IMG/VR virus record: IMGVR_UViG_3300044716_000883
Span: 115,382 to 179,381 of that record
Reading direction: 5' to 3' (one strand)
Source of the DNA: a virus
DNA: 64,000 bases
Shown here: in pieces, positions 1 to 64,000 of the stretch
Layout of the letters: every line of letters begins with the position of its first letter
Position numbering within the stretch: position 1 is the stretch's first letter
Made by a program: the position numbers and the translations under genes
Notes under the pieces: generated by a model
Seen by the model: the letters and a program-made list of their open reading frames with translations, nothing else
Told to the model about the DNA's origin: nothing
Databases searched by the model: none

Positions 1-795
1 AGAAACCAATACGATAAATTTTCTATTTTAAATAATAGAATTCCATCAAAACAATACTATGTTTCTGTTGTACCTGATTATGTAACAATTACTTATTCTG
101 TTTCTATATTTACAAACTATGTAGAACAAAACAATAAAATTATTGAAGCAATAGAATTTGCTTCTGATTCATATTGGGGTGATGAAAATAAATGGCATTT
201 TAGAACAACATTAGATAGTTTCTCTACTACAAACATTATTAACAGCGGTGAAGATAAAGCAGCAGTAACTACTGTTACTTTAAAAGTAAACGGATATTTA
301 ATTGCTGATAGTGTTAATAGTGCTTTAGCAAATACTAATATGCATTATTCACCAGCTCAAGTTGTATTTGGTTTAGAAACTACCCCAGATCTAAAGACTA
401 TTTCTCCTAAAACTCAAATGCCTGAGAGTAATAGTGCTAGATCAACTTCATTTATTGGAGATGGAGTTAGTATAAGAAATACTATTGTTACTGGTGCCGC
501 TCTTGCTGACTTAACATATCTTAACACTAATAAAGCATTACTAGCTACATCAATTACGGCCCCTAATATTATTAATATCGCTGGAGCTAGTATCCTAGAC
601 CCCGCTCTTTCATCATCATTACCAGCAACAACCATAAATAATTTTATTATTTACGCAAACGGAGTATTAATACCTTCTAGTTTAGCAACACTTGTTCCTT
701 ATAGTGGTGGTGTATCTATTCAAATCAATATAGCAGCATTAGGATATCCACTACAACCTGATTATCAAGTAATAGTAATAGGTAAATTTCAATAA
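1..795 (+). CDS. Tail completion/terminator protein (T4 gp15-like), 5'-truncated by the window
   Basis: Frame 1 is open from base 1 (RNQYDKFSIL...VPDYVTITYSVSIFTNYVEQNNKIIEAIEFASDSYWG...) into the track ORF 340..795. The gp15-like call is from remembered motif similarity and position next to fibre genes. Confidence 0.55.
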   Translation, partial: RNQYDKFSILNNRIPSKQYYVSVVPDYVTITYSVSIFTNYVEQNNKIIEAIEFASDSYWGDENKWHFRTTLDSFSTTNIINSGEDKAAVTTVTLKVNGYLIADSVNSALANTNMHYSPAQVVFGLETTPDLKTISPKTQMPESNSARSTSFIGDGVSIRNTIVTGAALADLTYLNTNKALLATSITAPNIINIAGASILDPALSSSLPATTINNFIIYANGVLIPSSLATLVPYSGGVSIQINIAALGYPLQPDYQVIVIGKFQ

Positions 796-796
796 A

Positions 797-1126
797 ATGG
801 TAAGTAATAATGTATTAAATTTTAATAGCTTCTTTGATACTGATATTCTTTCTTATGTGAATACTAACATAACTAAGACAGCAGATATTGTAACAGCACC
901 AAACAAAGCTATTTTTACTGGCGCTAGTATACTTTTAGCACCTTCTATTTTACCACCAACATCTATTAGCAATTTTAATTTTTTTATTAACACTCAACAT
1001 ATTCCTTCATCCCAAGTTACATTAGCATCTTATGTAGATCGTATAGAAATTACATTTGATACAAATCAAGTAGGTTTTACATTACTACCTAGCGATGAAG
1101 TAATAGCAATTGGTAAATTTCAATAA
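797..1126 (+). CDS. Hypothetical virion protein, paralogous to the C-terminal domain of 1..795
   Basis: Shared TAPN...GASIL...NF...IPSS...L...VI.IGKFQ pattern. Confidence 0.6.
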   Translation: MVSNNVLNFNSFFDTDILSYVNTNITKTADIVTAPNKAIFTGASILLAPSILPPTSISNFNFFINTQHIPSSQVTLASYVDRIEITFDTNQVGFTLLPSDEVIAIGKFQ

Positions 1127-1128
1127 CA

Positions 1129-1332
1129 ATGGCATTAATTAGATTAGAACAAATATTATTACCTTTGCGCTACGATAGTGGAAGTGGTGTACTAGAACTT
1201 AAAGCGGATGCTGCTAAAACTGCTAGCTTTACTGAATTTAGAGTAAGCGGCTCCATTGTATCTTCAGGCTCAGTTTATATTGTACAATCAGGCTCACTAG
1301 AAGGTAATCCAGTGGACGGGGGGTCATTCTAG
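1129..1332 (+). CDS. Small hypothetical virion protein
   Basis: 67-aa ORF tightly packed in the operon; SGS-rich like the neighbouring structural genes. Confidence 0.55.
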   Translation: MALIRLEQILLPLRYDSGSGVLELKADAAKTASFTEFRVSGSIVSSGSVYIVQSGSLEGNPVDGGSF

Positions 1333-1335
1333 GTC

Positions 1336-1344
1336 ATATTTATA
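1336..1344 (+). promoter_or_regulatory. Candidate phage late-promoter motif ATATTTATA
   Basis: Intergenic copy of a motif that recurs upstream of structural genes. Confidence 0.45.
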
Positions 1345-1346
1345 TG

Positions 1347-1362
1347 CGACTTATATAAGTCG
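1347..1362. repeat. Perfect 16-bp palindrome CGACTTATATAAGTCG
   Basis: Read directly; lies between the promoter motif and the giant fibre start. Confidence 0.85.
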
Positions 1363-1401
1363 TAGAATCCCGGTATATACCATTAAATAGGATCCATAGA
1401 T

Positions 1402-4400
1402 ATGGCAGTAAACATTAAATTAAAACGCAGTGCCGTTCCTGGCAACGTTCCTGACACCTCTCAGTTAGAGTTAGGTGAAATAGCTCTTAATACCCACGAC
1501 GGTAAAGCTTTCTTTAAACAAGACGTTAATGGACTACAATCCATTGTAGAATTAGCTTCTTTTACTAGTGGCTCATCAGTCGCTTCAGCATCTTACGCTG
1601 CTTACGCTGATTATGCTGCTAATGCGGGGACCGCCAATACTGCTTCTTATGTTAATAACGCCATATCTTCTTCATTTGCCACAACAGCATCGTATGCTCC
1701 TGGATCAGATACAGCCACAAGTGCTTCTTATGCTGCAACAGCATCATCTGCTAACAATTTTTTAGTAAGAGGTACATTAACTGCTCAAACTATTGTTGCT
1801 CAATACATTACCTCTTCAACAAGTTTTATTACAGGTTCTACTAAGTTTGGATCAATAATTTCAAATACTCATGAATTTACGGGTAGCATTAGTGTTAGTG
1901 GATCATTAGGAATAAATGGGATTGATTACGGAACAACATCAGCCTCTTTTGATACTCGTATTAATAATAATAGTTCAAGTATAGCAATACTTAGTGCTTC
2001 TCTTTTAGGAGAAACCGCAGCTATTTTTACTATTCTTTCTGGTCAAAGTAGTAGCATAAGTTCTTTAAGTTCTTCATTTTTAGCTTTTAGCAGTTCATAT
2101 AATACAGGATCATTTAGTGGTTCCTTTAGTGGTTCCTTGTTTGGAAGTGCTAGTTGGGCTCTAGATGCTGTTGATACTATAAATGCTCCTAGATATACTT
2201 TAACATCTTCATTTCAAAACTTTACACAATCTTATTATAGTGACAGTGCTTCTGTTAGTACAAGAGTAACAAATTTAGAACAATTTAGCTCTAGCTTAGA
2301 TGCAACATTCGCAACGGATGCTCAATTAAACGATGCTACTGCTTCATTAAGTGGATCTATATCATATCTAAGCGCTAGTTTCTTAATTGATAGTGCCTCA
2401 TTCAATACTCGTATTAATAATAACAGTTCAAGCATTGATTTATTAAGTGGAAGCTATTTGGCTTCAAGTTCATCGTTTGACACTCGCATTATCAATAATA
2501 GTTCAAGCATTGGTTTGTTGAGCGGTAGTTACTTAGCATCCTCCTCTTCATTTGACACTCGCATTATCAACAATAGCTCAAGTATTGCTTTATTAAGTGG
2601 TAGTTATTTAGCTGATTCTTCGTCATTTGATACCCGTATCTTAAACAATAGTTCAAGCATCGGTTTACTAAGCGGAAGTTACTTAGCTTCAAGTGCATCG
2701 TTTGACACTCGTATTATTAATAACAGTTCTAGCATCGGTTTATTGAGTGGTAGCTATTTGGCTTCAAGTGCATCATTTGACACTCGTATTATTAATAATA
2801 GTTCAAGCATTGCTTTATTAAGTGGCTCTTACTTATCAGATAGTGCCTCTTTCAACACTCGTATTAACAATAATAGCTCTAGTATTGGGTTGTTAAGCGG
2901 TAGCTATTTAGCTTCAAGTGCTTCATTCGATACAAGAATACTTAACAACAGCAGCTCCATTGGATCTCTATCAGGCAGTTTCTTAAGTGTTAGTTCTTCT
3001 AACTCAACTAGAATATCTAATCTAGAACAATTTAGCTCATCATTAGATACAATATTTGCTACTGATGCTGATTTAAATGCCTTAAGTTCTAGTTTCAATA
3101 CATTCTCTAGCTCAATTAATAGTTGGACTGGTTCTTCAACTTCACAATTTGGAGGTACAGCATCTTATTCTAACACTTCTATAAGTGCTTCTTATGCTGC
3201 AACAGCATCCTCAGCAGATAACTTTTTAGTAAGAGGAACTCTTACAGCACAAACAATTATAGCCCAATATATTACTTCATCAGTTGAATTTGTAACTGGA
3301 TCTACACATTTTGGAACAACAATTGATAACACACATCAATTTACAGGTAGTGTTAGTATTAGTGGTTCATTAGGAATAAATGGTATTGACTATGCTTCAA
3401 CATCAGCTTCATTTGATACAAGAATATTAAACAATAGTAGTTCTATTGGTTTACTAAGCGGAAGCTACTTGGCTTCTTCTTCATCATTCGATACTCGTAT
3501 TATCAATAATAGTAGCAGTATCGGTCTTTTAAGTGGTAGTTATTTGGCTAGTTCTGCGTCATTTGACACTAGAATTTTAAATAACAGCTCTAGCATTGGT
3601 TTGCTAAGCGGCAGTTACTTAGCTTCAAGCGCATCCTTTGACACTCGTATCTTGAACAATAGTTCAAGTATTGGTTTGCTAAGCGGCAGTTACTTAGCTG
3701 ATAGTGCTTCATTCGATACAAGAATACTTAATAATAGTTCAAGTATAGGGTCTCTATCAGGTAGTTTCTTAAGCGTTAGTTCTTCTAACTCAATAAGAAT
3801 AACAGACTTAGAAGCATTTAGTTCATCATTAGATGCAACGTATGCAACTGATGCTCAATTAAATGCAGCTACTGCTTCATTAAGTAGCTCAATAGCAATA
3901 TTATCTTCTTCATATACTTCTTTTAGCAGTTCATTCTCTACAGGTTCCTTTACTGGTTCTTTCAATGGAGATTTTACAGGATCATTAAATAATCTACAAG
4001 GTACAGCTAGACATATTCCATTCTTTAGTTCATCTCAAGTATTGGATGATAGTTCAATATATCAAGTTGGTAATGAAAGTGTTGCTATTAATCAAAATGC
4101 TGTTACGTCAGCAGCTCCTGAAGCATTATATGTTTGGCAACCAAATACATCTTCATTCAATGTAATTAGTGGTAAAGGTAATCTAGATAACTACCTACAA
4201 TTAAACATCCAGAATACCAATCAAGGATCTACAGCATCATCTGACATTGTAGCTACAGCAAATAACGGTAACGAATTTAGTAACTACATTAATATGGGTA
4301 TCAACAGTGAAAACTTTAGTGGTTTTCTTGGTGGGCCTAATGATGCTTATTTATTTTCTACTGGTAGTGAGTTTCATATTGGTAATATCACCCCAGGTAA

Positions 4401-7400
4401 ACACTTAGGTTTCTTTGTAGGTGGTGGAGATGTAGATACAGGTAATAAATTTGCTTTATATCCTACAAACCAACACCAAATGACTGGTTCATTAGATGTA
4501 AGTGGTAGTGTAAAAGCATTTTCATTTACTGGTTCTTTATTTGGAACTGCTAGTTGGGCTAATAATGCTATAACAGCATCTTATGCTTTAAATGCTATAA
4601 GTGCTTCATTTGCATCAAGTGGTTTAGGAGTATTTAGTGGATCATTTAGTGGATCATTCTTCGGTAATGGAGGTGGTTTAACAAATATACCTGCTTCAAG
4701 CGTTGTAGGATTAAATTTATCTCAAATTTCTTCTGGTAGTGTAACTGCTTCTGTAGACCCAGCTTATGGATTTAAAGTAAACAGCAACACAACTATTTCA
4801 GGTTCAACCCAAATAACTGGATCTTTAGGTGTAACAGGATCTGTTAGTATAGCAGGAACAGGTACAGTATTATCCGCTAATGTAGATACAATCGTATTTA
4901 CAGGTTCATTTGCTCAATCAGGATCAGTAACAGTAAACGGTAATATTACTTCTACTGGTACTATTACAGCTCAAACATTAAATGTTCAAACTATAACATC
5001 ATCTGTTAGTTTTATAACAGGATCATCTAAGTTTGGATCAATAATTTCAAATACACATCAATTTACGGGTAGTATTTTAGTGAGTGGATCTTTAGCTGTT
5101 AATGATTCTAACGTTATTTTAACTAACCAGACATCATCAATGTCTGTGCTAAGTGCTTCATTTGCATCAACCGCATCATATGTTACTTTAGCTCAAACTG
5201 CATCATATATTACTTTAGCTCAAACATCATCTTATGTAACATTAGCTCAAACAGCTTCATACGTAGCAAATGCTCAAACTGCATCTTATGTATTAAATGC
5301 TGTAAGTGCTTCATATGCATCAAATGCAGATTTACTAGATGGTAAAGACAGTACTATATTTGCAACTACAGGTTCAAATACATTTATAGGCACTCAAATA
5401 GTAACTGGAAGTTTATTTACTAGTGGATCAAATTCATTAGTAGGAAACACTATATTAGATGGTACTATTGGAATTAACGGAAACTCAACTTTAACAGGTT
5501 CATTCCTAGTATCAGGTTCTACTACTCAAATAGGAAATAATACCCTAATAGGTAATACCTCATTAACAGGCTCATTTAAAATATCAGGTAGCGAGACTGT
5601 TACAGGATATATTCAATTTGAACCTGTAACAACAAACATTGATACATCAATATCTGCTTCATATATTTTTGTAAGTGGATCTACAAAGGACTTATATTTT
5701 AGCCAAAATAGTGCTGGATATAGTAATGTAACTCGTTTACGTTGGTTAGAAGGTAATTTATATACTGGTCTATTAAATGGTGGTTTAATTACTACTCAAT
5801 CTTCTACTGTTTATCAAATTGGTAGTGGTAGTGGTATTATTGTAGATTTAAACGCATCATTAAATGATAATCCATACCCAACAATCCAATACTTAAGTTG
5901 GGGAAATCTATCAGCTAGTATTGCTCCTTTAACAGCATCATATCAACAAGCATTTGTTGGTATTGATTCATCAAACAACATTTACGCTCAAGGAATACCT
6001 TTTAGTAATGGTCAGTTTGATACTATAATAAACATTGGTAACGTATTATTCCAAAACCAATCTACAATTAATGGTGTTAAAACTCAACCTTCTGTAGCTT
6101 ATGGTTTTGAACAACAACAAAATGTATTTAATAGAGCATTCGGACCATTAAAATTATCAGGATATACTTTAGCACCTAGTGGATCTAGTACACGCGGTTT
6201 ATTAGTAGGAAGTGGTACAGCTTATTCTCCAGGATCTAACTACGTTATAGATCCAAATGAACCTTATTACACAACTGATTCTGGTACTAGTGTATCAAAA
6301 ATATTTAGATATTACCAATCAGGATCTAGTTGGGTTTATTTAACAAACGCAGGTGCTGGATATACAGCAATTGATCCAACTCAATATTCTAATAATGGTA
6401 CTTTATCAGGTGTAGCTAATGGTGAATGGTCAATCCAACGTGTATTTTGGTTCCCTAACTCCGTTACAAAAGCTATAGTAGTTTATTATGGTAATACAGT
6501 ATTTGCAACTGAAGCAGAAGCTATTGCTAATATCAACATAGAATCATTTGTTGAAGCACCTAATACCGCAGCTAACGCTATATATTTAGGTAGTATTGTA
6601 ATTAAAGGAAATGGTGTGTTTACTGCACCTACCGAATTTACAATAGTACCTGGAGGCTTATTTAGACAAGTAGGAGGAACTGGTGGTGGTGGTTCGGTAA
6701 TCACACAAACTCTATCAGGTTTATCTGATGTATTAATATCAGGCCCTACAAGTGGTCAAGCTTTAGTGTATGATTCTACAGCGGCTAAATGGGAAAATAA
6801 ATCATTTATTAGTGCTTCTATCTCAGGAAATGCTGCAACCGCAACAACTGCATCATACGCAGCAAACGTTCCTGAAACAGCATCTTATGCACTATCTGCC
6901 AACTCAGCTTCATACGCTATAACGGCTTCATATGTTAGTCCTTACACCGAGATACTTTCAGCATCGTTTGCAACAACAGCGTCATATGTTAGTCCTTATA
7001 CGACGATAATTTCATCTTCGTTTGCAACAACAGCATCATTTGCTTCAACTGTTAATTACGATAACCTTATAAGATCAGCTTCATTTGCTGAAACCGCTTC
7101 ATACGTTAGTCCGTATACAACAATAATTTCATCGTCATTCGCAACTACCGCCTCATACGTTAGTCCGTATACAGAAATATTTTCAGCATCGTTTGCAACA
7201 ACAGCATCATATGCTTCAACTGTTAACTATGACAATCTTATAAGATCGGCTTCGTTTGCTGAAACAGCGTCATATGTTAGTCCTTATACAATAATACTAT
7301 CATCTTCGTTTGCTGAAACAGCGTCATATGTTAGTCCTTACACAGAAATAATATCGTCATCATTTGCTACTACAGCATCATATGCTTCAAATATCAATTA

Positions 7401-8511
7401 TGATAATCTTATAAGATCGGCTTCATTTGCTGAAACAGCTTCATTTGCCTCAACATCTTCATATTCAAATAATATAGTAGGCGCTGCAAATTACATTCCT
7501 AAATTTACTGGAGGTAATACTTTAAGTAGCAGTATAATGTATGAAAATGCTAGTGGTATTGGTATTAATAATATTTCTCCATCCCATAAATTACAAGTAA
7601 GTGGAGATGCTGCTGTAGCCAACACCAACAGTACTTTAAATACAACTAAATATGCTTTATTATCTGGACTTCAATTAACATCCACGGGTACAGAATCAAA
7701 CCAATATGCTAATGTTGGTGTGTATGGAGCATTAGGATTTTCAGCAACATCATCAACTTTTACTCCATCAGATAAATCGTTTACAAGTGCAGTCTTAGGT
7801 CAATTTGGTAAAAGTGGAAATGGAAATATTTCTGGTAAAGTATCTTCATTTGCTTCTGCATTTGATCTTGCAGGTGGTGGTAACGTAACAACAATGGCTG
7901 GATTTAGAGCTTATGCTCCTCTTCAATCATTTGCTTTACCATCATTTACAGGTACTATAACAAACTACATTGGTTTATTAGTAGATGATATTACAGGAAC
8001 TACGGATGTAGATTCTCAAATCACTAACAAATATGGTATTTTCCAATCAGGATCTCTTGATAAAAACTACTTTGCAGGTTCAACAACATTCGCAGGTGGT
8101 GTTACCGGATCTTTACTTGGAACTGCAACCACTGCTTCATACGCAGCAACTGCATCATTTTCACAAAACCTAACAGTAGGAAGTTCATTAACTATTGATC
8201 AAACATTAACTGATTATGCTACAGTAGCATCATCAACTGTTGGATCAAATAACCTATTTACTCAAACTGTTGGTTCTTATACATCAGCATTCTTTAAATA
8301 CACCGTATCAAATGGTGGTAACACAAGAGCTGGTGAAGTAATAGCAGCTTGGAATGGTACTACAGCAGAATTTACAGATTTCTCAACAGTAGATATAGGT
8401 AATACTACAGCAGTAACTGCTTCAATATCAATAGTATCAGGACAAGTACAATTCAACGTTCAAACTAACAGTTCAGGATGGAGAATTAAATCATTAGCAA
8501 CATTCATGTAA
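1402..8511 (+). CDS. Giant Ser/Thr-rich tail fibre/adhesin (2369 aa)
   Basis: N-terminal KLKRSAVPG.VP...L..GEIALNT.DGK motif typical of phage fibre N-termini, an LSDV.I....GQ.L.Y.....W.N fibre motif, and several internal repeat arrays. Confidence 0.75.
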   Translation: MAVNIKLKRSAVPGNVPDTSQLELGEIALNTHDGKAFFKQDVNGLQSIVELASFTSGSSVASASYAAYADYAANAGTANTASYVNNAISSSFATTASYAPGSDTATSASYAATASSANNFLVRGTLTAQTIVAQYITSSTSFITGSTKFGSIISNTHEFTGSISVSGSLGINGIDYGTTSASFDTRINNNSSSIAILSASLLGETAAIFTILSGQSSSISSLSSSFLAFSSSYNTGSFSGSFSGSLFGSASWALDAVDTINAPRYTLTSSFQNFTQSYYSDSASVSTRVTNLEQFSSSLDATFATDAQLNDATASLSGSISYLSASFLIDSASFNTRINNNSSSIDLLSGSYLASSSSFDTRIINNSSSIGLLSGSYLASSSSFDTRIINNSSSIALLSGSYLADSSSFDTRILNNSSSIGLLSGSYLASSASFDTRIINNSSSIGLLSGSYLASSASFDTRIINNSSSIALLSGSYLSDSASFNTRINNNSSSIGLLSGSYLASSASFDTRILNNSSSIGSLSGSFLSVSSSNSTRISNLEQFSSSLDTIFATDADLNALSSSFNTFSSSINSWTGSSTSQFGGTASYSNTSISASYAATASSADNFLVRGTLTAQTIIAQYITSSVEFVTGSTHFGTTIDNTHQFTGSVSISGSLGINGIDYASTSASFDTRILNNSSSIGLLSGSYLASSSSFDTRIINNSSSIGLLSGSYLASSASFDTRILNNSSSIGLLSGSYLASSASFDTRILNNSSSIGLLSGSYLADSASFDTRILNNSSSIGSLSGSFLSVSSSNSIRITDLEAFSSSLDATYATDAQLNAATASLSSSIAILSSSYTSFSSSFSTGSFTGSFNGDFTGSLNNLQGTARHIPFFSSSQVLDDSSIYQVGNESVAINQNAVTSAAPEALYVWQPNTSSFNVISGKGNLDNYLQLNIQNTNQGSTASSDIVATANNGNEFSNYINMGINSENFSGFLGGPNDAYLFSTGSEFHIGNITPGKHLGFFVGGGDVDTGNKFALYPTNQHQMTGSLDVSGSVKAFSFTGSLFGTASWANNAITASYALNAISASFASSGLGVFSGSFSGSFFGNGGGLTNIPASSVVGLNLSQISSGSVTASVDPAYGFKVNSNTTISGSTQITGSLGVTGSVSIAGTGTVLSANVDTIVFTGSFAQSGSVTVNGNITSTGTITAQTLNVQTITSSVSFITGSSKFGSIISNTHQFTGSILVSGSLAVNDSNVILTNQTSSMSVLSASFASTASYVTLAQTASYITLAQTSSYVTLAQTASYVANAQTASYVLNAVSASYASNADLLDGKDSTIFATTGSNTFIGTQIVTGSLFTSGSNSLVGNTILDGTIGINGNSTLTGSFLVSGSTTQIGNNTLIGNTSLTGSFKISGSETVTGYIQFEPVTTNIDTSISASYIFVSGSTKDLYFSQNSAGYSNVTRLRWLEGNLYTGLLNGGLITTQSSTVYQIGSGSGIIVDLNASLNDNPYPTIQYLSWGNLSASIAPLTASYQQAFVGIDSSNNIYAQGIPFSNGQFDTIINIGNVLFQNQSTINGVKTQPSVAYGFEQQQNVFNRAFGPLKLSGYTLAPSGSSTRGLLVGSGTAYSPGSNYVIDPNEPYYTTDSGTSVSKIFRYYQSGSSWVYLTNAGAGYTAIDPTQYSNNGTLSGVANGEWSIQRVFWFPNSVTKAIVVYYGNTVFATEAEAIANINIESFVEAPNTAANAIYLGSIVIKGNGVFTAPTEFTIVPGGLFRQVGGTGGGGSVITQTLSGLSDVLISGPTSGQALVYDSTAAKWENKSFISASISGNAATATTASYAANVPETASYALSANSASYAITASYVSPYTEILSASFATTASYVSPYTTIISSSFATTASFASTVNYDNLIRSASFAETASYVSPYTTIISSSFATTASYVSPYTEIFSASFATTASYASTVNYDNLIRSASFAETASYVSPYTIILSSSFAETASYVSPYTEIISSSFATTASYASNINYDNLIRSASFAETASFASTSSYSNNIVGAANYIPKFTGGNTLSSSIMYENASGIGINNISPSHKLQVSGDAAVANTNSTLNTTKYALLSGLQLTSTGTESNQYANVGVYGALGFSATSSTFTPSDKSFTSAVLGQFGKSGNGNISGKVSSFASAFDLAGGGNVTTMAGFRAYAPLQSFALPSFTGTITNYIGLLVDDITGTTDVDSQITNKYGIFQSGSLDKNYFAGSTTFAGGVTGSLLGTATTASYAATASFSQNLTVGSSLTIDQTLTDYATVASSTVGSNNLFTQTVGSYTSAFFKYTVSNGGNTRAGEVIAAWNGTTAEFTDFSTVDIGNTTAVTASISIVSGQVQFNVQTNSSGWRIKSLATFM
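2389..2988 (+). repeat. 8 x 75-bp (25-aa) tandem repeat, consensus SSASFDTRIINNSSSIGLLSGSYLA
   Basis: Counted in the translation; boundaries checked against the DNA. Confidence 0.9.
3400..3774 (+). repeat. 5 x 75-bp second block of the same 25-aa repeat
   Basis: Counted in the translation; boundaries checked against the DNA. Confidence 0.9.
5170..5301 (+). repeat. About 5 x 9-aa repeat TASYVTLAQ
   Basis: Seen in the translation. Confidence 0.8.
6904..7416 (+). repeat. Higher-order repeat (A-A-B)x3; A = 18 aa SASFATTASYVSPYTEII, B = 21 aa SSSFATTASYASTVNYDNLIR; 171-bp period
   Basis: Parsed from the translation; boundaries checked against the DNA. Confidence 0.85.
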
Positions 8512-8525
8512 TAAAAATAAAAATT

Positions 8526-8702
8526 ATGTATATAGTACAAATGCAATTCATCCCAGGAAACGATCAAATTTGGGTAGAAAAATTAAACCCAACTGATCCT
8601 ATCTATCAGTATGATAATGAAGCTGAAGCACAAGCTAAAGCAACTGAATTACAAAATGCGGATGAAACTGGTAGAAAATATCGTGTTGTCCAATTAAACT
8701 AA
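8526..8702 (+). CDS. Small hypothetical protein (58 aa, MYIVQMQFIPGNDQIWVEKLNP...), absent from the ORF track
   Basis: ATG 8526 to TAA 8702 fills the gap between the fibre and the next gene. Confidence 0.7.
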   Translation: MYIVQMQFIPGNDQIWVEKLNPTDPIYQYDNEAEAQAKATELQNADETGRKYRVVQLN

Positions 8703-8714
8703 ATTAATTAAGTT

Positions 8715-10379
8715 ATGGCTCAAAAACACAGTCCTAGTATTGTTAAAGATGGTTTAATATTAAACCTAGATGCCGCTGACATATCATCATACAACGTTCC
8801 TTCTTTTGTTGAAGTATTAGTTGTAGCTGGTGGTGGTGGGGGAGGTATGGATATGGGAGGTGGTGGAGGTGGTGGTGGTGTTGTCTACACCCCCAAATAT
8901 AATGTATCTAGAGGTGACTCAATCTCAGTAACAGTAGGAGCTGGAGGTTGGGGTGCTCCTGCGGGTGGAACAAATAGAGGAGATGGGGTCGGACCACAAC
9001 CTGGTAGCCACCAATTTACAGTCCCTGCAACTAATGGAGGTAACTCTGTTTTTGGAAATATAACAGCTGTTGGAGGTGGATATGGAGCAAGCTCTTATTA
9101 TGGGTATCTTCCTGATTATGGCTATGGAGCTTCTGGAGGATCAGGAGGTGGATGCTCAGCATATACCCACGGAGGCGAACGATACGTAGATACTAATGGA
9201 ACACCAGGACAAGGATATCCTGGAGGTAATTCAGGTAATCCTTCTTCGGGAGGTGATGATCACTACTCTGGTGGTGGTGGTGGTGCTGGTGGTAGAGGAA
9301 CTAGTGGTCCTAACCACTCCGGACCTAATGGCACTAGAGCAGATGGTGGGCCTGGGATAAGATATCCTCAAATGAGCCCTTTTTACTTTGCTGGTGGTGG
9401 TGGTGGATCCGGTTACTCTAGTACTCAAGGAGGTAATGGAGGTTTAGGTGGTGGTGGTGGTGGAGCTGCTGGTGGAAATGGCAACACTGTAGGGGCTGGG
9501 GATACTAACGGCATAAACGCAGGAGTTAATGGAGGTTTAGGTAATAACCAGCCAGGTGGAAATGCAGGTGCTAATACTGGAGGTGGAGGTGGTGGTGGAT
9601 CACATTACAATTCAGGTAATAAGGGTGGAAATGGAGGATCAGGTATAGTAATAGTACGTTATCCCGGAATTCAAGCCGCTACTGGTGGTACTATTGAAAC
9701 TAAAGGTGGATATACTTACCATACTTTTACAAGTAGTGGAACTTTTGCTGTTGTAGCAGGTGGCACTACTTGGACTAATATTAATAATCCATCATTAAAT
9801 GCTTCTTTAGCTAATGGAACTTCTTATAATTCTTCTAATAAAGGTAATATAATATTAGACGGAACAGATGACACTATATTAGCACCATCAATTAATTCTT
9901 TAGGAGCTATACCTAACCATGCTTGGGAAATATGGGTAAAAAGTTCTGGTTTAGGTTCAGGCAAAAGTATTGGAGGTTTAATATGCCCTGATTACGGAAT
10001 GATATCATACATTTCTGGAGATGGAAATGTAGCTTATTATTTATATAATACAGATGGCACATTTGGTTACCTAATGAGTTTAGGAACATCCGGAGTAAAC
10101 TGTTTTGACAACAACTGGCACCATATAGTATGTACAAGAAACATTAGTACAGCAGCAATTTATGTTGATGGTACCCTTAGAAATTCTACCTCAGGAGGAG
10201 GAACTTGGTCTGGATCAACAGTTTGGAGTGGTATGAATACTCAAATAGGAAACAACCCAAACGATGCTTATTACAATCTAAAAGGAAATATTGGTTTAGC
10301 AAGAATATATAATAGATATTTTACAGCACAAGACGTATTACAAAATTTTAACGCAAACAAAAAAAGATTCGGATTATAA
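8715..10379 (+). CDS. Virion protein with Gly-rich domain and LamG/concanavalin A-like domain
   Basis: VEVLVVAGGGGGG...GGGGGGGV and GGSGIVIVRY Gly-rich motifs; C-terminal LDGTDD...WHHIVCTR...IYVDG...IYNR LamG motifs. Confidence 0.7.
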   Translation: MAQKHSPSIVKDGLILNLDAADISSYNVPSFVEVLVVAGGGGGGMDMGGGGGGGGVVYTPKYNVSRGDSISVTVGAGGWGAPAGGTNRGDGVGPQPGSHQFTVPATNGGNSVFGNITAVGGGYGASSYYGYLPDYGYGASGGSGGGCSAYTHGGERYVDTNGTPGQGYPGGNSGNPSSGGDDHYSGGGGGAGGRGTSGPNHSGPNGTRADGGPGIRYPQMSPFYFAGGGGGSGYSSTQGGNGGLGGGGGGAAGGNGNTVGAGDTNGINAGVNGGLGNNQPGGNAGANTGGGGGGGSHYNSGNKGGNGGSGIVIVRYPGIQAATGGTIETKGGYTYHTFTSSGTFAVVAGGTTWTNINNPSLNASLANGTSYNSSNKGNIILDGTDDTILAPSINSLGAIPNHAWEIWVKSSGLGSGKSIGGLICPDYGMISYISGDGNVAYYLYNTDGTFGYLMSLGTSGVNCFDNNWHHIVCTRNISTAAIYVDGTLRNSTSGGGTWSGSTVWSGMNTQIGNNPNDAYYNLKGNIGLARIYNRYFTAQDVLQNFNANKKRFGL

Positions 10380-10380
10380 C

Positions 10381-11646
10381 ATGCCATCATCATCAGGATT
10401 TAGAAATACAGCTAAAGATTCATTAGTATATGCAATGGATACTTACGATACTGGTAACTGTGTCACTCCATTAGGATGTGGAGGATTTAATAACAGTACC
10501 CAAGGTATTAAAAACATATTAACAGGAGTTACAGCATTATTTCAAAATGGATTAAAAATATCAAATAGAACCTTCTACACCGCTTTTGGAATATCATACC
10601 CTGAAGGATCTTATGGTGGTGATGCTGCTAATAGAAACGGACTAACAGAAGGATTTAATGTACGAAGTGGTGGAAAAACATACGATGCCTCACGTTCACT
10701 TCATATGTGGGTTTGGAATAATGATACCAATGCTTGGGTTCCTGATTCATATTTTAGAGGATTAAGATTGAATGGTCATTGTTATGATAACTACGGAGGT
10801 TATGGAGAATGGCAAAATGAATTAAATTATTTTAATGGTGATTATAATATTATAAAAAATGCATTTCCAAATTGTACTTTTATAATAGTTGGATCTCATG
10901 CTTGTTCAAATTTTGATTCTACTACTATTGCAAATTTAACAAGCTTAGGAGCACCAAATTCTACAATTAGTGGATGGACAAATAATGCTGAATGGCGCGA
11001 ATTTGTTCTTGTAGGCAAACCAGGATTAGGAAGTGGAAATGCATATGGGTGGGCGTATGAAAACTATTCTACCAACCCAGGCCAAGTAGCACATATGAAT
11101 TTAAGTGTAAATCCAAAATCATTAGGTATTATATCTTTTGATGGTACTGATGATTATTTTGATCTACCTACATCATCAATACCTACAGGCTACTTAATAA
11201 CAATTGAATTAGTAACTAAAGGAATTAATTCATACCCAAATTCTTCTATAATAGCAGGTGGAACAGGAGGAAATCAGGATTTAAACATTCATTTACCTTG
11301 GGGTGATGGAAATTTATATTGGGATGTTGGTAGACCTTTTAATAGAATTTATAAAGCAGTATCAGCTTCAGAACTTACTGGAGTTCATCATTGGGTATTT
11401 ACTAAAAATGCCTCAACCGGTATCATGAATATTTATTTAGATGGAAGCTTATGGCATACTGGGGGTGGACAAACATCAACTATTCCAGCAATGGGTGTAG
11501 TAAATTTAGGAAGATATAATATTGGTAACGGTGGATTATATTATTATAATGCATCTTTATCTGTATTAAATATATATAATAAGGATTTATCACCTTCAGA
11601 AATTCTTAGAAACTATAATAGTTATAAAAGACGAAACTTAGTATAA
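10381..11646 (+). CDS. Virion protein with an ILEI/PANDER-like domain and a LamG domain
   Basis: ...TFIIVGSHAC...IANLTSLGA...WREFVLVGKPG resembles ILEI; FDGTDDY...HHWVFTK...IYLDG is LamG-like. Confidence 0.6.
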   Translation: MPSSSGFRNTAKDSLVYAMDTYDTGNCVTPLGCGGFNNSTQGIKNILTGVTALFQNGLKISNRTFYTAFGISYPEGSYGGDAANRNGLTEGFNVRSGGKTYDASRSLHMWVWNNDTNAWVPDSYFRGLRLNGHCYDNYGGYGEWQNELNYFNGDYNIIKNAFPNCTFIIVGSHACSNFDSTTIANLTSLGAPNSTISGWTNNAEWREFVLVGKPGLGSGNAYGWAYENYSTNPGQVAHMNLSVNPKSLGIISFDGTDDYFDLPTSSIPTGYLITIELVTKGINSYPNSSIIAGGTGGNQDLNIHLPWGDGNLYWDVGRPFNRIYKAVSASELTGVHHWVFTKNASTGIMNIYLDGSLWHTGGGQTSTIPAMGVVNLGRYNIGNGGLYYYNASLSVLNIYNKDLSPSEILRNYNSYKRRNLV

Positions 11647-13391
11647 TGGCAATAGAACAAGGATATAGTAAAATAGTAACACAAGGACTAAAATTCTCCT
11701 ACGACACAGGTGATACTAGAAACTCATATACAGGACGCCCAACAGCCAATATATCAGCTGGTATTGGTATGAGTACATATAATAACGTTCCTGGTAGTGT
11801 ATCATCTACTTTAACCGGTACTGGAACCTATTATAGAGGTGCTGAAATAATAAGACAAGACCTAACAGCATTAGATGGAAGTGGAGCTAGTTGGTTAAGT
11901 GGAGGTAACAACCCAGGAATTGGTGTTGTAACTGGTGGTGGTGGGGGTATTGGAGGTAGATATACAGGACATAGTATATTTTTTAAACCAACAGTTCCAA
12001 CAACAAGTTGTCCTGTTTATACCCATTATTCAAATATTGGAGGTTGGCAGTCAACCTGTGACTACGATGATATGGGAGACGGGTGGTTTAGAGCAAGAGT
12101 AATTTGGTACGCTGGATCAACAGCATCAGATGGAAAATATTGGGCTATTAATCCTTTATCAACACCAACAGGCGCTACTGTAACAATATATTGGGCTGGA
12201 CCTTTTAAAGAAGATTTAAATGTAACTAACGTTTCCCAATATATTAATGGTACTAGATCATCAACACAAGGATTATTAGATGTAAGTGGAAAAGGAAATA
12301 CCATGAGTCTATCAGATGTGTCTTTTGATAGTAGTGCCTTTCCACAAATAACATTTGATGGAACTAATGATTATATTGATATTAGTTCCTTTGCTCCTGG
12401 TAGTAATTCTACAGGTACTATTTCTGCTATGGTATACCCACTACAAAACTCAGCAGATTCATATGTAATGGGAGTTGGTGGTAATACTACTTACGGCGCC
12501 AGTAGAGCTATTAGAGTAAATGGTGGTTATTGGTCTACTGTATCTTATGGTAGCGGTACTGAAGACTTTAATAGTATTGTTGCTGCTCCTTTAAATACAT
12601 GGCAACATGTAGCTTTTGTGTGGAATGGAACAACAGTTAATTTTTATCATAATGGAATATTATACACCACAACTAAAAGTGGAATGGTAAATTTTGCTGG
12701 GGATAAACTATCTATAGGAAGACCCCCATGGGGTCCTGGTTCTTATTGGCAAGGAAGGATAAATAATGCTCAAGTATATGATCGTGCCCTACCAGAAAGT
12801 GAAATATTACAAAATTATAATCATTACAGAACACGCTTTAATCTACCTGGTATAGTATACAATTACAATGAAAGTACTAGAGCCGACCTTTATACTGGTT
12901 ATTGGAATAATTCAACAACATACACAATGGCTGATTTTGGTGGAATGCCAAATGTAACAGCCCATGGTTGGTCTACAGGCCCAGCAACATATACTTTAAC
13001 TTTAGGTAGTTTACCAACACATACTAAGGTTAGATATAAAGTATACTGGCATTTAGTTGATTCATTAGATAATGAAACTAACCAACTATTTATAATGAAT
13101 TCATCTGGTACAGAAAGTGAAATATTAAGATTTACTAAACAGTACAACCTAGTACCCAACATTAGTGTAGCCGCATCTCCAGGTACATATACATGGTCCG
13201 GACCTAAAACATATACTTATAGGCCATGGGGTAGTGGTACCTATGGACAGGATGGATATATTATAGTAGACAGTGGGTGGGTTGATCACACAGCTTCATC
13301 ATTCACTGCTAGACATGTAATGGGAGCAGATCAAGGCCAATCAGACGAAGCAGAATATTTATCACACGTTGAAGTACAACTATTTGGTTAA
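11646..13391 (+). CDS. Virion protein with a LamG domain and additional beta-rich domains
   Basis: FDGTNDY...WQHVAFVWNGTTVNFYHNG...VYDRAL LamG motifs. Confidence 0.65.
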   Translation: MAIEQGYSKIVTQGLKFSYDTGDTRNSYTGRPTANISAGIGMSTYNNVPGSVSSTLTGTGTYYRGAEIIRQDLTALDGSGASWLSGGNNPGIGVVTGGGGGIGGRYTGHSIFFKPTVPTTSCPVYTHYSNIGGWQSTCDYDDMGDGWFRARVIWYAGSTASDGKYWAINPLSTPTGATVTIYWAGPFKEDLNVTNVSQYINGTRSSTQGLLDVSGKGNTMSLSDVSFDSSAFPQITFDGTNDYIDISSFAPGSNSTGTISAMVYPLQNSADSYVMGVGGNTTYGASRAIRVNGGYWSTVSYGSGTEDFNSIVAAPLNTWQHVAFVWNGTTVNFYHNGILYTTTKSGMVNFAGDKLSIGRPPWGPGSYWQGRINNAQVYDRALPESEILQNYNHYRTRFNLPGIVYNYNESTRADLYTGYWNNSTTYTMADFGGMPNVTAHGWSTGPATYTLTLGSLPTHTKVRYKVYWHLVDSLDNETNQLFIMNSSGTESEILRFTKQYNLVPNISVAASPGTYTWSGPKTYTYRPWGSGTYGQDGYIIVDSGWVDHTASSFTARHVMGADQGQSDEAEYLSHVEVQLFG

Positions 13392-13402
13392 TAAAAAATA
13401 AA

Positions 13403-13411
13403 ATATTTATA
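13403..13411 (+). promoter_or_regulatory. Candidate late-promoter motif ATATTTATA, with ATG 4 nt after ATATTTAT
   Basis: Intergenic copy of the recurrent motif. Confidence 0.45.
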
Positions 13412-13414
13412 CAT

Positions 13415-13756
13415 ATGGAAACACAATTCTCAAATCGCCGTTGGTTAGTAATACCAACAACAATAACAGGCTCGATTGAATTCAATCAAGTATTACAAGA
13501 TTCAACCGGATCTCTACGTTTAAGTGTAGACGGTACTCAAACATTCGTTAAATACGAAATAACAGAGGTAACAGAAAGTTACACATTATCTCATGTAGTA
13601 GCTGAAACTGGTGTTGAAACAACACATACTGTTGAAGCAGGCATTTATGGCCGCCCATCAATATACTCACCAGAATATCCTGAGTACAATCATGAAGAAA
13701 TATTAGCCCTACTATCAACCGAAGTATGGACTAAACCAATCGTTATAGACCCTTAA
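13415..13756 (+). CDS. Hypothetical protein of a type that often follows LamG virion genes
   Basis: 113 aa with LRLSVDGTQTFVKY. Confidence 0.6.
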   Translation: METQFSNRRWLVIPTTITGSIEFNQVLQDSTGSLRLSVDGTQTFVKYEITEVTESYTLSHVVAETGVETTHTVEAGIYGRPSIYSPEYPEYNHEEILALLSTEVWTKPIVIDP

Positions 13757-13764
13757 TATTTATA
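13756..13764 (+). promoter_or_regulatory. Candidate late-promoter motif; AATATTTATACGAAAC is identical to 45591..45606
   Basis: 16-bp identity between two intergenic regions. Confidence 0.55.
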
Positions 13765-13804
13765 CGAAACCCCCACCTTAGGGAAAGTGATCTAAGGACG
13801 TAAT

Positions 13805-15688
13805 ATGGCAAATGAATTTGTAGCCCGCAATGGCCTCATTGCACTTGATAATTCCACTATAAGTGGTTCTTTAAATGTAATTAATAATATTACTGGTTCT
13901 AACGCTTTGTTCACCGGTACTATTACGGCACAAACATTATTAGTCCAAGATATTACTTCCTCAAGAGACTTTGTAACTGGATCTACCAAATTTGGTACTG
14001 TCCCTGCAAATACCCATCAATTTACTGGTTCAGTAAGTATAAGTGGAAGCCTTGCTTTTCCAACAATAGCAATAGGTACAACAGAAACTAATATAGTTGT
14101 AGCTGATGCTAGTGGTAATCTTAGATTTAGATCAAATTTAAGTTTACAGGGGACCACAGGTGCAACAGGCGCTCAAGGAACTACAGGTGCCACTGGTGCA
14201 CAAGGTATACAAGGTACTATAGGTGCTCAAGGTGTTCAAGGTGTTCAAGGTGTTATGGGTGATACGGGCGCGCAAGGCGCTATAGGTACTGGTACACAAG
14301 GTGCTATAGGTGCTACTGGTGCACAAGGTACACAAGGTGCCATAGGTACAACTGGTGCACAAGGTGCTATAGGCACAACTGGTGCGCAAGGCGCTATAGG
14401 AGCAACAGGTGCTCAGGGTGTTCAAGGTGTACAAGGAACTACAGGCGCTACAGGTGCCCAAGGTACTATAGGTACAACTGGCGCTCAGGGTGCCACAGGT
14501 GCAACAGGCGCTCAGGGTGTTCAAGGTGTACAAGGTATTCAAGGTGTACAAGGTCTTCAAGGTATTCAAGGTACTATTGGTACTACAGGCGCTCAAGGAA
14601 CCACAGGCGCTATCGGTGCTCAAGGTGTTCAAGGTGTTCAAGGTACTATAGGTACAACCGGTGCTCAAGGAACAATCGGTACAACAGGTGCACAAGGAAC
14701 AATTGGTACAACCGGTGCACAAGGATCAACAGGTGCTACCGGTGCACAGGGGGCAACAGGCGCTACGGGTGCACAAGGCGCAACAGGCGCTACTGGTGCA
14801 CAAGGTACAATCGGTACAACGGGAGCACAAGGTACAACCGGTACAACAGGCGCTCAAGGAACCACGGGTACAACGGGAGCACAAGGTACTATTGGTACCA
14901 CAGGTGCTCAAGGTACTGTTGGTACTACAGGCGCTCAAGGAACTACAGGTGCAACAGGAGCAAGTGCAGGAATAACTTCATATACAAACGTAGCAGATAA
15001 TAGAGTAATAACATCCGTTAACTCATCTACTATCAATGCAGAAACAAATTTAACATTTGACGGATCTACTTTAACAGTATCTGGAAATACTGCAAATAAG
15101 GTATCTGTTGTAGGTTCAGGCAGTGCAGCAAACTATACTCTATTCTCAATAGATGGAGCAAACGGACGTCTATTTGAAGTAACAGATGACTTATCAGACT
15201 CATTATTTTCAGTAAATACAGTTGCCGGTTTACCTGTAATTGAAGCATTTGCAAATAGTACAGTTAGAATGGGTCAATTTGGTCAACAAGCATTATTTGT
15301 ATCAGCTACTTCAGTTGGTATGGGTAATGAAGCCCCAGCCTATAAACTTGACGTTACAGGTACTATTCGTGCCTCAGCAGACGTTATTGCATATTCAGAT
15401 GCTCGTGTCAAAACAGATGTTATTACAATTGAAAATGCACTTGATAAAGTAAAAGCATTACGTGGTGTAACATATATTCGTGTAGATACAGAAGATAAGT
15501 CTCGTAAAATGGGTGTAATTGCTCAAGAAACTGAAAAAGTATTACCTGAAGTAGTACAACAAGATGAGAAGGGTAGATATAGCGTTGCGTATGGTAACAT
15601 AGTTGGTGTATTAATTGAAGCAATAAAAGAACAACAATCACAGATTGATGAATTAAAAATATTAGTAAATCAATTATTAAATAAATAA
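13805..15688 (+). CDS. Collagen-like tail fibre with a C-terminal peptidase S74 intramolecular chaperone
   Basis: Long G-X-Y tract; SDARVKTD...[13 protein letters not shown]...GVIAQE.E..LPEVV...[16 protein letters not shown] is an S74-type signature. Confidence 0.85.
14150..14965 (+). repeat. Collagen G-X-Y tract, 90 triplets plus one GT interruption, no proline
   Basis: 272 codons made of [15 protein letters not shown] triplets. Confidence 0.9.
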
Positions 15689-15691
15689 GTT

Positions 15692-16219
15692 ATGGGATTT
15701 ATAATCAAGCAACCCATTGAAACTAATCAAGGGTTGTTAACAGAAGCGTATGCTAGGATTGAAATGTATAGAGTAGATATGTTCTATGGTTTATTACATG
15801 CTACTGTAGCTATGTACCCTAGTAGACAGATTGCAAAAGATACTTTTCCTGTATATTTTGGAGAAATCAATACTCATCCTTCTCAAATTGTAGGAGTAAG
15901 TATAGTGTATAATGGAGAAGAAATAGAGTACCCAACCTATTTTGAGCTTCCTATGGTAGATCCTGTTGAAGTTGAAATACCTATACATGAGGATGTTGTT
16001 GGAAGTAAAACAAGTACATACTACGATTTTGATGATAATGGAGAAATTGTAGAAAAAACAAGAGAAGAAGAAACAAAATCAACAATCCAAACAGGAACAC
16101 AAAATATAACTAAACAAAAAATAAACATAAATAAAGAAAATGTTTATTCTTTTGCTTATGAAGAAGTTAAAAAAGAATTTGGTAAGATATTTGGTGAAGA
16201 AAATATAATAGACGAATAA
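15692..16219 (+). CDS. Hypothetical protein, possibly a fibre assembly factor
   Basis: 175-aa acidic ORF directly after the fibre. Confidence 0.55.
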   Translation: MGFIIKQPIETNQGLLTEAYARIEMYRVDMFYGLLHATVAMYPSRQIAKDTFPVYFGEINTHPSQIVGVSIVYNGEEIEYPTYFELPMVDPVEVEIPIHEDVVGSKTSTYYDFDDNGEIVEKTREEETKSTIQTGTQNITKQKININKENVYSFAYEEVKKEFGKIFGEENIIDE

Positions 16220-16710
16220 TGGGTATAAGTACACAAGGCTCTACTAACGTTTCTCTCAACACAGCTGCTACATATGTTGGGGCTTCGCCAAAGTCTATGC
16301 GTACTGTTGGAGGTAAAACTTTCCCTAGATATGATACCTCAAGTGCTTCTATGGATACAATGCTTAGAAGTACAAGTCTATTTCAGGTTATTGTTTATAG
16401 TAGTAATACATCACAAGGAACAGTAAGTATTACTTACCCATTCAGTGTAAGTGGAGATGGTGCTGGGTCTAATCACTTTGTAATCTCTAAAGTATATTCT
16501 TACATTACTATTGTAGCAACATCAATCTATCCTTATTACTTTAGACGTTGGGCTACAACATCCGGAGGTACATCTCCAATTTTAACAGGTGGTACAACAT
16601 CTGGTGATAACCAACCTTATGGCACTGCTGGTTCACCAATCGTTTATTCATATAACTTTAACGTTACAGATGCGGCTAGTTATACCACAATTTATGCAGT
16701 ATTTTCATAA
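16219..16710 (+). CDS. Hypothetical Ser/Thr-rich virion protein
   Basis: 163 aa, translationally coupled, composition like the fibre genes. Confidence 0.55.
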   Translation: MGISTQGSTNVSLNTAATYVGASPKSMRTVGGKTFPRYDTSSASMDTMLRSTSLFQVIVYSSNTSQGTVSITYPFSVSGDGAGSNHFVISKVYSYITIVATSIYPYYFRRWATTSGGTSPILTGGTTSGDNQPYGTAGSPIVYSYNFNVTDAASYTTIYAVFS

Positions 16711-16717
16711 TATTTAT
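16710..16717 (+). promoter_or_regulatory. Candidate promoter motif ATATTTAT upstream of the glycan island
   Basis: Intergenic copy of the recurrent motif. Confidence 0.4.
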
Positions 16718-16730
16718 TGCAAAATAAGTT

Positions 16731-17603
16731 ATGAATGTTGTATGGTGTGCTGAGCACATTCAATTTTATTCCAATCTCGAAAAAGCATTTTTGTATACTT
16801 CCATCCTAACATGGAAGCATTTTTATCCTCATCACACCACTAATTTATACTGTGATAGTCATAGTGAAGCTGTTATTAGAGATATGGGTATTATTGATCT
16901 GTGGGACAATATTAATACAGAAGTATTAAATAAAAAGCAATATACATTTAATGAAAATGCATTTTGGGCTTCATCAAAATTAAAGGTTATAAATGAACTT
17001 ACAGCTCCGTTTGTTGTAGTAGATTTAGATTTATTTATCAAACAAAAATTTATTCCTGAAGATTATTGGCGGCAAGATATTATTGGTAACTTTATGGAAA
17101 TAACTTCTCATCATTACCCAGAACCATATAAAATTAAAAAATACATGGATCTACCTGAATATGATTGGGATGATAAAGCTATTAATGTTGCATTTTTATA
17201 TATCAATAATGAAAAGTTAAGGGCGGAATATGCTCAAACTGCTCTAGAGTGGATGACTACTATGACAGAAAAAGGAGGCGATATTAACGGCCTTAATATG
17301 GTTTTTTGTGAACAAAAATTATTATGGCAATTAGTAAAACAACATAATCTAAACCATAAATTTTTATTTAATGAAACATTAGTATGTTGGAAAGATCAAT
17401 GGGTCGAAAATAATTTAGGTATATTCAATAACAAAAATCAATATAACTACGCTGTTCATTTTGGTCCTGGTAAAAGAACAACATTTGATAAAAGCAACCC
17501 ACATTGGGAATTGTGTACTCAAAATATATTAGAAACATTTTTTAAGTATTTTCCTCATTTAAGTATAAACGTATCAAATCTATTAGAAAAAGGCCATGTT
17601 TAA
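16731..17603 (+). CDS. Putative GT-A glycosyltransferase (DUF6734-like)
   Basis: FWASSKL...APFVVVDLDLF with a DxD motif; late H (HFG). Confidence 0.5.
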   Translation: MNVVWCAEHIQFYSNLEKAFLYTSILTWKHFYPHHTTNLYCDSHSEAVIRDMGIIDLWDNINTEVLNKKQYTFNENAFWASSKLKVINELTAPFVVVDLDLFIKQKFIPEDYWRQDIIGNFMEITSHHYPEPYKIKKYMDLPEYDWDDKAINVAFLYINNEKLRAEYAQTALEWMTTMTEKGGDINGLNMVFCEQKLLWQLVKQHNLNHKFLFNETLVCWKDQWVENNLGIFNNKNQYNYAVHFGPGKRTTFDKSNPHWELCTQNILETFFKYFPHLSINVSNLLEKGHV

Positions 17604-18318
17604 TAAAAAATATATAAAATCCCACTTAACCAATAATGCAACCACACCAGTACCTTACAGATGGACACATGGTGCTACTGATCTTCATTTAGGAGACGGA
17701 TTAATAGTTTACTCTATTATACAACACATGAGAGCCAAAAACTGTGTTTGTATTGGATCAGGAGGGGGATACATTCCTAGATTGATGACCCAAGCTAGAA
17801 GAGATCTATATGATCAAGGTATATTTGAAGGAAACAATGAATATAATTGGGGAGATATAGGAGCAACCTATGTAGTTGATGCTTGTAACGGAATAGGAGG
17901 ACCAACTGATTTAGAAAATGAACAATCTTTCTATAGAACTAATTTCTACCCTCGACTTATCAAATCAACCTCAGAAAAAGCATACTATGACTTTTTTGTA
18001 CTACAAGATATTAAAATAGATGTTTTATTTATTGATGGTGATCATTCATATGAAGGTGTTAAGTTAGATTTTGAATTATACTCTAAAATATTATCACCTA
18101 GAGGTATCATACTAATACATGACACTGATGGTGAGTATGAAGAATCATTAATTGTTTCAGAAGATGCTAAAAAAGATCATCATCGTTTTGATGGTCCTTC
18201 CCGTTTAGTTAAAGAACTTCAACAAAATCCTGAATGGAATTTGGTAAATTTATTTAATTTTCGTATATTGAGTGATAAACCATCATCAAGCGGTATAACT
18301 ATAGTTAATAGAAAATGA
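17596..18318 (+). CDS. Class I SAM methyltransferase (Methyltransf_24-like)
   Basis: CIGSGGG motif I; IDVLFIDGDHSYEGVKLDF...LSPRGIILIHDT. Confidence 0.8.
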   Translation: MFNKKYIKSHLTNNATTPVPYRWTHGATDLHLGDGLIVYSIIQHMRAKNCVCIGSGGGYIPRLMTQARRDLYDQGIFEGNNEYNWGDIGATYVVDACNGIGGPTDLENEQSFYRTNFYPRLIKSTSEKAYYDFFVLQDIKIDVLFIDGDHSYEGVKLDFELYSKILSPRGIILIHDTDGEYEESLIVSEDAKKDHHRFDGPSRLVKELQQNPEWNLVNLFNFRILSDKPSSSGITIVNRK

Positions 18319-19154
18319 TAAGATTAGTTACAGTAACAGGTTCTCGTACCAATACACTTTGGCATATGCTAAGTTATTATAAAGACTTAGTTGATGAAAT
18401 ATACGTTGTTGTATATGAATGGGAAGGATTTAGTACATACGATGATGTATTATCTATTACAAAACAATTCCCAAACGTTCGTATTGTAGATAGAGTAGTA
18501 GCAGAAAAATACAATTGGGAAACCGTTACTGCCTTATACAATAAAACAAAAATGCTACACCCTAATGATTGGTGGGTCGTTTCAGACGATGATGAATTTC
18601 ATGTATATTCAAAAGATTTAAGAGAAATTATAGCAGATTGTGATACAAATGGGTGGGATGTAGTACGGGGTGGGTTTATTGATAGAATAGGCAAAAACGG
18701 AACATTTCCTGAAATAACCAATGACGAAGATATATTTAAACAATTCCCTTTAGCTGGATTTTTTAGATACCCCTTAAGCGGTGCTTGTCCAAATAAAGTT
18801 TGTATATTGAAGGGTTATATAGAAATAACACCAGGACAACACTATGCAAAAATAGATGGACATACAACATGGAAATGGCAAGGATGGAATCATCCATTAA
18901 TTGCTCCTGTTCGTGGGTATAATGTTCAAGTTCATCATTTTAAATGGGATAATACATGTGTAGAAAGAATAAAAGCAGTAGCTAATATCAAACAATTATA
19001 CTCATATTCAGATGAATATAAAAAAATGTATCAGGCATTAAGAAGTAATAACTTTGAAATTGATATTACGGATAGTAGATTTATGATTGAAGAAGTTGGT
19101 ATTTGGGGATATAATCAATGGGACAAATTATTTAATATAATATTATCAATATGA
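18315..19154 (+). CDS. Glycosyltransferase family 2-like
   Basis: WWVVSDDDEF DxD motif; VHHFKW. Confidence 0.65.
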   Translation: MIRLVTVTGSRTNTLWHMLSYYKDLVDEIYVVVYEWEGFSTYDDVLSITKQFPNVRIVDRVVAEKYNWETVTALYNKTKMLHPNDWWVVSDDDEFHVYSKDLREIIADCDTNGWDVVRGGFIDRIGKNGTFPEITNDEDIFKQFPLAGFFRYPLSGACPNKVCILKGYIEITPGQHYAKIDGHTTWKWQGWNHPLIAPVRGYNVQVHHFKWDNTCVERIKAVANIKQLYSYSDEYKKMYQALRSNNFEIDITDSRFMIEEVGIWGYNQWDKLFNIILSI

Positions 19155-19348
19155 CACAAGAAGAAAAAGAAAAAGAACAATTAGTTCTTGAACAACGTAA
19201 AGTTAAAGCATTAGAAAAAATTGCCACTACGTTAGACGCACTTACATGTTGGTTTGAAGAAATTGACAAAGATGAGTGGAGTGATAGGATTCAATTCTAC
19301 CTATCAGAATTTCATGAAGCCTCTGTAAAGAAGGAAGATAGTGAATAA
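19151..19348 (+). CDS. Small acidic hypothetical protein
   Basis: 65 aa, overlapping and coupled to both neighbours. Confidence 0.55.
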   Translation: MTQEEKEKEQLVLEQRKVKALEKIATTLDALTCWFEEIDKDEWSDRIQFYLSEFHEASVKKEDSE

Positions 19349-20636
19349 ACTGGGTGTAATAGTACCTTATAGGAATAGATATGAACAATTAACTGCGTTC
19401 AAAGAATCTATTACAAAGTATCTTGAATCCAAAAACATAAACTTTGAATTAATTATAGTTGAGCAAGATAATGCTAAACTTTTTAATAGAGGTATGTTAC
19501 TTAACATTGGATTTAAGTATGCTAAGAAACTTAAATGCAATTATGTTGTACTCCATGATGTGGATATGCTACCAATTGGTGTAGACTATTCTTATTCAGA
19601 TACACCTATACACTTAGCTACCGATAATATTCCATTTGAATCCTATTTCGGTGGTATTACATTATTCCCATCAGAATTATTTGAAAAAATAAATGGATTT
19701 TCTAATTTATATTGGGGTTGGGGATTTGAAGATGATGATTTACGATATAGATGTATAAAAAATAATATCCCATTCCAGAATATTATAGCTGATACATTTA
19801 CAAACGAGAAACTACCCATTTTTAATGGGATTGATGCCTATGCAACTATACCAAACGTTATAAATTATAATAGAAATTTTAAAATAGAATTAGATATTAA
19901 TTTAGATAGAGTCATTTATAATGTAGAAACACAATTTGATGAGTTTCCTATACTAACCATAGAGGGATATGATTTTAAGCTTTTCTATAATTCTTTTAAT
20001 AGATTTTATCTACAACTTTTTGATAAAAAGGGTAACTATTATGATGCACATTCAGACATTGTAACAACATCAAATAATAAAATAAAAATAGAATATAATA
20101 AAACTGATAAAACAATTATTTTTATAGTAAATGGTGTTCAAAATATTATTCAACTTTCAAATTATATACATAATTACTCTAACATAGATAATATAATAAT
20201 TGGTTCGGATAACATAAAAGAAAACTTTTTTAAAGGAACTATAAATGAATTTTTATTGAAAGAAAATGATGATGTAAAAATACATTATAAAAACTATAAT
20301 ATCACTAAATATAAATTTACTGACATTTCAGATAATAAAACTGATGGTAAATTTTTTAAAGTTTATTTAGATTATTTTAAACCATTTGTAAATCACTATT
20401 CATATATACCATTTAGACGAAGTAGTAAACTTTTAAAATTGGAACATGAAGATTGTGGATTTAACAATGGTAGATGGCAGGATGATAACAGTAGGTGGAA
20501 TCAATTGAGATATAACAATGAAGTACAATTAGGACATCACGATGGTATTGATGATGGGTTAACTACTTGTGTAGATTATAAAGTGTATAGCAAAATAAAA
20601 GATAATAAAATAACTCATTTAAATGTAGGAATATGA
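19341..20636 (+). CDS. GT7 (beta-1,4-galactosyltransferase-like) with an internal LamG-like insertion
   Basis: VIVPYRNR, FNRGMLLNIG, HDVDMLP, YFGG, GFSNLYWGWGFEDDD; the GT7 tail (EH...DGL..V.Y) resumes after the insert. Confidence 0.8.
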   Translation: MNKLGVIVPYRNRYEQLTAFKESITKYLESKNINFELIIVEQDNAKLFNRGMLLNIGFKYAKKLKCNYVVLHDVDMLPIGVDYSYSDTPIHLATDNIPFESYFGGITLFPSELFEKINGFSNLYWGWGFEDDDLRYRCIKNNIPFQNIIADTFTNEKLPIFNGIDAYATIPNVINYNRNFKIELDINLDRVIYNVETQFDEFPILTIEGYDFKLFYNSFNRFYLQLFDKKGNYYDAHSDIVTTSNNKIKIEYNKTDKTIIFIVNGVQNIIQLSNYIHNYSNIDNIIIGSDNIKENFFKGTINEFLLKENDDVKIHYKNYNITKYKFTDISDNKTDGKFFKVYLDYFKPFVNHYSYIPFRRSSKLLKLEHEDCGFNNGRWQDDNSRWNQLRYNNEVQLGHHDGIDDGLTTCVDYKVYSKIKDNKITHLNVGI

Positions 20637-22069
20637 AACTAGGAGTATGTGTGCCTTATAGAAATAGAGAAGCACATTTAAAAGAATTTGTACCTCGCGT
20701 AGGAAAATTTTTAGAAGAAAGAGGCATTGACTACTGCATGTATTTTGGCCATCAGGTAGATGACAAATTATTTAACAGAGGTGCTATGAAAAACATAGCA
20801 GCTAAACATGCTTTTGAGGATGGATGTGATTATATTGTATGGCACGATATTGATATGATCCCTGTAGATGATCATTGTGATTATTCTTTCCCTAAAGACA
20901 ATCCACGACATATAGCAGTTAATATTTCTAAACACAATTACCATTTAAAGTATGAAGATTACTTTGGTGGTGCTGTTATATTCTCAAAAGAACAAGTAGA
21001 AAAAACCAATGGTTATTCTAATGATTATTGGGATTGGGGTATGGAGGATGATGATTTGTTTTGGAGGTGCATATATGAAGGATATGCTAACATTAGTTAT
21101 CTAGATTATAAAGATAAAACTAATACTTATTTAAGATTTAATGGGTATGATTCTCATGTTAAAGTCCCATCAAGTCCTACTTTAAAAGACCTAACACATC
21201 GATCCCACACCATATCAATATTAGTTAGAGCCTTCCAGCAACAAGATAAAATGTCTATTTACTTGATAGGATCTGATAATAAACAATTTGTTGAATACCC
21301 TATATTAAGAAGACCAGGATATGACTATAGTATTTCTTATAATAATTCTAGAGCATATACTTCAATGTTATGGAATACATTTAATAAACCTTACTATCAA
21401 TGGATGAAACGCTTTGAAAACCAATGGAGTTGGGTAACAATAGCTACCGATGCTTATGAGAAAAAAATTCATGTCTATATGAATGGAGTTGAATCACAAT
21501 CATCATCAGGCACAGGTACTGATTCTCCAGCTATCTATGAAGGTAATTTAAAACGTTACATGGATATGGATTATTATTTAGGTACATCCCCCTTTTTGGG
21601 AGATGATAATCCTGGAAAATATTTTAAAGGAGACATGTCTAAACTAATGATGTGGGATAGGTGTTTGAGCGAAGAAGAAATATTATCTTCATTTAATAAT
21701 ACGATAGATGGTTTAGTACTTGACTATGATTTTAGTCATGACAAACTATTAAAGGATCAAACAGGAAATAATAATAATGGCTTAGTAACAAGCTGCTTTA
21801 AACTAGAAGAAGAAATAAAAGTACCAAACACAGTTGTCCCTTATAGAACACCGGGCCGTATGGATTGTTTAGAACATCCTGATGAAGGATTTCATGAAGG
21901 ATCTTGGATAAAAGGTAAAACAACGGCTCGTAATGAGGAAAGATTTATAATGCAAATGCAACAAGGTACAATTGATTATAAAAATGATGGTATGAATACT
22001 TTAAAATATACACTAGTAAATGTTGAAGAAATAACACCAAAAGCTAAATTAATTAACGTAGTGTTGTAA
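20633..22069 (+). CDS. GT7 paralogue with an internal LamG insertion
   Basis: VCVPYRNR, FNRG, HDIDMIP, YFGG, GYSNDYWDWGMEDDD; insert FNGYDSHV...WSWVTI...VYMNG...WDRCLS. Confidence 0.8.
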   Translation: MKLGVCVPYRNREAHLKEFVPRVGKFLEERGIDYCMYFGHQVDDKLFNRGAMKNIAAKHAFEDGCDYIVWHDIDMIPVDDHCDYSFPKDNPRHIAVNISKHNYHLKYEDYFGGAVIFSKEQVEKTNGYSNDYWDWGMEDDDLFWRCIYEGYANISYLDYKDKTNTYLRFNGYDSHVKVPSSPTLKDLTHRSHTISILVRAFQQQDKMSIYLIGSDNKQFVEYPILRRPGYDYSISYNNSRAYTSMLWNTFNKPYYQWMKRFENQWSWVTIATDAYEKKIHVYMNGVESQSSSGTGTDSPAIYEGNLKRYMDMDYYLGTSPFLGDDNPGKYFKGDMSKLMMWDRCLSEEEILSSFNNTIDGLVLDYDFSHDKLLKDQTGNNNNGLVTSCFKLEEEIKVPNTVVPYRTPGRMDCLEHPDEGFHEGSWIKGKTTARNEERFIMQMQQGTIDYKNDGMNTLKYTLVNVEEITPKAKLINVVL

Positions 22070-22076
22070 TATTTAT
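22069..22076 (+). promoter_or_regulatory. Candidate promoter motif ATATTTAT
   Basis: Intergenic copy of the recurrent motif. Confidence 0.4.
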
Positions 22077-22095
22077 TACAAGTAAACAAACAAAT

Positions 22096-23574
22096 ATGTC
22101 AGAAGAATTAAGGTTATGGAGGGATAAAAATCTCAACAAAGTTAGTAAAAGCTTTTGTGCCGCCAAATGGTTAAATGCTAGTTTGCACCTAGGCCATGGA
22201 TTTACAAATTCATGCCATTTACCTCTACCCCACCCTGTTGATTTAGAAGAAATCAAGAAAAATCCATCAGCACTTCATAATACTCAGCATAAGAAAGAAA
22301 TGAGAAAAATGATGCTAAAAGGTGAACGTCCCGCTGAATGTTCATATTGTTGGAAAATTGAGGACATAGGTAGAGATAATATTTCGGATCGTGTTTATAA
22401 GAGTAAAATTTATTCTAAAGAAGATCTTAATCGTATTGCAAAAACTCCATTCCATGAGGATGTGAATTTAAAAACTGTAGAAATTAGCTTTGACAGAACA
22501 TGTACATTTGCTTGTTCTTATTGTAATGCTGGTTATAGTACAACATGGGGTAAGGAAATTAATAAATTTGGACCCTATCAGAAATTTAAAACAGTTTCAG
22601 CAGAAGCATACCAAAATGATGGGTCATGGGCCGACAAGTATGGTAAACATAGTCAGTTTAATCCTTATGTTGAAGCATTTTTAGCTTGGTGGCCTGAGTT
22701 ATCTAAAGAGTTACAAGAAGTAAGAATTACAGGTGGTGAACCAAGTGCTAGTCATAATTTTTGGAACTTTATTGAAACTCTAAAGCAATATCCCGCTGAA
22801 AATATGGCGTTGGCTGTTAACTCTAATCTAGGAATGGATCAGAAAACTCTAGAGAGAATGATCCAAATGACTAAAGATATTAAAATTAAAGAATTTGACT
22901 TATATACAAGCAATGAAGCTGTAGGAGCTCATGCTGAATATATTCGTGATGGATTAAAATATGATGTATGGAGACAAAATCTGGTAACATTTATTGAAAA
23001 TGCCAAATTTAGATCCGTTACTATAATGATGACTATTAATAGCCTATGCCTATTCAGTATAGATGAATTTTTAGATGACATGTTAGTGCTGAAAGAAAAA
23101 TACGGACCTAACAGACCAAATGTAGATTTAAATATTTTACGTTGGCCTGGATTTATGTCTCCTTTAGCTTTACCTGATGATATTAAAAAATCACTTCATA
23201 CTAGATTAAAAAGATGGTACAATAAAAATAAAAAGAATCCATTATTTAGTACAGGGGAAAAAGCTCAAATTGAACGTTTAATAGATTATATTGAAGTAGT
23301 TCAAAAAGGACATAACTATACTGAAGATGATAAAAGTTTATTATTGCATGATTTTAAATCATTTTATAAACAATATGATTTTAGACGTGGTAAAGACTTT
23401 AAAATGACATTCCCTGAATTAGCTGAATGGTATGATACTTTGGTTGTAGACCAAGACATACCATCAGTTGAAATGAAAGATGGATCTATAACTCACTTTG
23501 AAAAAGGTGTCTATATACCACCCCCAGGAACAATACCACCCCCAGAATTAAAACTACCACCCAAATTAATATAA
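22096..23574 (+). CDS. Radical SAM protein with an N-terminal twitch/SPASM-like Cys cluster
   Basis: CTFACSYC (CxxxCxxC), ITGGEP, NSN; N-terminal FC...SCH...CSYCW. Confidence 0.85.
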   Translation: MSEELRLWRDKNLNKVSKSFCAAKWLNASLHLGHGFTNSCHLPLPHPVDLEEIKKNPSALHNTQHKKEMRKMMLKGERPAECSYCWKIEDIGRDNISDRVYKSKIYSKEDLNRIAKTPFHEDVNLKTVEISFDRTCTFACSYCNAGYSTTWGKEINKFGPYQKFKTVSAEAYQNDGSWADKYGKHSQFNPYVEAFLAWWPELSKELQEVRITGGEPSASHNFWNFIETLKQYPAENMALAVNSNLGMDQKTLERMIQMTKDIKIKEFDLYTSNEAVGAHAEYIRDGLKYDVWRQNLVTFIENAKFRSVTIMMTINSLCLFSIDEFLDDMLVLKEKYGPNRPNVDLNILRWPGFMSPLALPDDIKKSLHTRLKRWYNKNKKNPLFSTGEKAQIERLIDYIEVVQKGHNYTEDDKSLLLHDFKSFYKQYDFRRGKDFKMTFPELAEWYDTLVVDQDIPSVEMKDGSITHFEKGVYIPPPGTIPPPELKLPPKLI

Positions 23575-24564
23575 ATGAAAATACTAATAACAGGGGTAGC
23601 AGGATTGTTAGGATCAAGACTAGCCAACTGGATTATTCTAAACCACCCAGAAGCTGAAGTTGTTGGTATAGATGACTTAAGCGGAGGGTATAGAGAAAAC
23701 ATTCCATCTAAAGTAAATTTTTGGCAAATGAACTTAGTGGATCATCCAATTGAAAATTGCTTTGAAAATCATAAGTTTGATTATGTTTTTCATTTTGCGG
23801 CTTATGCTGCTGAGGGATTATCTCCTTTTATTAGAAAATTTAACTATGAAAATAATTTAGTAGCTACTTCTAGAATAGTAAGTAATTGTATAAAATACAA
23901 TGTAAAAAGATTAGTATTTACTTCTAGCATGGCTGTATATGGTCACGGTAATAGAGAAAGATTTGATGAAAATCAAACACCGAAACCTATTGATCCTTAT
24001 GGCATAGCAAAATATGCTTGTGAAATGGATATACAGGTAGCTGGTGAACAACATAGTTTAGATTGGTGTATAATTAGACCACATAATGTATACGGTATTA
24101 ATCAAAATATTTGGGACAAATATAGAAATGTATTAGGTATTTGGATGTATCAACATCTTAATAATAAACCTATGACTATATTTGGTGATGGAATGCAAAC
24201 AAGAGCTTTTAGCTATATTGATGATATAGTAGAGCCATTATGGAAAGCAGCTATTGAACCAAAAGCATCTAAAGAAATTATTAATTTAGGAGGTATTATT
24301 GGATATACTATTAGTGAAGCCAATACTATAATAAAAAATATTATCGGAGGAGGTATTACTGAGTTTAAAGAAGCTAGACATGAAGTTAAACATGCTATCC
24401 CTACATACCAGAAATCTATTAATATATTAGGATTTGAACATAAAACTGACTTACACTATGGTTTAATTAAAATGTGGGAGTGGGCTCAAGTACAACCAAA
24501 ACGAGATCGTTTTATTTGGCCTAGTTACGAATTAGATAAAGGAATATATAAATTTTGGCAGTAA
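23575..24564 (+). CDS. NAD-dependent nucleotide-sugar epimerase/dehydratase
   Basis: ITGVAGLLGS Rossmann motif, FTSSMAVYG, YGIAK (YxxxK), RPHNVYG. Confidence 0.9.
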   Translation: MKILITGVAGLLGSRLANWIILNHPEAEVVGIDDLSGGYRENIPSKVNFWQMNLVDHPIENCFENHKFDYVFHFAAYAAEGLSPFIRKFNYENNLVATSRIVSNCIKYNVKRLVFTSSMAVYGHGNRERFDENQTPKPIDPYGIAKYACEMDIQVAGEQHSLDWCIIRPHNVYGINQNIWDKYRNVLGIWMYQHLNNKPMTIFGDGMQTRAFSYIDDIVEPLWKAAIEPKASKEIINLGGIIGYTISEANTIIKNIIGGGITEFKEARHEVKHAIPTYQKSINILGFEHKTDLHYGLIKMWEWAQVQPKRDRFIWPSYELDKGIYKFWQ

Positions 24565-25904
24565 TGATATTCATGTATGAAGATAAAAAGCATTTTTCAA
24601 ATTTTACAGCATGTAATGATGTAAATGCTTCTGGTATTAAAAGATTTGGCAGGTCTCCATTAATTGGAGCTATGACAAGTACATTAACTTGGATAGAAGG
24701 ACAAACAATAACTTTTAGATATGAAGAATCTTTTCCACAACTTGAATTATTAGATGTAAACAAACATAAAGATACAATACACTATATAATCCCCTCTGGA
24801 GTTAATCACAATCCTAAAGATTGGGCTGGTGGTTATCCACCAAGTGAAGGTAGAAGTTTGTTTGATTATTTAAATAATAAGTATTTAAAAGATTTAAGAA
24901 ATAATGAAGCCTTTTTATTGTTAGATCAAAGTTTAGAAGGATATCATGCTCCTTGGTTATGGGACTTTTTCCATTCTGAATGTGATAGAAAAGGTTTTAA
25001 TCCTTTTAATATCATATATGTAACAGGAGATATAATAGCATCTGAAACTTATAGTAAATGGGCAGATGAAAACAATATTCCTCCTACAAATAGAATGTTA
25101 GTATTAGGATACCCTCACTTTCAAATAGATGTTTTTTTAAATTCTAGTAATAAAGTTCATTTATTTAAAGATCCATTACCTAGTTTTGAGGATCATATTA
25201 AACACAAAACTGAAAATTTAAATGATATTAAAACATATGCTTGTTTAAATAAACGTTTACGAGCCCATAGAATATGGTTTTATACTTACTTATATTACAA
25301 TAATCTACTAGATAAAGGATTAGTAAGTATGAATCCATATAATTCAAATATGTTAATACAGTGGGAAGAAAAAAAGATGGAAGAAGAAAGATTTGCTGAA
25401 CCTTTAAAAATACTGCCACTAAATATTTATGGAAAGTCTAATAAAGAACTAGGTGATAATTTCTACATAACCCGATTTAACCCAGAAGTATGTTTAGATA
25501 CATGGGTAAATGTAGTACCTGAAGCATCATACGGTGATTTAGATGGTAATGTTTTCTTAAGTGAAAAAATATTTAAACCTATTGCATGTAATCATCCATT
25601 TATTGTTTTAGGTAGTAAAGGAAGTCTAAAAGAATTAAGAAAATTAGGTTATAAAACATTTGATGGTTGGATAGATGAATCTTATGATGAGTTAAGTACT
25701 TGGGAGCGATTTGAAGCTATTATAGATGCTATTAAAAAAATAGATGCTATAGAAGATAAATTAGAATGGTATAAATCTATGGAACCCATTATCAAACACA
25801 ACTATGAAACTCTAAAAAGAAATGTTTTAAACGAAGCACCACCCGCATTTGATAAAATAAAAGAACGTTATTTAACTCGTTATTCAAGTAATTGCAAAAA
25901 CTAA
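24564..25904 (+). CDS. Putative GT-B glycosyltransferase (GT10-like C-terminus)
   Basis: ATG 24564 overlaps the upstream TAA; LSEKIFKPI...HPFIVLG...LGYKTFDGWIDESYD. Confidence 0.45.
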   Translation: MIFMYEDKKHFSNFTACNDVNASGIKRFGRSPLIGAMTSTLTWIEGQTITFRYEESFPQLELLDVNKHKDTIHYIIPSGVNHNPKDWAGGYPPSEGRSLFDYLNNKYLKDLRNNEAFLLLDQSLEGYHAPWLWDFFHSECDRKGFNPFNIIYVTGDIIASETYSKWADENNIPPTNRMLVLGYPHFQIDVFLNSSNKVHLFKDPLPSFEDHIKHKTENLNDIKTYACLNKRLRAHRIWFYTYLYYNNLLDKGLVSMNPYNSNMLIQWEEKKMEEERFAEPLKILPLNIYGKSNKELGDNFYITRFNPEVCLDTWVNVVPEASYGDLDGNVFLSEKIFKPIACNHPFIVLGSKGSLKELRKLGYKTFDGWIDESYDELSTWERFEAIIDAIKKIDAIEDKLEWYKSMEPIIKHNYETLKRNVLNEAPPAFDKIKERYLTRYSSNCKN

Positions 25905-25908
25905 TATA

Positions 25909-26832
25909 ATGTACAGATGGCAATATAAAGATATTAATATAACTAATGATTCTAAAATAATAATAGGATTAGGAGATAGTTTTACTCAAGGACAAGGAGC
26001 ATGTGATGTCCATGTTTGGGAAAAATATAATTGGGATTTAAAAGACATGCAAAGTAAATATGAAAAAGATATATTACCTTTTGAGTATGAAGGAGCATGG
26101 GTCAATCAATTATGTAAAAATCATATGCCTGATTGGATTCCAATTAATTTTGGAATGAGAGGATGCGGTAATAGAGCCACCACAAAACAACTCTATTTAC
26201 ACCCAGATTTAGGTATAGAAAAAGCAAAAGAAAAAATAGTAATATTTGCTGTTACTGGTTTTGAAAGATTTGACTTTGTAAATAAATCATTTAATGATCA
26301 CCATCAATTTTTTGCTATGTGGCCAAGCCCCTGGAGTGATGGAGCTACAAATAAAAAATTATGGGAAGCCTACCATGAGGATATCTTTGATGAACGTTTT
26401 TCAATAGTTGAAGCTTTATTAAATATATGTGAAGTTCAAACATGGTGTAAAGCAAATAATGCTAAATTTATATTATGTAGTGCCTTTAATAGTAATTTAA
26501 ATAGAAAATATTTTGAAAAATATCTAAGAAAAGATAATAATTCTAATTTAAGTTTATTAAACCTAATAGATTGGAATGATATCTTCAGACCTCAAGGATT
26601 TGAAAGTTTTACTGATATGTTAGTTCATTATGAGAATAGAGAAGATTTAAAAGGAGGTGGCTTTTACATGTGGGCCCATGAGCAAAAGAAAGGAACACCT
26701 GAGGGGTATTTTACTCCATGTGCTCATCCGTCTTATAAAGGACATAAACTAATAGCTGAATCCATGTATGAATATATTCAAAATAATTTTAAAAATATAA
26801 ACCAACCAAAACAATCAATTAATATAATTTAA
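25909..26832 (+). CDS. SGNH/GDSL-family hydrolase or acyltransferase
   Basis: GLGDSFTQG, G..GCGN, HPSYKGH. Confidence 0.7.
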   Translation: MYRWQYKDINITNDSKIIIGLGDSFTQGQGACDVHVWEKYNWDLKDMQSKYEKDILPFEYEGAWVNQLCKNHMPDWIPINFGMRGCGNRATTKQLYLHPDLGIEKAKEKIVIFAVTGFERFDFVNKSFNDHHQFFAMWPSPWSDGATNKKLWEAYHEDIFDERFSIVEALLNICEVQTWCKANNAKFILCSAFNSNLNRKYFEKYLRKDNNSNLSLLNLIDWNDIFRPQGFESFTDMLVHYENREDLKGGGFYMWAHEQKKGTPEGYFTPCAHPSYKGHKLIAESMYEYIQNNFKNINQPKQSINII

Positions 26833-26833
26833 T

Positions 26834-27658
26834 ATGAATCAATTTCCTCATTTCCCTTGGTATTTTAATAAAAAAGAATTCTTTAAAATGAACACATCTG
26901 TTGCGCCAGAAATGGATTTTTATCCTGCTGACCATAAAGATGCTTATGAAAAAAATCTGAAAACCCAACCAGAAGACTGGCATTATAGAACTAAAAAAAT
27001 TAAATATAAACTTAATTCACTTGGGTATAGAGCCCCAGAATTTAATACTATTAAATGGAATGAATCTGTAGTTTTATTTGGTTGTTCTTGTACATTTGGA
27101 ATTGGAGTAGATGAAGATGAAACTATATCTCATTACTTAAATGAAAAACTAGATAGACCTGTTATAAACATGGGATGGCCTGGTGGTTCTAATATGAATA
27201 TGTTAATGAATTCTTTAGTGTTATCTCAATCAAATCAAATACCTTATGCTATAGTATTTTTATGGAGCACAACAGATAGACTTCCTTTATTTACTGATAG
27301 ACAGGTTTATAATGTCGGGCCTTGGGATTCTAATGAAAATAAAAAAAATGTAGAATATAGAGATTCATATAATGATATTTCTAATGCTTTGTTTGAAAAT
27401 TATAACTTTTTTATTCAAAATGAAACTATGAATAGTTATTTTACATCTCAATTTGCTAAAGAAATATGGAAAGAAAAAACAAAATACATAACAGGTACTT
27501 TTTTCAATAACACTGCATTGTGTATGGATACACACCACGTATTTAAAATAGATAACAAAGCCAGAGATTTAGTCCATCCAGGAATAGAATCTAATAAATC
27601 AGCAGCTAGTAATTTAGCCCACTTAATAGAAAATTATGGAGTCAAAAATTTATTGTAG
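26834..27658 (+). CDS. SGNH-family protein
   Basis: LFGCSCTFG, NMGWPGGSN, DLVHPG. Confidence 0.65.
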   Translation: MNQFPHFPWYFNKKEFFKMNTSVAPEMDFYPADHKDAYEKNLKTQPEDWHYRTKKIKYKLNSLGYRAPEFNTIKWNESVVLFGCSCTFGIGVDEDETISHYLNEKLDRPVINMGWPGGSNMNMLMNSLVLSQSNQIPYAIVFLWSTTDRLPLFTDRQVYNVGPWDSNENKKNVEYRDSYNDISNALFENYNFFIQNETMNSYFTSQFAKEIWKEKTKYITGTFFNNTALCMDTHHVFKIDNKARDLVHPGIESNKSAASNLAHLIENYGVKNLL

Positions 27659-28928
27659 TCTAGAAGGTTACGACAGTATACTTAATTCGAATCGTCCAAA
27701 CGGTTCATCTAGATCTTGGTATTTAGAAGAATTAAAAGAGATTCAATATCCTATGATGTGGGGTGATTGGAATATTTTTAAGGATTGCCAAACTAAAACC
27801 GGATTAATTCAAGGAGAAGAAGTTAGAAGTATGTCTTGTCCTCTTTATGGTTGTGAGTTTTTAGATTATAGAAATATGGATCAAATAGGAGATAATCCTC
27901 ATTTATACATTATAAGTGTATATCATCCTTTCTTTTTTGAAAATACTAGAAATATAGGCTTTTCATGCATATCACCAAAATATCTAGAAGATATTAGAAA
28001 GGGTAAATGTAAAATAGTAATATGCTGCTACAATGAAGGATACTCAGGATCTGATGGTAATAATGATTTAGAAATAATAGAAGAATGGAGAATAAAATCC
28101 AATTTACCTTCTAAGTCAGTTTATTATGTAACAGCTAACTTAATAGCAGATAAAATAGCTAAAGAAAAAGGATTAGATTTAGAAGTTAAATGCTTAGGTA
28201 CATTTGAACCTTGTGTTAAATTTTATTATGAGGATGATAATATAATTCCTTTTAATCCAATAGATGATAAGCATTTATATCTTTCTTATAATAGACAAAT
28301 AAGATTTCAACGTCAAAAATTTGTAGGTGAATTAAGAGCAAATGAATTACTAGGTAAAGGGTTAGTAAGTTTAGGCAAAATTACTGATTATACCTTATGC
28401 AGAGATATAGATGAAGAACTACAACAATGGTATTTACAAAACACACCATTAACCATCAGTGATGATATAACACCTAATTTGGCATGTAATATATACGCAC
28501 CTGATTTTGAAAGAACATTTATGTCCGCTGTAACAGAAACTTTAACTAATAAAGGTACACTTTTTCTATCAGAAAAAACATGGAAACCCCTTCTTGTGGG
28601 TCATCCGTTTGTAACTTATGCTAATAAAGGTACATTAGGATACTTAAGAAGTATTGGTTATAAAACATTTGGACAGTGGTTTGATGAAAGTTATGATGAT
28701 GTTGAAGATGAAACAACTAGATATAAAATGGTAGTTGAACAGATTATAAAGTATAAAGACAAATCAACTGATGAACTTAAAGCTATAAGAGAAGAAATGA
28801 AAATGACTTTAATTCATAATCAACTTCATTTTAGACAAATGTTCAAAGAAAGATATAATGTTAAAAATGAAAGTTTAGTATTAATTCAATATTTTCAAGA
28901 AATTTGGAATACAATAAAAGATAAATAA
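27636..28928 (+). CDS. Putative GT-B glycosyltransferase, paralogue of 24564..25904
   Basis: LSEKTWKPL...HPFVTY...IGYKTFGQWFDESYD. Confidence 0.45.
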   Translation: MESKIYCSLEGYDSILNSNRPNGSSRSWYLEELKEIQYPMMWGDWNIFKDCQTKTGLIQGEEVRSMSCPLYGCEFLDYRNMDQIGDNPHLYIISVYHPFFFENTRNIGFSCISPKYLEDIRKGKCKIVICCYNEGYSGSDGNNDLEIIEEWRIKSNLPSKSVYYVTANLIADKIAKEKGLDLEVKCLGTFEPCVKFYYEDDNIIPFNPIDDKHLYLSYNRQIRFQRQKFVGELRANELLGKGLVSLGKITDYTLCRDIDEELQQWYLQNTPLTISDDITPNLACNIYAPDFERTFMSAVTETLTNKGTLFLSEKTWKPLLVGHPFVTYANKGTLGYLRSIGYKTFGQWFDESYDDVEDETTRYKMVVEQIIKYKDKSTDELKAIREEMKMTLIHNQLHFRQMFKERYNVKNESLVLIQYFQEIWNTIKDK

Positions 28929-29719
28929 TGGGAAGAGTTTTTACTTTTGGATGTAGTTTTACAGAATATAGTTGGCCAACATGGGCTGATATGATATTGT
29001 ATAAACGTGAAGGTGTTAATTATGCTATTTGTGGAGGAGGATTTGAGCAAATTATGAGTAGTTTAGTTCAATGTGATATAGACTATAAATTAACTAAGGA
29101 TGATCATATTTTTATTGTCTATCCTAATTTATTAAGATGGGATGCTCCAACATATCCTAAAATGTTATGTTATGGGAATGCCATTACCTCACCATGGATG
29201 GATCATAAAGATAAATTATGGAATGTTGAAGGTATGGTTTATAAAAATTTAAACTGGATGTACATGATTAATGAATTTTTACTTCATAAAGGTGTAACAT
29301 TTAGATATGGCAGTATAACTAAAATATTTACTTATTTAGAAAATTATTTTTTAGATTCTTATCAAATTGAAGGTGATGTATTAAAACATCTAGAATATAT
29401 AAAAAGTCACATCCCATTATTAACTGATTTTTATACACACATGTACGGAGATCAAAATGATGATAGCCAATGGAAAGCAACAAAACAATGGAAAGATCGT
29501 GGTGAATATCACCCCCGTCCTACACATCATTATGATTGGTTAAAAAATATTCTTTTGCCTACCATAAATTTGGACGTATATTTAACCCCAGATGATATAT
29601 CCAATATGGAGAAAGTAATAGATAGTACTGATGACTATAATGTTGTTGAGAACTATTTTTCCCATTCAGAATATGAAAGTAATAGAAAAGATTGGTATAA
29701 AATAAAAAAACATAATTAA
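28928..29719 (+). CDS. SGNH-family protein
   Basis: TFGCSFTEY..PTW, NYAICGGG, EYHP. Confidence 0.6.
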   Translation: MGRVFTFGCSFTEYSWPTWADMILYKREGVNYAICGGGFEQIMSSLVQCDIDYKLTKDDHIFIVYPNLLRWDAPTYPKMLCYGNAITSPWMDHKDKLWNVEGMVYKNLNWMYMINEFLLHKGVTFRYGSITKIFTYLENYFLDSYQIEGDVLKHLEYIKSHIPLLTDFYTHMYGDQNDDSQWKATKQWKDRGEYHPRPTHHYDWLKNILLPTINLDVYLTPDDISNMEKVIDSTDDYNVVENYFSHSEYESNRKDWYKIKKHN

Positions 29720-29724
29720 TAAAT

Positions 29725-30897
29725 ATGAAAGTAGGTTTTATTGGCGTTGGCAAATTAGGCAAAGACGCCGCTGAAGTTATGCATGAAGCAGGTCATGATG
29801 TTTTAGGGTATGATGTAAGGATAGTGCATGACACAAAGATTAGAATGACAACATCATTAAAAAATGTTTGTGAGTATGGTGATATTATTTTTATCGCGGT
29901 TCCAACCCCACACCACCCAGATTATGATGGTAGCCAACCAACATCACATTTAGAGCCAAAAGATTTTAACTATAATATTGTTAAAAACATATTAGAAGAA
30001 ATTAATCAATACACAACTAAAGAACAATTAGTAGTGTTAATATCAACAGTTCTACCAGGTACTACAAGACGTGAGTTTATTCCATTAGTAAAAAATTATA
30101 GGTTTATTTATAATCCTTATTTAATTGCTATGGGTACTGTAAAATATGATATGGTTAATCCTGAGATGGTAATAATAGGAACTGAAGACGGTACTGAAAC
30201 AGGGGATGCTAAATTGTTAACTGAATTTTATAAATCATTTGTATATAATAATATAAGATATGAAATTGGTACTTGGGACGATGCTGAAGCAATTAAAATA
30301 TTCTATAACACATTTATCTCAGCCAAATTATCATTAGTTAATATGATAATGGATGTAGCTGAAATAAATGGTAATATGAATACAGATGTTGTGACAGGTG
30401 CTTTAGAAAGAAGTACAAAACGAATTATGGGTTCTTCTTATATGAAAGCTGGTATGGGAGATGGAGGTGGGTGTCATCCTCGAGATAATATTGCTTTAAG
30501 ATACATGGCTGAAAAATATAAGTTAGGATATGATTTATTTGATTCTATTATGAAATCTAGAGAAGTTCAAGCTGAAAACATAGCTAAACGCTTAATAGAA
30601 TTACACGATGTATATGAACTACCAATTGTTATTCTAGGCGAAAGCTACAAACCAGGAGTTCCATATATAGATGGTTCTTACACTAAATTAATTGGTTATT
30701 ATTTAGAAAATAAATTAGAATATAAAGGATTACAATATGATAAAACTGATAATCAGGCTGTGTATTTATTAGGACATAGGGGTGTACATAACACTACCGA
30801 TTTCCCTAAGGGTAGCATTATTTTAGATCCTTGGAGAGAAAGACTTAAAAAAGATACAATCTATTACGGAAATAAAATAACAAGATGGATATACTAG
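29725..30897 (+). CDS. ugd: UDP-glucose/GDP-mannose dehydrogenase family
   Basis: GFIGVGKLG, FIAVPTP, STVLPGT, NP, K..YN.F...K.S, GGGCHPRD, YKP. Confidence 0.85.
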   Translation: MKVGFIGVGKLGKDAAEVMHEAGHDVLGYDVRIVHDTKIRMTTSLKNVCEYGDIIFIAVPTPHHPDYDGSQPTSHLEPKDFNYNIVKNILEEINQYTTKEQLVVLISTVLPGTTRREFIPLVKNYRFIYNPYLIAMGTVKYDMVNPEMVIIGTEDGTETGDAKLLTEFYKSFVYNNIRYEIGTWDDAEAIKIFYNTFISAKLSLVNMIMDVAEINGNMNTDVVTGALERSTKRIMGSSYMKAGMGDGGGCHPRDNIALRYMAEKYKLGYDLFDSIMKSREVQAENIAKRLIELHDVYELPIVILGESYKPGVPYIDGSYTKLIGYYLENKLEYKGLQYDKTDNQAVYLLGHRGVHNTTDFPKGSIILDPWRERLKKDTIYYGNKITRWIY

Positions 30898-32456
30898 GAA
30901 TATCAGCATATTACCATGACTCAGCAGCTTGCTTATTTAGAGACGGCAAATTGATATATGCTTGTGAAGAAGAAAAATTTACAGGTATTAAACATGATTC
31001 TTCATTTCCTGTTAATTCAATAAAGTATATTTTTGATCATTTTACTGATAAAGTAGATCTTGTATGCTATTATGAAAAACCTTCTTTAAAAATAAAAAGA
31101 GCATTTAAACATAATCTTAAATCTGTTCCTCGTATATTGTGGACTAGTATTAAATTATGGTTTCAATTAGGGCAATTTAATGCTCCTGTACATTATTCTT
31201 CTCACCATAATTCTCATTTAGCATATGCTTATTATACCTCACCTTTTGATAAAGCAACAGTAATTAGCATAGATGGCGTTGGTGAGGAAGATACAATATG
31301 TGTTGCTAAAGCTGAGTATGGAAGAATAACACCAATAAAAACAACTAAATATCCACATTCATTAGGATTATTTTATTCTGCTATAACAGCATTTTTAGGA
31401 TTTAAACCAAATGAAGGTGAATATAAAGTAATGGGTTTAGCATCATATGGTGACCCCTCAGTGTATTCTGGTGCTTTCAATAAATTAATTTCTCATAGAG
31501 ATGGTATTAAAACAAACATGAAATACTTTACTTGGGATAAAAGTAATGATACTATGTTTAATCATCACTTAATAGAATTATTAGGTGATAATAGATTACC
31601 TAATGAACCAATAACCCAACGTCATAAAGATATTGCTGCTGCTTTACAACAACAATATGAGAGTATGTTTTTCTATTTATTAAATCAACATCCTGGAGAA
31701 AATTTATGTTTAGGGGGTGGTTGTGCTTATAATGGAACCGCAAATGGCAAAATTAAAGTATACACCGATTATAAAAACATTTATATACCACAAGCACCAT
31801 CAGATGCTGGATCGTGTATTGGTGCGTGTTTAAATTATTTAGGGTACCATCGTGAAGTAGACAAATATTTAGGGCCACATTTTGATACACAAATTCAAGG
31901 TGCTAGACTTTTAAATTTATGGCTACTTGCTGAAGAATTATATAAAGGTAAAGTTATAGGTTGGTATGAAGGTAAAATTGAATTTGGAGCTCGCGCATTG
32001 GGTCACCGCAGTATATTAGCAAGCCCAACATACCCTGGTATGCAAGACCGTATCAATAAGCTCATTAAAAAACGAGAAATGTTCAGGCCTTTTGCTCCAA
32101 TGGTAACTTATAATACCCAAAATAAGTATTTTTATTCCGATGATTACGTGCCTTATATGAACCAAGTAGTTAAGGTTAGAGAAGAATATAGAGATAAACT
32201 AACCGCAATTACACATGTTGATGGTACTGCTCGTATACAATCTGTAAAATTAGAAGATAATGATAGAATATATAGATTATTAAATCTTTTTGGTGAGCAT
32301 AGTGGATTTCCTATATTATTGAATACATCATTCAATATAAAAGATAAAACAATGGTGCTATACCCAGAAGATGCTTTACAAACGTTCTGGGATACCGACA
32401 TAGACATATTAGTTATTAACAATCAAATGATATTTAAAAATGATAAAATTAATTAA
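30885..32456 (+). CDS. NodU/CmcH-family carbamoyltransferase
   Basis: LGISAYYHDSAA, HH.SH, IDGVGE, SLGLFY, EYKVMGLA.YG, GGCAYN, D.G, EFGARALGHRS, FRPFAP, HVDGTARIQ, LNTSFN. Confidence 0.92.
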   Translation: MDILGISAYYHDSAACLFRDGKLIYACEEEKFTGIKHDSSFPVNSIKYIFDHFTDKVDLVCYYEKPSLKIKRAFKHNLKSVPRILWTSIKLWFQLGQFNAPVHYSSHHNSHLAYAYYTSPFDKATVISIDGVGEEDTICVAKAEYGRITPIKTTKYPHSLGLFYSAITAFLGFKPNEGEYKVMGLASYGDPSVYSGAFNKLISHRDGIKTNMKYFTWDKSNDTMFNHHLIELLGDNRLPNEPITQRHKDIAAALQQQYESMFFYLLNQHPGENLCLGGGCAYNGTANGKIKVYTDYKNIYIPQAPSDAGSCIGACLNYLGYHREVDKYLGPHFDTQIQGARLLNLWLLAEELYKGKVIGWYEGKIEFGARALGHRSILASPTYPGMQDRINKLIKKREMFRPFAPMVTYNTQNKYFYSDDYVPYMNQVVKVREEYRDKLTAITHVDGTARIQSVKLEDNDRIYRLLNLFGEHSGFPILLNTSFNIKDKTMVLYPEDALQTFWDTDIDILVINNQMIFKNDKIN

Positions 32457-32547
32457 ACGCTGGATTGATAAATGGAAACACAAGCGTAAAATGAAAAAAA
32501 GAATTGAACAACTAAAGAAAAACGATCCATTCATCTATAAACATTAA
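32440..32547 (+). CDS. 35-aa basic peptide MIKLIKRWIDKWKHKRKMKKRIEQLKKNDPFIYKH, absent from the ORF track
   Basis: ATG 32440 to TAA 32547, coupled to both neighbours. Confidence 0.6.
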   Translation: MIKLIKRWIDKWKHKRKMKKRIEQLKKNDPFIYKH

Positions 32548-32548
32548 T

Positions 32549-32968
32549 ATGATAACAGTATTATTTGGACAACCACACTCAGGTAAAACAACATTAGCTG
32601 ATAAACTAGAAGCGGATTATTATATAGATGGAGACCATCTAAGAACTATGTTTCAAAACAAAGATTATAGTAGGCAAGGTAGAATTAATAACTTAAATAG
32701 AGCTAGTGATATTGCTACTTATTTACATTATAACGGTGAAAACGTAGTTTTATCTTTAGTTTATCCATACCAAGAAACAAGAAATTACTTAAATGGCTTG
32801 GTACCTGGGGTTAAATGGATTTATTTAACATATGAAATAGATAGAGGTAGAGAACAATTCCACGTAGCTGATTTTGAACACCCAGCTGATGATGAAGCTC
32901 TATACTTAAATACAGAATGGATAAGCGAAGAAGATTGTATCAAACAAATTAAAGAATATGTGGGATAA
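32549..32968 (+). CDS. Adenylylsulfate kinase (CysC)-like P-loop kinase, short
   Basis: GQPHSGKTT, IDGDHLR, R..NLNRASDIA, SLVYPY..TR. Confidence 0.7.
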   Translation: MITVLFGQPHSGKTTLADKLEADYYIDGDHLRTMFQNKDYSRQGRINNLNRASDIATYLHYNGENVVLSLVYPYQETRNYLNGLVPGVKWIYLTYEIDRGREQFHVADFEHPADDEALYLNTEWISEEDCIKQIKEYVG

Positions 32969-33356
32969 GAAAGTACATGTTAAAAGTTCAATGGAACGTA
33001 AAGATAGTCAATGGTCATTGTTTATTGGACGTTGGCAACCACTCCACACAGGCCATAAAGAATTATTTAGACAAGTAATTAGTGAAGGTGGTAAAGTGTG
33101 TGTTGGTATTAGAGATGGAGAAGTTAATGAAAAAAATCCATTTAGTCCATTTCAAGTAATGGATACTATTTTTAATGAAATGCAAGCTGAAGTAGAAGCA
33201 GGCACTCTAAAAGTAATCATTATACCAGATATTTGCAGTGTTGAATTTGGACGCGGTGTTGGATACGATATTATAGAGCATATACCACCACCAGAAGTGG
33301 CCGAAATATCAGCGACTAAAATACGTGAACAAATGAAATCTGAAGGTAAATTATGA
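32958..33356 (+). CDS. HxGH nucleotidyltransferase (cytidylyltransferase/NMNAT-like fold)
   Basis: FIGRWQPLHTGH, KNPF, EISATKIR. Confidence 0.8.
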   Translation: MWDKKVHVKSSMERKDSQWSLFIGRWQPLHTGHKELFRQVISEGGKVCVGIRDGEVNEKNPFSPFQVMDTIFNEMQAEVEAGTLKVIIIPDICSVEFGRGVGYDIIEHIPPPEVAEISATKIREQMKSEGKL

Positions 33357-33700
33357 TAAAATATCCTACCTATTTTGTAGATATAGATGGTACACTAATT
33401 AAGTACAGAAAATTCAGTGAAATAAATGAAATACCACCAACACCTATACAAAGTGTTATTGATAAAGTAAATAATGAATATGACAACGGTACTCATATAG
33501 TAATTACAACTGCTCGACCTGCAGAACTTGAGTTGTTTACAAAACAAGAACTAGAAAAAATTGGCGTAAAATACCATCAATTAGTAATGGAAATTGGTAG
33601 AGGTACAAGATACATTATCAATGATAGAGACCCAGAAGCACCTGAAGTTGATAGAGCAGTTGGTATTAATTTAAATAGAAATGAAGGAATATGCATGTAA
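33353..33700 (+). CDS. Minimal HAD-superfamily phosphatase
   Basis: FVDIDGTL, ITTAR, IINDR. Confidence 0.75.
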   Translation: MIKYPTYFVDIDGTLIKYRKFSEINEIPPTPIQSVIDKVNNEYDNGTHIVITTARPAELELFTKQELEKIGVKYHQLVMEIGRGTRYIINDRDPEAPEVDRAVGINLNRNEGICM

Positions 33701-33900
33701 GTAAAAAAAGACATATAGCCAAAACCATTAGTTATCGCGTTATTAGTACGCTGATTGGATTTGGCATTATGTGGGCTGTTACCGGCAGCATTAAAATCGG
33801 TGCTGCGTTTGGTATTGCTGAATTAGTATATAAACCAATACAGTATTACATTCATGAACGGATATGGTATAAGTGGATTAAATATGGTTTAAAAAACTAA
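33691..33900 (+). CDS. DUF2061-like small membrane protein
   Basis: RHIAKTISYR...YYIHERIW. Confidence 0.7.
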   Translation: MHVSKKRHIAKTISYRVISTLIGFGIMWAVTGSIKIGAAFGIAELVYKPIQYYIHERIWYKWIKYGLKN

Positions 33901-33908
33901 TATTTATA
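33900..33908 (+). promoter_or_regulatory. Candidate promoter motif ATATTTATA heading the Hint cassette
   Basis: Intergenic copy of the recurrent motif. Confidence 0.45.
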
Positions 33909-33914
33909 TGTGTT

Positions 33915-34202
33915 ATGAATAAAATAAAAGAAATAATGAGTGCATGGGCTGTATCATTTAACCCATCACCAGAACAAAGAGAATTAGCGGAGAAGCGATA
34001 TGAGATATGTTTAGGTTGCGAACATTATGGTAAAAGTAGACCTGTAATCGGAGATGAATATTGTAAAAAATGTTTATGTTCTCTACAAAAAAAGGTATAT
34101 ACACCGAAATTAAACAAAACCTGTCCTCTTAAAAAATGGGAAATTGTAGAAAAAGAATTTAAAGATAAAGAAATAAAAAAAAATAAACAAACATTAATAT
34201 AA
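33915..34202 (+). CDS. Small six-Cys protein, paralogue of 38422..38655
   Basis: AE.R..IC..C...C..C.C.L.KK...CPL.KW. Confidence 0.7.
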   Translation: MNKIKEIMSAWAVSFNPSPEQRELAEKRYEICLGCEHYGKSRPVIGDEYCKKCLCSLQKKVYTPKLNKTCPLKKWEIVEKEFKDKEIKKNKQTLI

Positions 34203-34206
34203 TAAT

Positions 34207-35670
34207 ATGAGAGCAGTTATAGTCGGACTAGATTTTATATATGACTCAGTTGGCAATTTACTACCAATAGAAATGAACACAAACATTGGTTATGCCAACC
34301 AAAAAGTTGAAAAGGATTCAGATGTTTTTGATATGACTGAGTTTCAAAACTTTGTAACCACAAATGGGTTTTTAAAAGTAACATATATAGGTAAAAATAC
34401 TCAAATTAAAGAACAAATTGAAAAGGTTACTACTCAACTTTCTTTAGAATTTGAGTCAATGTTGGTCTCAACATCTGCTATTACTATACCATATGTTGAA
34501 GATAGTCCAACACATTTAATTGTAAGAACAGCTTTTGACACGACTGCAATTTTAGATGATCTTTATTGTGGAAATAAGATTAATTATTTAAACCTAATAA
34601 AAGACTCCGAATTTGGACTAGAGTTTGCATATCTTAATGAAGATGGAGAGTTAGTTAACCACATCACAAATATATTAGATAATGGAATCCACCCAAACTT
34701 CATATTAAAGGCTGTAAAACCAGCATATGACAAAAAAATATACCCAAAATTTTATAGAGTTTCAAATCAAACAGAATTAGATATTGTATTACAAAACGTA
34801 ACCTCTGATTATTTTTTAATGCCATTCTACTTTAATGAAACAAAACTACATTCAGAAAAAATAACTAAAATAAGAAAAATTAGTATGTTTTTTCCTCCTA
34901 ACTTGGAGTCTATCCATATAGGAGCATATACTGATTTAGCAATACAAAAATTAAATAGCAATGTTGTTTTTGATCCAGATACATTTGAAATAGATAACAT
35001 AAATAGGTTGGCATACTTTACAAGAGATTTCAGGATAGAGGGTTTACCGAAATTAATGGATGATGATTATGTAATAATGGCTGATGATACAATGAAGAGC
35101 GGATTGGATTTGCAAGTTGGTGATTTAGTTAAAACAATAGATATACCCAACCCAGAAAATGCTGATGCTAAGAATATAATGGTTAATTATCAAATTGATA
35201 TGGAAACCTTTTTAAGTGGTGTTACATATAGTACAAATAAAGTAACAAGCAAAAGAAGAATTGATATTGTAGTTGAAGTTATGGAAATAAATTTTAGTGA
35301 TGGTACAAATTGGTTCGATACAGTAAACTCAAGTTATTTAGTTTACGAAAATAATGAAATTAAATTTAAAAAAATAATGGATTTTGTTGAAGGAGACATT
35401 GTGTTATTAGTTGATACATCTGATAGCCAGAATGTACAAATACAACAAAAAATAGTACAAAGCACAACCTTAAAAGAAAAAGAATTTTCAGGTTGGACAA
35501 TTTCAGTTGAGAGAGAACATCTATTTTTAACAGTTACAACACCAAACACTACTAATGTATCTTTTGCTAATACATTTTTTGCTGCGGTGGAACATAATTA
35601 TTATTCCTGTATTTATGACACTACATGTGGTAAAGGTTACTTTTGTCTCCGAGGCAGATGTACAACATAA
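34207..35670 (+). CDS. Fusion protein: putative circularly permuted ATP-grasp + Hint domain + C-terminal 4-Cys peptide
   Basis: N-terminal GLDFIYD..GNLLPIEMNTN.G; PNFILKAVKP; Hint blocks KLMDDDYVIMADDTMKSGLDLQVGDLV through AAVEHN; then YYSCIYDTTCGKGYFCLRGRCTT. Confidence 0.6.
   Translation: MRAVIVGLDFIYDSVGNLLPIEMNTNIGYANQKVEKDSDVFDMTEFQNFVTTNGFLKVTYIGKNTQIKEQIEKVTTQLSLEFESMLVSTSAITIPYVEDSPTHLIVRTAFDTTAILDDLYCGNKINYLNLIKDSEFGLEFAYLNEDGELVNHITNILDNGIHPNFILKAVKPAYDKKIYPKFYRVSNQTELDIVLQNVTSDYFLMPFYFNETKLHSEKITKIRKISMFFPPNLESIHIGAYTDLAIQKLNSNVVFDPDTFEIDNINRLAYFTRDFRIEGLPKLMDDDYVIMADDTMKSGLDLQVGDLVKTIDIPNPENADAKNIMVNYQIDMETFLSGVTYSTNKVTSKRRIDIVVEVMEINFSDGTNWFDTVNSSYLVYENNEIKFKKIMDFVEGDIVLLVDTSDSQNVQIQQKIVQSTTLKEKEFSGWTISVEREHLFLTVTTPNTTNVSFANTFFAAVEHNYYSCIYDTTCGKGYFCLRGRCTT
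35050..35598 (+). other. Hint (intein-like) domain ending in His-Asn, with Lys at the Cys1 position
   Basis: Manual alignment to intein blocks A, B, F and G. Confidence 0.7.
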
Positions 35671-35717
35671 TACTAATCAACACCCCCAAATTAATTAATA
35701 TTAAATTTCTATATAAA

Positions 35718-35795
35718 ATGACAAGTCAAGAAAAACAAATTACAGACAATATTGTAAATAGTATTGGTAATTTAATAGTGCAGGCTAATAGCTAA
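35718..35795 (+). CDS. 25-aa ORF MTSQEKQITDNIVNSIGNLIVQANS, absent from the ORF track
   Basis: ATG to TAA within the 150-bp gap, preceded by an A-rich leader like other genes. Confidence 0.4.
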   Translation: MTSQEKQITDNIVNSIGNLIVQANS

Positions 35796-35821
35796 TTAAA
35801 TAAGATTTTTAAATAAAGTTT

Positions 35822-36553
35822 ATGTCAATTTGTGTAAATAACGACCTTATATGGGTGGCAACCCCAAAATGTGCTAGCATGTCTATAGAATGTGCTTTTA
35901 TTAATTCTAATCTGAACATAGATCATTACAAATACGGACAAAGTAAATCTTATCCTGAACATCATCATATTAGGTTATCTGATTTGTATCAAAAATTTGG
36001 TAAAAAAGATACTGCAGTAATTAAAAGAGATTATTTTGACAGATGGATTAGTGGATTACAGTATTTGTGGATGATGTATGAGGAAAAAAATTATGAAATA
36101 ATAATAAAATGGGAAGATATCAATAATGATTTTATATATGAGACTTTCACACCAGAATTTATCGATCAAATATACTCTTTACCATCCTCAGTAAATTCAT
36201 CAGATCTATTAAGTTTTAGCGAAATAAACAAATATAAGGAAGTATTAAAACTAATTACTTCTAAATTAGTAAAACCAAAACTAAAAGACTCTAATACCCC
36301 CTTTAATCCATATTTTTTGCTAAAATCACAATCACATTGGGTAGATAATAATAAATGTACATATGAATTTAATATTAGTGAGATTGACAAATTTGAAAAT
36401 TTTATTTCAAATAGATATAATGTGAAATTTAAGGTATGTAAGTTAAATCAAAATAAATCTAGAAAAAATCAAATCATAAAAGACGAAAAACTTAAACAAT
36501 GGGTATGGGATAATTTTGAGAAAAGATTTGAAAAAAGAAACTCATTAATATGA
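35822..36553 (+). CDS. Sulfotransferase family 2-like
   Basis: WVATPKCASMSI PAPS-binding loop, HHHI, RDYFDRWISG, SQSHW. Confidence 0.7.
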   Translation: MSICVNNDLIWVATPKCASMSIECAFINSNLNIDHYKYGQSKSYPEHHHIRLSDLYQKFGKKDTAVIKRDYFDRWISGLQYLWMMYEEKNYEIIIKWEDINNDFIYETFTPEFIDQIYSLPSSVNSSDLLSFSEINKYKEVLKLITSKLVKPKLKDSNTPFNPYFLLKSQSHWVDNNKCTYEFNISEIDKFENFISNRYNVKFKVCKLNQNKSRKNQIIKDEKLKQWVWDNFEKRFEKRNSLI

Positions 36554-37047
36554 TAATATCAAACAAATATTTTAATCATTCTGAATGTTTAACTATATTA
36601 GATTTTGTAAAATCCAACCAACAAAAATGGAAATTATTTAATAGAGAATATGAATCCCATGCTATAGATTATTCACTTGAAACAATGTGGTTATTTGAAA
36701 AGCTTAGTTCTTTTTTTGAAGAAAATATAAATTTAAAAATAAAAAAATTAAAACCACAAATACATTTTCATAAATTTAAAGAAGGTGATTGGTTTGGAAA
36801 ACATAATGACGCCCGAGATAATAGAGTATATGCTGTCGGTGTTTTATTAAATGACAATTTTGATGGAGGAGATTTTAAATTTTATAACCCAACAGAACAA
36901 ACACTAAATAAAATAGTAGGAAATACTTACTTGTTTGATGTTAGAATTGAACATGAAATAACACCTATTATAAAAGGAGAAAGATATTCATTATTGTGGT
37001 TTTTACAAAACGAACATATCAAATTTCAAACAAATAAATTAATATAA
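36550..37047 (+). CDS. 2OG-Fe(II) oxygenase (prolyl-4-hydroxylase-like)
   Basis: KF.EGDWFGKHND (HxD), FDGGDF, HEITPI.KGERYSL. Confidence 0.85.
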   Translation: MIISNKYFNHSECLTILDFVKSNQQKWKLFNREYESHAIDYSLETMWLFEKLSSFFEENINLKIKKLKPQIHFHKFKEGDWFGKHNDARDNRVYAVGVLLNDNFDGGDFKFYNPTEQTLNKIVGNTYLFDVRIEHEITPIIKGERYSLLWFLQNEHIKFQTNKLI

Positions 37048-37664
37048 TGAAAGGTACAGAAGAACTTATAATAAGTAACAATGCAATAAAATTATCAACT
37101 GATGATGAATATAGTGCCGTTATGCACATTGCCGAAAAATCTATAATGAATAAACTTGCAGAAATTGTTACTAAAAATGGAGGTGATATACTAGAAATTG
37201 GATTTGGTATGAACCTATCTGCCGATGCTATACAATCAAATCCAAATGTAACGTCTCATACTATAATTGAAATCCATCCTATACAATACCAAAGAGCATT
37301 AGAATGGGCAAAATTGCAAAAAAAGAAAACTACAATTTTACTAGGAGATTGGATTGATTTACTTCCACTTTCTGATGTAAAATTCGATGGTATTTTACAT
37401 GATACACATTTAGACTCAAATATACATAAATTTTTAGACTATGTTGTAGATAATTGTAAAAAAAATACGATTGTTGGTTTTTTTGGATTTCCTAAATTTG
37501 ACTTACGTTTAAATGGAGTTAGATGTTCAATTGATAGTGAAATATATGAAACACTCCCTTATAAGGATAATATACATTTTAAACATAATCAATTTGAATT
37601 AAAATATACTATATTTGATGGAACACAATTTAAATCAGACAATAAAACAATATCTTTACTATAA
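37047..37664 (+). CDS. GAMT/Rmt2-like guanidino N-methyltransferase
   Basis: VMHIAE..IM..LA...GGDILEIGFGM...HTIIE.HP...W...FDGILHDT closely follows guanidinoacetate methyltransferase motifs. Confidence 0.7.
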   Translation: MKGTEELIISNNAIKLSTDDEYSAVMHIAEKSIMNKLAEIVTKNGGDILEIGFGMNLSADAIQSNPNVTSHTIIEIHPIQYQRALEWAKLQKKKTTILLGDWIDLLPLSDVKFDGILHDTHLDSNIHKFLDYVVDNCKKNTIVGFFGFPKFDLRLNGVRCSIDSEIYETLPYKDNIHFKHNQFELKYTIFDGTQFKSDNKTISLL

Positions 37665-37679
37665 GAAATCTGACTTAAA

Positions 37680-38117
37680 ATGATAAAATTCGAATTAGAT
37701 ATTAACGATTATAATTTAATTAAAGATTTAAATGTATTGCAATATAAGGATGATTTGCAATCCGATGATATAAAAAAATTAATAACATATTTTAATTCTG
37801 AATATACATGGGATAAGATGTTTAATTTTAATGATGTTACGGATAGAATTAAAAATGGCCATTTATTATTTATTTTATATTATGAAAATAAATCTATTGG
37901 ATATGTATTTTTCAAACCAATAACCAATTCCGAATTTTATCTTTATAATTTATATGTTACAAACAAAATATATCGTCCTTTCTATGCACCTCAGTGGTTT
38001 GTAAATAGATGTATAGGTTTATTACCAAAATCAATTTTAAAAATATTGTGTGAATGCGAAGACTGGCATGCATCAGCACAAAATGTGTTTATTTCAAACG
38101 GATTTATAAAAATTTAA
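37680..38117 (+). CDS. GNAT-fold acetyltransferase-like
   Basis: IGYVFF...YLYNLYV...R...W..SAQNVF..NGF. Confidence 0.55.
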   Translation: MIKFELDINDYNLIKDLNVLQYKDDLQSDDIKKLITYFNSEYTWDKMFNFNDVTDRIKNGHLLFILYYENKSIGYVFFKPITNSEFYLYNLYVTNKIYRPFYAPQWFVNRCIGLLPKSILKILCECEDWHASAQNVFISNGFIKI

Positions 38118-38131
38118 TTATATAAAATAAA

Positions 38132-38163
38132 TTTGGTGGTCTCCATTCTCTTGTATATATTTA
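38132..38163 (+). promoter_or_regulatory. Bacteroidota-type sigma70 promoter TTTG-N20-TATATTTA
   Basis: Matches the -33 TTTG / -7 TAnnTTTG consensus spacing. Confidence 0.6.
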
Positions 38164-38185
38164 TATCAAACAAATAAAATTTATT

Positions 38186-38422
38186 ATGACAGTATTAGTA
38201 ATCCTAATCATCGTTGCCGTAGCGGTATTCGTTGCTATGAAAACCGGTAAGGTTAAAGATGCAAACAACAACAACATTCCTGACGCTATTGAAAAGCCAC
38301 TTGAAGAAGTAAAAGAAGTAGTTAAAGCAACTGTTGCAAAAGTAAAAGCTACTAAAGCACCACAAGCTCCTAAAGCAACAAAAAAACCAGTAGCAAAAAC
38401 TAGTGCTAAAAAGCAAAAGTAA
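38186..38422 (+). CDS. Membrane-anchored small protein with a Lys/Ala/Pro-rich tail
   Basis: N-terminal hydrophobic helix, DANNNNIPD, KAPKATKKPVAK tail. Confidence 0.65.
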   Translation: MTVLVILIIVAVAVFVAMKTGKVKDANNNNIPDAIEKPLEEVKEVVKATVAKVKATKAPQAPKATKKPVAKTSAKKQK

Positions 38423-38655
38423 TGCTAAAACTAGCAGAAATAGCTAAGGCATGGATAGCAGCAGCTAATCCAACACCTGGGCAAAAAATTATAGCAGAGC
38501 ATAGGGCGAGTGTTTGTGACACTTGCCCAAGCAAAGCTTATAATAAAATAATGGATTTCTATTTTTGCAGTGAATGTGGATGTCCACTAAACAAAAAAAT
38601 TTTCAGTCCTGTTGAGGGACCTAAAGCTTGCCCGTTAGCTAAATGGGAAAAATAA
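38422..38655 (+). CDS. Small six-Cys protein, paralogue of 33915..34202
   Basis: Same Cys spacing and AW..NP.P.Q...AE.R motif. Confidence 0.7.
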   Translation: MLKLAEIAKAWIAAANPTPGQKIIAEHRASVCDTCPSKAYNKIMDFYFCSECGCPLNKKIFSPVEGPKACPLAKWEK

Positions 38656-38659
38656 CGTT

Positions 38660-38929
38660 ATGGCACAATTAACACCAGAAGAATTACAATCAGTTAAAGA
38701 CTTACAGTCTAAGTACAATCAAACCATATTTGAAATCGGTGCGTCTGAAGCGCAAATGATCGCATTTCAACAGGGCATTGAGAAATTACAAAAAGCTAAA
38801 GAAGGCTTAATATCTGATCTATCAACAATTGAACAGAAAGAATCGGAACTAATTAAATCTTTGCAAGAAAAGTACGAACAAGGCAGTATAGATCTAGAAA
38901 CAGGAAAAATAACATTGGATCAACAATAA
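38660..38929 (+). CDS. Coiled-coil hypothetical protein
   Basis: 89 aa with a heptad pattern; G.IDLETG end. Confidence 0.6.
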   Translation: MAQLTPEELQSVKDLQSKYNQTIFEIGASEAQMIAFQQGIEKLQKAKEGLISDLSTIEQKESELIKSLQEKYEQGSIDLETGKITLDQQ

Positions 38930-38953
38930 CCTGCGGTTTATAGCTGTTTTTGG

Positions 38954-38961
38954 ATATTTAT
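38954..38961 (+). promoter_or_regulatory. Candidate late-promoter motif upstream of the tail sheath gene
   Basis: Intergenic ATATTTAT. Confidence 0.45.
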
Positions 38962-39004
38962 TATTAGGTCAATCCTATTAAATTTTCAAAAACAATTATA
39001 AAAA

Positions 39005-41173
39005 ATGGGCGAAAAAATTTTATCTCCTGGCGTATTCCAAAATGAATCTGACCAATCGTTAGTTCAAAGAGGTATCCAAGGTACAGCAACTGCTATCGTT
39101 GGTCCAACCGTGTTGGGTCAACCATTAGTTCCTACCTATGTTACTTCATACACTGAATTCCAACAAAAATTCGGAGAAACATTTAAGAGTGGTAGTTACT
39201 ACTACGAATATTTTACATCATTAGCTGCTAGAGATTTCTTTAGCAACGGTGGTCAAACATTATTAGTTACTAGAGTTATTAGTGGTAGCAATAATGTAAA
39301 TACTTATGCACAAGCAGATGTACCAAACTCTTTAACAGCAACTGCTGGTACTGTATCTTCTGCTTCATTTGTATTAAATTCATTTGATACCGGTAGTACT
39401 CCATATATGGCACTTGGTATTCCTAATGAAAATACTTATCTTATAAATGTAAACCAAAATACATCCTGGCTGCCAGCAGGATCAACATATGCTGATACAG
39501 TTTCAGAAATACTTCATGTTTTTGTTGGGGCAAGCCCAACCATTGATCAGGTAGGTAACTATATTACAGCCTCTCTTAATGCAAGTGCTAGTCTCTTTAG
39601 AAATAAGTTTACAGCATCTTTTGATACTGCTACTGATACTTTAACTTTTACCACAGTTGTTACAGCTAACCAAAATAGTGTTCCTAACAACAATTGGTTT
39701 GTAAGCCGTTCATTGTATGGCCCTAGTATTACACTTAAAAGCCCTAATAGTACTGGACAGTTTTTTGATAATGGTGCTGATGGTACTGTAAATAATACAT
39801 TTACTCTTGAAACTATAGCTTGGGGTAACCAAATGAACAATACATCAAGTATATCAGCTGGTGCTCTAGCAAGTGGTAGTGCAGCTAACGTTCGTTGGGA
39901 AGTTACAAATGTAAACACAGGAAGCGGTACATTTAACTTAGCAATTCGTGCAGGTAATGATAATACTGCTCAACCTAACTATCTAGAAACATATACTAAC
40001 TTATCATTAGATCCAGCTTTACCTAACTATATCTCTCGTGTAATTGGTGACAATAAGCCAGTTTACAAAGTGGATGGTGATGGTGTTCCATTTATTGATT
40101 ACACTGGTTCTTATGCTAATGCTTCTCCATATGTTCGTGTTAAGTCTGTAGATTACCCACAAATTGATTCAATTGATAATAATGGTAATTATAAGTCTGC
40201 TTCTTTAGCATCTAGCTTACCACTATTAGGTAGTGGTTCAAAGGGTGGTTCATTTGCTGGTGGTGTTGCTGCAACAAACGCACCTCAATTAATGAACGAA
40301 GCAATTACATCTACAAACGTACAAGGATTCTTTTCTAATGATTACATCAATGCATTCAATTTATTAACAAATAAAGATGAATACCAATTTAATGTATTAT
40401 TAGCACCAGGTATTACTTTAGATAATAGTGCTGCTGCTTACATGATCGCTACTTGTGAAGGTAGAGGTGATGCTATTGCAATGGTAGATTGTAAAACATA
40501 TGGTTCAACTGTAACAGGTGCTACACAAGCAGCTGCTGGTCAATCTAGCAACTACGCTGCTGCTTATTGGCCTTGGGTTCAATTACGCTCAACTGGATTA
40601 GGCAAAGCAGTATGGGCCCCAGCTTCAACTATAATGGGTGGTGTTTTAGCATTCAACGACCAAGTTGGTGCTGAATGGTTCGCTCCAGCAGGTTTAAACA
40701 GAGGTGGTGTTAATGCATTAAAAGCTGAAAGAAAATTATCTCAAGCAGATCGTGATGCCTTATATGAAGGTAATGTTAACCCATTAGCTACATTCCCTGG
40801 AAATGGTGTTGTAGTATTTGGTCAAAAGACATTACAGAAGAAAGCTACAGCTTTAGATAGAGTAAACGTTCGTCGTTTATTGATTAGATTAAAAGATTTC
40901 ATCGGTGATGTTGCAAACAACTTAGTATTCGAACAAAATACAACAATAACTCGTAATAGATTCTTATCTCAAGTAAACCCTTATTTAGATTCAGTAGTAC
41001 AACAACAAGGTTTATATGCTTACCAAGTGGTGATGGATGATTCAAACAACACACCTGATGTAATCGATAGAAACCAATTAGTAGGTCAGATTTATATCCA
41101 ACCAACTAAGACAGCTGAATTTATCATATTAAATTTCAACGTATTACCAACTGGCGCTACATTCCCTGCATAA
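39005..41173 (+). CDS. Contractile tail sheath protein
   Basis: SPGVFQNESD N-terminus; YAAAYWPW, WFAPAGLNRG, NPLATFPG.G.VVFGQKTL, LDRVNVRRL, IYIQPTKTAEFI.LNF. Confidence 0.95.
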   Translation: MGEKILSPGVFQNESDQSLVQRGIQGTATAIVGPTVLGQPLVPTYVTSYTEFQQKFGETFKSGSYYYEYFTSLAARDFFSNGGQTLLVTRVISGSNNVNTYAQADVPNSLTATAGTVSSASFVLNSFDTGSTPYMALGIPNENTYLINVNQNTSWLPAGSTYADTVSEILHVFVGASPTIDQVGNYITASLNASASLFRNKFTASFDTATDTLTFTTVVTANQNSVPNNNWFVSRSLYGPSITLKSPNSTGQFFDNGADGTVNNTFTLETIAWGNQMNNTSSISAGALASGSAANVRWEVTNVNTGSGTFNLAIRAGNDNTAQPNYLETYTNLSLDPALPNYISRVIGDNKPVYKVDGDGVPFIDYTGSYANASPYVRVKSVDYPQIDSIDNNGNYKSASLASSLPLLGSGSKGGSFAGGVAATNAPQLMNEAITSTNVQGFFSNDYINAFNLLTNKDEYQFNVLLAPGITLDNSAAAYMIATCEGRGDAIAMVDCKTYGSTVTGATQAAAGQSSNYAAAYWPWVQLRSTGLGKAVWAPASTIMGGVLAFNDQVGAEWFAPAGLNRGGVNALKAERKLSQADRDALYEGNVNPLATFPGNGVVVFGQKTLQKKATALDRVNVRRLLIRLKDFIGDVANNLVFEQNTTITRNRFLSQVNPYLDSVVQQQGLYAYQVVMDDSNNTPDVIDRNQLVGQIYIQPTKTAEFIILNFNVLPTGATFPA

Positions 41174-41189
41174 GGGGGTGTAGTTGCTA

Positions 41190-41197
41190 ATATTTAT
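41190..41197 (+). promoter_or_regulatory. Candidate late-promoter motif upstream of the tail tube gene
   Basis: Intergenic ATATTTAT flanked by a TTGCTA/TAGCAA inverted repeat. Confidence 0.45.
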
Positions 41198-41223
41198 TAA
41201 TAGCAATATAAACACAACATAAA

Positions 41224-41709
41224 ATGGCTGTATTATCACCAAACGAAATAATGTTCACAGCGTTTGAACCTAAAGTTCAGAATCGTTTTATCATGTACAT
41301 CGATGGTATTCCTGCGTACTTGATTAAAAAGGCATCTGCTCCTGGATTTGAAGCTGGTGAAATTATTTTAGATCATATCAACGTTTACCGTAAAGTTAAA
41401 GGTAAAGTTCGTTGGAATGACATGACTTTAGAATTATATGATCCTGTAACTCCATCAGGTGCACAATCAGTAATGGAATGGGCTCGTTTAGCACACGAAT
41501 CAGTAACAGGCCGCGATGGTTACTCAGATTTCTACAAAAAGAGCATCACATTAGACATCTTAGGTCCAGTAGGTGATGTAGTAGGTGAGTGGATTATCAA
41601 CGGTGCTTACGTTAAAACTGCAACTTTCGGTGAATACGATTGGAGCGCAGACGCAGCAGTTAGCTTATCAGTAGTGATAGCTATGGATTATTGCGTATTG
41701 AACTTCTAA
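41224..41709 (+). CDS. Tail tube protein (T4 gp19-like)
   Basis: FEPK.QNRF, W.DMTLELYDP, YKK.ITL..LGP.G.VV.EW...GA, follows the sheath gene. Confidence 0.9.
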   Translation: MAVLSPNEIMFTAFEPKVQNRFIMYIDGIPAYLIKKASAPGFEAGEIILDHINVYRKVKGKVRWNDMTLELYDPVTPSGAQSVMEWARLAHESVTGRDGYSDFYKKSITLDILGPVGDVVGEWIINGAYVKTATFGEYDWSADAAVSLSVVIAMDYCVLNF

Positions 41710-41733
41710 TTATATTTCAATATCTTTTTATAT

Positions 41734-41770
41734 AAGGCGTCTGCTTTTAGCAGACGTCTTTTTTTGTTTT
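41734..41770 (+). terminator. Intrinsic terminator
   Basis: 12-bp stem AAGGCGTCTGCT/AGCAGACGTCTT (one G-U pair) followed by a T-run. Confidence 0.85.
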
Positions 41771-41779
41771 ATATTTATA
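41771..41779 (+). promoter_or_regulatory. Candidate late promoter; ATATTTATATCCATG is identical to 43347..43361
   Basis: 15-bp identity; both copies follow a terminator. Confidence 0.55.
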
Positions 41780-41782
41780 TCC

Positions 41783-42277
41783 ATGGAATTATTAAAGTCG
41801 TTTGATAAAACAAAACTAGATTTAGAAAATCCTTCACCATCGGGTTTTAATAGACTTGATACTATTACTGATTACAACGCTAATAGCACAGGTACCCCAA
41901 CTAGTAAAGCAAATCCTGGTGCACCATCTCGTTTCTTTCAAAAATTTGTTCCACAAGAAACATATTTACAATACGTTAAGAATTTATCTGGCAAAAGTAA
42001 TTTATTAAATTTAAGTGGCCTTAATAGTAGTATTGATCTTTCTACCAACACTAACTATACAATATTTGACGCTACTGACCTTGACATTGAAAAACCAGGA
42101 GTTAATGGTGGTATTCCATACAAACAAGAAAAAGACCCAACAGTATACCCAGTAACAGCACAAAGAGTAACACCATCAAGGGGGGCATTCCCAGTACAGG
42201 GAGAGGGTGCTAAAAAATATACCCAACCTTTTTCCCCAACTAAAACATACTCAGAGTTTATAAAGAAGTTTATTTAA
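41783..42277 (+). CDS. Hypothetical virion protein, similar to 45623..46006
   Basis: L...K..KL.LE....GFN start and LD..........GG....YK motif shared by the two. Confidence 0.55.
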   Translation: MELLKSFDKTKLDLENPSPSGFNRLDTITDYNANSTGTPTSKANPGAPSRFFQKFVPQETYLQYVKNLSGKSNLLNLSGLNSSIDLSTNTNYTIFDATDLDIEKPGVNGGIPYKQEKDPTVYPVTAQRVTPSRGAFPVQGEGAKKYTQPFSPTKTYSEFIKKFI

Positions 42278-42283
42278 TACTTA

Positions 42284-42315
42284 CTTGGTAAATGCCTTTT
42301 TTCTTCGTATATTTA
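42284..42315 (+). promoter_or_regulatory. Bacteroidota-type promoter CTTG-N20-TATATTTA
   Basis: Consensus spacing. Confidence 0.5.
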
Positions 42316-42340
42316 TATATATAATAAATAAAATAAGTTT

Positions 42341-43084
42341 ATGGCTGAATTAAAAATTCCAACAGAAATCGTTTCGTTACCCTCAAAAGGTTTATTGTAC
42401 CCCGAGACATCCCCACTATCTAAAGGCGAAGTTGAGATGAAATATATGACGGCAAAAGAAGAAGATATTCTTACCAATACCAACTTTATTCGTCAAGGTA
42501 CCGTTATTGATAAATTATTACAAGCACTAATTGTAACACCAATTGATTACAATGAATTACTAATTGGTGATAAAAATGCAATATTAGTTGCTGCTCGTGT
42601 TTTAGGTTATGGTAAAGATTATTCTTTTACATACAATAGTAAAGAAGTATCTGTTGATTTATCTACATTAGAAGATAAAGTAGTTGACGAATCACTATTT
42701 ACCCGTGGCTCAAATGAATTTAATTTCACATTACCACACTCAGGTAACAACGTTACATTTAAATTATTAACACACGGTGACGAACAAAAAATCGAAGCTG
42801 AGATTAAAGGTTTATTAAAAGCAAACCCAAATGTGTCTACAGATGTTACTACACGTTTAAAACATATGATCACTTCAATTGAAGGTAAACGTGATCAAAA
42901 AGATATCCGTGATTTTGTTGATAATTACTTAATTGCTAAAGACGCTAGAGCATTACGTGAGTATTACGCTAAAATCCAACCAGATATTAATTTGCTATAT
43001 AAACCAGAAGATGGTAATTATACAGGGGAGGGTATAGCTATTCCGATTTCACTTAACTTTTTTTGGCCTGACTCAGGACTATAG
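42341..43084 (+). CDS. Tail assembly chaperone / T4 gp26-like baseplate hub assembly protein
   Basis: LPSKG..YP, MTAKEEDIL, GDKNAIL.AAR.LGYG, FFWP end; lies between the tube and tape measure genes. Confidence 0.75.
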   Translation: MAELKIPTEIVSLPSKGLLYPETSPLSKGEVEMKYMTAKEEDILTNTNFIRQGTVIDKLLQALIVTPIDYNELLIGDKNAILVAARVLGYGKDYSFTYNSKEVSVDLSTLEDKVVDESLFTRGSNEFNFTLPHSGNNVTFKLLTHGDEQKIEAEIKGLLKANPNVSTDVTTRLKHMITSIEGKRDQKDIRDFVDNYLIAKDARALREYYAKIQPDINLLYKPEDGNYTGEGIAIPISLNFFWPDSGL

Positions 43085-43337
43085 ATTAGTATTATTTAAT
43101 CAAATCCACGAAATTGTATTTCACGGAAATGGTGGTTACGATTGGGACACTGTTTATAATATGCCTATTTGGTTACGTTTATTTACGTACAATAAAATGA
43201 AAGAACATTATGCTAAACAGAATGAGGAAAACGAAAAAATAAATAATCAATTACAAAATAAAGTTGCAAATATTGCAAAACCAAACATAAATCAACCACC
43301 CCCACCAACATACAAAGTAAAGGCGCCTAAGAAATAG
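43065..43337 (+). CDS. +1-frame extension of the chaperone (GT-like / T4 gp51-like), absent from the ORF track
   Basis: GLTQDYRLVLFNQIHEIVFHGNGGYDWDTVYNMPIWLR...; no ATG before 43161; overlaps a T7 run at 43058..43064. Confidence 0.65.
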   Translation, partial: GLTQDYRLVLFNQIHEIVFHGNGGYDWDTVYNMPIWLRLFTYNKMKEHYAKQNEENEKINNQLQNKVANIAKPNINQPPPPTYKVKAPKK

Positions 43338-43345
43338 GCGCTTTT
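43320..43345 (+). terminator. Intrinsic terminator
   Basis: Stem AAGGCGCCTA/TAGGCGCTTT (one G-U pair), 5-nt loop, TTTT. Confidence 0.7.
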
Positions 43346-43346
43346 A

Positions 43347-43355
43347 ATATTTATA
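43347..43355 (+). promoter_or_regulatory. Candidate late promoter for the tape measure gene
   Basis: ATATTTAT-N4-ATG. Confidence 0.5.
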
Positions 43356-43358
43356 TCC

Positions 43359-45584
43359 ATGCGCATAGATTTTACACCACGTTTATTTATGAATCCCCAA
43401 GCGGATCTTAAAGCAGCCCAGGAATTAGCTGAGGTTGTTGAGGTTCTTAAAGATTCCTTTAAGAGCTTAGGGGTTATTATTAAACAGGAAATTGGGGATA
43501 ATATTAAAGATGCTGATAAGTTTACAAAAGCTTATGGTAAAACATTAGCATCTGATCTTACAAGATCATTCAATAGTTTAGGTAAAAAAAGCGAAGAACT
43601 TCTTAAAAACCAAGAAGCATTAAAAAATGGTCAAGCTAAGAGTAAAGATATTCTAAAGCAAATTGAACAAATAGAGCAAAAAAGAAAAAATGTTTCTATT
43701 GATCTAAAAAATGCTCTTAAAGCAGGAGTAATAGACCAACAACAATACACAAATCTACTATCAGAATCCCTTCAAAAACACGAAGAAACAATTGAAGCTC
43801 TAAAAACCCAATCAGAGCATGCTATGCGTACTGAGAATGCAATGGGTAATTTAGGAAGTATTGTCAAGGGTTTAAATAAAATTCCTATATTAGGTAGTTT
43901 AATTAATAGTGAAAAGGTTTTAGAAAAAATGCAGCAAACTGCTGCTAAAACAGGAAGTTCTCTTGCTGTAATGGGAACCGGTATTCTTGAATTAGGTAAA
44001 AGTATTGGTAAAGGCTTTACTGATCCCCTTACAGTACTAACATTTTTTCTTAATGCTGGATTAAAAGCAGATAAACAAACTACTGAATTAGCTAAGTCTT
44101 TAGGTATAGGAAAAGATCAAGCAAGTGGTTTACGCCAAAACTTTGTTAGATATGCTGCCGCAACAGGAGATGCTTTTATCACTACTGATAAATTAGTAGA
44201 AGCCCAAGGTGAGTTAACTAATGAATTAGGAATAGCAGCCCAATATTCAGGCAAACAAACAGAAGATTTTACCCGTTTAACCAAATTAATGGGATTATCA
44301 GCGAATGAAGCTGGTAAATTGGCTCGTTTATCTGTTGTAAATGGTGCTTCAATAGAAGATACTACTAAATCAATTATTAAAGGATCAGCAGCTTCTCAAA
44401 GATCAAATAAGATTTCTGTTGATCAAAGAACAATATTAAAAGATGTAGCTAATCTAAGTGCAGGAATACTTGTTAAATTTCAAGGTAATCCAGAAGCATT
44501 AGGAGCAGCAGTCGTACAAGCAAGAGCATTAGGTTTAAATTTAGAAGAAGTAGATAAAATTGGTGAATCGCTTTTAAACTGGGAATCATCAATCGAAAAT
44601 GAACTTAAAGCTGAACTAATAACAGGTAAACAACTTAATCTAGAAAGAGCAAGAGCAGCTGCCTTAACTGGTGACCAAGCAGCATTAATGCAAGAAATAG
44701 GTTCGCAAGTAGGTACATTGGGAGAATACCAAAACATGAACGTTATAGCTCAAAAATCATTAGCTGAAGCGTTTGGGTTAAGTAGAGATGAGATGAGTAA
44801 AATGCTTATTGAACAAGAAAAAATTAATAAGCTGGGTGATGTATCTCAAATGACTCTTGATCAACAACTAGAAGCATTAAAAGCACAAGGTGAACCTTTA
44901 GATAGTGTTTTGTATAAACAAATCCAACAACAATCAGCACAAGAAAAATTCAATAATGCTATTTCAAAATTACAAGATTTAATTGGTAATTTAGTAGCAG
45001 GTCCTTTTGGTACCTTTATTGATATGTTATCTAATGCTGCAAGTAGTGGTTTTGCTCTTAAAGCAGCAATCGTAGCTATTGGTTCTTTATCATTAGCTAG
45101 AACAATAGGAAGTTTAGTAACTATGGCTTCTACATTATCGGCATCCGCGGTAGCTGGTACAACAACAGCATCAGCTCTTACATTAGGATTAGGTGCTGTA
45201 GCAATTGTTGCTGGAGTTACAGCTGTGATATCTATGATGAATAGTGCCTCAGATGAGGCTTCAAAAAGGGCACAACAAGTGCAAGATGGTATAGCATCTT
45301 CAAGTAAAGGTCCATTCACTATCACAGATAAATTTGGTGCAACTGCTATAACAGCAGCTGGTGATGGTATTGCTGTTTCACCTAACATTAATAAAGGTGG
45401 AGGTGGTGATAATACAGGATTAATGTCCGCAATCAATGAATTAAGAAACGCAGTAAACGCATTAGCTAATAAACCTGCACCAGCAATGGCAATACAAGTA
45501 GGCGCAGAAAAATTAGGTGAAGTCGTTGGAAGACAAGCAGAAACAGGTACTAACCAATACAAAAATGCATATAGACTAGCATAA
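43359..45584 (+). CDS. Tape measure protein
   Basis: 741 aa, helical and Ala/Leu/Gln-rich, hydrophobic G/A-rich segment near the C-terminus, canonical position after the chaperone. Confidence 0.8.
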   Translation: MRIDFTPRLFMNPQADLKAAQELAEVVEVLKDSFKSLGVIIKQEIGDNIKDADKFTKAYGKTLASDLTRSFNSLGKKSEELLKNQEALKNGQAKSKDILKQIEQIEQKRKNVSIDLKNALKAGVIDQQQYTNLLSESLQKHEETIEALKTQSEHAMRTENAMGNLGSIVKGLNKIPILGSLINSEKVLEKMQQTAAKTGSSLAVMGTGILELGKSIGKGFTDPLTVLTFFLNAGLKADKQTTELAKSLGIGKDQASGLRQNFVRYAAATGDAFITTDKLVEAQGELTNELGIAAQYSGKQTEDFTRLTKLMGLSANEAGKLARLSVVNGASIEDTTKSIIKGSAASQRSNKISVDQRTILKDVANLSAGILVKFQGNPEALGAAVVQARALGLNLEEVDKIGESLLNWESSIENELKAELITGKQLNLERARAAALTGDQAALMQEIGSQVGTLGEYQNMNVIAQKSLAEAFGLSRDEMSKMLIEQEKINKLGDVSQMTLDQQLEALKAQGEPLDSVLYKQIQQQSAQEKFNNAISKLQDLIGNLVAGPFGTFIDMLSNAASSGFALKAAIVAIGSLSLARTIGSLVTMASTLSASAVAGTTTASALTLGLGAVAIVAGVTAVISMMNSASDEASKRAQQVQDGIASSSKGPFTITDKFGATAITAAGDGIAVSPNINKGGGGDNTGLMSAINELRNAVNALANKPAPAMAIQVGAEKLGEVVGRQAETGTNQYKNAYRLA

Positions 45585-45591
45585 CCATTAA

Positions 45592-45600
45592 ATATTTATA
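45592..45600 (+). promoter_or_regulatory. Candidate late-promoter motif
   Basis: AATATTTATACGAAAC is shared with 13755..13770. Confidence 0.55.
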
Positions 45601-45622
45601 CGAAACAATTAAATAATTAAAA

Positions 45623-46006
45623 ATGTCACTAGAAAACAAATTAAAGGATAGTAAATTAAGCTTAGAGGGTAACGGATTTAATCCACAACTTAAAACACCT
45701 TCTTGGGGATTCAGTAACCCAAATGTTAACCCAGCAACATTAAACCCATTAGACCCAAAACTTAGTGCACTACAATATACACATGGTGTAGACTCTGTAC
45801 CAAAAGATGTTAAGATTGTAAGTTTTAACAAAACACAATACAAACCATATTTGCCAACAGAATCTCAATTAGATGAATTAGATACAAGAGCTCCTAGAAA
45901 TAGTAGAGCTGGTGGGGTAGGATCTGTAGTATCACAAATCTACAAATCATCAACCAACCAGAACTATAAAGACAAAGGTCCTAAAACTGGCCGTTACATA
46001 TCATAA
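45623..46006 (+). CDS. Hypothetical virion protein
   Basis: 127 aa; see 41783..42277. Confidence 0.55.
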   Translation: MSLENKLKDSKLSLEGNGFNPQLKTPSWGFSNPNVNPATLNPLDPKLSALQYTHGVDSVPKDVKIVSFNKTQYKPYLPTESQLDELDTRAPRNSRAGGVGSVVSQIYKSSTNQNYKDKGPKTGRYIS

Positions 46007-46015
46007 TTAATAGGA

Positions 46016-48058
46016 ATGCCTCTAATAGACCTAAAAACAAACTTAAAGTCACTTAAGTATGGCAATGATCGTACTAATGCCGGAAGCAGTGGCCAACCTT
46101 ATGTAATAACTGATCCTGACGGTAATACTAATTTGTCTCTAGGTGCCAATAATGTGGCTGGTGATGTTCTTCGCCTTATAGGTGTAAACAAAGTTCCTTT
46201 AGTTCCAAATTTATCTGTTAAATTAAATGATAGTAAAGTAGGACGATTTGTCAATCAAGCATTAAATACAGATGATTTTATTAGAGGAGGAGCTGTAGGG
46301 TCTGTTCAAGCATCTATTAATGATATTTTTCGTATAGGGGCTTTCCTTACAGATGTACCTAAAGGATCTATATTCATTGCTAAGCAAGTAGGTTTACAAT
46401 TATCAAACCCAAAATTAGAAGTTAAAAAAGGTGGAGCTGCTTTTTTTGGTGGTATTCTTAAGGCTGCTTTTAGTGGTAGCCCGGCTCAAGCATTAGGTAC
46501 TGCTACTGGTGGGATTTTAGGACCTACTCGTATATATAATGCTGGTATTAATACTTTAGCTCAAGTACCTTCAAATGCATTTGGTATTCACTTTAGTAGA
46601 CATGGTTTATTGCCTGTACAAGACGAACAAACTAAATATGAAAATGTAGTTACTTTTAATAATAACAGCACTGATAGTAAAAATAATAGATTAGTAGAGT
46701 TAGTAGATAAATTTGATTTAGGAGATCAAGCTTATGAAGCAAATCCTAATTTCAATCTTAACGCAGCTAGAAAAGCAAACAGACAAGCAAATAGGCAAGG
46801 TAGGAAAAATAATAGACAATCAAATCAATACCAACGATTTTTAAATACTGCATACCCCGGTATTCCTCACACTACTACTAAGTTTAAAAAACAAAAATTA
46901 GATCTTTCTAAATTTACAATTTCTGCTTATCCAACAGGCCCTGGATCCGTATATGGTATAGGAACTACTATAATTCAAAGATATAGTTTCTCTGAAGACA
47001 AATTAAAAATTGAAGAATCTTTAAGTAATGCTTCTAGTTTTGCTGGTAACTCTAGACTTAATTCTGCTCCTATAGAGTATACAAATGCCTTAGGAGAAAA
47101 AGCAAAACTATCTACTAATACTGCTGCTAAATCCATTAACAAATATGTTGGTATAAATTTCAACTCAACAACAGGATCAGCCGATATTAAAGGTGCTTTA
47201 ACACAAGGAACTTTTGGCACATATGCTAAATTAGTAAGTGAAGTAAATTTAAGAACCACTTCTTCTCAAGCAATACCTGCATTTGGCACTTACACAAGTA
47301 TAAATAATGTTACTTATGGTAGTAAAATTTCTACTACAGATCCTCAAGTAAATAGAGGTACACCTGATTTTAGATATTATGGAACGGGCTCCCTAGTAGC
47401 TAATACTTCTGGCTCTGCAAAAACATACAATAATTCTACTGTCCTTACTAGAAATGATGCTAGTATAATGAGTGTAATATTTAGAGCTATTAATCCATTT
47501 GATGCATCATCGTCAACTAATGAGAAATCATGGGCATTTAATGCTTATATGAGTGGTTATAAAGATGATTTTAATGCTACTTGGAATGATATTAATTATG
47601 CAGGTAGAGCAGAAAGTTTTTATATTTACAATAAATTTAAACGCTCCATAAGTTTTAACTTAAAAATACCTTGCTTTAATAAAATAGAATTATATCAAAA
47701 ACATAGAGAATTAGGACAATTAGCATCAGTAACAGCTGGCTCTTATAAAAATAATGTATTATTAGGTGGTGTTTTACTTAAAATAAACATGGGTAATTAT
47801 TTAGTTGGTGAATATGCTACTTTAAATAATGTAAGCTATAGTATTCCTGATAATGCTTCTTGGGATATAGCAGATGATGCTTTATTATCAATGTATCTTG
47901 ATGTTAGTTTTAATTTAACAATAGTACATAAAGACTTACCACGCTATCAACAAGCAGAGGGTACATCTGGATTCTTTGGCCACTTACCATCTCAATTAAC
48001 ACCAGCCTACACTGCTTCTGTAATAACTCCTATATTAACCAAATTTAAAATAGATTAA
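46016..48058 (+). CDS. Baseplate/tail-tube initiator-like protein
   Basis: C-terminal F.AY.SG..D.F.A.W....Y.GR.E.FY.Y..F.R.ISF tube-fold motif; upstream of a LysM gene. Confidence 0.5.
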   Translation: MPLIDLKTNLKSLKYGNDRTNAGSSGQPYVITDPDGNTNLSLGANNVAGDVLRLIGVNKVPLVPNLSVKLNDSKVGRFVNQALNTDDFIRGGAVGSVQASINDIFRIGAFLTDVPKGSIFIAKQVGLQLSNPKLEVKKGGAAFFGGILKAAFSGSPAQALGTATGGILGPTRIYNAGINTLAQVPSNAFGIHFSRHGLLPVQDEQTKYENVVTFNNNSTDSKNNRLVELVDKFDLGDQAYEANPNFNLNAARKANRQANRQGRKNNRQSNQYQRFLNTAYPGIPHTTTKFKKQKLDLSKFTISAYPTGPGSVYGIGTTIIQRYSFSEDKLKIEESLSNASSFAGNSRLNSAPIEYTNALGEKAKLSTNTAAKSINKYVGINFNSTTGSADIKGALTQGTFGTYAKLVSEVNLRTTSSQAIPAFGTYTSINNVTYGSKISTTDPQVNRGTPDFRYYGTGSLVANTSGSAKTYNNSTVLTRNDASIMSVIFRAINPFDASSSTNEKSWAFNAYMSGYKDDFNATWNDINYAGRAESFYIYNKFKRSISFNLKIPCFNKIELYQKHRELGQLASVTAGSYKNNVLLGGVLLKINMGNYLVGEYATLNNVSYSIPDNASWDIADDALLSMYLDVSFNLTIVHKDLPRYQQAEGTSGFFGHLPSQLTPAYTASVITPILTKFKID

Positions 48059-48062
48059 GTAA

Positions 48063-48371
48063 ATGGAACGTTATACTAGCACAGACATATTAAAGCAAGC
48101 AAATACAAATCGCCCATATTACAAAGGTAAATTCTACCCAGATATTCCCTTATCAGAGTCTGATGAATATATTATTACAACTGTTGGAGATAGACTTGAT
48201 AATATAGCTTATTCTTATTACCTTGATACTACCTTATGGTGGGTGATTGCTGCTGCAAACAATAATATAACTAAAGGTGCATTGTACCCAGAACCAGGCA
48301 CACAATTAAGAATACCAACAGATGTAAATGCTGTTTTAAATTTATATGATCAATTCAATAAAGCCAGATAA
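48063..48371 (+). CDS. LysM-like baseplate protein (gp53/tail X-like)
   Basis: TVGDRLDNIAYSYY.D..LWWVIA.AN...PGTQLRIP. Confidence 0.75.
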   Translation: MERYTSTDILKQANTNRPYYKGKFYPDIPLSESDEYIITTVGDRLDNIAYSYYLDTTLWWVIAAANNNITKGALYPEPGTQLRIPTDVNAVLNLYDQFNKAR

Positions 48372-48376
48372 ATGTT

Positions 48377-51300
48377 ATGTCAATATTCAGAGAATCCTTC
48401 AAAACAAAAATAAGTGGATCTTTAGCAGCCCGACAAAAGGCTATGACGGATCGTACTCCTAGTACAATTCAATATTTGAATTCTCGTAATTCATGGATTA
48501 GAATGACGTCTAGCGTTAACGTTGGGGGTAGTAATGTGTTGGCTGGTCGGAATGTCTTATTAGGTGGAACTACACAGCCTTTTGGATTAAAATCTGGAGT
48601 TGGATCAACATTAAATAAAGCCTACAGTACCAAATCCACATCCGGCGTTGATAATAGATTAGGTCTTCGCCCAATGGCTGGTATTGTTAACATGAATATT
48701 AAATCCAAATCAGCGTACGGCTCATTAAGAGAAGCAGTAGTTAATTTTCAATGCTGGGATATTCATCAACTTGAAGAATTAGAATTGCTTTATATGCGTC
48801 CTGGATATACAGTACTTGTAGAATGGGGATGGACACCTTATTTAGATAATAGTGGAAACTTAGTAACAACCTTACCTCCTTTTTATGATATTTTAAGTAG
48901 AAAATCAACAGACAGAACAAAAATATTCAAAGAACTATATGAAGCCAGTAGAGACTCTGGGGGTAACTATGATGCTATGTTTGGGTATGTCAAAAACTAC
49001 CAATGGTCAGCTAGACCAGATGGTGGTTATGATTGTCAAACAACAATTATATCAACCGGTGAAATTATTGAATCGTTAAAGGTAAACTATGTATTACCTG
49101 ATTTAACTAAACTTAATAATACTACTAGTCTTGGTGATGGGTTCCTAAACGCTGAATTTGCACTTCAAGGAACAGCACCACCAAATAGATTTAAAGAACA
49201 TTACGAAAAAAATATATTAGCTGGTGTTTGGGCTGAGGCTTATTTTAAATTAAAAGATGCAACTGCTAAAACAATTAAACCTCTTGGAGGAGGGGTAGCA
49301 ACGACCACCCCCGCTACTGCAACACTATCCTCTAATTCTATATTCAAAGATAATATTGGAGTAGTATTTGGAACTCCAATTAGCGAAGAGAAATTTCACT
49401 TTGTTAATGCACCCTATCTTTATTATAATTGGTCTCCTTTAGGTCAAAGTACTACATCTCAAATGTATATTACTTTAGAAGCTGTTTTTGATGTAATTAA
49501 CAAATACGTTATACCAAAAGATGGATCTGGTTTTAAATTAATGGAATTATCTACTCAAACAGAAGGATATACAGGCACTGCAGAAGATCTATTATGTGTA
49601 GCTCATCCTATACAAGTATCAGTAGACCCTACAGTATGTATTATTAAAAGTCCTTTATGGTATGAAACTGGACCAACAGGAGTATTAAGTGGTATAAGCG
49701 CAGCTGCAGCAGCAAATCCACTCCAAAAAAAGGCGGATGATATTAAAAAAGCAGCAACTGATTATGCAACTCTATATGATCCTACAAAAGTAGCAGATAA
49801 CCAAAATAGGTATCTTGTATTTGAAGCAGCAATTAAAAATATAGCCAACATTACTGAATATCAGCAGATTAATACTTTATTAGGCTCATCAGATATTCCT
49901 TCTTATTTAAGTAAGGAATATACTTCTGGAGGAGTAATGGGTTTACAAAAATCTGTTTATCTACCACTACAAGATCATCTTGACACCACCTTAGGCCTTG
50001 ATATAACTGTTGATATTAATCTTGCCAGCAGTAAAACAAATAAAATTGTTCCTGTTATCCCCACAGGTACCCCACCACCACCTGCAATAACAGTGTCTGT
50101 TTCTTCTATAGATAATGCAAAAGCTGCTCTACTTGAATTAAAAGGTTTACAAAAAGATTTCTTCTATAATGGTGATCCTTATAGTGAATTAGGATATATA
50201 GGAAACATATATGTAAACTTAGATTTTCTTTATAGACTATCTTTAGATCCAAATCTTGAATCATCAGATAATAAAGAAAAAAATGAAATTAATTTATACA
50301 AGTATGTAAAAAATCTAATGGCTGCAATACAACCATCTATTGGTAATATTAATAGCTTTGAAGTACATGTTGACCCTGTAGATAATAAAGCTAGAGTAAT
50401 TGATATAAACTTTACCGGAGATAAAGCCCCAAAATTATTTGAACTACAAGTAGGTAACTTAAATTCAGTAGTTAGAAATTATAGTTTACAATCACAAATA
50501 TTCCCTGAACAATCATCTATTATTGCTATTGGTTCACAGGCACAAGGAGGTCAATTAGGTATGCAAAATAATACTATGATTGATTTTAATAAAAATTTAA
50601 CTGATAGAATAATAGAAAAAAAAGATTTTGGAATAACAAGTGTCGGTAACTCTTCTTTACACGGTAGTAGTGTTATAAATACTGCACTAGCTAGTAATTT
50701 AGGAGGTATAATATTCATGTTTTCAACTTTACAACAAACAACAACAGCACCAGGATCCGGAACAGATATAAGTACATTGTTTACTAGATGCAAAAGTAAT
50801 TTAAGAGATTTAATTGTATACTTCCAATCCATTACACTATCTCCAGGCGCTAATAGAAACATAATTCCATTTAAATTCTCATTTGAAATGGACGGTATTG
50901 GTGGGTTAGTAATAGGAAATCTATTTACTATAAACTCGGACGTATTACCTAATGGATATAAAGGTGGTACTGTTGGTGTTAAATTAGCACAAACAATAAC
51001 TGGTATATCTCATACTGTTGGTAGTAGTGATTGGACAACTAAAATTGATGCTTTAAATATTGTATTAGGAAAAGGACCAAATACTATTGCATTTAGTAGT
51101 TTAAAATTAGCTACTTTAATTGAAGAATCATTTAAAAATTCATTACAATCTGCTGCTGCAATAGCAGCAGCAACTCCCCCAGGTGGTGGGGGCGGTGGAG
51201 GATGTACTCAAACTTATCGTGGGTATATCCCTCAAAGGGCTTCACAAAGTACTACAGTAAAAAATGAATATATACCTGCTTTACAACGAAAATTTCCTAG

Positions 51301-51700
51301 TTTCTCTACAGGGCTTAAATTACTAATGGCTGCTCAAACACAACAGGAAGGATTTTTCGCTGGAAGTATATCTTATACATCAAATAATCCAGGAAACGTA
51401 GGTACACATACCGGGCACTTATATCGCGTTACAACTTTCCCAACACTAGAAGATGGTGTTGAGGCTCAATGGACAAAAGTATTAAAAGGTGCATATGCCA
51501 ATACTTCTAGGTATTATAGATCAAATATGACTTTATATGATTATTTGCATCAATATGCACCTCCATGTGATAATGCTGGGAATCCATCAACTAATGATCC
51601 AACAGTATACACTAATTTTGTAATTAATTATTTTGCAACAGTTGGGGGTATTACTATAACAGCAACAACAACTTTAGACCAAATTAAGGCTATACCATAA
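48377..51700 (+). CDS. Baseplate hub protein (gp27-like) with a C-terminal lysozyme-like domain
   Basis: Y..PGY.VLVEWGW hub-type motif; C-terminal NNPGN...F.T.E.G..A...TL......YAPP.DN. Confidence 0.55.
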   Translation: MSIFRESFKTKISGSLAARQKAMTDRTPSTIQYLNSRNSWIRMTSSVNVGGSNVLAGRNVLLGGTTQPFGLKSGVGSTLNKAYSTKSTSGVDNRLGLRPMAGIVNMNIKSKSAYGSLREAVVNFQCWDIHQLEELELLYMRPGYTVLVEWGWTPYLDNSGNLVTTLPPFYDILSRKSTDRTKIFKELYEASRDSGGNYDAMFGYVKNYQWSARPDGGYDCQTTIISTGEIIESLKVNYVLPDLTKLNNTTSLGDGFLNAEFALQGTAPPNRFKEHYEKNILAGVWAEAYFKLKDATAKTIKPLGGGVATTTPATATLSSNSIFKDNIGVVFGTPISEEKFHFVNAPYLYYNWSPLGQSTTSQMYITLEAVFDVINKYVIPKDGSGFKLMELSTQTEGYTGTAEDLLCVAHPIQVSVDPTVCIIKSPLWYETGPTGVLSGISAAAAANPLQKKADDIKKAATDYATLYDPTKVADNQNRYLVFEAAIKNIANITEYQQINTLLGSSDIPSYLSKEYTSGGVMGLQKSVYLPLQDHLDTTLGLDITVDINLASSKTNKIVPVIPTGTPPPPAITVSVSSIDNAKAALLELKGLQKDFFYNGDPYSELGYIGNIYVNLDFLYRLSLDPNLESSDNKEKNEINLYKYVKNLMAAIQPSIGNINSFEVHVDPVDNKARVIDINFTGDKAPKLFELQVGNLNSVVRNYSLQSQIFPEQSSIIAIGSQAQGGQLGMQNNTMIDFNKNLTDRIIEKKDFGITSVGNSSLHGSSVINTALASNLGGIIFMFSTLQQTTTAPGSGTDISTLFTRCKSNLRDLIVYFQSITLSPGANRNIIPFKFSFEMDGIGGLVIGNLFTINSDVLPNGYKGGTVGVKLAQTITGISHTVGSSDWTTKIDALNIVLGKGPNTIAFSSLKLATLIEESFKNSLQSAAAIAAATPPGGGGGGGCTQTYRGYIPQRASQSTTVKNEYIPALQRKFPSFSTGLKLLMAAQTQQEGFFAGSISYTSNNPGNVGTHTGHLYRVTTFPTLEDGVEAQWTKVLKGAYANTSRYYRSNMTLYDYLHQYAPPCDNAGNPSTNDPTVYTNFVINYFATVGGITITATTTLDQIKAIP

Positions 51701-51701
51701 A

Positions 51702-52208
51702 ATGAAAGTACCAAAAAATATAATACAAACCGGCAAATACACCTCAGGAAGAGAGTTTGTAGAAGAAAAAACAAATAAACCATATCAAGGATATTACTAT
51801 GAATTAAATGGTTTTTTATATACAGGAAGAGAATATAGTATAGATGCTATTAAAATAATAAAAATAGAAAACCAAAACCAATTATATAATAGCAGCAATA
51901 CTGCCCTGTTTTCACTTGTATCTGGTATTACATCACAACAATTATCATCACCACCAATAAACAGTATTAACAAGCACAACCCAATAGGAATTAGTTTTAC
52001 CCCACTCAATAAAAAACCACAGTTTTTTGTACAAAAAATTAATGTAAATCCAATTATCATAAAAGAAGTAGATGAGAAATCATATATTTCTGTACGAGGA
52101 AATCCTTTATATAAAACAACCTTTATAGGAATTTATGATGGTGTTGATCAAAACTTAGACAAAGCAGAAACCCAATTACCTGGTTTAAAGACTTTCTTGT
52201 CAGTCTAA
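51702..52208 (+). CDS. Hypothetical protein
   Basis: 168 aa; YTSGREF...KPYQGYY. Confidence 0.6.
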   Translation: MKVPKNIIQTGKYTSGREFVEEKTNKPYQGYYYELNGFLYTGREYSIDAIKIIKIENQNQLYNSSNTALFSLVSGITSQQLSSPPINSINKHNPIGISFTPLNKKPQFFVQKINVNPIIIKEVDEKSYISVRGNPLYKTTFIGIYDGVDQNLDKAETQLPGLKTFLSV

Positions 52209-52227
52209 ATTTTTAGTCTTATATTTC
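52196..52227 (+). promoter_or_regulatory. Bacteroidota-type promoter CTTG-N20-TATATTTC upstream of polA
   Basis: Consensus spacing. Confidence 0.5.
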
Positions 52228-52243
52228 GTCAAATAAAAAGGTT

Positions 52244-53527
52244 ATGTTTTACATTATTGAACGTTCAGACCAGCTAGAAAAGCTGGGTAGTTTTGGGGAC
52301 TGTTTCGTCAGTTTCATCCCTAAAAACAACAAATACCATCCTGCATTAACTGAATTGAGTTTAGTTTACGTTAGGGACATCATCAGAACTAAAGGATTTA
52401 TGTTGTGTATTAATCACAGTGAGTCATTTGGATTAAAGAAAGAAGATGTTGAGTGGTGGTTACTTAACAACACACAAAAGATGTGGGTATTAGATAAGAA
52501 AGAAGCACTGTATTATTTCAACAAACCACATAAGCTATTTGATGTAAATTTCATCAAACACATTCACAAAATACCAACTAACTGTAGTGAATTTTATTAC
52601 ACCAAACATTATTTTCTACCTAATGTCAATTGCCTAATACCAATCAGCAAACATTATGAAGAGTGGGAAAATGTATTTAGTGAAGTATTACCATTGATCC
52701 AATCATACACACCGAATGATCAATTTACCTTTAACAATGAGCGTACAACTAATGTATTTTATCAGCTCGAATCAAACGGTATAAAGCTCAATAAAAACTG
52801 CTTCATCGACTATTACCAAGGTAAATTACCCCACCCAGAATTCAATTTATCTCGCGGAAAAATATACACACATTACAATCTATACACAACAACATCACGC
52901 CCATCTAACACATTTAACAGCGTTAATTTCGCAGCATTAAATAAAGATGATGGCGAACGTATGTGTTACATGCCTGAAAATGATATGTTTGTTGAAATGG
53001 ACTTCCAAGGTTACCATCCACGTCTAATTGGTGAAATGGTTAATTGGCATTTTCCTAAAGATAAAAATACATACGAGTTATTAGGTCAGTTGTTAGGTGT
53101 ATCACAACAAGACGCTAAAGAATTAACATTCAAACAGTTGTATGGTGGTGTGTGGGCTGAATACCAGTACAAACCATTCTTCAAAGATGTAAATATGTTT
53201 ATTGATGATATGTGGGACACGTATCAATATGGTAAGTATTATGAGACGGAAAACAGAATATTTATACCTGACGATGATATGACTCAAGCTAAGTTATTCA
53301 ATTATATAGTGCAGAGTAAAGAAACGTCAACCAACGTTGAATTATTAGAAAAGGTACTTGATTATTTAAAAGGTAAAAAAACCAAAATAGTATTATACAC
53401 CTATGACGCGTTTTTGTTTGATTATAGCAAAGAAGACGGCGACATATTGCAAGATATAGTAAAATTACTGGAATATCCGGTAACTATTAAGCAAGGAAAT
53501 ACATATCATGGTTTAACTAAAATATAA
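52244..53527 (+). CDS. polA: Divergent family A DNA polymerase with a degenerate exonuclease domain
   Basis: TTTSRPS, NFAAL, motif A DFQGYHPRL, motif B AKELTFKQLYGG, NYIVQS, motif C TYDAFLFD. Confidence 0.75.
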   Translation: MFYIIERSDQLEKLGSFGDCFVSFIPKNNKYHPALTELSLVYVRDIIRTKGFMLCINHSESFGLKKEDVEWWLLNNTQKMWVLDKKEALYYFNKPHKLFDVNFIKHIHKIPTNCSEFYYTKHYFLPNVNCLIPISKHYEEWENVFSEVLPLIQSYTPNDQFTFNNERTTNVFYQLESNGIKLNKNCFIDYYQGKLPHPEFNLSRGKIYTHYNLYTTTSRPSNTFNSVNFAALNKDDGERMCYMPENDMFVEMDFQGYHPRLIGEMVNWHFPKDKNTYELLGQLLGVSQQDAKELTFKQLYGGVWAEYQYKPFFKDVNMFIDDMWDTYQYGKYYETENRIFIPDDDMTQAKLFNYIVQSKETSTNVELLEKVLDYLKGKKTKIVLYTYDAFLFDYSKEDGDILQDIVKLLEYPVTIKQGNTYHGLTKI

Positions 53528-53533
53528 ATATTT

Positions 53534-53956
53534 ATGACAGACAATATATTTTTCGATTTGAACAAATTATTCTGCACTTTCACGAAGCTCGAAAATTTAG
53601 AAACCACTGTTTCTACAATTAATCGCCGCCACGCCATCTTATATAATAAGATCTTCATTCTTGAGTCGCCTCAGAGTGATGAATTAATGTGCACATACAA
53701 TATTGATATGGGCAACTCAGTTAACGATCCGTTACCAAGTACCATATTATTACACCGCAAGAAAGAATCAAACACACTATACACAATTAATGCATTAAAC
53801 GCTTTAATTAAAGAATTGAATGGCGGTGTTTTAGATACTAAATTTATAGTAAATTGGCACGACTACAAAAACAGCATATTACTTACCAATGGTAATAGTC
53901 CTGAATTACGTAGATTAGATACCTCTATTTATAAAATTATAGATCTTAATAAATAA
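53534..53956 (+). CDS. Hypothetical protein
   Basis: 140 aa; HRKKESNTLYTINALN. Confidence 0.65.
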   Translation: MTDNIFFDLNKLFCTFTKLENLETTVSTINRRHAILYNKIFILESPQSDELMCTYNIDMGNSVNDPLPSTILLHRKKESNTLYTINALNALIKELNGGVLDTKFIVNWHDYKNSILLTNGNSPELRRLDTSIYKIIDLNK

Positions 53957-54291
53957 TGGCAACATATACAGCATCACAACTTAACGGAGTAGGATCAGTA
54001 GGTGAAAACCTATCAGGATTAAAAACATTTACATTCACTAATCCTAGTTCATCAGCATATTTCACATTAGAAACAGTACCTAACGCTACTGGTTCATATG
54101 CTGGTTCTCCTACAAATGCATTAGGAACATGGGCTGTATCTGCATCTATGGGATTTGTTTCTTCATCATATGTTGCTTCGGTTGTTGTACAACCAGGATC
54201 TTCTGTTCTTACCTTTACACCTACATCGGCTGTTACTGGTACTACTTATCGTTTAAGAGGAACAGGAGAATATAGTTTAACTATCTCTTAA
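53956..54291 (+). CDS. Hypothetical Ser/Thr-rich beta protein
   Basis: 111 aa with structural-gene-like composition inside the replication block. Confidence 0.55.
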   Translation: MATYTASQLNGVGSVGENLSGLKTFTFTNPSSSAYFTLETVPNATGSYAGSPTNALGTWAVSASMGFVSSSYVASVVVQPGSSVLTFTPTSAVTGTTYRLRGTGEYSLTIS

Positions 54292-54296
54292 GATAG

Positions 54297-54328
54297 TTTG
54301 GTGGTCTAAGTAAATTTTCTTATATTCA
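54297..54328 (+). promoter_or_regulatory. Bacteroidota-type promoter TTTG-N20-TATATTCA
   Basis: Consensus spacing; TTTGGTGGTCT is shared with 38132. Confidence 0.55.
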
Positions 54329-54346
54329 AGTCTAAATAAAACAGTT

Positions 54347-55177
54347 ATGGATTTAAATCTGGCAAAGCAGAAATTAGCCGCTGCACAAAACAAAGGTGGT
54401 CAACAAAGAGAAAGAATTGACTACACTAAAATTTTCTTTAAACCAAAACCAGGTAAGTACATAGTACGAATTTTACCTTCAGTGTATGATAAGGCATGGC
54501 CTATCCGTGAAGTACAGTTCCACTATGGTTTCTCTAAAGGACCAATCTTGGCTTTATCAAATTGGGGTGAAGCAGATCCAATTGCGGATTTTGCAAAAAC
54601 ACTTCGTAAATCATCTGATAGAGAAGATTGGCAATTAGCTAAAAAAATCGAGCCAAAATCTCGTTATTTTGCAGCTGTAGTAGTACGTGGTGAAGAACAC
54701 TTAGGTGCTCGCTTATGGGAATTTGGTAAATTAACAAACGATCAGTTATTAGGTATTGCTGCTGATGAAGACTATGGTGACTACACAGACATCACAGACG
54801 GTAGAGACTTTACTATTGATGCTGTTGAAGATGTTATTGCTGGTAGAAAGGGTGTTAAATGTAACCTTCGTATCAAGCCAAAAACATCTCCGATCTCTGA
54901 AGATGCAGCAGTAGTAGAAAAAGTACTTAACGAGCAACCTGATATCTTGGCAATTAATCGTAGATACACTTACGAGGCTTTAAAAGACATCTTGACTAAA
55001 TGGTTAAATCCTGAAGATGAAGCTGCTACTGAAGCTCCTATCGCATCTAAAGATGCAGAGGAAGAAGATGATTTCTTAACCGAAATGAACAAACCAGTAA
55101 CACCAACTTACTCTTTAGAAACTCCTGCTGCTAAAACTAGCAATGCAGATAAATTTAACGATCTATTCAACGACTAA
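54347..55177 (+). CDS. Single-stranded DNA-binding protein (gp32-like)
   Basis: VRILP...HYGF...GE.DPI...RGEE..G..LWEFGK, D.TD...GRDF, acidic tail ending FNDLFND. Confidence 0.75.
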   Translation: MDLNLAKQKLAAAQNKGGQQRERIDYTKIFFKPKPGKYIVRILPSVYDKAWPIREVQFHYGFSKGPILALSNWGEADPIADFAKTLRKSSDREDWQLAKKIEPKSRYFAAVVVRGEEHLGARLWEFGKLTNDQLLGIAADEDYGDYTDITDGRDFTIDAVEDVIAGRKGVKCNLRIKPKTSPISEDAAVVEKVLNEQPDILAINRRYTYEALKDILTKWLNPEDEAATEAPIASKDAEEEDDFLTEMNKPVTPTYSLETPAAKTSNADKFNDLFND

Positions 55178-55179
55178 TT

Positions 55180-56262
55180 ATGGCAAAAAGTAAAGACAGC
55201 TTAACGACTGTAGTATCAGAATCGTTAAAAAAATCATTTAACATTGATGCGTTTAAGAAATCTAAATTTTTAGACCAATCAGTTAAATTTAAACCTCAAA
55301 GATGGATTAAACTGTCTGAAGCTTTCCAAGATGTCATTTCATTACCTGGTATTCCGATGGGCCACATAAGTTTATTACGTGGTCACTCGGACACTGGTAA
55401 AACAACAGCAATGTTAGAGGCAGCAGTAGCAGCCCAAAAAATGGGTGTACTACCTGTCTTTATCATTACTGAAATGAAATGGAATTGGGAACACGCTCAA
55501 CAAATGGGCTTCGAAATGGAACCAGTAGTTGACACTGAAACAGGAGAAATTGTTGATTACAAAGGTTTCTTCTTATATGTTGATAGAGGTTCATTAAACA
55601 CAATTGAAGATGTAGCATCATTTATTGCTGATCTTCTAAGTGAACAAGCATCAGGTAAATTACCATTTGACTTATGTTTCTTCTGGGATTCTGTAGGATC
55701 AATTCCTTGTAGATTATCAGTTGAATCTAATAAGAATAACAACGAATGGAATGCTGGAGCTATGTCTCAACAATTTGGTAACTTTATCAACCAGAAAGTT
55801 GTATTATCACGTAAAGAAAACCAACCATATACTAATACGATGGTATGTGTTAATAAGGTGTGGGTTGCAAAACCAAATTCACCTATGGAACAGCCTAAAA
55901 TGAAAAATAAAGGCGGTGATACAATGTTCTTTGATTCATCACTTGTAGTAACATTTGGTAATATTTCAAACAGTGGTACTAGTAAGATTAAAGCAACTAA
56001 AGACGGTAAAGACGTAGAATTTGCTAAACGCACTAAAATATCAGTTGATAAAAACCACGTTACAGGTGTTCAAACAAAAGGTACTGTTACAATGACAGTT
56101 CACGGTTTCATTGCTGACGATAAGAAAGCAATTGACCTATACAAGAAAGAACATTCTAAAGATTGGTTACAAATTCTAGGTTCAGCTGACTTCGACGTTG
56201 TTGAAGAAGATGAAATGGAAGAAAATTTTAAAGAAATAAATCTAGTAGATGTCGAAGAGTAA
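55180..56262 (+). CDS. recA: RecA/UvsX recombinase
   Basis: Walker A GHSDTGKT, WDSVGS, NKV, KNKGG, KNH. Confidence 0.85.
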   Translation: MAKSKDSLTTVVSESLKKSFNIDAFKKSKFLDQSVKFKPQRWIKLSEAFQDVISLPGIPMGHISLLRGHSDTGKTTAMLEAAVAAQKMGVLPVFIITEMKWNWEHAQQMGFEMEPVVDTETGEIVDYKGFFLYVDRGSLNTIEDVASFIADLLSEQASGKLPFDLCFFWDSVGSIPCRLSVESNKNNNEWNAGAMSQQFGNFINQKVVLSRKENQPYTNTMVCVNKVWVAKPNSPMEQPKMKNKGGDTMFFDSSLVVTFGNISNSGTSKIKATKDGKDVEFAKRTKISVDKNHVTGVQTKGTVTMTVHGFIADDKKAIDLYKKEHSKDWLQILGSADFDVVEEDEMEENFKEINLVDVEE

Positions 56263-57277
56263 ATATGAACAATTACTCACTAACGTACAACCAGACATCA
56301 GAAAAGAACTAAGCTCAATTTTAATCATAGACGGCCTCAATACATTCTTGAGGTCGTTTACTATGATTAATCATATAAATCCCGATGGCCATCATATTGG
56401 TGGTTTGACAGGATTTTTAAAATCAATTGGTTATGCGATCAGGATGACTGATCCAACTAAAGTAGTTATTGTATTTGATGGTGTAGGTGGTTCAAACGCT
56501 AGGAGAAATCTGTTCCCAGCATATAAAGCAAATCGTAATGTTAATCGCATGACGAATTATTCCATATTCCAATCGAAAGATGAGGAACAGGAAAGTATTA
56601 ACAATCAAATGGAACGTTTGATTCAGTACCTTAAATGCCTACCTGTCACTGTTGTAGGAATTGATGGACTAGAAGCAGATGACATTATTGGTTATTTAGC
56701 AACTAAATTCCAGGCACATGATGACACCCAAAAGGTAACTATCATGTCTGCTGATAAGGATTTCTTACAATTAGTATCGGATAAAGTACAATGTTATTCT
56801 CCTACTAAAAAGAAAGTATACACCCCAAAAGACGTATTGGAAGAATATGGTGTTACAAGTCAAAACTTCCTTAACTACAAAATATTGATGGGTGATTCAA
56901 GTGATAATATCCCTGGCATTAGCGGATTAGGACCTAAAAAACTATTTAAGCTATTCCCAGAATTAGCAACTGATGTTCAATTAACAGTGGATGGCATTAT
57001 TACTAAAGCAGCAGAAAATATCAGTGAAAACAAATTATATTTATCTGTTGTAGAAAGACGCTACCAGTTATATACTAATCATCAATTGATGTCTTTGAAT
57101 GGTAGTTTCTTATCACCAGAGAATAAACAATTAGTTAAAGACGCATTTACCAATTCTTATGAATTGAATTCGCCAATATTTCTTCAATTGTATCATAATG
57201 ATAAATTAGGTGAATCAATTCCTAATGTACAATCTTGGTTAACACAATTATTTGGTTATCCAAATTCTTTCAAATAA
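56249..57277 (+). CDS. 5'-3' exonuclease / flap endonuclease (RNase H of T4 type)
   Basis: IDGLNTF.R, VFDG, YKANR, EADDIIG, SADKDFLQL, GDSSDNIPGISGLGPK. Confidence 0.9.
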   Translation: MSKSKYEQLLTNVQPDIRKELSSILIIDGLNTFLRSFTMINHINPDGHHIGGLTGFLKSIGYAIRMTDPTKVVIVFDGVGGSNARRNLFPAYKANRNVNRMTNYSIFQSKDEEQESINNQMERLIQYLKCLPVTVVGIDGLEADDIIGYLATKFQAHDDTQKVTIMSADKDFLQLVSDKVQCYSPTKKKVYTPKDVLEEYGVTSQNFLNYKILMGDSSDNIPGISGLGPKKLFKLFPELATDVQLTVDGIITKAAENISENKLYLSVVERRYQLYTNHQLMSLNGSFLSPENKQLVKDAFTNSYELNSPIFLQLYHNDKLGESIPNVQSWLTQLFGYPNSFK

Positions 57278-57286
57278 ATTTAGGTT

Positions 57287-58663
57287 ATGACAACATTACA
57301 GAAATTAAATCAATACGGACCCGTATTCCAAGTAAAAGTATTAGGAGCCTTGCTAACGCAAAGACAATTCCTAATTAACATTATAGATTCACTCGATTCA
57401 GAGTATTTTGAATCATCAGCTCACAAATGGATTATTGAATATATCCAGAAATACTTTAGTGAATATCACACAACACCCACAGTAGAAACATTATCTATTG
57501 AGGTAAAAAAGATTGAAAATGAAGTATTAAGAATATCAATTGCTGAAGCACTAAGAGAAGCATATAAAATGTCTGATCAAAGTGATTTAGAATGGGTAGA
57601 AGATGAATTTAGTACCTTCTGTCGTAATCAGCAAGTTAAAAAAGCAATATTAGGTTCAGTTCAGTTACTTGAAATGAATGACTTTGAAAGTATCTTACAA
57701 CTAATCAGTAAAGCAGTTAACGCAGGTGAAGATAAAACAATAGGATTAGATTATAACTTAGATATTGAAGCTAGATATCGTGAAGATGATAGAAACTGTA
57801 TTCCATTCCCTTGGCCTGTATTTAACGAAATTACTCAAGGGGGATATGGTAAAGGTGATTTAGTATTAGTATTCGGTAATCCTGGAGGTGGTAAGTCATG
57901 GGCTATTACAGCAATGGGGGCTTATGCCGCAGCATTAGGATATAATGTAGTACACTATTCACTTGAATTAGGTGAAGGTTATGTTGGTAAAAGATACGAT
58001 GCTGTGTTTTCGGGTATTGAAGTTGATAAATTACATTTGCACCGTAAAGAAGTAGATGAAATTGTAGGTAAAGTAAAAGGTAAAGTAATCATCAAAGAAT
58101 ACCCACCTAAGAGAGCATCATTCGATGTAATCGAAGCACACCTACAACAACTAGAACACCAGAATGACTTTAAACCAGATTTAATTATCATTGACTATCT
58201 AGATTACATGCGTACACGTTCTAGAAAAGAACGTAAAGAAGAAATTGATGATGTTTATGTTGCTGCTAAAGCATTTGCTAAAGAAAAAGGTATACCTGTT
58301 GTATCACCATCTCAAGCAAATAGAGGCGCTGCAAAATCAGATATCATTGAAGGAGATAATGCAGCGGGGTCATATGAAAAAATTATGATTGGAGATATTA
58401 TCTTATCATTAGCACGTAAACGTAAAGATAAAATTGAAGGAACTGGTAATTGGCACATTATGAAAAACAGATATGGTGCTGATGGTATGACATTTAGATC
58501 CAGAATTAATACATCAAACGGATATATTGATATAGATCAAAACCCAGTTGATGACGATGATATTGAGACTGGTTCCCAAAATAAAGCTGTGAACGATTTC
58601 TCGAGTGTGGGTGCAGAAGAAAGGCAACTACTTCAACAGAAGTTTTTCAAGCTTGAGAATTAA
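57287..58663 (+). CDS. dnaB: Replicative DnaB-like helicase
   Basis: GNPGGGKS, SLEL, IIDYLDYM, SQANR, KNRYG. Confidence 0.9.
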   Translation: MTTLQKLNQYGPVFQVKVLGALLTQRQFLINIIDSLDSEYFESSAHKWIIEYIQKYFSEYHTTPTVETLSIEVKKIENEVLRISIAEALREAYKMSDQSDLEWVEDEFSTFCRNQQVKKAILGSVQLLEMNDFESILQLISKAVNAGEDKTIGLDYNLDIEARYREDDRNCIPFPWPVFNEITQGGYGKGDLVLVFGNPGGGKSWAITAMGAYAAALGYNVVHYSLELGEGYVGKRYDAVFSGIEVDKLHLHRKEVDEIVGKVKGKVIIKEYPPKRASFDVIEAHLQQLEHQNDFKPDLIIIDYLDYMRTRSRKERKEEIDDVYVAAKAFAKEKGIPVVSPSQANRGAAKSDIIEGDNAAGSYEKIMIGDIILSLARKRKDKIEGTGNWHIMKNRYGADGMTFRSRINTSNGYIDIDQNPVDDDDIETGSQNKAVNDFSSVGAEERQLLQQKFFKLEN

Positions 58664-58684
58664 TTAAGGTATATACTATATTTA
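58652..58684 (+). promoter_or_regulatory. Bacteroidota-type promoter CTTG-N21-TATATTTA
   Basis: Consensus spacing upstream of trx-nrdJ. Confidence 0.45.
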
Positions 58685-58704
58685 TAACTACAACAATAAA
58701 AATT

Positions 58705-58965
58705 ATGATAAAGGTTAAACGATTCACGGCTACTTGGTGTGGCCCATGTAAAACTCTTGCTCCTGTATTCGAACAAATACAAACAAGTTTTCCAGATGTT
58801 ACATTTGAAACAATAGATGTTGACGAAAATAGAGAAGCGGCACAAGAAAATTTTGTAACCTCAATCCCTACCGTTATCTTTGAGAAAGATGGATTAGCAA
58901 AACAACGTTTTACTGGTGCTCAACCAAAATCTGTATACATAGATACTATTAACTCACTAAAATAA
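58705..58965 (+). CDS. trxA: Thioredoxin
   Basis: ATWCGPCK, SIPTV. Confidence 0.92.
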   Translation: MIKVKRFTATWCGPCKTLAPVFEQIQTSFPDVTFETIDVDENREAAQENFVTSIPTVIFEKDGLAKQRFTGAQPKSVYIDTINSLK

Positions 58966-58978
58966 AAATTAAAAGAAA

Positions 58979-60829
58979 ATGGATGTAACGCAAGAAATTC
59001 TTAGCGAAATCACAACGTACATGAAGTACGCTAAGTATGTGCCTGAATTGAAAAGAAGAGAAACCTGGACTGAATTAGTTACGCGTAATAAAGAAATGCA
59101 TCAAACTAAATTCCCCCAACTAAAAAATGAAATCGAAGAAGCTTATAAATTGGTCTACGCTAAAAAGGTTTTACCATCAATGCGTAGCTTACAGTTTGCG
59201 GGCAAGCCCATTGAACTTAATAATGCTCGTATATTTAATTGCAGTTTTCTGCCTATTGATGATTGGCGTTCATTCAGCGAAATAATGTTCTTATTATTGA
59301 GCGGATGCGGAGTAGGCTACTCAGTACAAACTCACCACATAGATCAACTACCTGAAATTAAGGTACCAACTAAACAAAAAAGATACCTAATAGGCGACAG
59401 TATTGAAGGATGGGCTGATGCTGTAAGAATGCTTTGTAAAGCGTATTTTACAGGTGCTCCTTTGCCTCTATTCGACTTTAGAGACATCAGAGCAAAAGGC
59501 GCTCAGTTAATCACTGTAGGTGGTAAAGCACCTGGTCCTGAACCATTAAAAGAATGTTTATTCAACTTACAAAAAGTATTTGATCGTAAACAAAATGGTG
59601 ATAGATTAACATCAATCGATGCTCATGATATGGCTTGCCATATTGCAGATGCAGTATTATCTGGTGGTATTAGACGTGCAGCATTAATCTCATTATTCAA
59701 TTTGGATGATGAAGCAATGTTAACATGTAAGTTTGGTAGCTGGTGGGAAGAAAACCCACAAAGAGGACGTGCTAACAACTCTGCAGTTGTAATGCGTCAT
59801 AAAATTGATGAAGAAGAATTCTTTAAATTATGGAAGAAAATTGAATTAAGTGGATCTGGTGAACCAGGCATTTATTTCTCAAATGATAAAGACTGGGGTA
59901 CTAACCCATGTTGTGAAATTGCTTTACGTTCTTATCAGTTCTGTAACTTATGTGAAGTAAACGTTTCAAATGTTGAATCACAAGAAGACTTAAATGAAAG
60001 AGTACGTGTAGGTGCCTTTATTGGCACATTACAAGCAGCATATACTGATTTCCATTACTTAAGAGATATATGGCGTAAAACAACTGAAAAAGATGCTTTA
60101 CTAGGTGTTGGTATGACAGGTATTGGATCTGGAACTATATTAGCTTATGACTTGAAGAAAGCAGCTGATTTAGCTAAAGAAGAAAATGCAAGAGTAGCAG
60201 AATTAATTGGTGTTAACAAAGCAGCTCGTGTAACTACAGTTAAACCATCAGGTACTTCATCATTAGTATTAGGTACTGCAAGTGGTATTCACGCTTGGCA
60301 CAATGACTTCTACATCAGACGTATTCGTGTAGGTAAAAACGAAGCTATTTACTCCTACTTAGCAGCTAACCACCCAGAATTAGTTGAAGATGATTTCTTC
60401 AAACCAACAATTCAAGCTGTAATTTCAGTACCACAACGTGCTCCACAAGGATCAATTTTAAGAACTGAAAACGTAATGGATATGTTAGAGCGTGTTAAGA
60501 AATTTAACATGCAGTGGGTTAAAAAAGGACATAGAAAAGGTGCTAACACAAACAACGTATCTGCAACTGTATCAATTCAAGAAGGCGAATGGGAACAAGT
60601 AGGACAGTGGATGTGGGAAAACAGAAACACATTCAATGGCTTATCAGTATTACCTTATTTTGGAGGTACATACAAACAAGCTCCATTCGAAGATATTACT
60701 GAAGAACAATTCAATGAAATGGCTCAACACCTACATTCAATTGATTTAAGTAAGGTTGTTGAATTTAGCGATGAAACAGCATTAATGGATCAAGCAGCTT
60801 GTGCTGGTGGTGCATGTGAAATAGTATAA
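58979..60829 (+). CDS. nrdJ: Class II (B12-dependent) ribonucleotide reductase, monomeric RTPR type
   Basis: FNCSF, GCGVG, RRAALI, TNPCCEI, CNL, VKPSGT, C-terminal ACAGGACEI; no small subunit nearby. Confidence 0.85.
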   Translation: MDVTQEILSEITTYMKYAKYVPELKRRETWTELVTRNKEMHQTKFPQLKNEIEEAYKLVYAKKVLPSMRSLQFAGKPIELNNARIFNCSFLPIDDWRSFSEIMFLLLSGCGVGYSVQTHHIDQLPEIKVPTKQKRYLIGDSIEGWADAVRMLCKAYFTGAPLPLFDFRDIRAKGAQLITVGGKAPGPEPLKECLFNLQKVFDRKQNGDRLTSIDAHDMACHIADAVLSGGIRRAALISLFNLDDEAMLTCKFGSWWEENPQRGRANNSAVVMRHKIDEEEFFKLWKKIELSGSGEPGIYFSNDKDWGTNPCCEIALRSYQFCNLCEVNVSNVESQEDLNERVRVGAFIGTLQAAYTDFHYLRDIWRKTTEKDALLGVGMTGIGSGTILAYDLKKAADLAKEENARVAELIGVNKAARVTTVKPSGTSSLVLGTASGIHAWHNDFYIRRIRVGKNEAIYSYLAANHPELVEDDFFKPTIQAVISVPQRAPQGSILRTENVMDMLERVKKFNMQWVKKGHRKGANTNNVSATVSIQEGEWEQVGQWMWENRNTFNGLSVLPYFGGTYKQAPFEDITEEQFNEMAQHLHSIDLSKVVEFSDETALMDQAACAGGACEIV

Positions 60830-60831
60830 AA

Positions 60832-60900
60832 ATGAGTCATGATAATCTAGTACAAAACATAATAAGTGGAGTGTACGGAAGCATAAAAGGAAATAGATGA
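60832..60900 (+). CDS. 22-aa ORF MSHDNLVQNIISGVYGSIKGNR
   Basis: Fills the gap; its TGA overlaps the next ATG (ATGA). Confidence 0.4.
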   Translation: MSHDNLVQNIISGVYGSIKGNR

Positions 60901-61100
60901 AACAGTTTATTGAAAATGTAGATTATTATATAGAGGGCGAGCGCGTGATTTTCACTGCGCTCGCTCACATTAATAGAGGCGAATGCTGTGGAAATGGTTG
61001 TAGACACTGCCCCTACTCTCCAAAACACACTAGGAAAAATGTGGTATTGGCAGAAAAATTACTTAAATTTAATCCAAATAAAGAAAATGGATCCAAATAA
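60897..61100 (+). CDS. Small Cys-rich protein (DUF5522-like)
   Basis: DYY......FT...H..RG.CCGNGCRHCPY. Confidence 0.7.
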   Translation: MKQFIENVDYYIEGERVIFTALAHINRGECCGNGCRHCPYSPKHTRKNVVLAEKLLKFNPNKENGSK

Positions 61101-61248
61101 AATGCACGAACGAGTGCTCGAAATACAGAAAAACATAACTGTAGCAACCCCAGAACAACAAACAGCAATGTTAGGTGAATTACTTGATATTGCATCTAAG
61201 GTAGAACAATCATTATCTGATATTAAAATTGATATCGATGAGGAATAA
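61087..61248 (+). CDS. Small hypothetical protein (53 aa); likely start is ATG 61087 rather than the track start 60988
   Basis: Overlap coupling with its neighbours. Confidence 0.55.
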   Translation: MDPNKMHERVLEIQKNITVATPEQQTAMLGELLDIASKVEQSLSDIKIDIDEE

Positions 61249-61450
61249 TATAGTGGAGGGAATATTAGTTGTTATTGGTTTAATTATGCTAGTAGCAATG
61301 TTGTTTGGATTACCATTACAAATACTATGGAATCTACTTATGCCTGAATTATTCAGCTTACCATACATTAGTTTTTGGCAGGCTTGTGGTTTAAATTTAA
61401 TAGCAGGTATTCTATTCAGATCAAATATCACAGTAAAAAATAAAGATTAA
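61238..61450 (+). CDS. Small membrane protein
   Basis: Hydrophobic; LWN.LMPELF.LP.ISFWQA.GL. Confidence 0.6.
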   Translation: MRNNIVEGILVVIGLIMLVAMLFGLPLQILWNLLMPELFSLPYISFWQACGLNLIAGILFRSNITVKNKD

Positions 61451-61451
61451 C

Positions 61452-61919
61452 ATGGCACAAAACAAATTTCAATCAACAAAGTTGTTTGACGGTTTCAGTA
61501 CAGTATTCCGTCAATGGAAAGCAGAAGGAACACACTGTAGATTTCTTCATGGATACGGAGTATCATTTAGAGTATGGTTCGAAGGTGATTTAGACGAACG
61601 TAATTGGGTTTGGGACTTTGGGGGTATGAAACGTGCTAAAAATGCCATTGATGGTAAGAACCCTAAAGAGTGGATGGATTATATGTTTGATCATACTACA
61701 ATCGTAGCTGAAGATGATCCAGGATTAGGTGGATTTAAAACAATGGATGAACTTGGTATTATACAATTAAGAATAATCCCAGCTGTTGGAGCAGAACAAT
61801 TTGCAAAGTATGTTTTTGAGAAGTTAGATGATTTTGTTAGACAAGAAACTGAAGGTAGAGTTAAAGTAGCGAAAGTGGAATTCATGGAACACGCTAAAAA
61901 CACTGCCATATATGAGTAA
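61452..61919 (+). CDS. queD: QueD / 6-carboxytetrahydropterin synthase-like T-fold protein
   Basis: HCRFLHGY, WVWDFG.MK, FDHTT, GAEQFA, EH..N.AIY. Confidence 0.8.
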   Translation: MAQNKFQSTKLFDGFSTVFRQWKAEGTHCRFLHGYGVSFRVWFEGDLDERNWVWDFGGMKRAKNAIDGKNPKEWMDYMFDHTTIVAEDDPGLGGFKTMDELGIIQLRIIPAVGAEQFAKYVFEKLDDFVRQETEGRVKVAKVEFMEHAKNTAIYE

Positions 61920-62205
61920 GAAACTTGACAAAAACCTAGAAAAATTACGTCGCAAGATGCTTCGTGAAGAGTACGAACAACAACACCCACACCATAGTGA
62001 AGGCTTGTGGGAAGAATTAAATTTAGAAAATAACAGCTACTGGGATGTAGACCATCTAGAGAAAAAAAATGCAAAAACAAACCAGGGTATCAAATACTGG
62101 GAAGAAAGGTATGCTAATGCATCTGGTAATATGGGAAAATGGTATTGTCAAATTAGAATTAATAAATTAAAAAAGAAACTCCACACCTATGAAAATAAGT
62201 CATGA
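61912..62205 (+). CDS. Hypothetical protein
   Basis: 97-aa coupled ORF. Confidence 0.55.
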   Translation: MSKKLDKNLEKLRRKMLREEYEQQHPHHSEGLWEELNLENNSYWDVDHLEKKNAKTNQGIKYWEERYANASGNMGKWYCQIRINKLKKKLHTYENKS

Positions 62206-62974
62206 GCTGCCTTTAGGCTTAATGCATTATGCTTACCAATGGAATGATTACGATTATTGCTTACCACATTTAATTGATCACTACGACCAATACAGAATAT
62301 TCTTTCAGAAATCACGTTTAGATAAACGTTTTATTATAATGGATAATGGTTTATTCGAAGGAGTAGTTCACACAACTGAAGATTTATTAGAAAAGATTAA
62401 TTTAGTACGCCCTGACATATTCATAGTACCAGACGCTTGGAATGATGCTACAACTACTCTTCGCAACGCTAAGAGTTGGATGATTAATTACAAGCAACAT
62501 CTACCAGAAGGTGTTAATCTAATGGCAGTATGTCAAGGACAAGATATAGGTGAATTAATTACAACATATCAAACATTAGTTGATTTAGGTTATACCCACA
62601 TTGCATTTAATCATTCTAGTATTGCATACCAAAAAGAATATGGCAATCTAGAACATCTAAAAGCAGCAATGTATGGTAGAATGGAATTAATTAGACGTTT
62701 AGTCCAATCAGATATTATCAGAAAATCATTCTATCATCACTTATTAGGTTGTTCATTACCACAAGAATTTATGTCATATGCTGATTGGAAATTTATCAAA
62801 TCAGTGGATACGTCTAATCCAATTTTAGTTGGAGCTGAAGGGGTAAGATACACTGATAGTGGTATTAGTTTCAAACCAAAAGAAAAACTTGAACATTATT
62901 TTGAGAAAGATTTAAGCGGGCAGAAAGAAGATATTATATTTAATGTACACAAGTTTAAATCATTTATTAAATAA
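62189..62974 (+). CDS. TGT-fold (DpdA-like) transglycosylase candidate
   Basis: IMDNGLFEG, PD, AV.QG, HLLG, SVDTS; located between queD and queC. Confidence 0.55.
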   Translation: MKISHELPLGLMHYAYQWNDYDYCLPHLIDHYDQYRIFFQKSRLDKRFIIMDNGLFEGVVHTTEDLLEKINLVRPDIFIVPDAWNDATTTLRNAKSWMINYKQHLPEGVNLMAVCQGQDIGELITTYQTLVDLGYTHIAFNHSSIAYQKEYGNLEHLKAAMYGRMELIRRLVQSDIIRKSFYHHLLGCSLPQEFMSYADWKFIKSVDTSNPILVGAEGVRYTDSGISFKPKEKLEHYFEKDLSGQKEDIIFNVHKFKSFIK

Positions 62975-62980
62975 AAAGTT

Positions 62981-63181
62981 ATGACAGAATTTATTTCACT
63001 TTACGATTATTTAGGTAAAGCAGCAGGTAAAGAATTAGGTAAGCAAGTAGCAGAAGTTGCATCAGCATCTAGAGTACCATGCAAAACAAGACAAGTATCA
63101 AATACAAAATATGCTGGTCCTGTTATGTTATATCCAAGAATATTTTTGGAGTTATATTTTATAGCACATAATAACGCTTAA
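62981..63181 (+). CDS. Small hypothetical protein
   Basis: 66 aa; SLYDYLGKAAG.ELG.QV. Confidence 0.6.
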   Translation: MTEFISLYDYLGKAAGKELGKQVAEVASASRVPCKTRQVSNTKYAGPVMLYPRIFLELYFIAHNNA

Positions 63182-63237
63182 ACGGGAGTAAGCGTTTAAT
63201 AAGTAAATACGATCCCAAACAAATAAATTCATTTTAA

Positions 63238-64000
63238 ATGAAACAAGCAGTTTTATCATTATCAGGTGGTATGGACAGTAGTTCATTATTGTTACACCTA
63301 TTAGCTAATGGCTATGAAGTAACAGCATTGGGTTTTGATTATGGTCAAAAGCACAAAGTAGAATTAGAGCGTGCTACATCATTAGTTGACTATGTAAATG
63401 AAAAAAACTGTGGATGTGGTGGTAAACCTATCTACGGAAATATAACATTTCAAATTATTAAATTAGATGGTTTATCTCAATTATTAAATTCATCTTTAGT
63501 AACTGGTGGTAGTGATGTTCCTGAAGGACACTACGAACAAGACAACATGAAAGAAACAGTTGTACCTAATCGTAATAAGATTTTCTCTTCATTAATTCAA
63601 GCTGTAGCATTATCGCTTGCAACTAAAGATTTAGGAGGTGGAGTTTTAGAAAAAAGAGATGTAGCTATTGCTATGGGTATTCATGCTGGTGATCATGCTA
63701 TTTATCCTGATTGTAGACAAGAGTTCCGTGATGTTGATTTTGAAGCATTTAAAACAGGCAATTGGGACTCAGAATTAGTATACCACTACACTCCATATCT
63801 TGAAGTTAATAAATTTGATATTTTAGAGGACGGGCAAAGATCTTGTGATATCTTGGGTCTCGATTTTAATGAGGTATATAAGCGTACTAATACATCTTAT
63901 AAACCAATTTACTACTGTCAAGGAGATGAATATGGTGAATGGTATTCTGATTATAAATCAGCTGCATCAGTAGAGCGTATTGAAGCATTCATTAAATTAG
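63238..64000 (+). CDS. queC: 7-cyano-7-deazaguanine synthase QueC, 3'-truncated by the window and absent from the ORF track
   Basis: MKQAVLSLSGGMDSS, FDYGQKH, TVVPNRN, GIHAGDHAIYPDCR.EF, TPY, ERIEAF. Confidence 0.9.
   Translation, partial: MKQAVLSLSGGMDSSSLLLHLLANGYEVTALGFDYGQKHKVELERATSLVDYVNEKNCGCGGKPIYGNITFQIIKLDGLSQLLNSSLVTGGSDVPEGHYEQDNMKETVVPNRNKIFSSLIQAVALSLATKDLGGGVLEKRDVAIAMGIHAGDHAIYPDCRQEFRDVDFEAFKTGNWDSELVYHYTPYLEVNKFDILEDGQRSCDILGLDFNEVYKRTNTSYKPIYYCQGDEYGEWYSDYKSAASVERIEAFIKL

Follow-up and report, generated by a model that had tools for sequence, protein, structure and literature searches.

ATP-grasp ligases of the GspS, YgiC, and glutathione synthetase clade use C-terminal or small-molecule carboxylates together with an amine as substrates. 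Two members of this group, YgiC and YjfC, are cited as peptide–spermidine ligases in PMC12568646. For inteins it has been described how His F:13, His G:6, and Asn G:7 contribute to asparagine cyclisation, a reaction that in many inteins is slow or dependent on earlier steps (PMC4031507). When a HINT domain is located just before a variable C-terminal toxin, it is read as a releasing protease (Zhang et al. 2012, PMC3482391).

The window analysed here, a stretch of 64,000 nucleotides, belongs to a 179-kb uncultured phage and contains an open reading frame (34207..35670, + strand) coding for a 487 aa ligase–Hint–cysteine-peptide fusion protein (P0001). The initial annotation had seen in this frame a permuted ATP-grasp-like ligase, a Hint domain ending in His-Asn, and a releasable cysteine-rich peptide. 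We can confirm that this observation is real and not due to chance. The predicted structure of the fusion protein has a pLDDT of 87.9 and a pTM of 0.83. As the best explanation of the whole, we suggest with a probability of roughly 55% that the protein is an enzyme and a precursor in a single chain.

More than 350 relatives were found, exclusively in phages, and His-Asn is retained in these. The Pfam search of P0001 gave just Intein_splicing with an E value of 0.85 and the PHROGs search gave zero matches. In a sequence search of the PDB, P0001 alone reached an E value of 0.03 to PolII inteins and the family profile found nothing. A tblastn search of 50,697 phage records yielded no match to the fusion protein, and a scan of 185,579 species genomes yielded no relative. 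In the literature we found no publication describing this layout.

The architecture appears analogous, and only analogous, to that of the Pretoxin-HINT modules (PF07591), as in both the upstream part is constant and the Hint domain is placed directly before a polymorphic C-terminal cargo. In contrast to these modules, the upstream part is here a predicted ATP-grasp enzyme in place of a module for secretion or filaments, the Hint domain has no N-terminal nucleophile, and the cargo is mostly a cysteine-rich peptide of 20–50 aa. In addition, no immunity gene is evident and the family is confined to phages. P0001 does not match PF07591 at E values up to 10; a long form of the family, P0176, scores 21.3 bits, below the cut-off of 27.7, and has a weak PT-HINT match (E 3e-4). 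With inteins and A-type BIL domains the protein shares the Hint fold (Z 12–14), recognisable blocks A, F, and G, and the terminal His-Asn, and like BIL domains it is devoid of a +1 nucleophile. It differs from both in having Lys at position 1, Ser in place of the block-B His, and predicted cleavage on the C-terminal side only.

The putative ligase part has the fold and the permutation of GspS, YgiC/YjfC, eukaryotic glutathione synthetase, and Cp1B, with a D...E-x-N metal-binding hairpin at the N-terminus and the N-K and [LV]-K-[AP] motifs at matching places. Unlike these enzymes, to which its identity is ∼10%, it is joined to a Hint domain, and neither GSP_synth (PF03738) nor any other Pfam ATP-grasp model matches it. 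It comprises 277 aa compared with about 400–480 aa, being ∼120–200 aa shorter than GspS or GS, and the arginine equivalent to Gss R316 is lost; as judged by eye, this residue is not conserved in the family. Graspetides of the microviridin type are similar in that the ribosomal peptide is genetically linked with an ATP-grasp ligase and further tailoring enzymes are encoded nearby. However, the phage ligase falls into another ATP-grasp clade, there is neither a leader peptide nor a separate precursor, release is predicted to occur by the built-in Hint domain and not by a protease, and acidic residues of the peptide are not conserved. Finally, in the LysW/LysX–ArgX, S6/RimK, and Pup/PafA systems the gene of a small peptide or protein whose C-terminus is conserved lies next to that of an ATP-dependent carboxylate–amine ligase, as may be the case here, but our candidate micro-peptide ends with Asn-Ser and not with Glu, and the ligase is of another clade.

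Predicted ligase and Hint domains

Model and fold comparison indicate that residues 1–277 (34207..35037, + strand) form a circularly permuted ATP-grasp carboxylate–amine ligase domain of the GspS/YgiC/glutathione synthetase type. The domain is modelled with a pLDDT of 92.3, and Foldseek relates it to yeast glutathione synthetase (E 1.5e-6), YjfC (8e-6), and YgiC (1.5e-5). With VIA, GspS aligns with Z 8.8 over 205 aa, followed by YgiC (Z 8.4) and 3k1t (8.1). The permuted enzymes align over residues 1–275, non-permuted ATP-grasps (RimK, ArgX, Ddl, PurK, TTLL) only from residue ∼55. The classical peptide ATP-grasps match weakly and again only from residue ∼55 (8ynd Z 4.7, RimK Z 5.7); ArgX, LysX, and RimK are weak fold matches with Z 5.6–5.8. 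The proposal that the N-terminus is a permuted ATP-grasp is thus borne out by the model, and we assign the domain to the circularly permuted GspS/GS clade of this superfamily.

The fusion protein contains G-L-D-F-I-Y-D..G..L.PIEMNTN at its N-terminus and, further on, PNFILKAVKP, and the first of these motifs lines up with D318/E330/N332 of E. coli Gss. By motif and alignment ranges D9, E22, N24, K124, and K168 are matched to Gss D318, E330, N332, K498, and K533, and most of them are invariant. This mapping is based on motifs and structural alignment ranges because hhalign found no meaningful match between the family profile and the single E. coli Gss sequence. Across all subfamilies the residues D9, E22, N24, R107, D117, K168, and R223 of the ligase domain are invariant, and for D9, E22, N24, R107, K168, and R223 this holds down to 25% identity. 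By modelling and comparison the metal and ATP residues appear to be intact. A search of the phage genome for PF03738 detected none, with E. coli and Caulobacter detected as controls.

The following part, residues 278–464 (35038..35598, + strand), is predicted from fold and profile comparisons to be a Hint domain. VIA yields Z 13.9 to the NpuDnaB intein, 13.4 to BIL2, and 12.8 to hedgehog, and Foldseek finds BIL2 with an E value of 9.5e-8. When superposed on the NpuDnaB intein (rmsd 2.4 Å over 139 residues), residue 1 of the intein comes to lie on K282, whose codon begins at 35050, and its terminal Asn on N464, whose codon finishes at 35598. An hhalign comparison with canonical Hint domains from distant family members (probability 96.8%, E 2e-10) identifies T372 as the block-B Thr, S375 as the position of the block-B His, and H438 as the block-F His. 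Taken as a model, residues 278–464 belong to the Hint (Hedgehog/intein) superfamily, as had been claimed. The details claimed for this domain, namely Cys1 replaced by Lys, a missing block-B His, and an intact His-Asn, agree with our results as well, and the expected conservation of His-Asn among homologues was confirmed: the domain ends with E462-H463-N464, H463-N464 is retained in every subfamily, and S375 is invariant in the near clade.

Cys, Ser, and Thr are never found at position 1; in place of K282 relatives have Leu, Tyr, His, Gln, Gly, Glu, or Asn. With such residues at this position no thioester can form and splicing is precluded, and the thioester-forming N-terminal Cys of A-type BIL domains is likewise absent. 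The residue at +1, Y465 in P0001, is variable and is Cys, Ser, or Thr in only 39 of 210 tails, and therefore splicing is not possible on this side either. The domain thus has none of the position-1 nucleophile, the block-B T-x-x-H, and the +1 Cys/Ser/Thr of inteins, and a class-3 W-C-T signature was not seen in it. The residues of asparagine cyclisation, the block-F His (H438) and the terminal His-Asn, are present. We predict C-terminal cleavage only, because neither an N-terminal nor a +1 nucleophile exists while block-F His and His-Asn are intact. As far as modelling and comparison show, the domain has lost everything required for the N-terminal acyl shift and keeps the asparagine-cyclisation machinery. 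K282 was considered as a catalytic lysine or as partner of N464 in a Lys-Asn isopeptide and rejected, as it is not conserved beyond the near clade.

The C-terminal tail and the gene island

Behind N464 the protein continues with a hypervariable tail of 23 aa (residues 465–487, codons 35599..35667, with the stop codon up to 35670, + strand), which has a mass of 2675 Da, a pI of 8.5, and, exactly as annotated, four cysteines in the spacing C-x5-C-x5-C-x4-C. The expectation that this peptide varies among homologues was also correct, the tail evolving ∼2 times faster than the body. Its sole lysine is K476 (35632..35634) within a C-G-K-G motif; D471 and several Ser and Thr are found in the tail as well. 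Among 210 non-redundant tails of 10–75 aa the number of cysteines is even in 204, and all contain at least one lysine, 148 of them exactly one. Three stubs of 5–7 aa have at least one lysine too, which gives 213 of 213 tails of up to 75 aa. In some tails, for example in P0013, Asp and Glu are absent, and in a distant clade the lysine is the last or nearly the last residue of the tail. This position also led us to discard a cyclisation of the tail lysine onto the tail's own C-terminus, as the lysine is there last or next to last. The model has low confidence in the tail (pLDDT 48–63), so nothing places it in the active site of the ligase.

The length of the sequence after His-Asn ranges among relatives from 5 to about 1200 aa, usually being a 20–50 aa peptide with an even number of cysteines. 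The longest cargo, up to 1200 aa, includes BACON domains, and the long BACON form is encoded directly upstream of a sheath gene. A single phage has two paralogues of the fusion protein (L019 and L067).

The fusion gene is located between tail-fibre genes and the tail sheath gene. A scan for promoters and terminators was not informative, with promoter-like sites being rarer than in shuffled sequences. Located 12–58 nt 3′ of the fusion gene, a conserved micro-ORF is present in 81 of 83 loci, here coding for 25 aa (35718..35795, + strand) with the end ...I-G-N-L-I-V-Q-A-N-S. The entropies of its first, second, and third codon positions are 0.47, 0.30, and 1.06, which argues for coding selection. 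Of 52 distinct peptides all end with Ser, in 48 preceded by Asn, and a diverged version of the micro-ORF exists in the distant clade. On the other side of the fusion gene a zinc-ribbon-like protein of 95 aa is encoded (33915..34202, + strand), with six invariant cysteines in the alignment and the C-terminal tag ...K-Q-T-L-I. Members of this family occur in 69 of 83 loci, for the most part immediately 3′ of the fusion gene, and a second, untagged copy of 77 aa from the same cluster is encoded at 38422..38655 (+ strand). The predicted complex of the 95 aa protein and the fusion protein has a score of 0.01, which speaks neither for nor against binding.

Downstream of the micro-ORF follow three genes on the + strand for tagged proteins. 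The first (35822..36553, ...R-N-S-L-I, 243 aa) belongs to a family present at +2 to +4 in 67 of 83 loci and carries a sulfotransferase-like T-P-K-C-A-S-M-S motif; this reading is based on the motif only, as there is no Pfam match. The second (36550..37047, ...T-N-K-L-I) is a prolyl-4-hydroxylase-like 2OG-Fe(II) oxygenase (PF13640, E 5e-8) whose family is represented in 70 of 83 loci, frequently by several copies. The third (37047..37664, ...K-T-I-S-L-L, 205 aa) resembles SAM-methyltransferases, with a weak match to Methyltransf_25 (E 0.026). A radical-SAM protein (22096..23574, + strand, ...P-P-K-L-I, PF04055 E 7.6e-6) and the ORFs 25909..26832 and 26834..27658 are tagged, too. An untagged block upstream of the fusion gene (29725..33900, + strand) codes, according to Pfam, for a UDP-glucose dehydrogenase, a carbamoyltransferase, APS-kinase-like and cytidylyltransferase-like proteins, a HAD phosphatase, and a DUF2061 membrane protein. 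Its order is conserved at −1 to −5 in 36–46 of 83 loci and in the distant clade. An epimerase and GT7-type glycosyltransferases are encoded in the same island. The initial annotation had not recognised the micro-ORF, the zinc-ribbon-like protein, and the tagged enzymes, nor the span of cargo lengths from 5 to about 1200 aa.

A C-terminal ...[ST]-L-I tag is found on at least 10 unrelated families of neighbours. In this genome it is present on 7 of 24 ORFs of the island, a region picked after looking, and on 2 of 218 elsewhere (Fisher p 1e-6). Its Ser is written with codons of both Ser families, its Thr with four different codons, and Leu and Ile with several; all three stop codons occur behind it, and the next gene begins at a distance of −4 to more than 60 nt. 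As synonymous codons vary, the tag is a feature of the proteins; an origin as a side effect of a DNA motif or of overlapping genes was rejected given the varied codons and distances. We read the tag as a docking signal which would bring the tailoring enzymes to the carrier, as in a RiPP-like cassette. The peptide is accompanied by candidate tailoring enzymes in 83 loci, and a predicted release domain is built in. The distant clade has the same gene layout, and its halogenase and radical-SAM enzyme are tagged as well. Part of the gene order may nevertheless be inherited and not functional, because all loci come from one phage lineage.

Possible mechanisms

We suggest that after folding N464 would cyclise to a succinimide, whereby the bond between N464 and Y465 would be cut and a 2.7-kDa peptide with four cysteines and a new α-amine would be set free. 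The peptide would probably form two disulfides outside the reducing cytoplasm, for example after lysis. With less confidence we suggest that the ligase, like GspS and YgiC, would turn a carboxylate into an acyl phosphate, which would then react with an amine on the tethered cargo. The acceptor would most likely be the lysine that is always present (K476) or the amine unmasked by the Hint domain, and the donor most likely the C-terminus of the co-conserved 25 aa micro-peptide. Alternative donors could be the tagged neighbours or a sugar acid provided by the adjacent UDP-glucose dehydrogenase. We infer that the tail may be the own substrate of the ligase. The strict co-conservation of the ligase active site with His-Asn, together with the lysine in 213 of 213 short tails, suggests a chemical link between ligase and cargo. 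In one relative, P0153, the ATP-grasp is joined directly to a micro-peptide-like end; we did not accept it as a Rosetta-stone fusion, as Gln replaces E22 and it is known from a single contig, and treat it as a possible decay product.

In its most far-reaching form the mechanism would comprise a substrate tethered to its carrier enzyme and not to a leader, enzymes recruited by a [KN]-x-[ST]-L-I tag, a ligase linking the single conserved lysine to a C-terminus, either that of the micro-peptide or that of a tagged protein, and a Hint domain releasing the finished disulfide peptide. In this full form the proposal is tentative, possible rather than probable. Against the explanation as enzyme and precursor in general counts that BACON-containing cargo of up to 1200 aa hardly resembles a RiPP core. 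Moreover, many neighbours are sugar-nucleotide enzymes or glycosyltransferases, so that ligase and tailoring enzymes may act on a glycan and not on the peptide. If cleavage and ligation were confirmed, we would have here a Hint domain that serves by nature for C-terminal release and shares its chain with an ATP-dependent amide ligase. A disulfide-rich peptide would thus be made, perhaps decorated, and set free in a compact and self-contained way. The cysteine-rich tails, hundreds in number and quickly diverging, would then represent a large unexplored library of phage peptides, and the tag shared by unrelated tailoring enzymes hints at a principle of recruitment unlike leader-peptide recognition. 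A thiol-free, traceless, C-terminally self-cleaving tag and a peptide ligase could be derived as tools.

The crosslinking chemistry of graspetides, side-chain esters or amides between Asp/Glu and Ser/Thr/Lys made in the protein's own tail before release, had been drawn on in the initial annotation. D471, K476, and the Ser and Thr residues of the tail would offer partners, and ligase and peptide are in a single chain. This analogy is not supported: the ligase groups with GspS, YgiC, and GS and not with the graspetide ligases (cf. 8ynd and RimK above), and the tails show no conservation of acidic residues, some having none, making such crosslinks unlikely. As in addition the lysine of the distant clade is last or nearly last and the cargo can be as short as 5 aa or longer than 1000 aa, we regard this reading as very improbable. 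A constant ligase–Hint body could instead carry and release a diversifying effector, bacteriocin-like, directed against competitors, or an adhesin, with the ligase acting elsewhere on a host protein or glycan. The constant body and hypervariable tail, the range of cargo sizes including BACON-repeat forms, the PT-HINT match of one long form, the two paralogues in one phage, and the precedent of HINT domains in bacterial polymorphic toxins (PMC3482391) fit such a module. We nevertheless consider it unlikely, since no immunity-like gene is evident, the protein lacks a signal peptide as well as any domain for secretion or trafficking, and ligase active site and His-Asn are conserved together in every architecture, with the lysine in all short tails.

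Decoration of the virion, the ligase covalently joining a carboxylate on a virion protein with the lysine or the new N-terminus of the released cargo so that variable cysteine knobs or BACON adhesins are displayed, would explain the position between tail-fibre and sheath genes and the long BACON form directly 5′ of the latter. The Peptidase_S74 tail-fibre chaperone domain of some members and the hypervariability typical for receptor-binding parts would also be accounted for. Yet the constant part has no homology to structural proteins and no PHROG match, the neighbours are enzymes and not structural proteins, and a stoichiometric ligase used only once would be costly in a structural role, so that this seems rather improbable to us. 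Equally little credence is given to a protein which does not cleave at all, its Hint domain being a structural remnant attached to a ligase that amidates a glycan or metabolite such as a uronic acid and bears a small cysteine knob. Amidation of uronic acids by ATP-grasp enzymes is known, and the UDP-glucose dehydrogenase, epimerase, GT7-type glycosyltransferases, and carbamoyltransferase of the island agree with it. Also, the cyclisation of asparagine in inteins often depends on preceding steps that are impossible for this Hint domain, which counts against cleavage. On the other hand, a dead domain would not preserve H438, H463, and N464 throughout, down to 25% identity, with position 1 drifting. 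Moreover, two other architectures of distant members have a further self-processing module behind this same peptide, either a canonical Hint domain bearing Cys1 or a self-cleaving Peptidase_S74 domain, which argues for excision of the peptide. In P0180, P0195, P0228, and others this second Hint domain begins with Cys and is A-type-BIL-like.

Domain structure of the fusion protein

The open reading frame at 34207..35670 (+) of the window is uninterrupted, codes for 487 amino acids and contains all the sequence details listed in the initial annotation, which had read it as an ATP-grasp ligase fused to a Hint domain and a releasable peptide. The protein starts with G-L-D-F-I-Y-D..G..L.P-I-E-M-N-T-N, and P-N-F-I-L-K-A-V-K-P follows further on. 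The Hint-like part extends from the codon of K282 at 35050 to ...A-V-E-H-N at 35598, and behind it (35599..35670 including the stop codon) lies a tail of 23 residues with the spacing C-x5-C-x5-C-x4-C. The sole Pfam match of the fusion protein was Intein_splicing (E 0.85), PHROGs gave no match, and the best PDB matches by sequence were PolII mini-inteins (E 0.03). A structure model built from an alignment of 117 sequences (pLDDT 87.9, pTM 0.83) is confident except for residues 446–487.

In the model comparison, residues 1–275 match ATP-grasp enzymes only, as had been claimed for the N-terminus. When this domain was modelled alone (pLDDT 92.3), Foldseek retrieved yeast and human glutathione synthetase, YjfC, YgiC and GspS (E 1.5e-6 to 1e-4), and VIA gave Z scores of 8.8 for GspS and 8.4 for YgiC. 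The circular permutation proposed earlier is directly visible in the structural alignment ranges: with VIA the permuted enzymes GspS, YgiC, GS, 3n6x, 3k1t and Cp1B cover residues 1–275, and the classical ATP-grasps RimK, ArgX/LysX, Ddl, PurK and TTLL align only from about residue 55 of the fusion protein, starting at their own residue 1. By eye, and in agreement with these ranges, the stretch G-R-M-D-F-C-M-D-E-R-G-L-K-V-Y-E-Y-N of E. coli Gss, which we take to hold the Mg ligands D318, E330 and N332, corresponds to G7-L-D9-F-I-Y-D13..G16..E22-M-N24, N-K498 to N-K124 and V-K533-P to L-K168-A. The comparison shows a putative active site that is intact in the ligase domain, which the model places, as a divergent member, in the permuted ATP-grasp fold group and which matches no sequence family.

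Residues 278–464 model as the Hint domain that had been recognized from sequence (Foldseek E 9.5e-8). VIA Z scores were 13.9 for the NpuDnaB intein (139 aa at an rmsd of 2.4 Å), 13.4 for Tetrahymena BIL2 and 12.8 for hedgehog; the alignment sets the first residue of the intein against K282 and its final one against N464. We read the active site by profile comparison with the canonical Hint domains of some distant family members (96.8% probability, E 2e-10), in which T372 occupies the position of the block-B Thr, S375 that of the block-B His and H438 that of the block-F His; the +1 residue is Tyr. The N-terminal acyl shift is driven by Cys1 and the block-B His, and Asn cyclization by His F:13, His G:6 and Asn G:7 (PMC4031507). 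Since the cyclization residues are kept and Cys1 and the block-B His are gone, the Hint of the window is limited to the residue set for cyclization; judged from sequence and model, splicing should be impossible and C-terminal cleavage the sole remaining Hint reaction. We rejected its identity as an intein or an A-type BIL, as none of the three defining features tested was found.

Family, variable tails and variant architectures

A word-indexed search yielded 424 relatives and an exhaustive profile search 355 cluster representatives, all of them metagenomic or viral and labelled 'hypothetical', and the ESM Atlas clusters of the family are 100% viral. No relatives were found among 185,579 species genomes or among 50,697 deposited phage genomes. 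Every subfamily, including those with only about 25% identity, retains D9, E22, N24, R107, D117, K168, R223 and H463-N464; Hint position 1 varies (Lys, Leu, Tyr, His, Gln, Gly, Glu, Asn) and is never a nucleophile. The initial annotation had proposed asking whether His-Asn is kept while the downstream peptide varies, and the answer is positive: at 70–80% identity of the body the tails share only 34%, or 24% when Cys is left out. On one phage contig (IMGVR_UViG_3300042892_005961, 211 kb) the fusion gene occurs as two paralogues separated by about 38 kb (loci L019 and L067).

Among 210 non-redundant tails of 10–75 aa (median length 35.5), Cys occurs in even numbers (4, 6, 8 or 10) in 204, and all contain at least one Lys, 148 of them exactly one; the Lys lies within a C-x-K motif in 151, and it is also present in all three tails of 5–7 aa. 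A Cys, Ser or Thr stands at +1 in only 39 of the 210. Disulfides in the cargo are suggested by the even Cys counts and would mean that it works outside the reducing environment of the cytoplasm. Not every cargo is a small peptide, as the tail exceeds 75 aa in 37 members and reaches about 1240 aa, some of these long tails carrying BACON repeats or a Peptidase_S74 domain.

In five relatives (P0180, P0195, P0209, P0228 and P0231) the first Hint with its H-N is followed by a Cys-rich peptide, a canonical Hint (Cys start, H-N end) and a Lys-containing stub. No Cys, Ser or Thr is found at +1 of the second, or in some cases third, canonical Hint of these relatives and of P0257 and P0269. Uninterrupted relatives, which end ...G-G-S-K, match the sequences on either side of the second Hint (...G-G-S and K-K...), so it looks like an A-type BIL, a domain that can join what flanks it in the absence of a +1 nucleophile (for the mechanism see PMC4031507); the flank pattern is as expected for BIL-like splicing by aminolysis. 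In P0222 and P0062 it is the S-D-I-R-L-K motif of the self-cleaving S74 chaperone that comes after the Cys-rich peptide, and P0257 and P0269 carry a tandem of two canonical Hints and a cargo of only a few residues. Given that self-processing is solved in three different ways around one and the same peptide, its release appears to be the most economical reading of these architectures. A locus example of distant relatives with extra canonical Cys1...H-N Hints is L086:6001-7959.

Neighbouring genes, micro-ORF and C-terminal tag

We compared the neighbourhoods of 83 viral loci. 2OG-Fe(II) oxygenases, often multi-copy, are found at 70 of them (usual position +2 to +8), a 229-aa sulfotransferase-like family at 67 (+2 to +4), a second, downstream sulfotransferase-like family at 51, a cytidylyltransferase-like protein at 46 (−2), DUF2061 at 44 (−1), a carbamoyltransferase at 42 (−4) and an APS-kinase-like protein at 36 (−3). 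A 93-aa six-Cys zinc-ribbon protein, mostly encoded by the next gene, belongs to the family called the most constant neighbour (69/83, against 70/83 for the oxygenases); the window has two such paralogues with six invariant Cys (33915..34202 and 38422..38655).

A micro-ORF lies 12–58 nt 3′ of the fusion gene at 81 of the 83 loci, in the window directly after it (35718..35795, 25 aa). Its entropy is 1.06 at the third codon position versus 0.47 at the first and 0.30 at the second, its end, I-G-x-L-I-[VI]-x-x-N-S, hardly varies, and the sequence pattern indicates coding selection; a diverged version is present in the distant clade. P0153 (L088:81-1034), a family member known from one contig, has its ATP-grasp joined directly to a similar end, ...I-G-N-Q-I-L-L-K-N-S, without Hint and Cys tail, and may be a decaying copy, since Gln replaces E22.

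At least 10 unrelated neighbour families share the C-terminal tag [KN]-x-[STNK]-L-[IL], which is absent from the small-molecule enzymes carbamoyltransferase, APS kinase, cytidylyltransferase and DUF2061. In the window genome it occurs on 7 of 24 ORFs of the island around the fusion gene versus 2 of 218 elsewhere (p 1e-6, the region having been chosen after looking), and in the related immuto phage, which has no fusion gene, on 1 of 87 ORFs in 50 kb. The tagged ORFs within 22096..37664 end at 23574, 26832, 27658, 34202, 36553, 37047 and 37664 and include radical-SAM, SGNH-like, sulfotransferase-like, 2OG oxygenase, methyltransferase-like and zinc-ribbon proteins, of the latter only the first paralogue; in the distant clade the tag also occurs on a radical-SAM enzyme and a Trp-halogenase-like protein. 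Codon usage shows that the tag is a feature of the protein level.

The island further holds GT7-type glycosyltransferases, an epimerase and a UDP-glucose dehydrogenase. Two adjoining GT7-type (beta-1,4-galactosyltransferase-like) genes, one with a fused Laminin_G_3 lectin-like domain, lie at 19341..22069; this family is typical of eukaryotes and unusual for a phage. At 32549..33356 the APS-kinase-like gene overlaps a small HxGH nucleotidyltransferase-like gene; the pair lies close to two sulfotransferase-like families and may jointly supply PAPS for sulfation. Cassettes of related loci add an Asp/Asn beta-hydroxylase, a SET-domain protein and a Trp-halogenase-like protein (L001:13443-14003, L001:11882-12262; L086:8813-10357), all of them enzyme types that modify proteins or peptides.

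Possible mechanism and phage context

By comparison the fusion protein is shown to combine a ligase with an apparently intact active site, a Hint predicted to be capable of C-terminal cleavage only, and a polymorphic cargo that always contains Lys. We suggest that cyclization of N464 would free a peptide of 2675 Da. More tentatively, the ligase probably transfers an acyl group to an amine of the cargo, as the nearest characterized ligases couple the carboxylate of a peptide or small molecule to an amine: GspS is of this type, and YgiC and YjfC are cited as peptide–spermidine ligases in PMC12568646. The best candidate acceptor would be the always-present Lys and the best candidate donor the conserved C-terminus of the micro-peptide, and the tags may dock tailoring enzymes on the carrier.

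Alternatively, the protein could be purely a polymorphic effector, or the system could decorate the virion. The ligase might also be directed at glycans, with a Hint that does not cleave, or the system might be graspetide-like as the initial annotation had it. The closest working likeness to the proposed release of the cargo is the pretoxin-HINT module, in which the HINT domain stands directly before a variable cargo (PMC3482391); the fusion protein differs in not belonging to PF07591. Full-text literature searches found no description of an ATP-grasp–Hint fusion, and a survey of jumbo-phage conflict systems describes none (PMC7824862). Hint-mediated cargo release and ATP-grasp peptide chemistry are already known elements; tag recruitment with conjugation to Lys would, if true, be categorically new.

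The window is part of a complete IMG/VR virus record of 179,381 bp with terminal repeats, in which the fusion gene is present in one copy. As its tail sheath shares 52% identity with the one from Flavobacterium phage vB_FspM_immuto, the phage is classed from sequence as a large myovirus, probably of Bacteroidota. Strong tail-fibre matches are found at 13805..15688, and upstream of the tail-fibre-like genes lies a giant ORF of 2369 aa (1402..8511) without a PHROG match.

Follow-up and report, generated by a model that had tools for sequence, protein, structure and literature searches.

What does a phage do with four modifying enzymes encoded in a row? The question is raised by a 179-kb uncultured phage in which four such genes and a micro-ORF lie 3′ of the gene for a self-cutting, peptide-carrying protein. 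The DNA we analyzed, called the window from here on, is a stretch of 64,000 nucleotides (IMG/VR record IMGVR_UViG_3300044716_000883, positions 115,382 to 179,381). The answer we favor, with a probability of about 45%, is that the four enzyme genes form the variable end, given over to tailoring, of a conserved phage module whose enzymes would decorate its own ribosomal substrate.

Layout of the locus

The original prediction described four tightly coupled enzyme genes and a 25-aa ORF behind the fusion gene, and the coordinates agree with this. The features, in window positions, are as follows.

32549..33900, + strand: APS-kinase-like, HxGH nucleotidyltransferase, HAD and DUF2061 genes (Pfam matches); probable PAPS supply
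33900..33907, + strand: ATATTTAT motif, candidate late-type promoter element 5′ of the unit
33915..34202, + strand: gene for a 95-aa Cys-rich, Zn-ribbon-like protein (phrog_13558, E 7e-8)
34207..35670, + strand: gene for a 487-aa ligase-like/Hint/Cys-rich-tail fusion (424 protein clusters)
35599..35667, + strand: coding region of the 23-aa, 4-Cys tail after His-Asn, the candidate released peptide
35718..35795, + strand: 25-aa micro-ORF, a conserved small gene
35822..36553, + strand: 243-aa PAPS-type sulfotransferase of an unannotated family (predicted fold and motifs), ending ..NSLI
36550..37047, + strand: 165-aa P4H-like 2OG/Fe(II) oxygenase (PF13640), ending ..NKLI
37047..37664, + strand: 205-aa GAMT/Rmt2-like SAM-dependent N-methyltransferase (PDB sequence match, precomputed PF27704)
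37680..38117, + strand: 145-aa GNAT-fold protein with a degenerate CoA-binding loop (predicted model, Foldseek)
38157..38164, + strand: next ATATTTAT copy (motif scan), marking the end of the unit

The micro-ORF is separated from the sulfotransferase gene by 26 nt. The sulfotransferase and oxygenase genes then overlap by 4 nt, the oxygenase and methyltransferase genes by 1 nt, and 15 nt precede the gene for the GNAT-fold protein. A single promoter at 33900 had been proposed for the whole set. The ATATTTAT motif is indeed there, one of 22 copies in the window, 20 of them on the + strand and most 10–50 nt 5′ of start codons; their total is not above chance, and a sigma-70 promoter scan was uninformative, returning fewer sites than shuffled sequence. 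Because the copies mostly precede starts on the + strand, and none occurs between the one at 33900 and the one at 38157, it is plausible that 33915–38117 is one transcription unit. The cassette adjoins about 17 kb of sugar-related genes, among which Pfam confirmed a UDP-glucose dehydrogenase and a NodU/CmcH-type carbamoyltransferase, both encoded directly upstream of the cassette. The GenBank phage collection contained no relative of the region.

The enzymes and their partners

PAPS-dependent sulfotransferases carry a 5′-phosphosulfate loop, P-K-x-G/A-S/T-T/S, after the first strand, and a 3′-phosphate site of the type R-D-x-x-x-R-x-x-S. Both are present in the 243-aa protein. The loop reads P15-K/R16-C-A18-S19-x-S21, with A18 and S19 invariant and P15 and S21 at least 90% conserved across 35 sequences; in the same 35, the Arg...Ser pair lies eight residues apart in K-R-D-Y-F-D-R-W-I-S, R69 being invariant and S77 nearly so. 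H47 and H49 complete the motifs. When the confidently predicted model (pLDDT 89) was compared with 48,161 chains using VIA-align, the 12 best matches were all sulfotransferases. The best was HS2ST (Z 8.4, rmsd 3.9, 164 residues aligned), and the closest folds were the heparan sulfate 2-O-, 6-O- and 3-O-sulfotransferases (Z 8.4–6.7); TPST was not among the 50 best. Foldseek returned nothing for this model at E < 0.001. The window protein matches none of Pfam Sulfotransfer_1–5 at E 0.1 and nothing in PHROGs or NCBIfam. One of the 35 relatives matches Sulfotransfer_2 (E 5.5e-5), none of about 100 clusters has a precomputed Pfam domain, and a family profile run against PDB sequences reached only HS2ST, at E about 0.2. 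On its predicted fold and PAPS-binding motifs the protein is nonetheless a PAPS-type sulfotransferase, as first proposed, of a family without a Pfam model.

The remaining assignments also held. The oxygenase scores 34.2 bits against PF13640, above the gathering cut-off of 27 (E 5e-8), and matches phrog_61 (E 6e-14); its HxD (KHND), distal His (EHEI) and 2OG-binding Arg (GERYS) are conserved across 16 orthologues (57–68% identity). The methyltransferase matches human and rat GAMT in the PDB at E 4e-14 (3orh, residues 25–122), the phmmer alignment covering only residues 25–122 of 205. Its SAM motif I is L-E-I-G-F-G-M, and E30 and D119, which align with E45 and D134 of GAMT, are invariant in 21 family members. 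By sequence, then, it is GAMT/Rmt2-like and keeps the acidic pair that holds the guanidino group. The C-terminal third (carboxylate-binding in GAMT) falls outside the aligned stretch and looks unrelated by sequence, and the setting is a phage sulfate and tailoring context, not creatine synthesis. The GNAT assignment rests on the fold: the predicted model (pLDDT 82) has 69 Foldseek matches in the PDB at E ≤0.001, the best at 7.5e-6, with TM 0.64–0.74 to VipF, HP0935 and NMT. There was no match in Pfam, PHROGs or NCBIfam, and in place of the pyrophosphate-binding loop Q/R-x-x-G-x-G/A the window protein has Y-R-P-F-Y-A-P; relatives have R-N-Y-G-A-T, a partial match only.

That a GAMT-type methyltransferase should be unusual in phages, as had been suggested, is true of GenBank, where relatives occur in 1 of 50,697 phage records. 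It is not true more widely: relatives occur on 248 IMG/VR stretches and in 1527 protein-database clusters, and one paper reports GAMT among virus-enriched AMGs (PMC11360552).

Upstream of the enzymes lies the fusion protein, for which Pfam, PHROGs and NCBIfam gave no useful match and for which a family profile found only weak AXH matches among PDB sequences. Its ligase-like part, which has an E22-x-N24 motif, is a putative ATP-grasp domain. Its Atlas neighbors carry PT-HINT/Intein_splicing (PF07591), and H463-N464, immediately before the tail, are invariant in the family. No relative was found among 185,579 bacterial and archaeal genomes. IMG/VR searched with the single fusion sequence gave nothing, and its relatives there were obtained with an alignment instead. 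The 23-aa tail has four Cys, no Pro, and the Y-D, LRGR and (single) Lys that had earlier been read from it. Tails of relatives run to 30–62 aa and have 6, 8 or 10 Cys; the Lys of a C-x-K motif is invariant among them. Hypervariable tails with an even Cys count sit on a conserved body.

In 58 of 59 main-clade loci a 24–30-aa counterpart of the micro-ORF, ending IG.LI...NS, lies 3′ of the fusion gene; diverged clades have versions of 37–46 aa. Judged from its sequences, in which differences by codon position run 0.33/0.29/0.51, the micro-ORF is a real gene under purifying selection. The Zn-ribbon protein has the pattern CxxC...CxxCGCP and ends ..QTLI. This ending belongs to a wider pattern: the Zn-ribbon, sulfotransferase, oxygenase and methyltransferase families all end in a hydrophobic dipeptide (LI/LL/II), with varying codons. 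The dipeptide ends 7 of 26 island genes and 13 of 203 genes elsewhere in the genome (p 0.003), and is found in sugar-island proteins too, for example in the families to which window ORFs 24555, 26834 and 27636 belong. Such a shared C-terminal tag suggests that its bearers may belong to one assembly. We had also considered the LI ending as a DNA-level coupling motif (TTAATATAA) and rejected this, since the dipeptide is kept despite varying codons and stop codons.

Neighborhoods in related phages

The case for a module comes from gene neighborhoods, surveyed at about 230 loci, all from IMG/VR. Of the distinct fusion loci, 31 have no less than 3 kb of flanking sequence upstream and 7 kb downstream. 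The Zn-ribbon gene is the only partner present in all 31; a sulfotransferase is found in 27 and a 2OG oxygenase in 26. The sulfotransferase starts no more than 400 nt from the start of the Zn gene in 20 of those 27. Viewed from the other side, 55 sulfotransferase loci have 4.5 kb or more of upstream sequence, and 52 of these contain the fusion. Three gene orders preserve the trio of Zn-ribbon, fusion and sulfotransferase: the window has Zn-FUS-mic-ST, most loci have FUS-mic-Zn-ST, and loci of the L001 type have ST-Zn-FUS. Most loci also have APS-kinase-like, nucleotidyltransferase and DUF2061 genes immediately 5′ of the fusion; where this sulfate module is 8–10 kb away (L013, L024, L047, L054, L059), the sulfotransferase is still beside the fusion. 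In L030, three oxygenases, the fusion, the Zn-ribbon protein and the sulfotransferase are encoded among DNA methylases, with no glycan or sugar genes detected within 10 kb. In L001 the 2OG oxygenases number five, and a Trp halogenase is encoded as well. Enzyme number and kind differ between loci around a constant core.

Co-occurrence with the Hint fusion had been put forward as the test of the whole cassette. Sulfotransferase, 2OG oxygenases and micro-ORF pass it strongly, across all three gene orders; the methyltransferase (2 of 33) and the GNAT-like gene (5 of 33) do not, and are occasional extras rather than core members. The methyltransferase is found most often inside the sulfate module, flanked by the nucleotidyltransferase and DUF2061 genes, whether or not a fusion is present. 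It also occurs beside the sheath gene without the fusion (L002/L003, L212–L229) and at loci such as L157, L167 and L179, where no queried module gene lies within 8 kb. In the three sulfotransferase loci that lack a fusion, the gene has an APS kinase-like gene on one side and a GT4+GT9/TibC-like glycosyltransferase gene on the other; L089 and L107 are of this kind, with a TIG-repeat protein next in L107. All of the loci come from related phages, so part of the synteny is inherited. In dozens of these phages the sulfotransferase, oxygenase and micro-ORF accompany the fusion, a conserved linkage.

What the enzymes may decorate

To the observed gene set, folds, catalytic motifs and conserved linkage, our preferred reading adds a common substrate, a peptide in that role and a series of chemical steps, all of which we infer. 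The module usually runs in the order APS-kinase-like protein, HxGH nucleotidyltransferase, DUF2061, fusion, micro-ORF, Zn-ribbon protein, sulfotransferase and one to five 2OG oxygenases; some loci add a methyltransferase, a GNAT-like protein or a halogenase for Trp. The substrate of the module would most likely be the Cys-rich tail, released when Asn cyclizes where the Hint domain ends in His-Asn; failing that, it would be the peptide encoded by the micro-ORF. The P4H-like oxygenase would introduce a hydroxyl on the peptide, and the sulfotransferase would move sulfate from phage-supplied PAPS onto a hydroxyl, either that of Tyr or the newly made one. In this phage the GAMT-like enzyme would N-methylate a guanidino or amino group and the GNAT-fold protein, if active, would acylate an amine. 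A variable tailoring set around a constant core, together with hypervariable, even-Cys tails that share one invariant Lys, is typical of peptide-tailoring clusters.

The earlier proposal that residues of the tail match the enzymes (Tyr, Arg and Lys) fared less well. Tyr is near-universal: every tail that has a sulfotransferase nearby contains it (100%), as do 92% of the others. Raw associations of Arg with the methyltransferase, Pro with the oxygenase and Trp with the halogenase looked significant. In phylogenetically independent contrasts, Pro against 2OG count (rho 0.44) gave 0.9 same-direction versus 1.1 opposite among about 10 independent pairs; the methyltransferase/Arg and halogenase/Trp associations, with 3–4 pairs and 1 independent pair, were not upheld. 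We rejected residue-to-enzyme matching as evidence, Tyr offering no contrast and the other associations failing or being underpowered in independent pairs. Two of these facts count against the peptide reading: Tyr is in the tails regardless of the sulfotransferase, and the window tail has no Pro for a P4H-like enzyme. The original idea that the cassette modifies a peptide effector or a virion protein thus keeps the support of the sulfotransferase, oxygenase and micro-ORF linkage, loses that of the residues, and faces a serious rival in a glycan or virion-surface target.

Known systems offer partial precedents. As in RiPP clusters, a hypervariable core is fused to a large conserved N-terminal part, with variable tailoring genes adjacent (26–27 of 31 loci). 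Unlike RiPP clusters, the module was found only in phages (none among the 185,579 cellular genomes), and we identified no RRE, protease or transporter in it. We know of no RiPP class with Hint-domain release or with a precursor fused to a ligase-like domain. The RaxX/RaxST/RaxPQ system of Xanthomonas likewise has, next to the gene for a small ribosomal peptide, genes for a sulfotransferase and a PAPS supply dedicated to it. RaxST, however, is of the tyrosylprotein type and RaxX is released by a peptidase-transporter, whereas here the candidate route is Hint release and, by fold, the sulfotransferase stands closest to carbohydrate O-sulfotransferases. Pretoxin-HINT polymorphic toxins (Zhang et al. 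2012, PMC3482391) also place a Hint domain before a variable C-terminal module to be released; in our case the releasable part is a 23–62-aa Cys-rich peptide rather than a toxin domain, with tailoring enzymes alongside. Similar in enzymology are the 2OG-dioxygenase/sulfotransferase/PAPS-synthetase/acetyltransferase/methyltransferase neighborhoods for which Iyer, Abhiman, de Souza and Aravind predicted hydroxylation followed by sulfation in 2010 (PMC2938197). The same superfamilies cluster there, with halogenases in some loci, a co-encoded protein predicted as substrate, and occurrence in phages. Their predicted substrates, however, are collagen-like or tail-collar proteins or non-ribosomal peptides, whereas the constant partners here are the ligase-Hint-Cys-peptide fusion, the micro-ORF and the Zn-ribbon protein, the enzymes carry a C-terminal tag, and the sulfotransferase family has no Pfam model.

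The alternative that survives best, although we consider it unlikely, makes the cassette the decoration end of the sugar island: sulfation of a sugar hydroxyl from phage-made PAPS and the carbamoyl-, methyl- and acyltransferases would act on one oligosaccharide, carried by a virion fiber such as the Thr-rich collagen-like protein. Nod factors are the parallel, NodU, NodH/NodPQ, NodS and NodL all decorating the same oligosaccharide. The heparan sulfate O-sulfotransferase folds, with TPST outside the best 50, and the one Sulfotransfer_2 match are in keeping with a sugar acceptor; the Z-scores, however, are middling, and fold does not set the acceptor. The dehydrogenase and carbamoyltransferase directly upstream, the pairing of sulfotransferase with glycosyltransferase in L089 and L107, and the tag on sugar-island proteins point the same way. 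The collagen-like fiber (13805–15688) has 90 triplets, with A/T/V at X and Q/T/I at Y and no Pro, Lys, Tyr or Arg in the repeats; Thr-rich and free of Pro and Lys, it fits O-glycosylation, not hydroxylation. It is not, then, a co-encoded collagen-like protein with hydroxylatable residues of the Iyer type, and we rejected collagen prolyl/lysyl hydroxylation in this phage because the repeats lack Pro and Lys. Where fusion and sugar genes lie apart, however, the sulfotransferase stays with the fusion/Zn pair; it is also found with the fusion in L030, where no sugar genes were detected within 10 kb; the fusion accompanies it in all but three of its 55 loci, and the P4H-like oxygenase and GAMT-like methyltransferase have no obvious sugar substrate.

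Improbable, in our view, is a set of independent auxiliary or moron genes in a hyperplastic region upstream of the tail sheath gene, much like the dioxygenase arrays of cyanomyoviruses, each acting on a separate host metabolite or protein (the GAMT-like enzyme, for instance, on a small guanidino compound) and none sharing a pathway with the fusion. The large methyltransferase family, with members near the sheath gene without the fusion or without any queried module gene, suits such a view, as does the report of GAMT as virus-enriched (PMC11360552), as do the enzymes' varying number and kind and the tandem dioxygenase arrays with halogenases of cyanophage Syn9 (PMC2938197). Against it, the sulfotransferase/Zn/micro-ORF/fusion linkage is tight and survives changes of gene order, the window genes are translationally coupled, and unrelated enzyme families share a protein-level tag. 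Least probable of all is modification of another protein (the Zn-ribbon protein, the fusion body or a virion protein), with the tag recruiting enzymes to a common scaffold or particle: four families share the tag, the Zn-ribbon protein alone among the partners is present in every locus and Iyer et al. did propose tail-collar and collagen-like substrates (PMC2938197), but the collagen-like repeats here offer none of Pro, Lys, Tyr or Arg.

A literature search found no paper describing this module. The linkage points to an undescribed route that would decorate a peptide or protein. A bolder version of our preferred reading is probably wrong but worth stating: a new RiPP-like, phage-only class in which the ligase-Hint protein would release a fast-evolving, disulfide-type peptide that is then hydroxylated, sulfated and sometimes methylated, acylated or halogenated, with enzymes recruited through the hydrophobic tag, the micro-peptide and Zn-ribbon protein as cofactors, and a conotoxin-like repertoire as the outcome. 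Whatever the target, there stand a sulfotransferase family recognized by no library, a universally conserved gene of 24–46 aa that standard gene callers would miss, and a C-terminal tag common to unrelated enzymes. If the enzymes do decorate a Hint-released peptide, large freshwater phages would be producing cysteine-rich peptides that are heavily modified and evolve rapidly, by a route found in no cellular RiPP pathway. Peptide chemistry would then gain a new source, and conflict between phage and host, or between phages, a new actor.

The phage and its cassette

The source genome is a single contig of 179,381 bp (32.9% GC), and the window takes up its final 64 kb. Going by the overlap between its two ends, the contig is probably a complete assembly. 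As many as 226 of its 229 genes lie on one strand and, because tail sheath, tube and baseplate genes follow the cassette region downstream, we take the source to be an uncultured myovirus-type phage. The cassette is preceded by genes for a UDP-glucose dehydrogenase, a NodU/CmcH-type carbamoyltransferase and APS-kinase-like, HxGH nucleotidyltransferase, HAD-like and DUF2061 proteins.

Features of the region (window positions; "tagged end" refers to the C-terminal tag described below)
13805-15688: collagen-like fibre
33915-34202: Zn-ribbon protein, 95 aa; tagged end 34191-34202
34207-35670 (+): ligase-like/Hint/Cys-rich-tail fusion, 487 aa
35718-35795: micro-ORF, 25 aa
35822-36553: sulfotransferase, 243 aa; tagged end 36542-36553
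36550-37047: 2OG oxygenase, 165 aa; tagged end 37036-37047
37047-37664: methyltransferase, 205 aa; tagged end 37653-37664
37680-38117: GNAT-like protein, 145 aa

The ORFs are where the original prediction had put them. From the micro-ORF on, a 26-nt gap is followed by overlaps of 4 and 1 nt and a final gap of 15 nt. A ATATTTAT motif sits at 33900, its next copy at 38157. The motif's copy number in the window is not above chance; the coding strand carries 20 of the 22, a strong bias, and most copies closely precede start codons, with many head, tail and island genes having one 10-50 nt upstream. The motif probably belongs to a phage promoter, and its two positions, its strand bias and its placement before starts make a single transcription unit from 33915 to 38117 plausible. 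A second, shorter Zn-ribbon paralogue (38422-38655; 38% identity, no C-terminal tag) is preceded by a 78-aa membrane-like protein and lies directly before the sheath operon.

All four enzyme family assignments proved right at the level of the fold, through Pfam, a GAMT match and structure models, two of them being beyond confirmation by sequence libraries. The oxygenase scores above the Pfam threshold for PF13640, its HxD...H triad and Arg kept in 16 orthologues (57-68% identity). Residues 25-122 of the methyltransferase match human and rat guanidinoacetate methyltransferase (GAMT; E 4e-14), itself listed among the virus-enriched auxiliary genes of ocean viromes (PMC11360552); E30 and D119, invariant in 21 family members, align to the acidic pair with which GAMT binds the guanidino group. 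The sulfotransferase has no match in Pfam, PHROGs or NCBIfam, nor does any of its family's ~100 database clusters carry a Pfam domain. An alignment of 35 relatives from the fetched loci gave a P-K/R-C-A-S-x-S loop, conserved His residues and an R...S pair with a spacing of eight residues, and the model built on it is confident (pLDDT 89). Compared with 48,161 PDB representatives, this model has only sulfotransferases among its top 12 hits, heparan sulfate 2-O-, 6-O- and 3-O-sulfotransferases ranking first (Z 8.4, 7.7 and 6.7). The GNAT-like protein, which matched nothing in sequence libraries, gave a model (pLDDT 82) resembling GNAT protein acetyltransferases (Foldseek E 7.5e-6, TM ~0.7), and its degenerate CoA pyrophosphate loop makes activity uncertain.

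Partners of the fusion gene

The fusion family comprises 424 protein clusters; a search of 185,579 bacterial and archaeal genomes turned up no relative. An alignment-based IMG/VR scan yielded 205 encoding stretches, and 80 loci were fetched; sulfotransferase- and methyltransferase-family scans added ~150. Over 31 distinct, well-flanked fusion loci, the Zn-ribbon protein is present in all 31, a sulfotransferase of either of two subtypes in 27, a 2OG oxygenase in 26 and an orthologue of the window's oxygenase in 16. In 20 of the 27 the sulfotransferase starts directly after the Zn-ribbon gene; seen from the sulfotransferase side, the fusion is present in 52 of the 55 loci whose upstream sequence is long enough. 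The trio persists in three gene orders: Zn-fusion-micro-ORF-sulfotransferase (the window), fusion-micro-ORF-Zn-sulfotransferase (most loci) and sulfotransferase-Zn-fusion (the type of locus L001). Where the APS-kinase module is 8-10 kb off, the sulfotransferase remains with the fusion.

As for the micro-ORF, an ORF of 24-30 aa starts no more than a few tens of bases from the fusion stop in 58 of 59 distinct main-clade loci and ends in a conserved I-G-x-L-I-x-x-x-N-S; diverged clades have a 37-46 aa ORF in the same place with clade-specific endings such as K-H-L-S. Pairwise differences at codon positions 1, 2 and 3 (0.33, 0.29 and 0.51) indicate selection on the protein and, judged by sequence, mark it as a genuine gene. 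Linkage of sulfotransferase, oxygenase and micro-ORF to the fusion far exceeds inherited synteny alone. The proposed co-occurrence thus stands for these three, but not for the methyltransferase (2/33 fusion loci) or the GNAT-like gene (5/33), both occasional and optional extras. The methyltransferase family's commonest place is between nucleotidyltransferase and DUF2061, and of its 28 well-flanked loci just 14 have the fusion within 8 kb. Close GAMT-like homologues (L159-L176, L182-L187, L190, L194, L001) usually occupy that position in the APS-kinase module, which raises the question of whether the module has a role besides making PAPS.

One 211-kb phage contig, IMGVR_UViG_3300042892_005961 (loci L017 and L064), has the fusion module twice, as diverged copies ~38 kb apart; genes for NifU, peptidoglycan hydrolase and DNA repair surround one of them.

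The Zn-ribbon protein, sulfotransferase, oxygenase, methyltransferase and several sugar-island families share a hydrophobic C-terminal dipeptide (LI, LL or II), often preceded by K/N-x (K/N-x-L-I), in a comparison spanning loci L004-L083. Because tag and stop codons vary, the feature belongs to the protein level. Such an ending is carried by 7 of this genome's 26 island genes, compared with 13 of its other 203 (p 0.003), and is missing from the carbamoyltransferase, nucleotidyltransferase, DUF2061 and GNAT-like families.

Tails and their residues

Tails of fusion relatives span 30-62 aa, with 6, 8 or 10 Cys and one invariant Lys. The original prediction had paired tail residues with enzymes, a matching that found no support. 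Tyr is non-discriminating: every tail near a sulfotransferase has it (100%), as do 92% of the others. Raw associations ran in the predicted direction for oxygenase number and Pro (rho 0.44, p 0.015), methyltransferase and Arg (13/18 vs 11/34, p 0.009) and Trp halogenase and Trp (p 0.005), but they were not upheld once kinship was controlled with a tree of fusion bodies and phylogenetically independent pairs: for Pro, of ~10 pairs, 0.9 agreed with the prediction and 1.1 opposed it, and Arg and Trp rest on only 3-4 and 1 independent pairs. The associations mirror clades, not repeated co-evolution.

In one diverged clade (L001:1555-2799 and 5802-7295; L146, L150, L171-L174, L183, L191) tails start C-W-C-P-W, and a flavin Trp halogenase and several 2OG oxygenases are always nearby; as a single evolutionary event, the halogenase pairing carries no statistical weight. 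At the fusion's N terminus (34207-34290) stands D-F-x-x-D...P-I-E-x-N-T, a motif that in ATP-grasp enzymes normally marks the final ATP/Mg-binding strand; this would fit a permuted or truncated ATP-grasp. Residues 280-321 (35044-35169) weakly resemble the ataxin-1 AXH domain (E 0.4), and one viral cluster in the Atlas combines AXH, PT-HINT and intein-splicing domains.

What the enzymes act on

A glycan is a less likely target than a peptide made by the module, but a serious rival with several points in its favor. The sulfotransferase's nearest structural relatives, going by its model, are carbohydrate enzymes, and the cassette adjoins the sugar island. In the three fusion-less loci, L089:6535-10110 and L107:6568-13615 among them, the sulfotransferase gene lies between an APS-kinase-like gene and one for a GT4+GT9/TibC-like glycosyltransferase, which has 820 aa in these two and is followed in L107 by an 816-aa TIG-repeat protein. 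The collagen-like fibre could be O-glycosylated. Against a glycan, at L030 the fusion, Zn-ribbon protein, sulfotransferase and three oxygenases sit amid DNA methylases, with no sugar genes detected. Unrelated auxiliary roles for the enzymes are improbable.

Neighbourhoods combining 2OG dioxygenases, sulfotransferases, PAPS synthetases, acetyltransferases and methyltransferases, along with cyanophage dioxygenase/halogenase arrays, have been described, with the prediction that co-encoded collagen-like or tail-collar proteins are hydroxylated, then sulfated (Iyer et al. 2010, PMC2938197). The fibre's 90 G-X-Y triplets, in which X is restricted to A/T/V/I and Y to Q/T/I, contain no Pro, Lys, Tyr or Arg; lacking Pro and Lys there, it is ruled out as a P4H or lysyl hydroxylase substrate. 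By eye, its C-terminal part resembles an intramolecular chaperone. Another protein as the enzymes' target is improbable.

Our literature search found no publication on a ligase-Hint-peptide gene with partners of this kind. The original interpretation holds in part, insofar as sulfotransferase, oxygenase and micro-ORF are tied to the fusion, with the methyltransferase and GNAT-like gene only optional, and we put at roughly 45% the probability that the enzymes act on a peptide made by the module.
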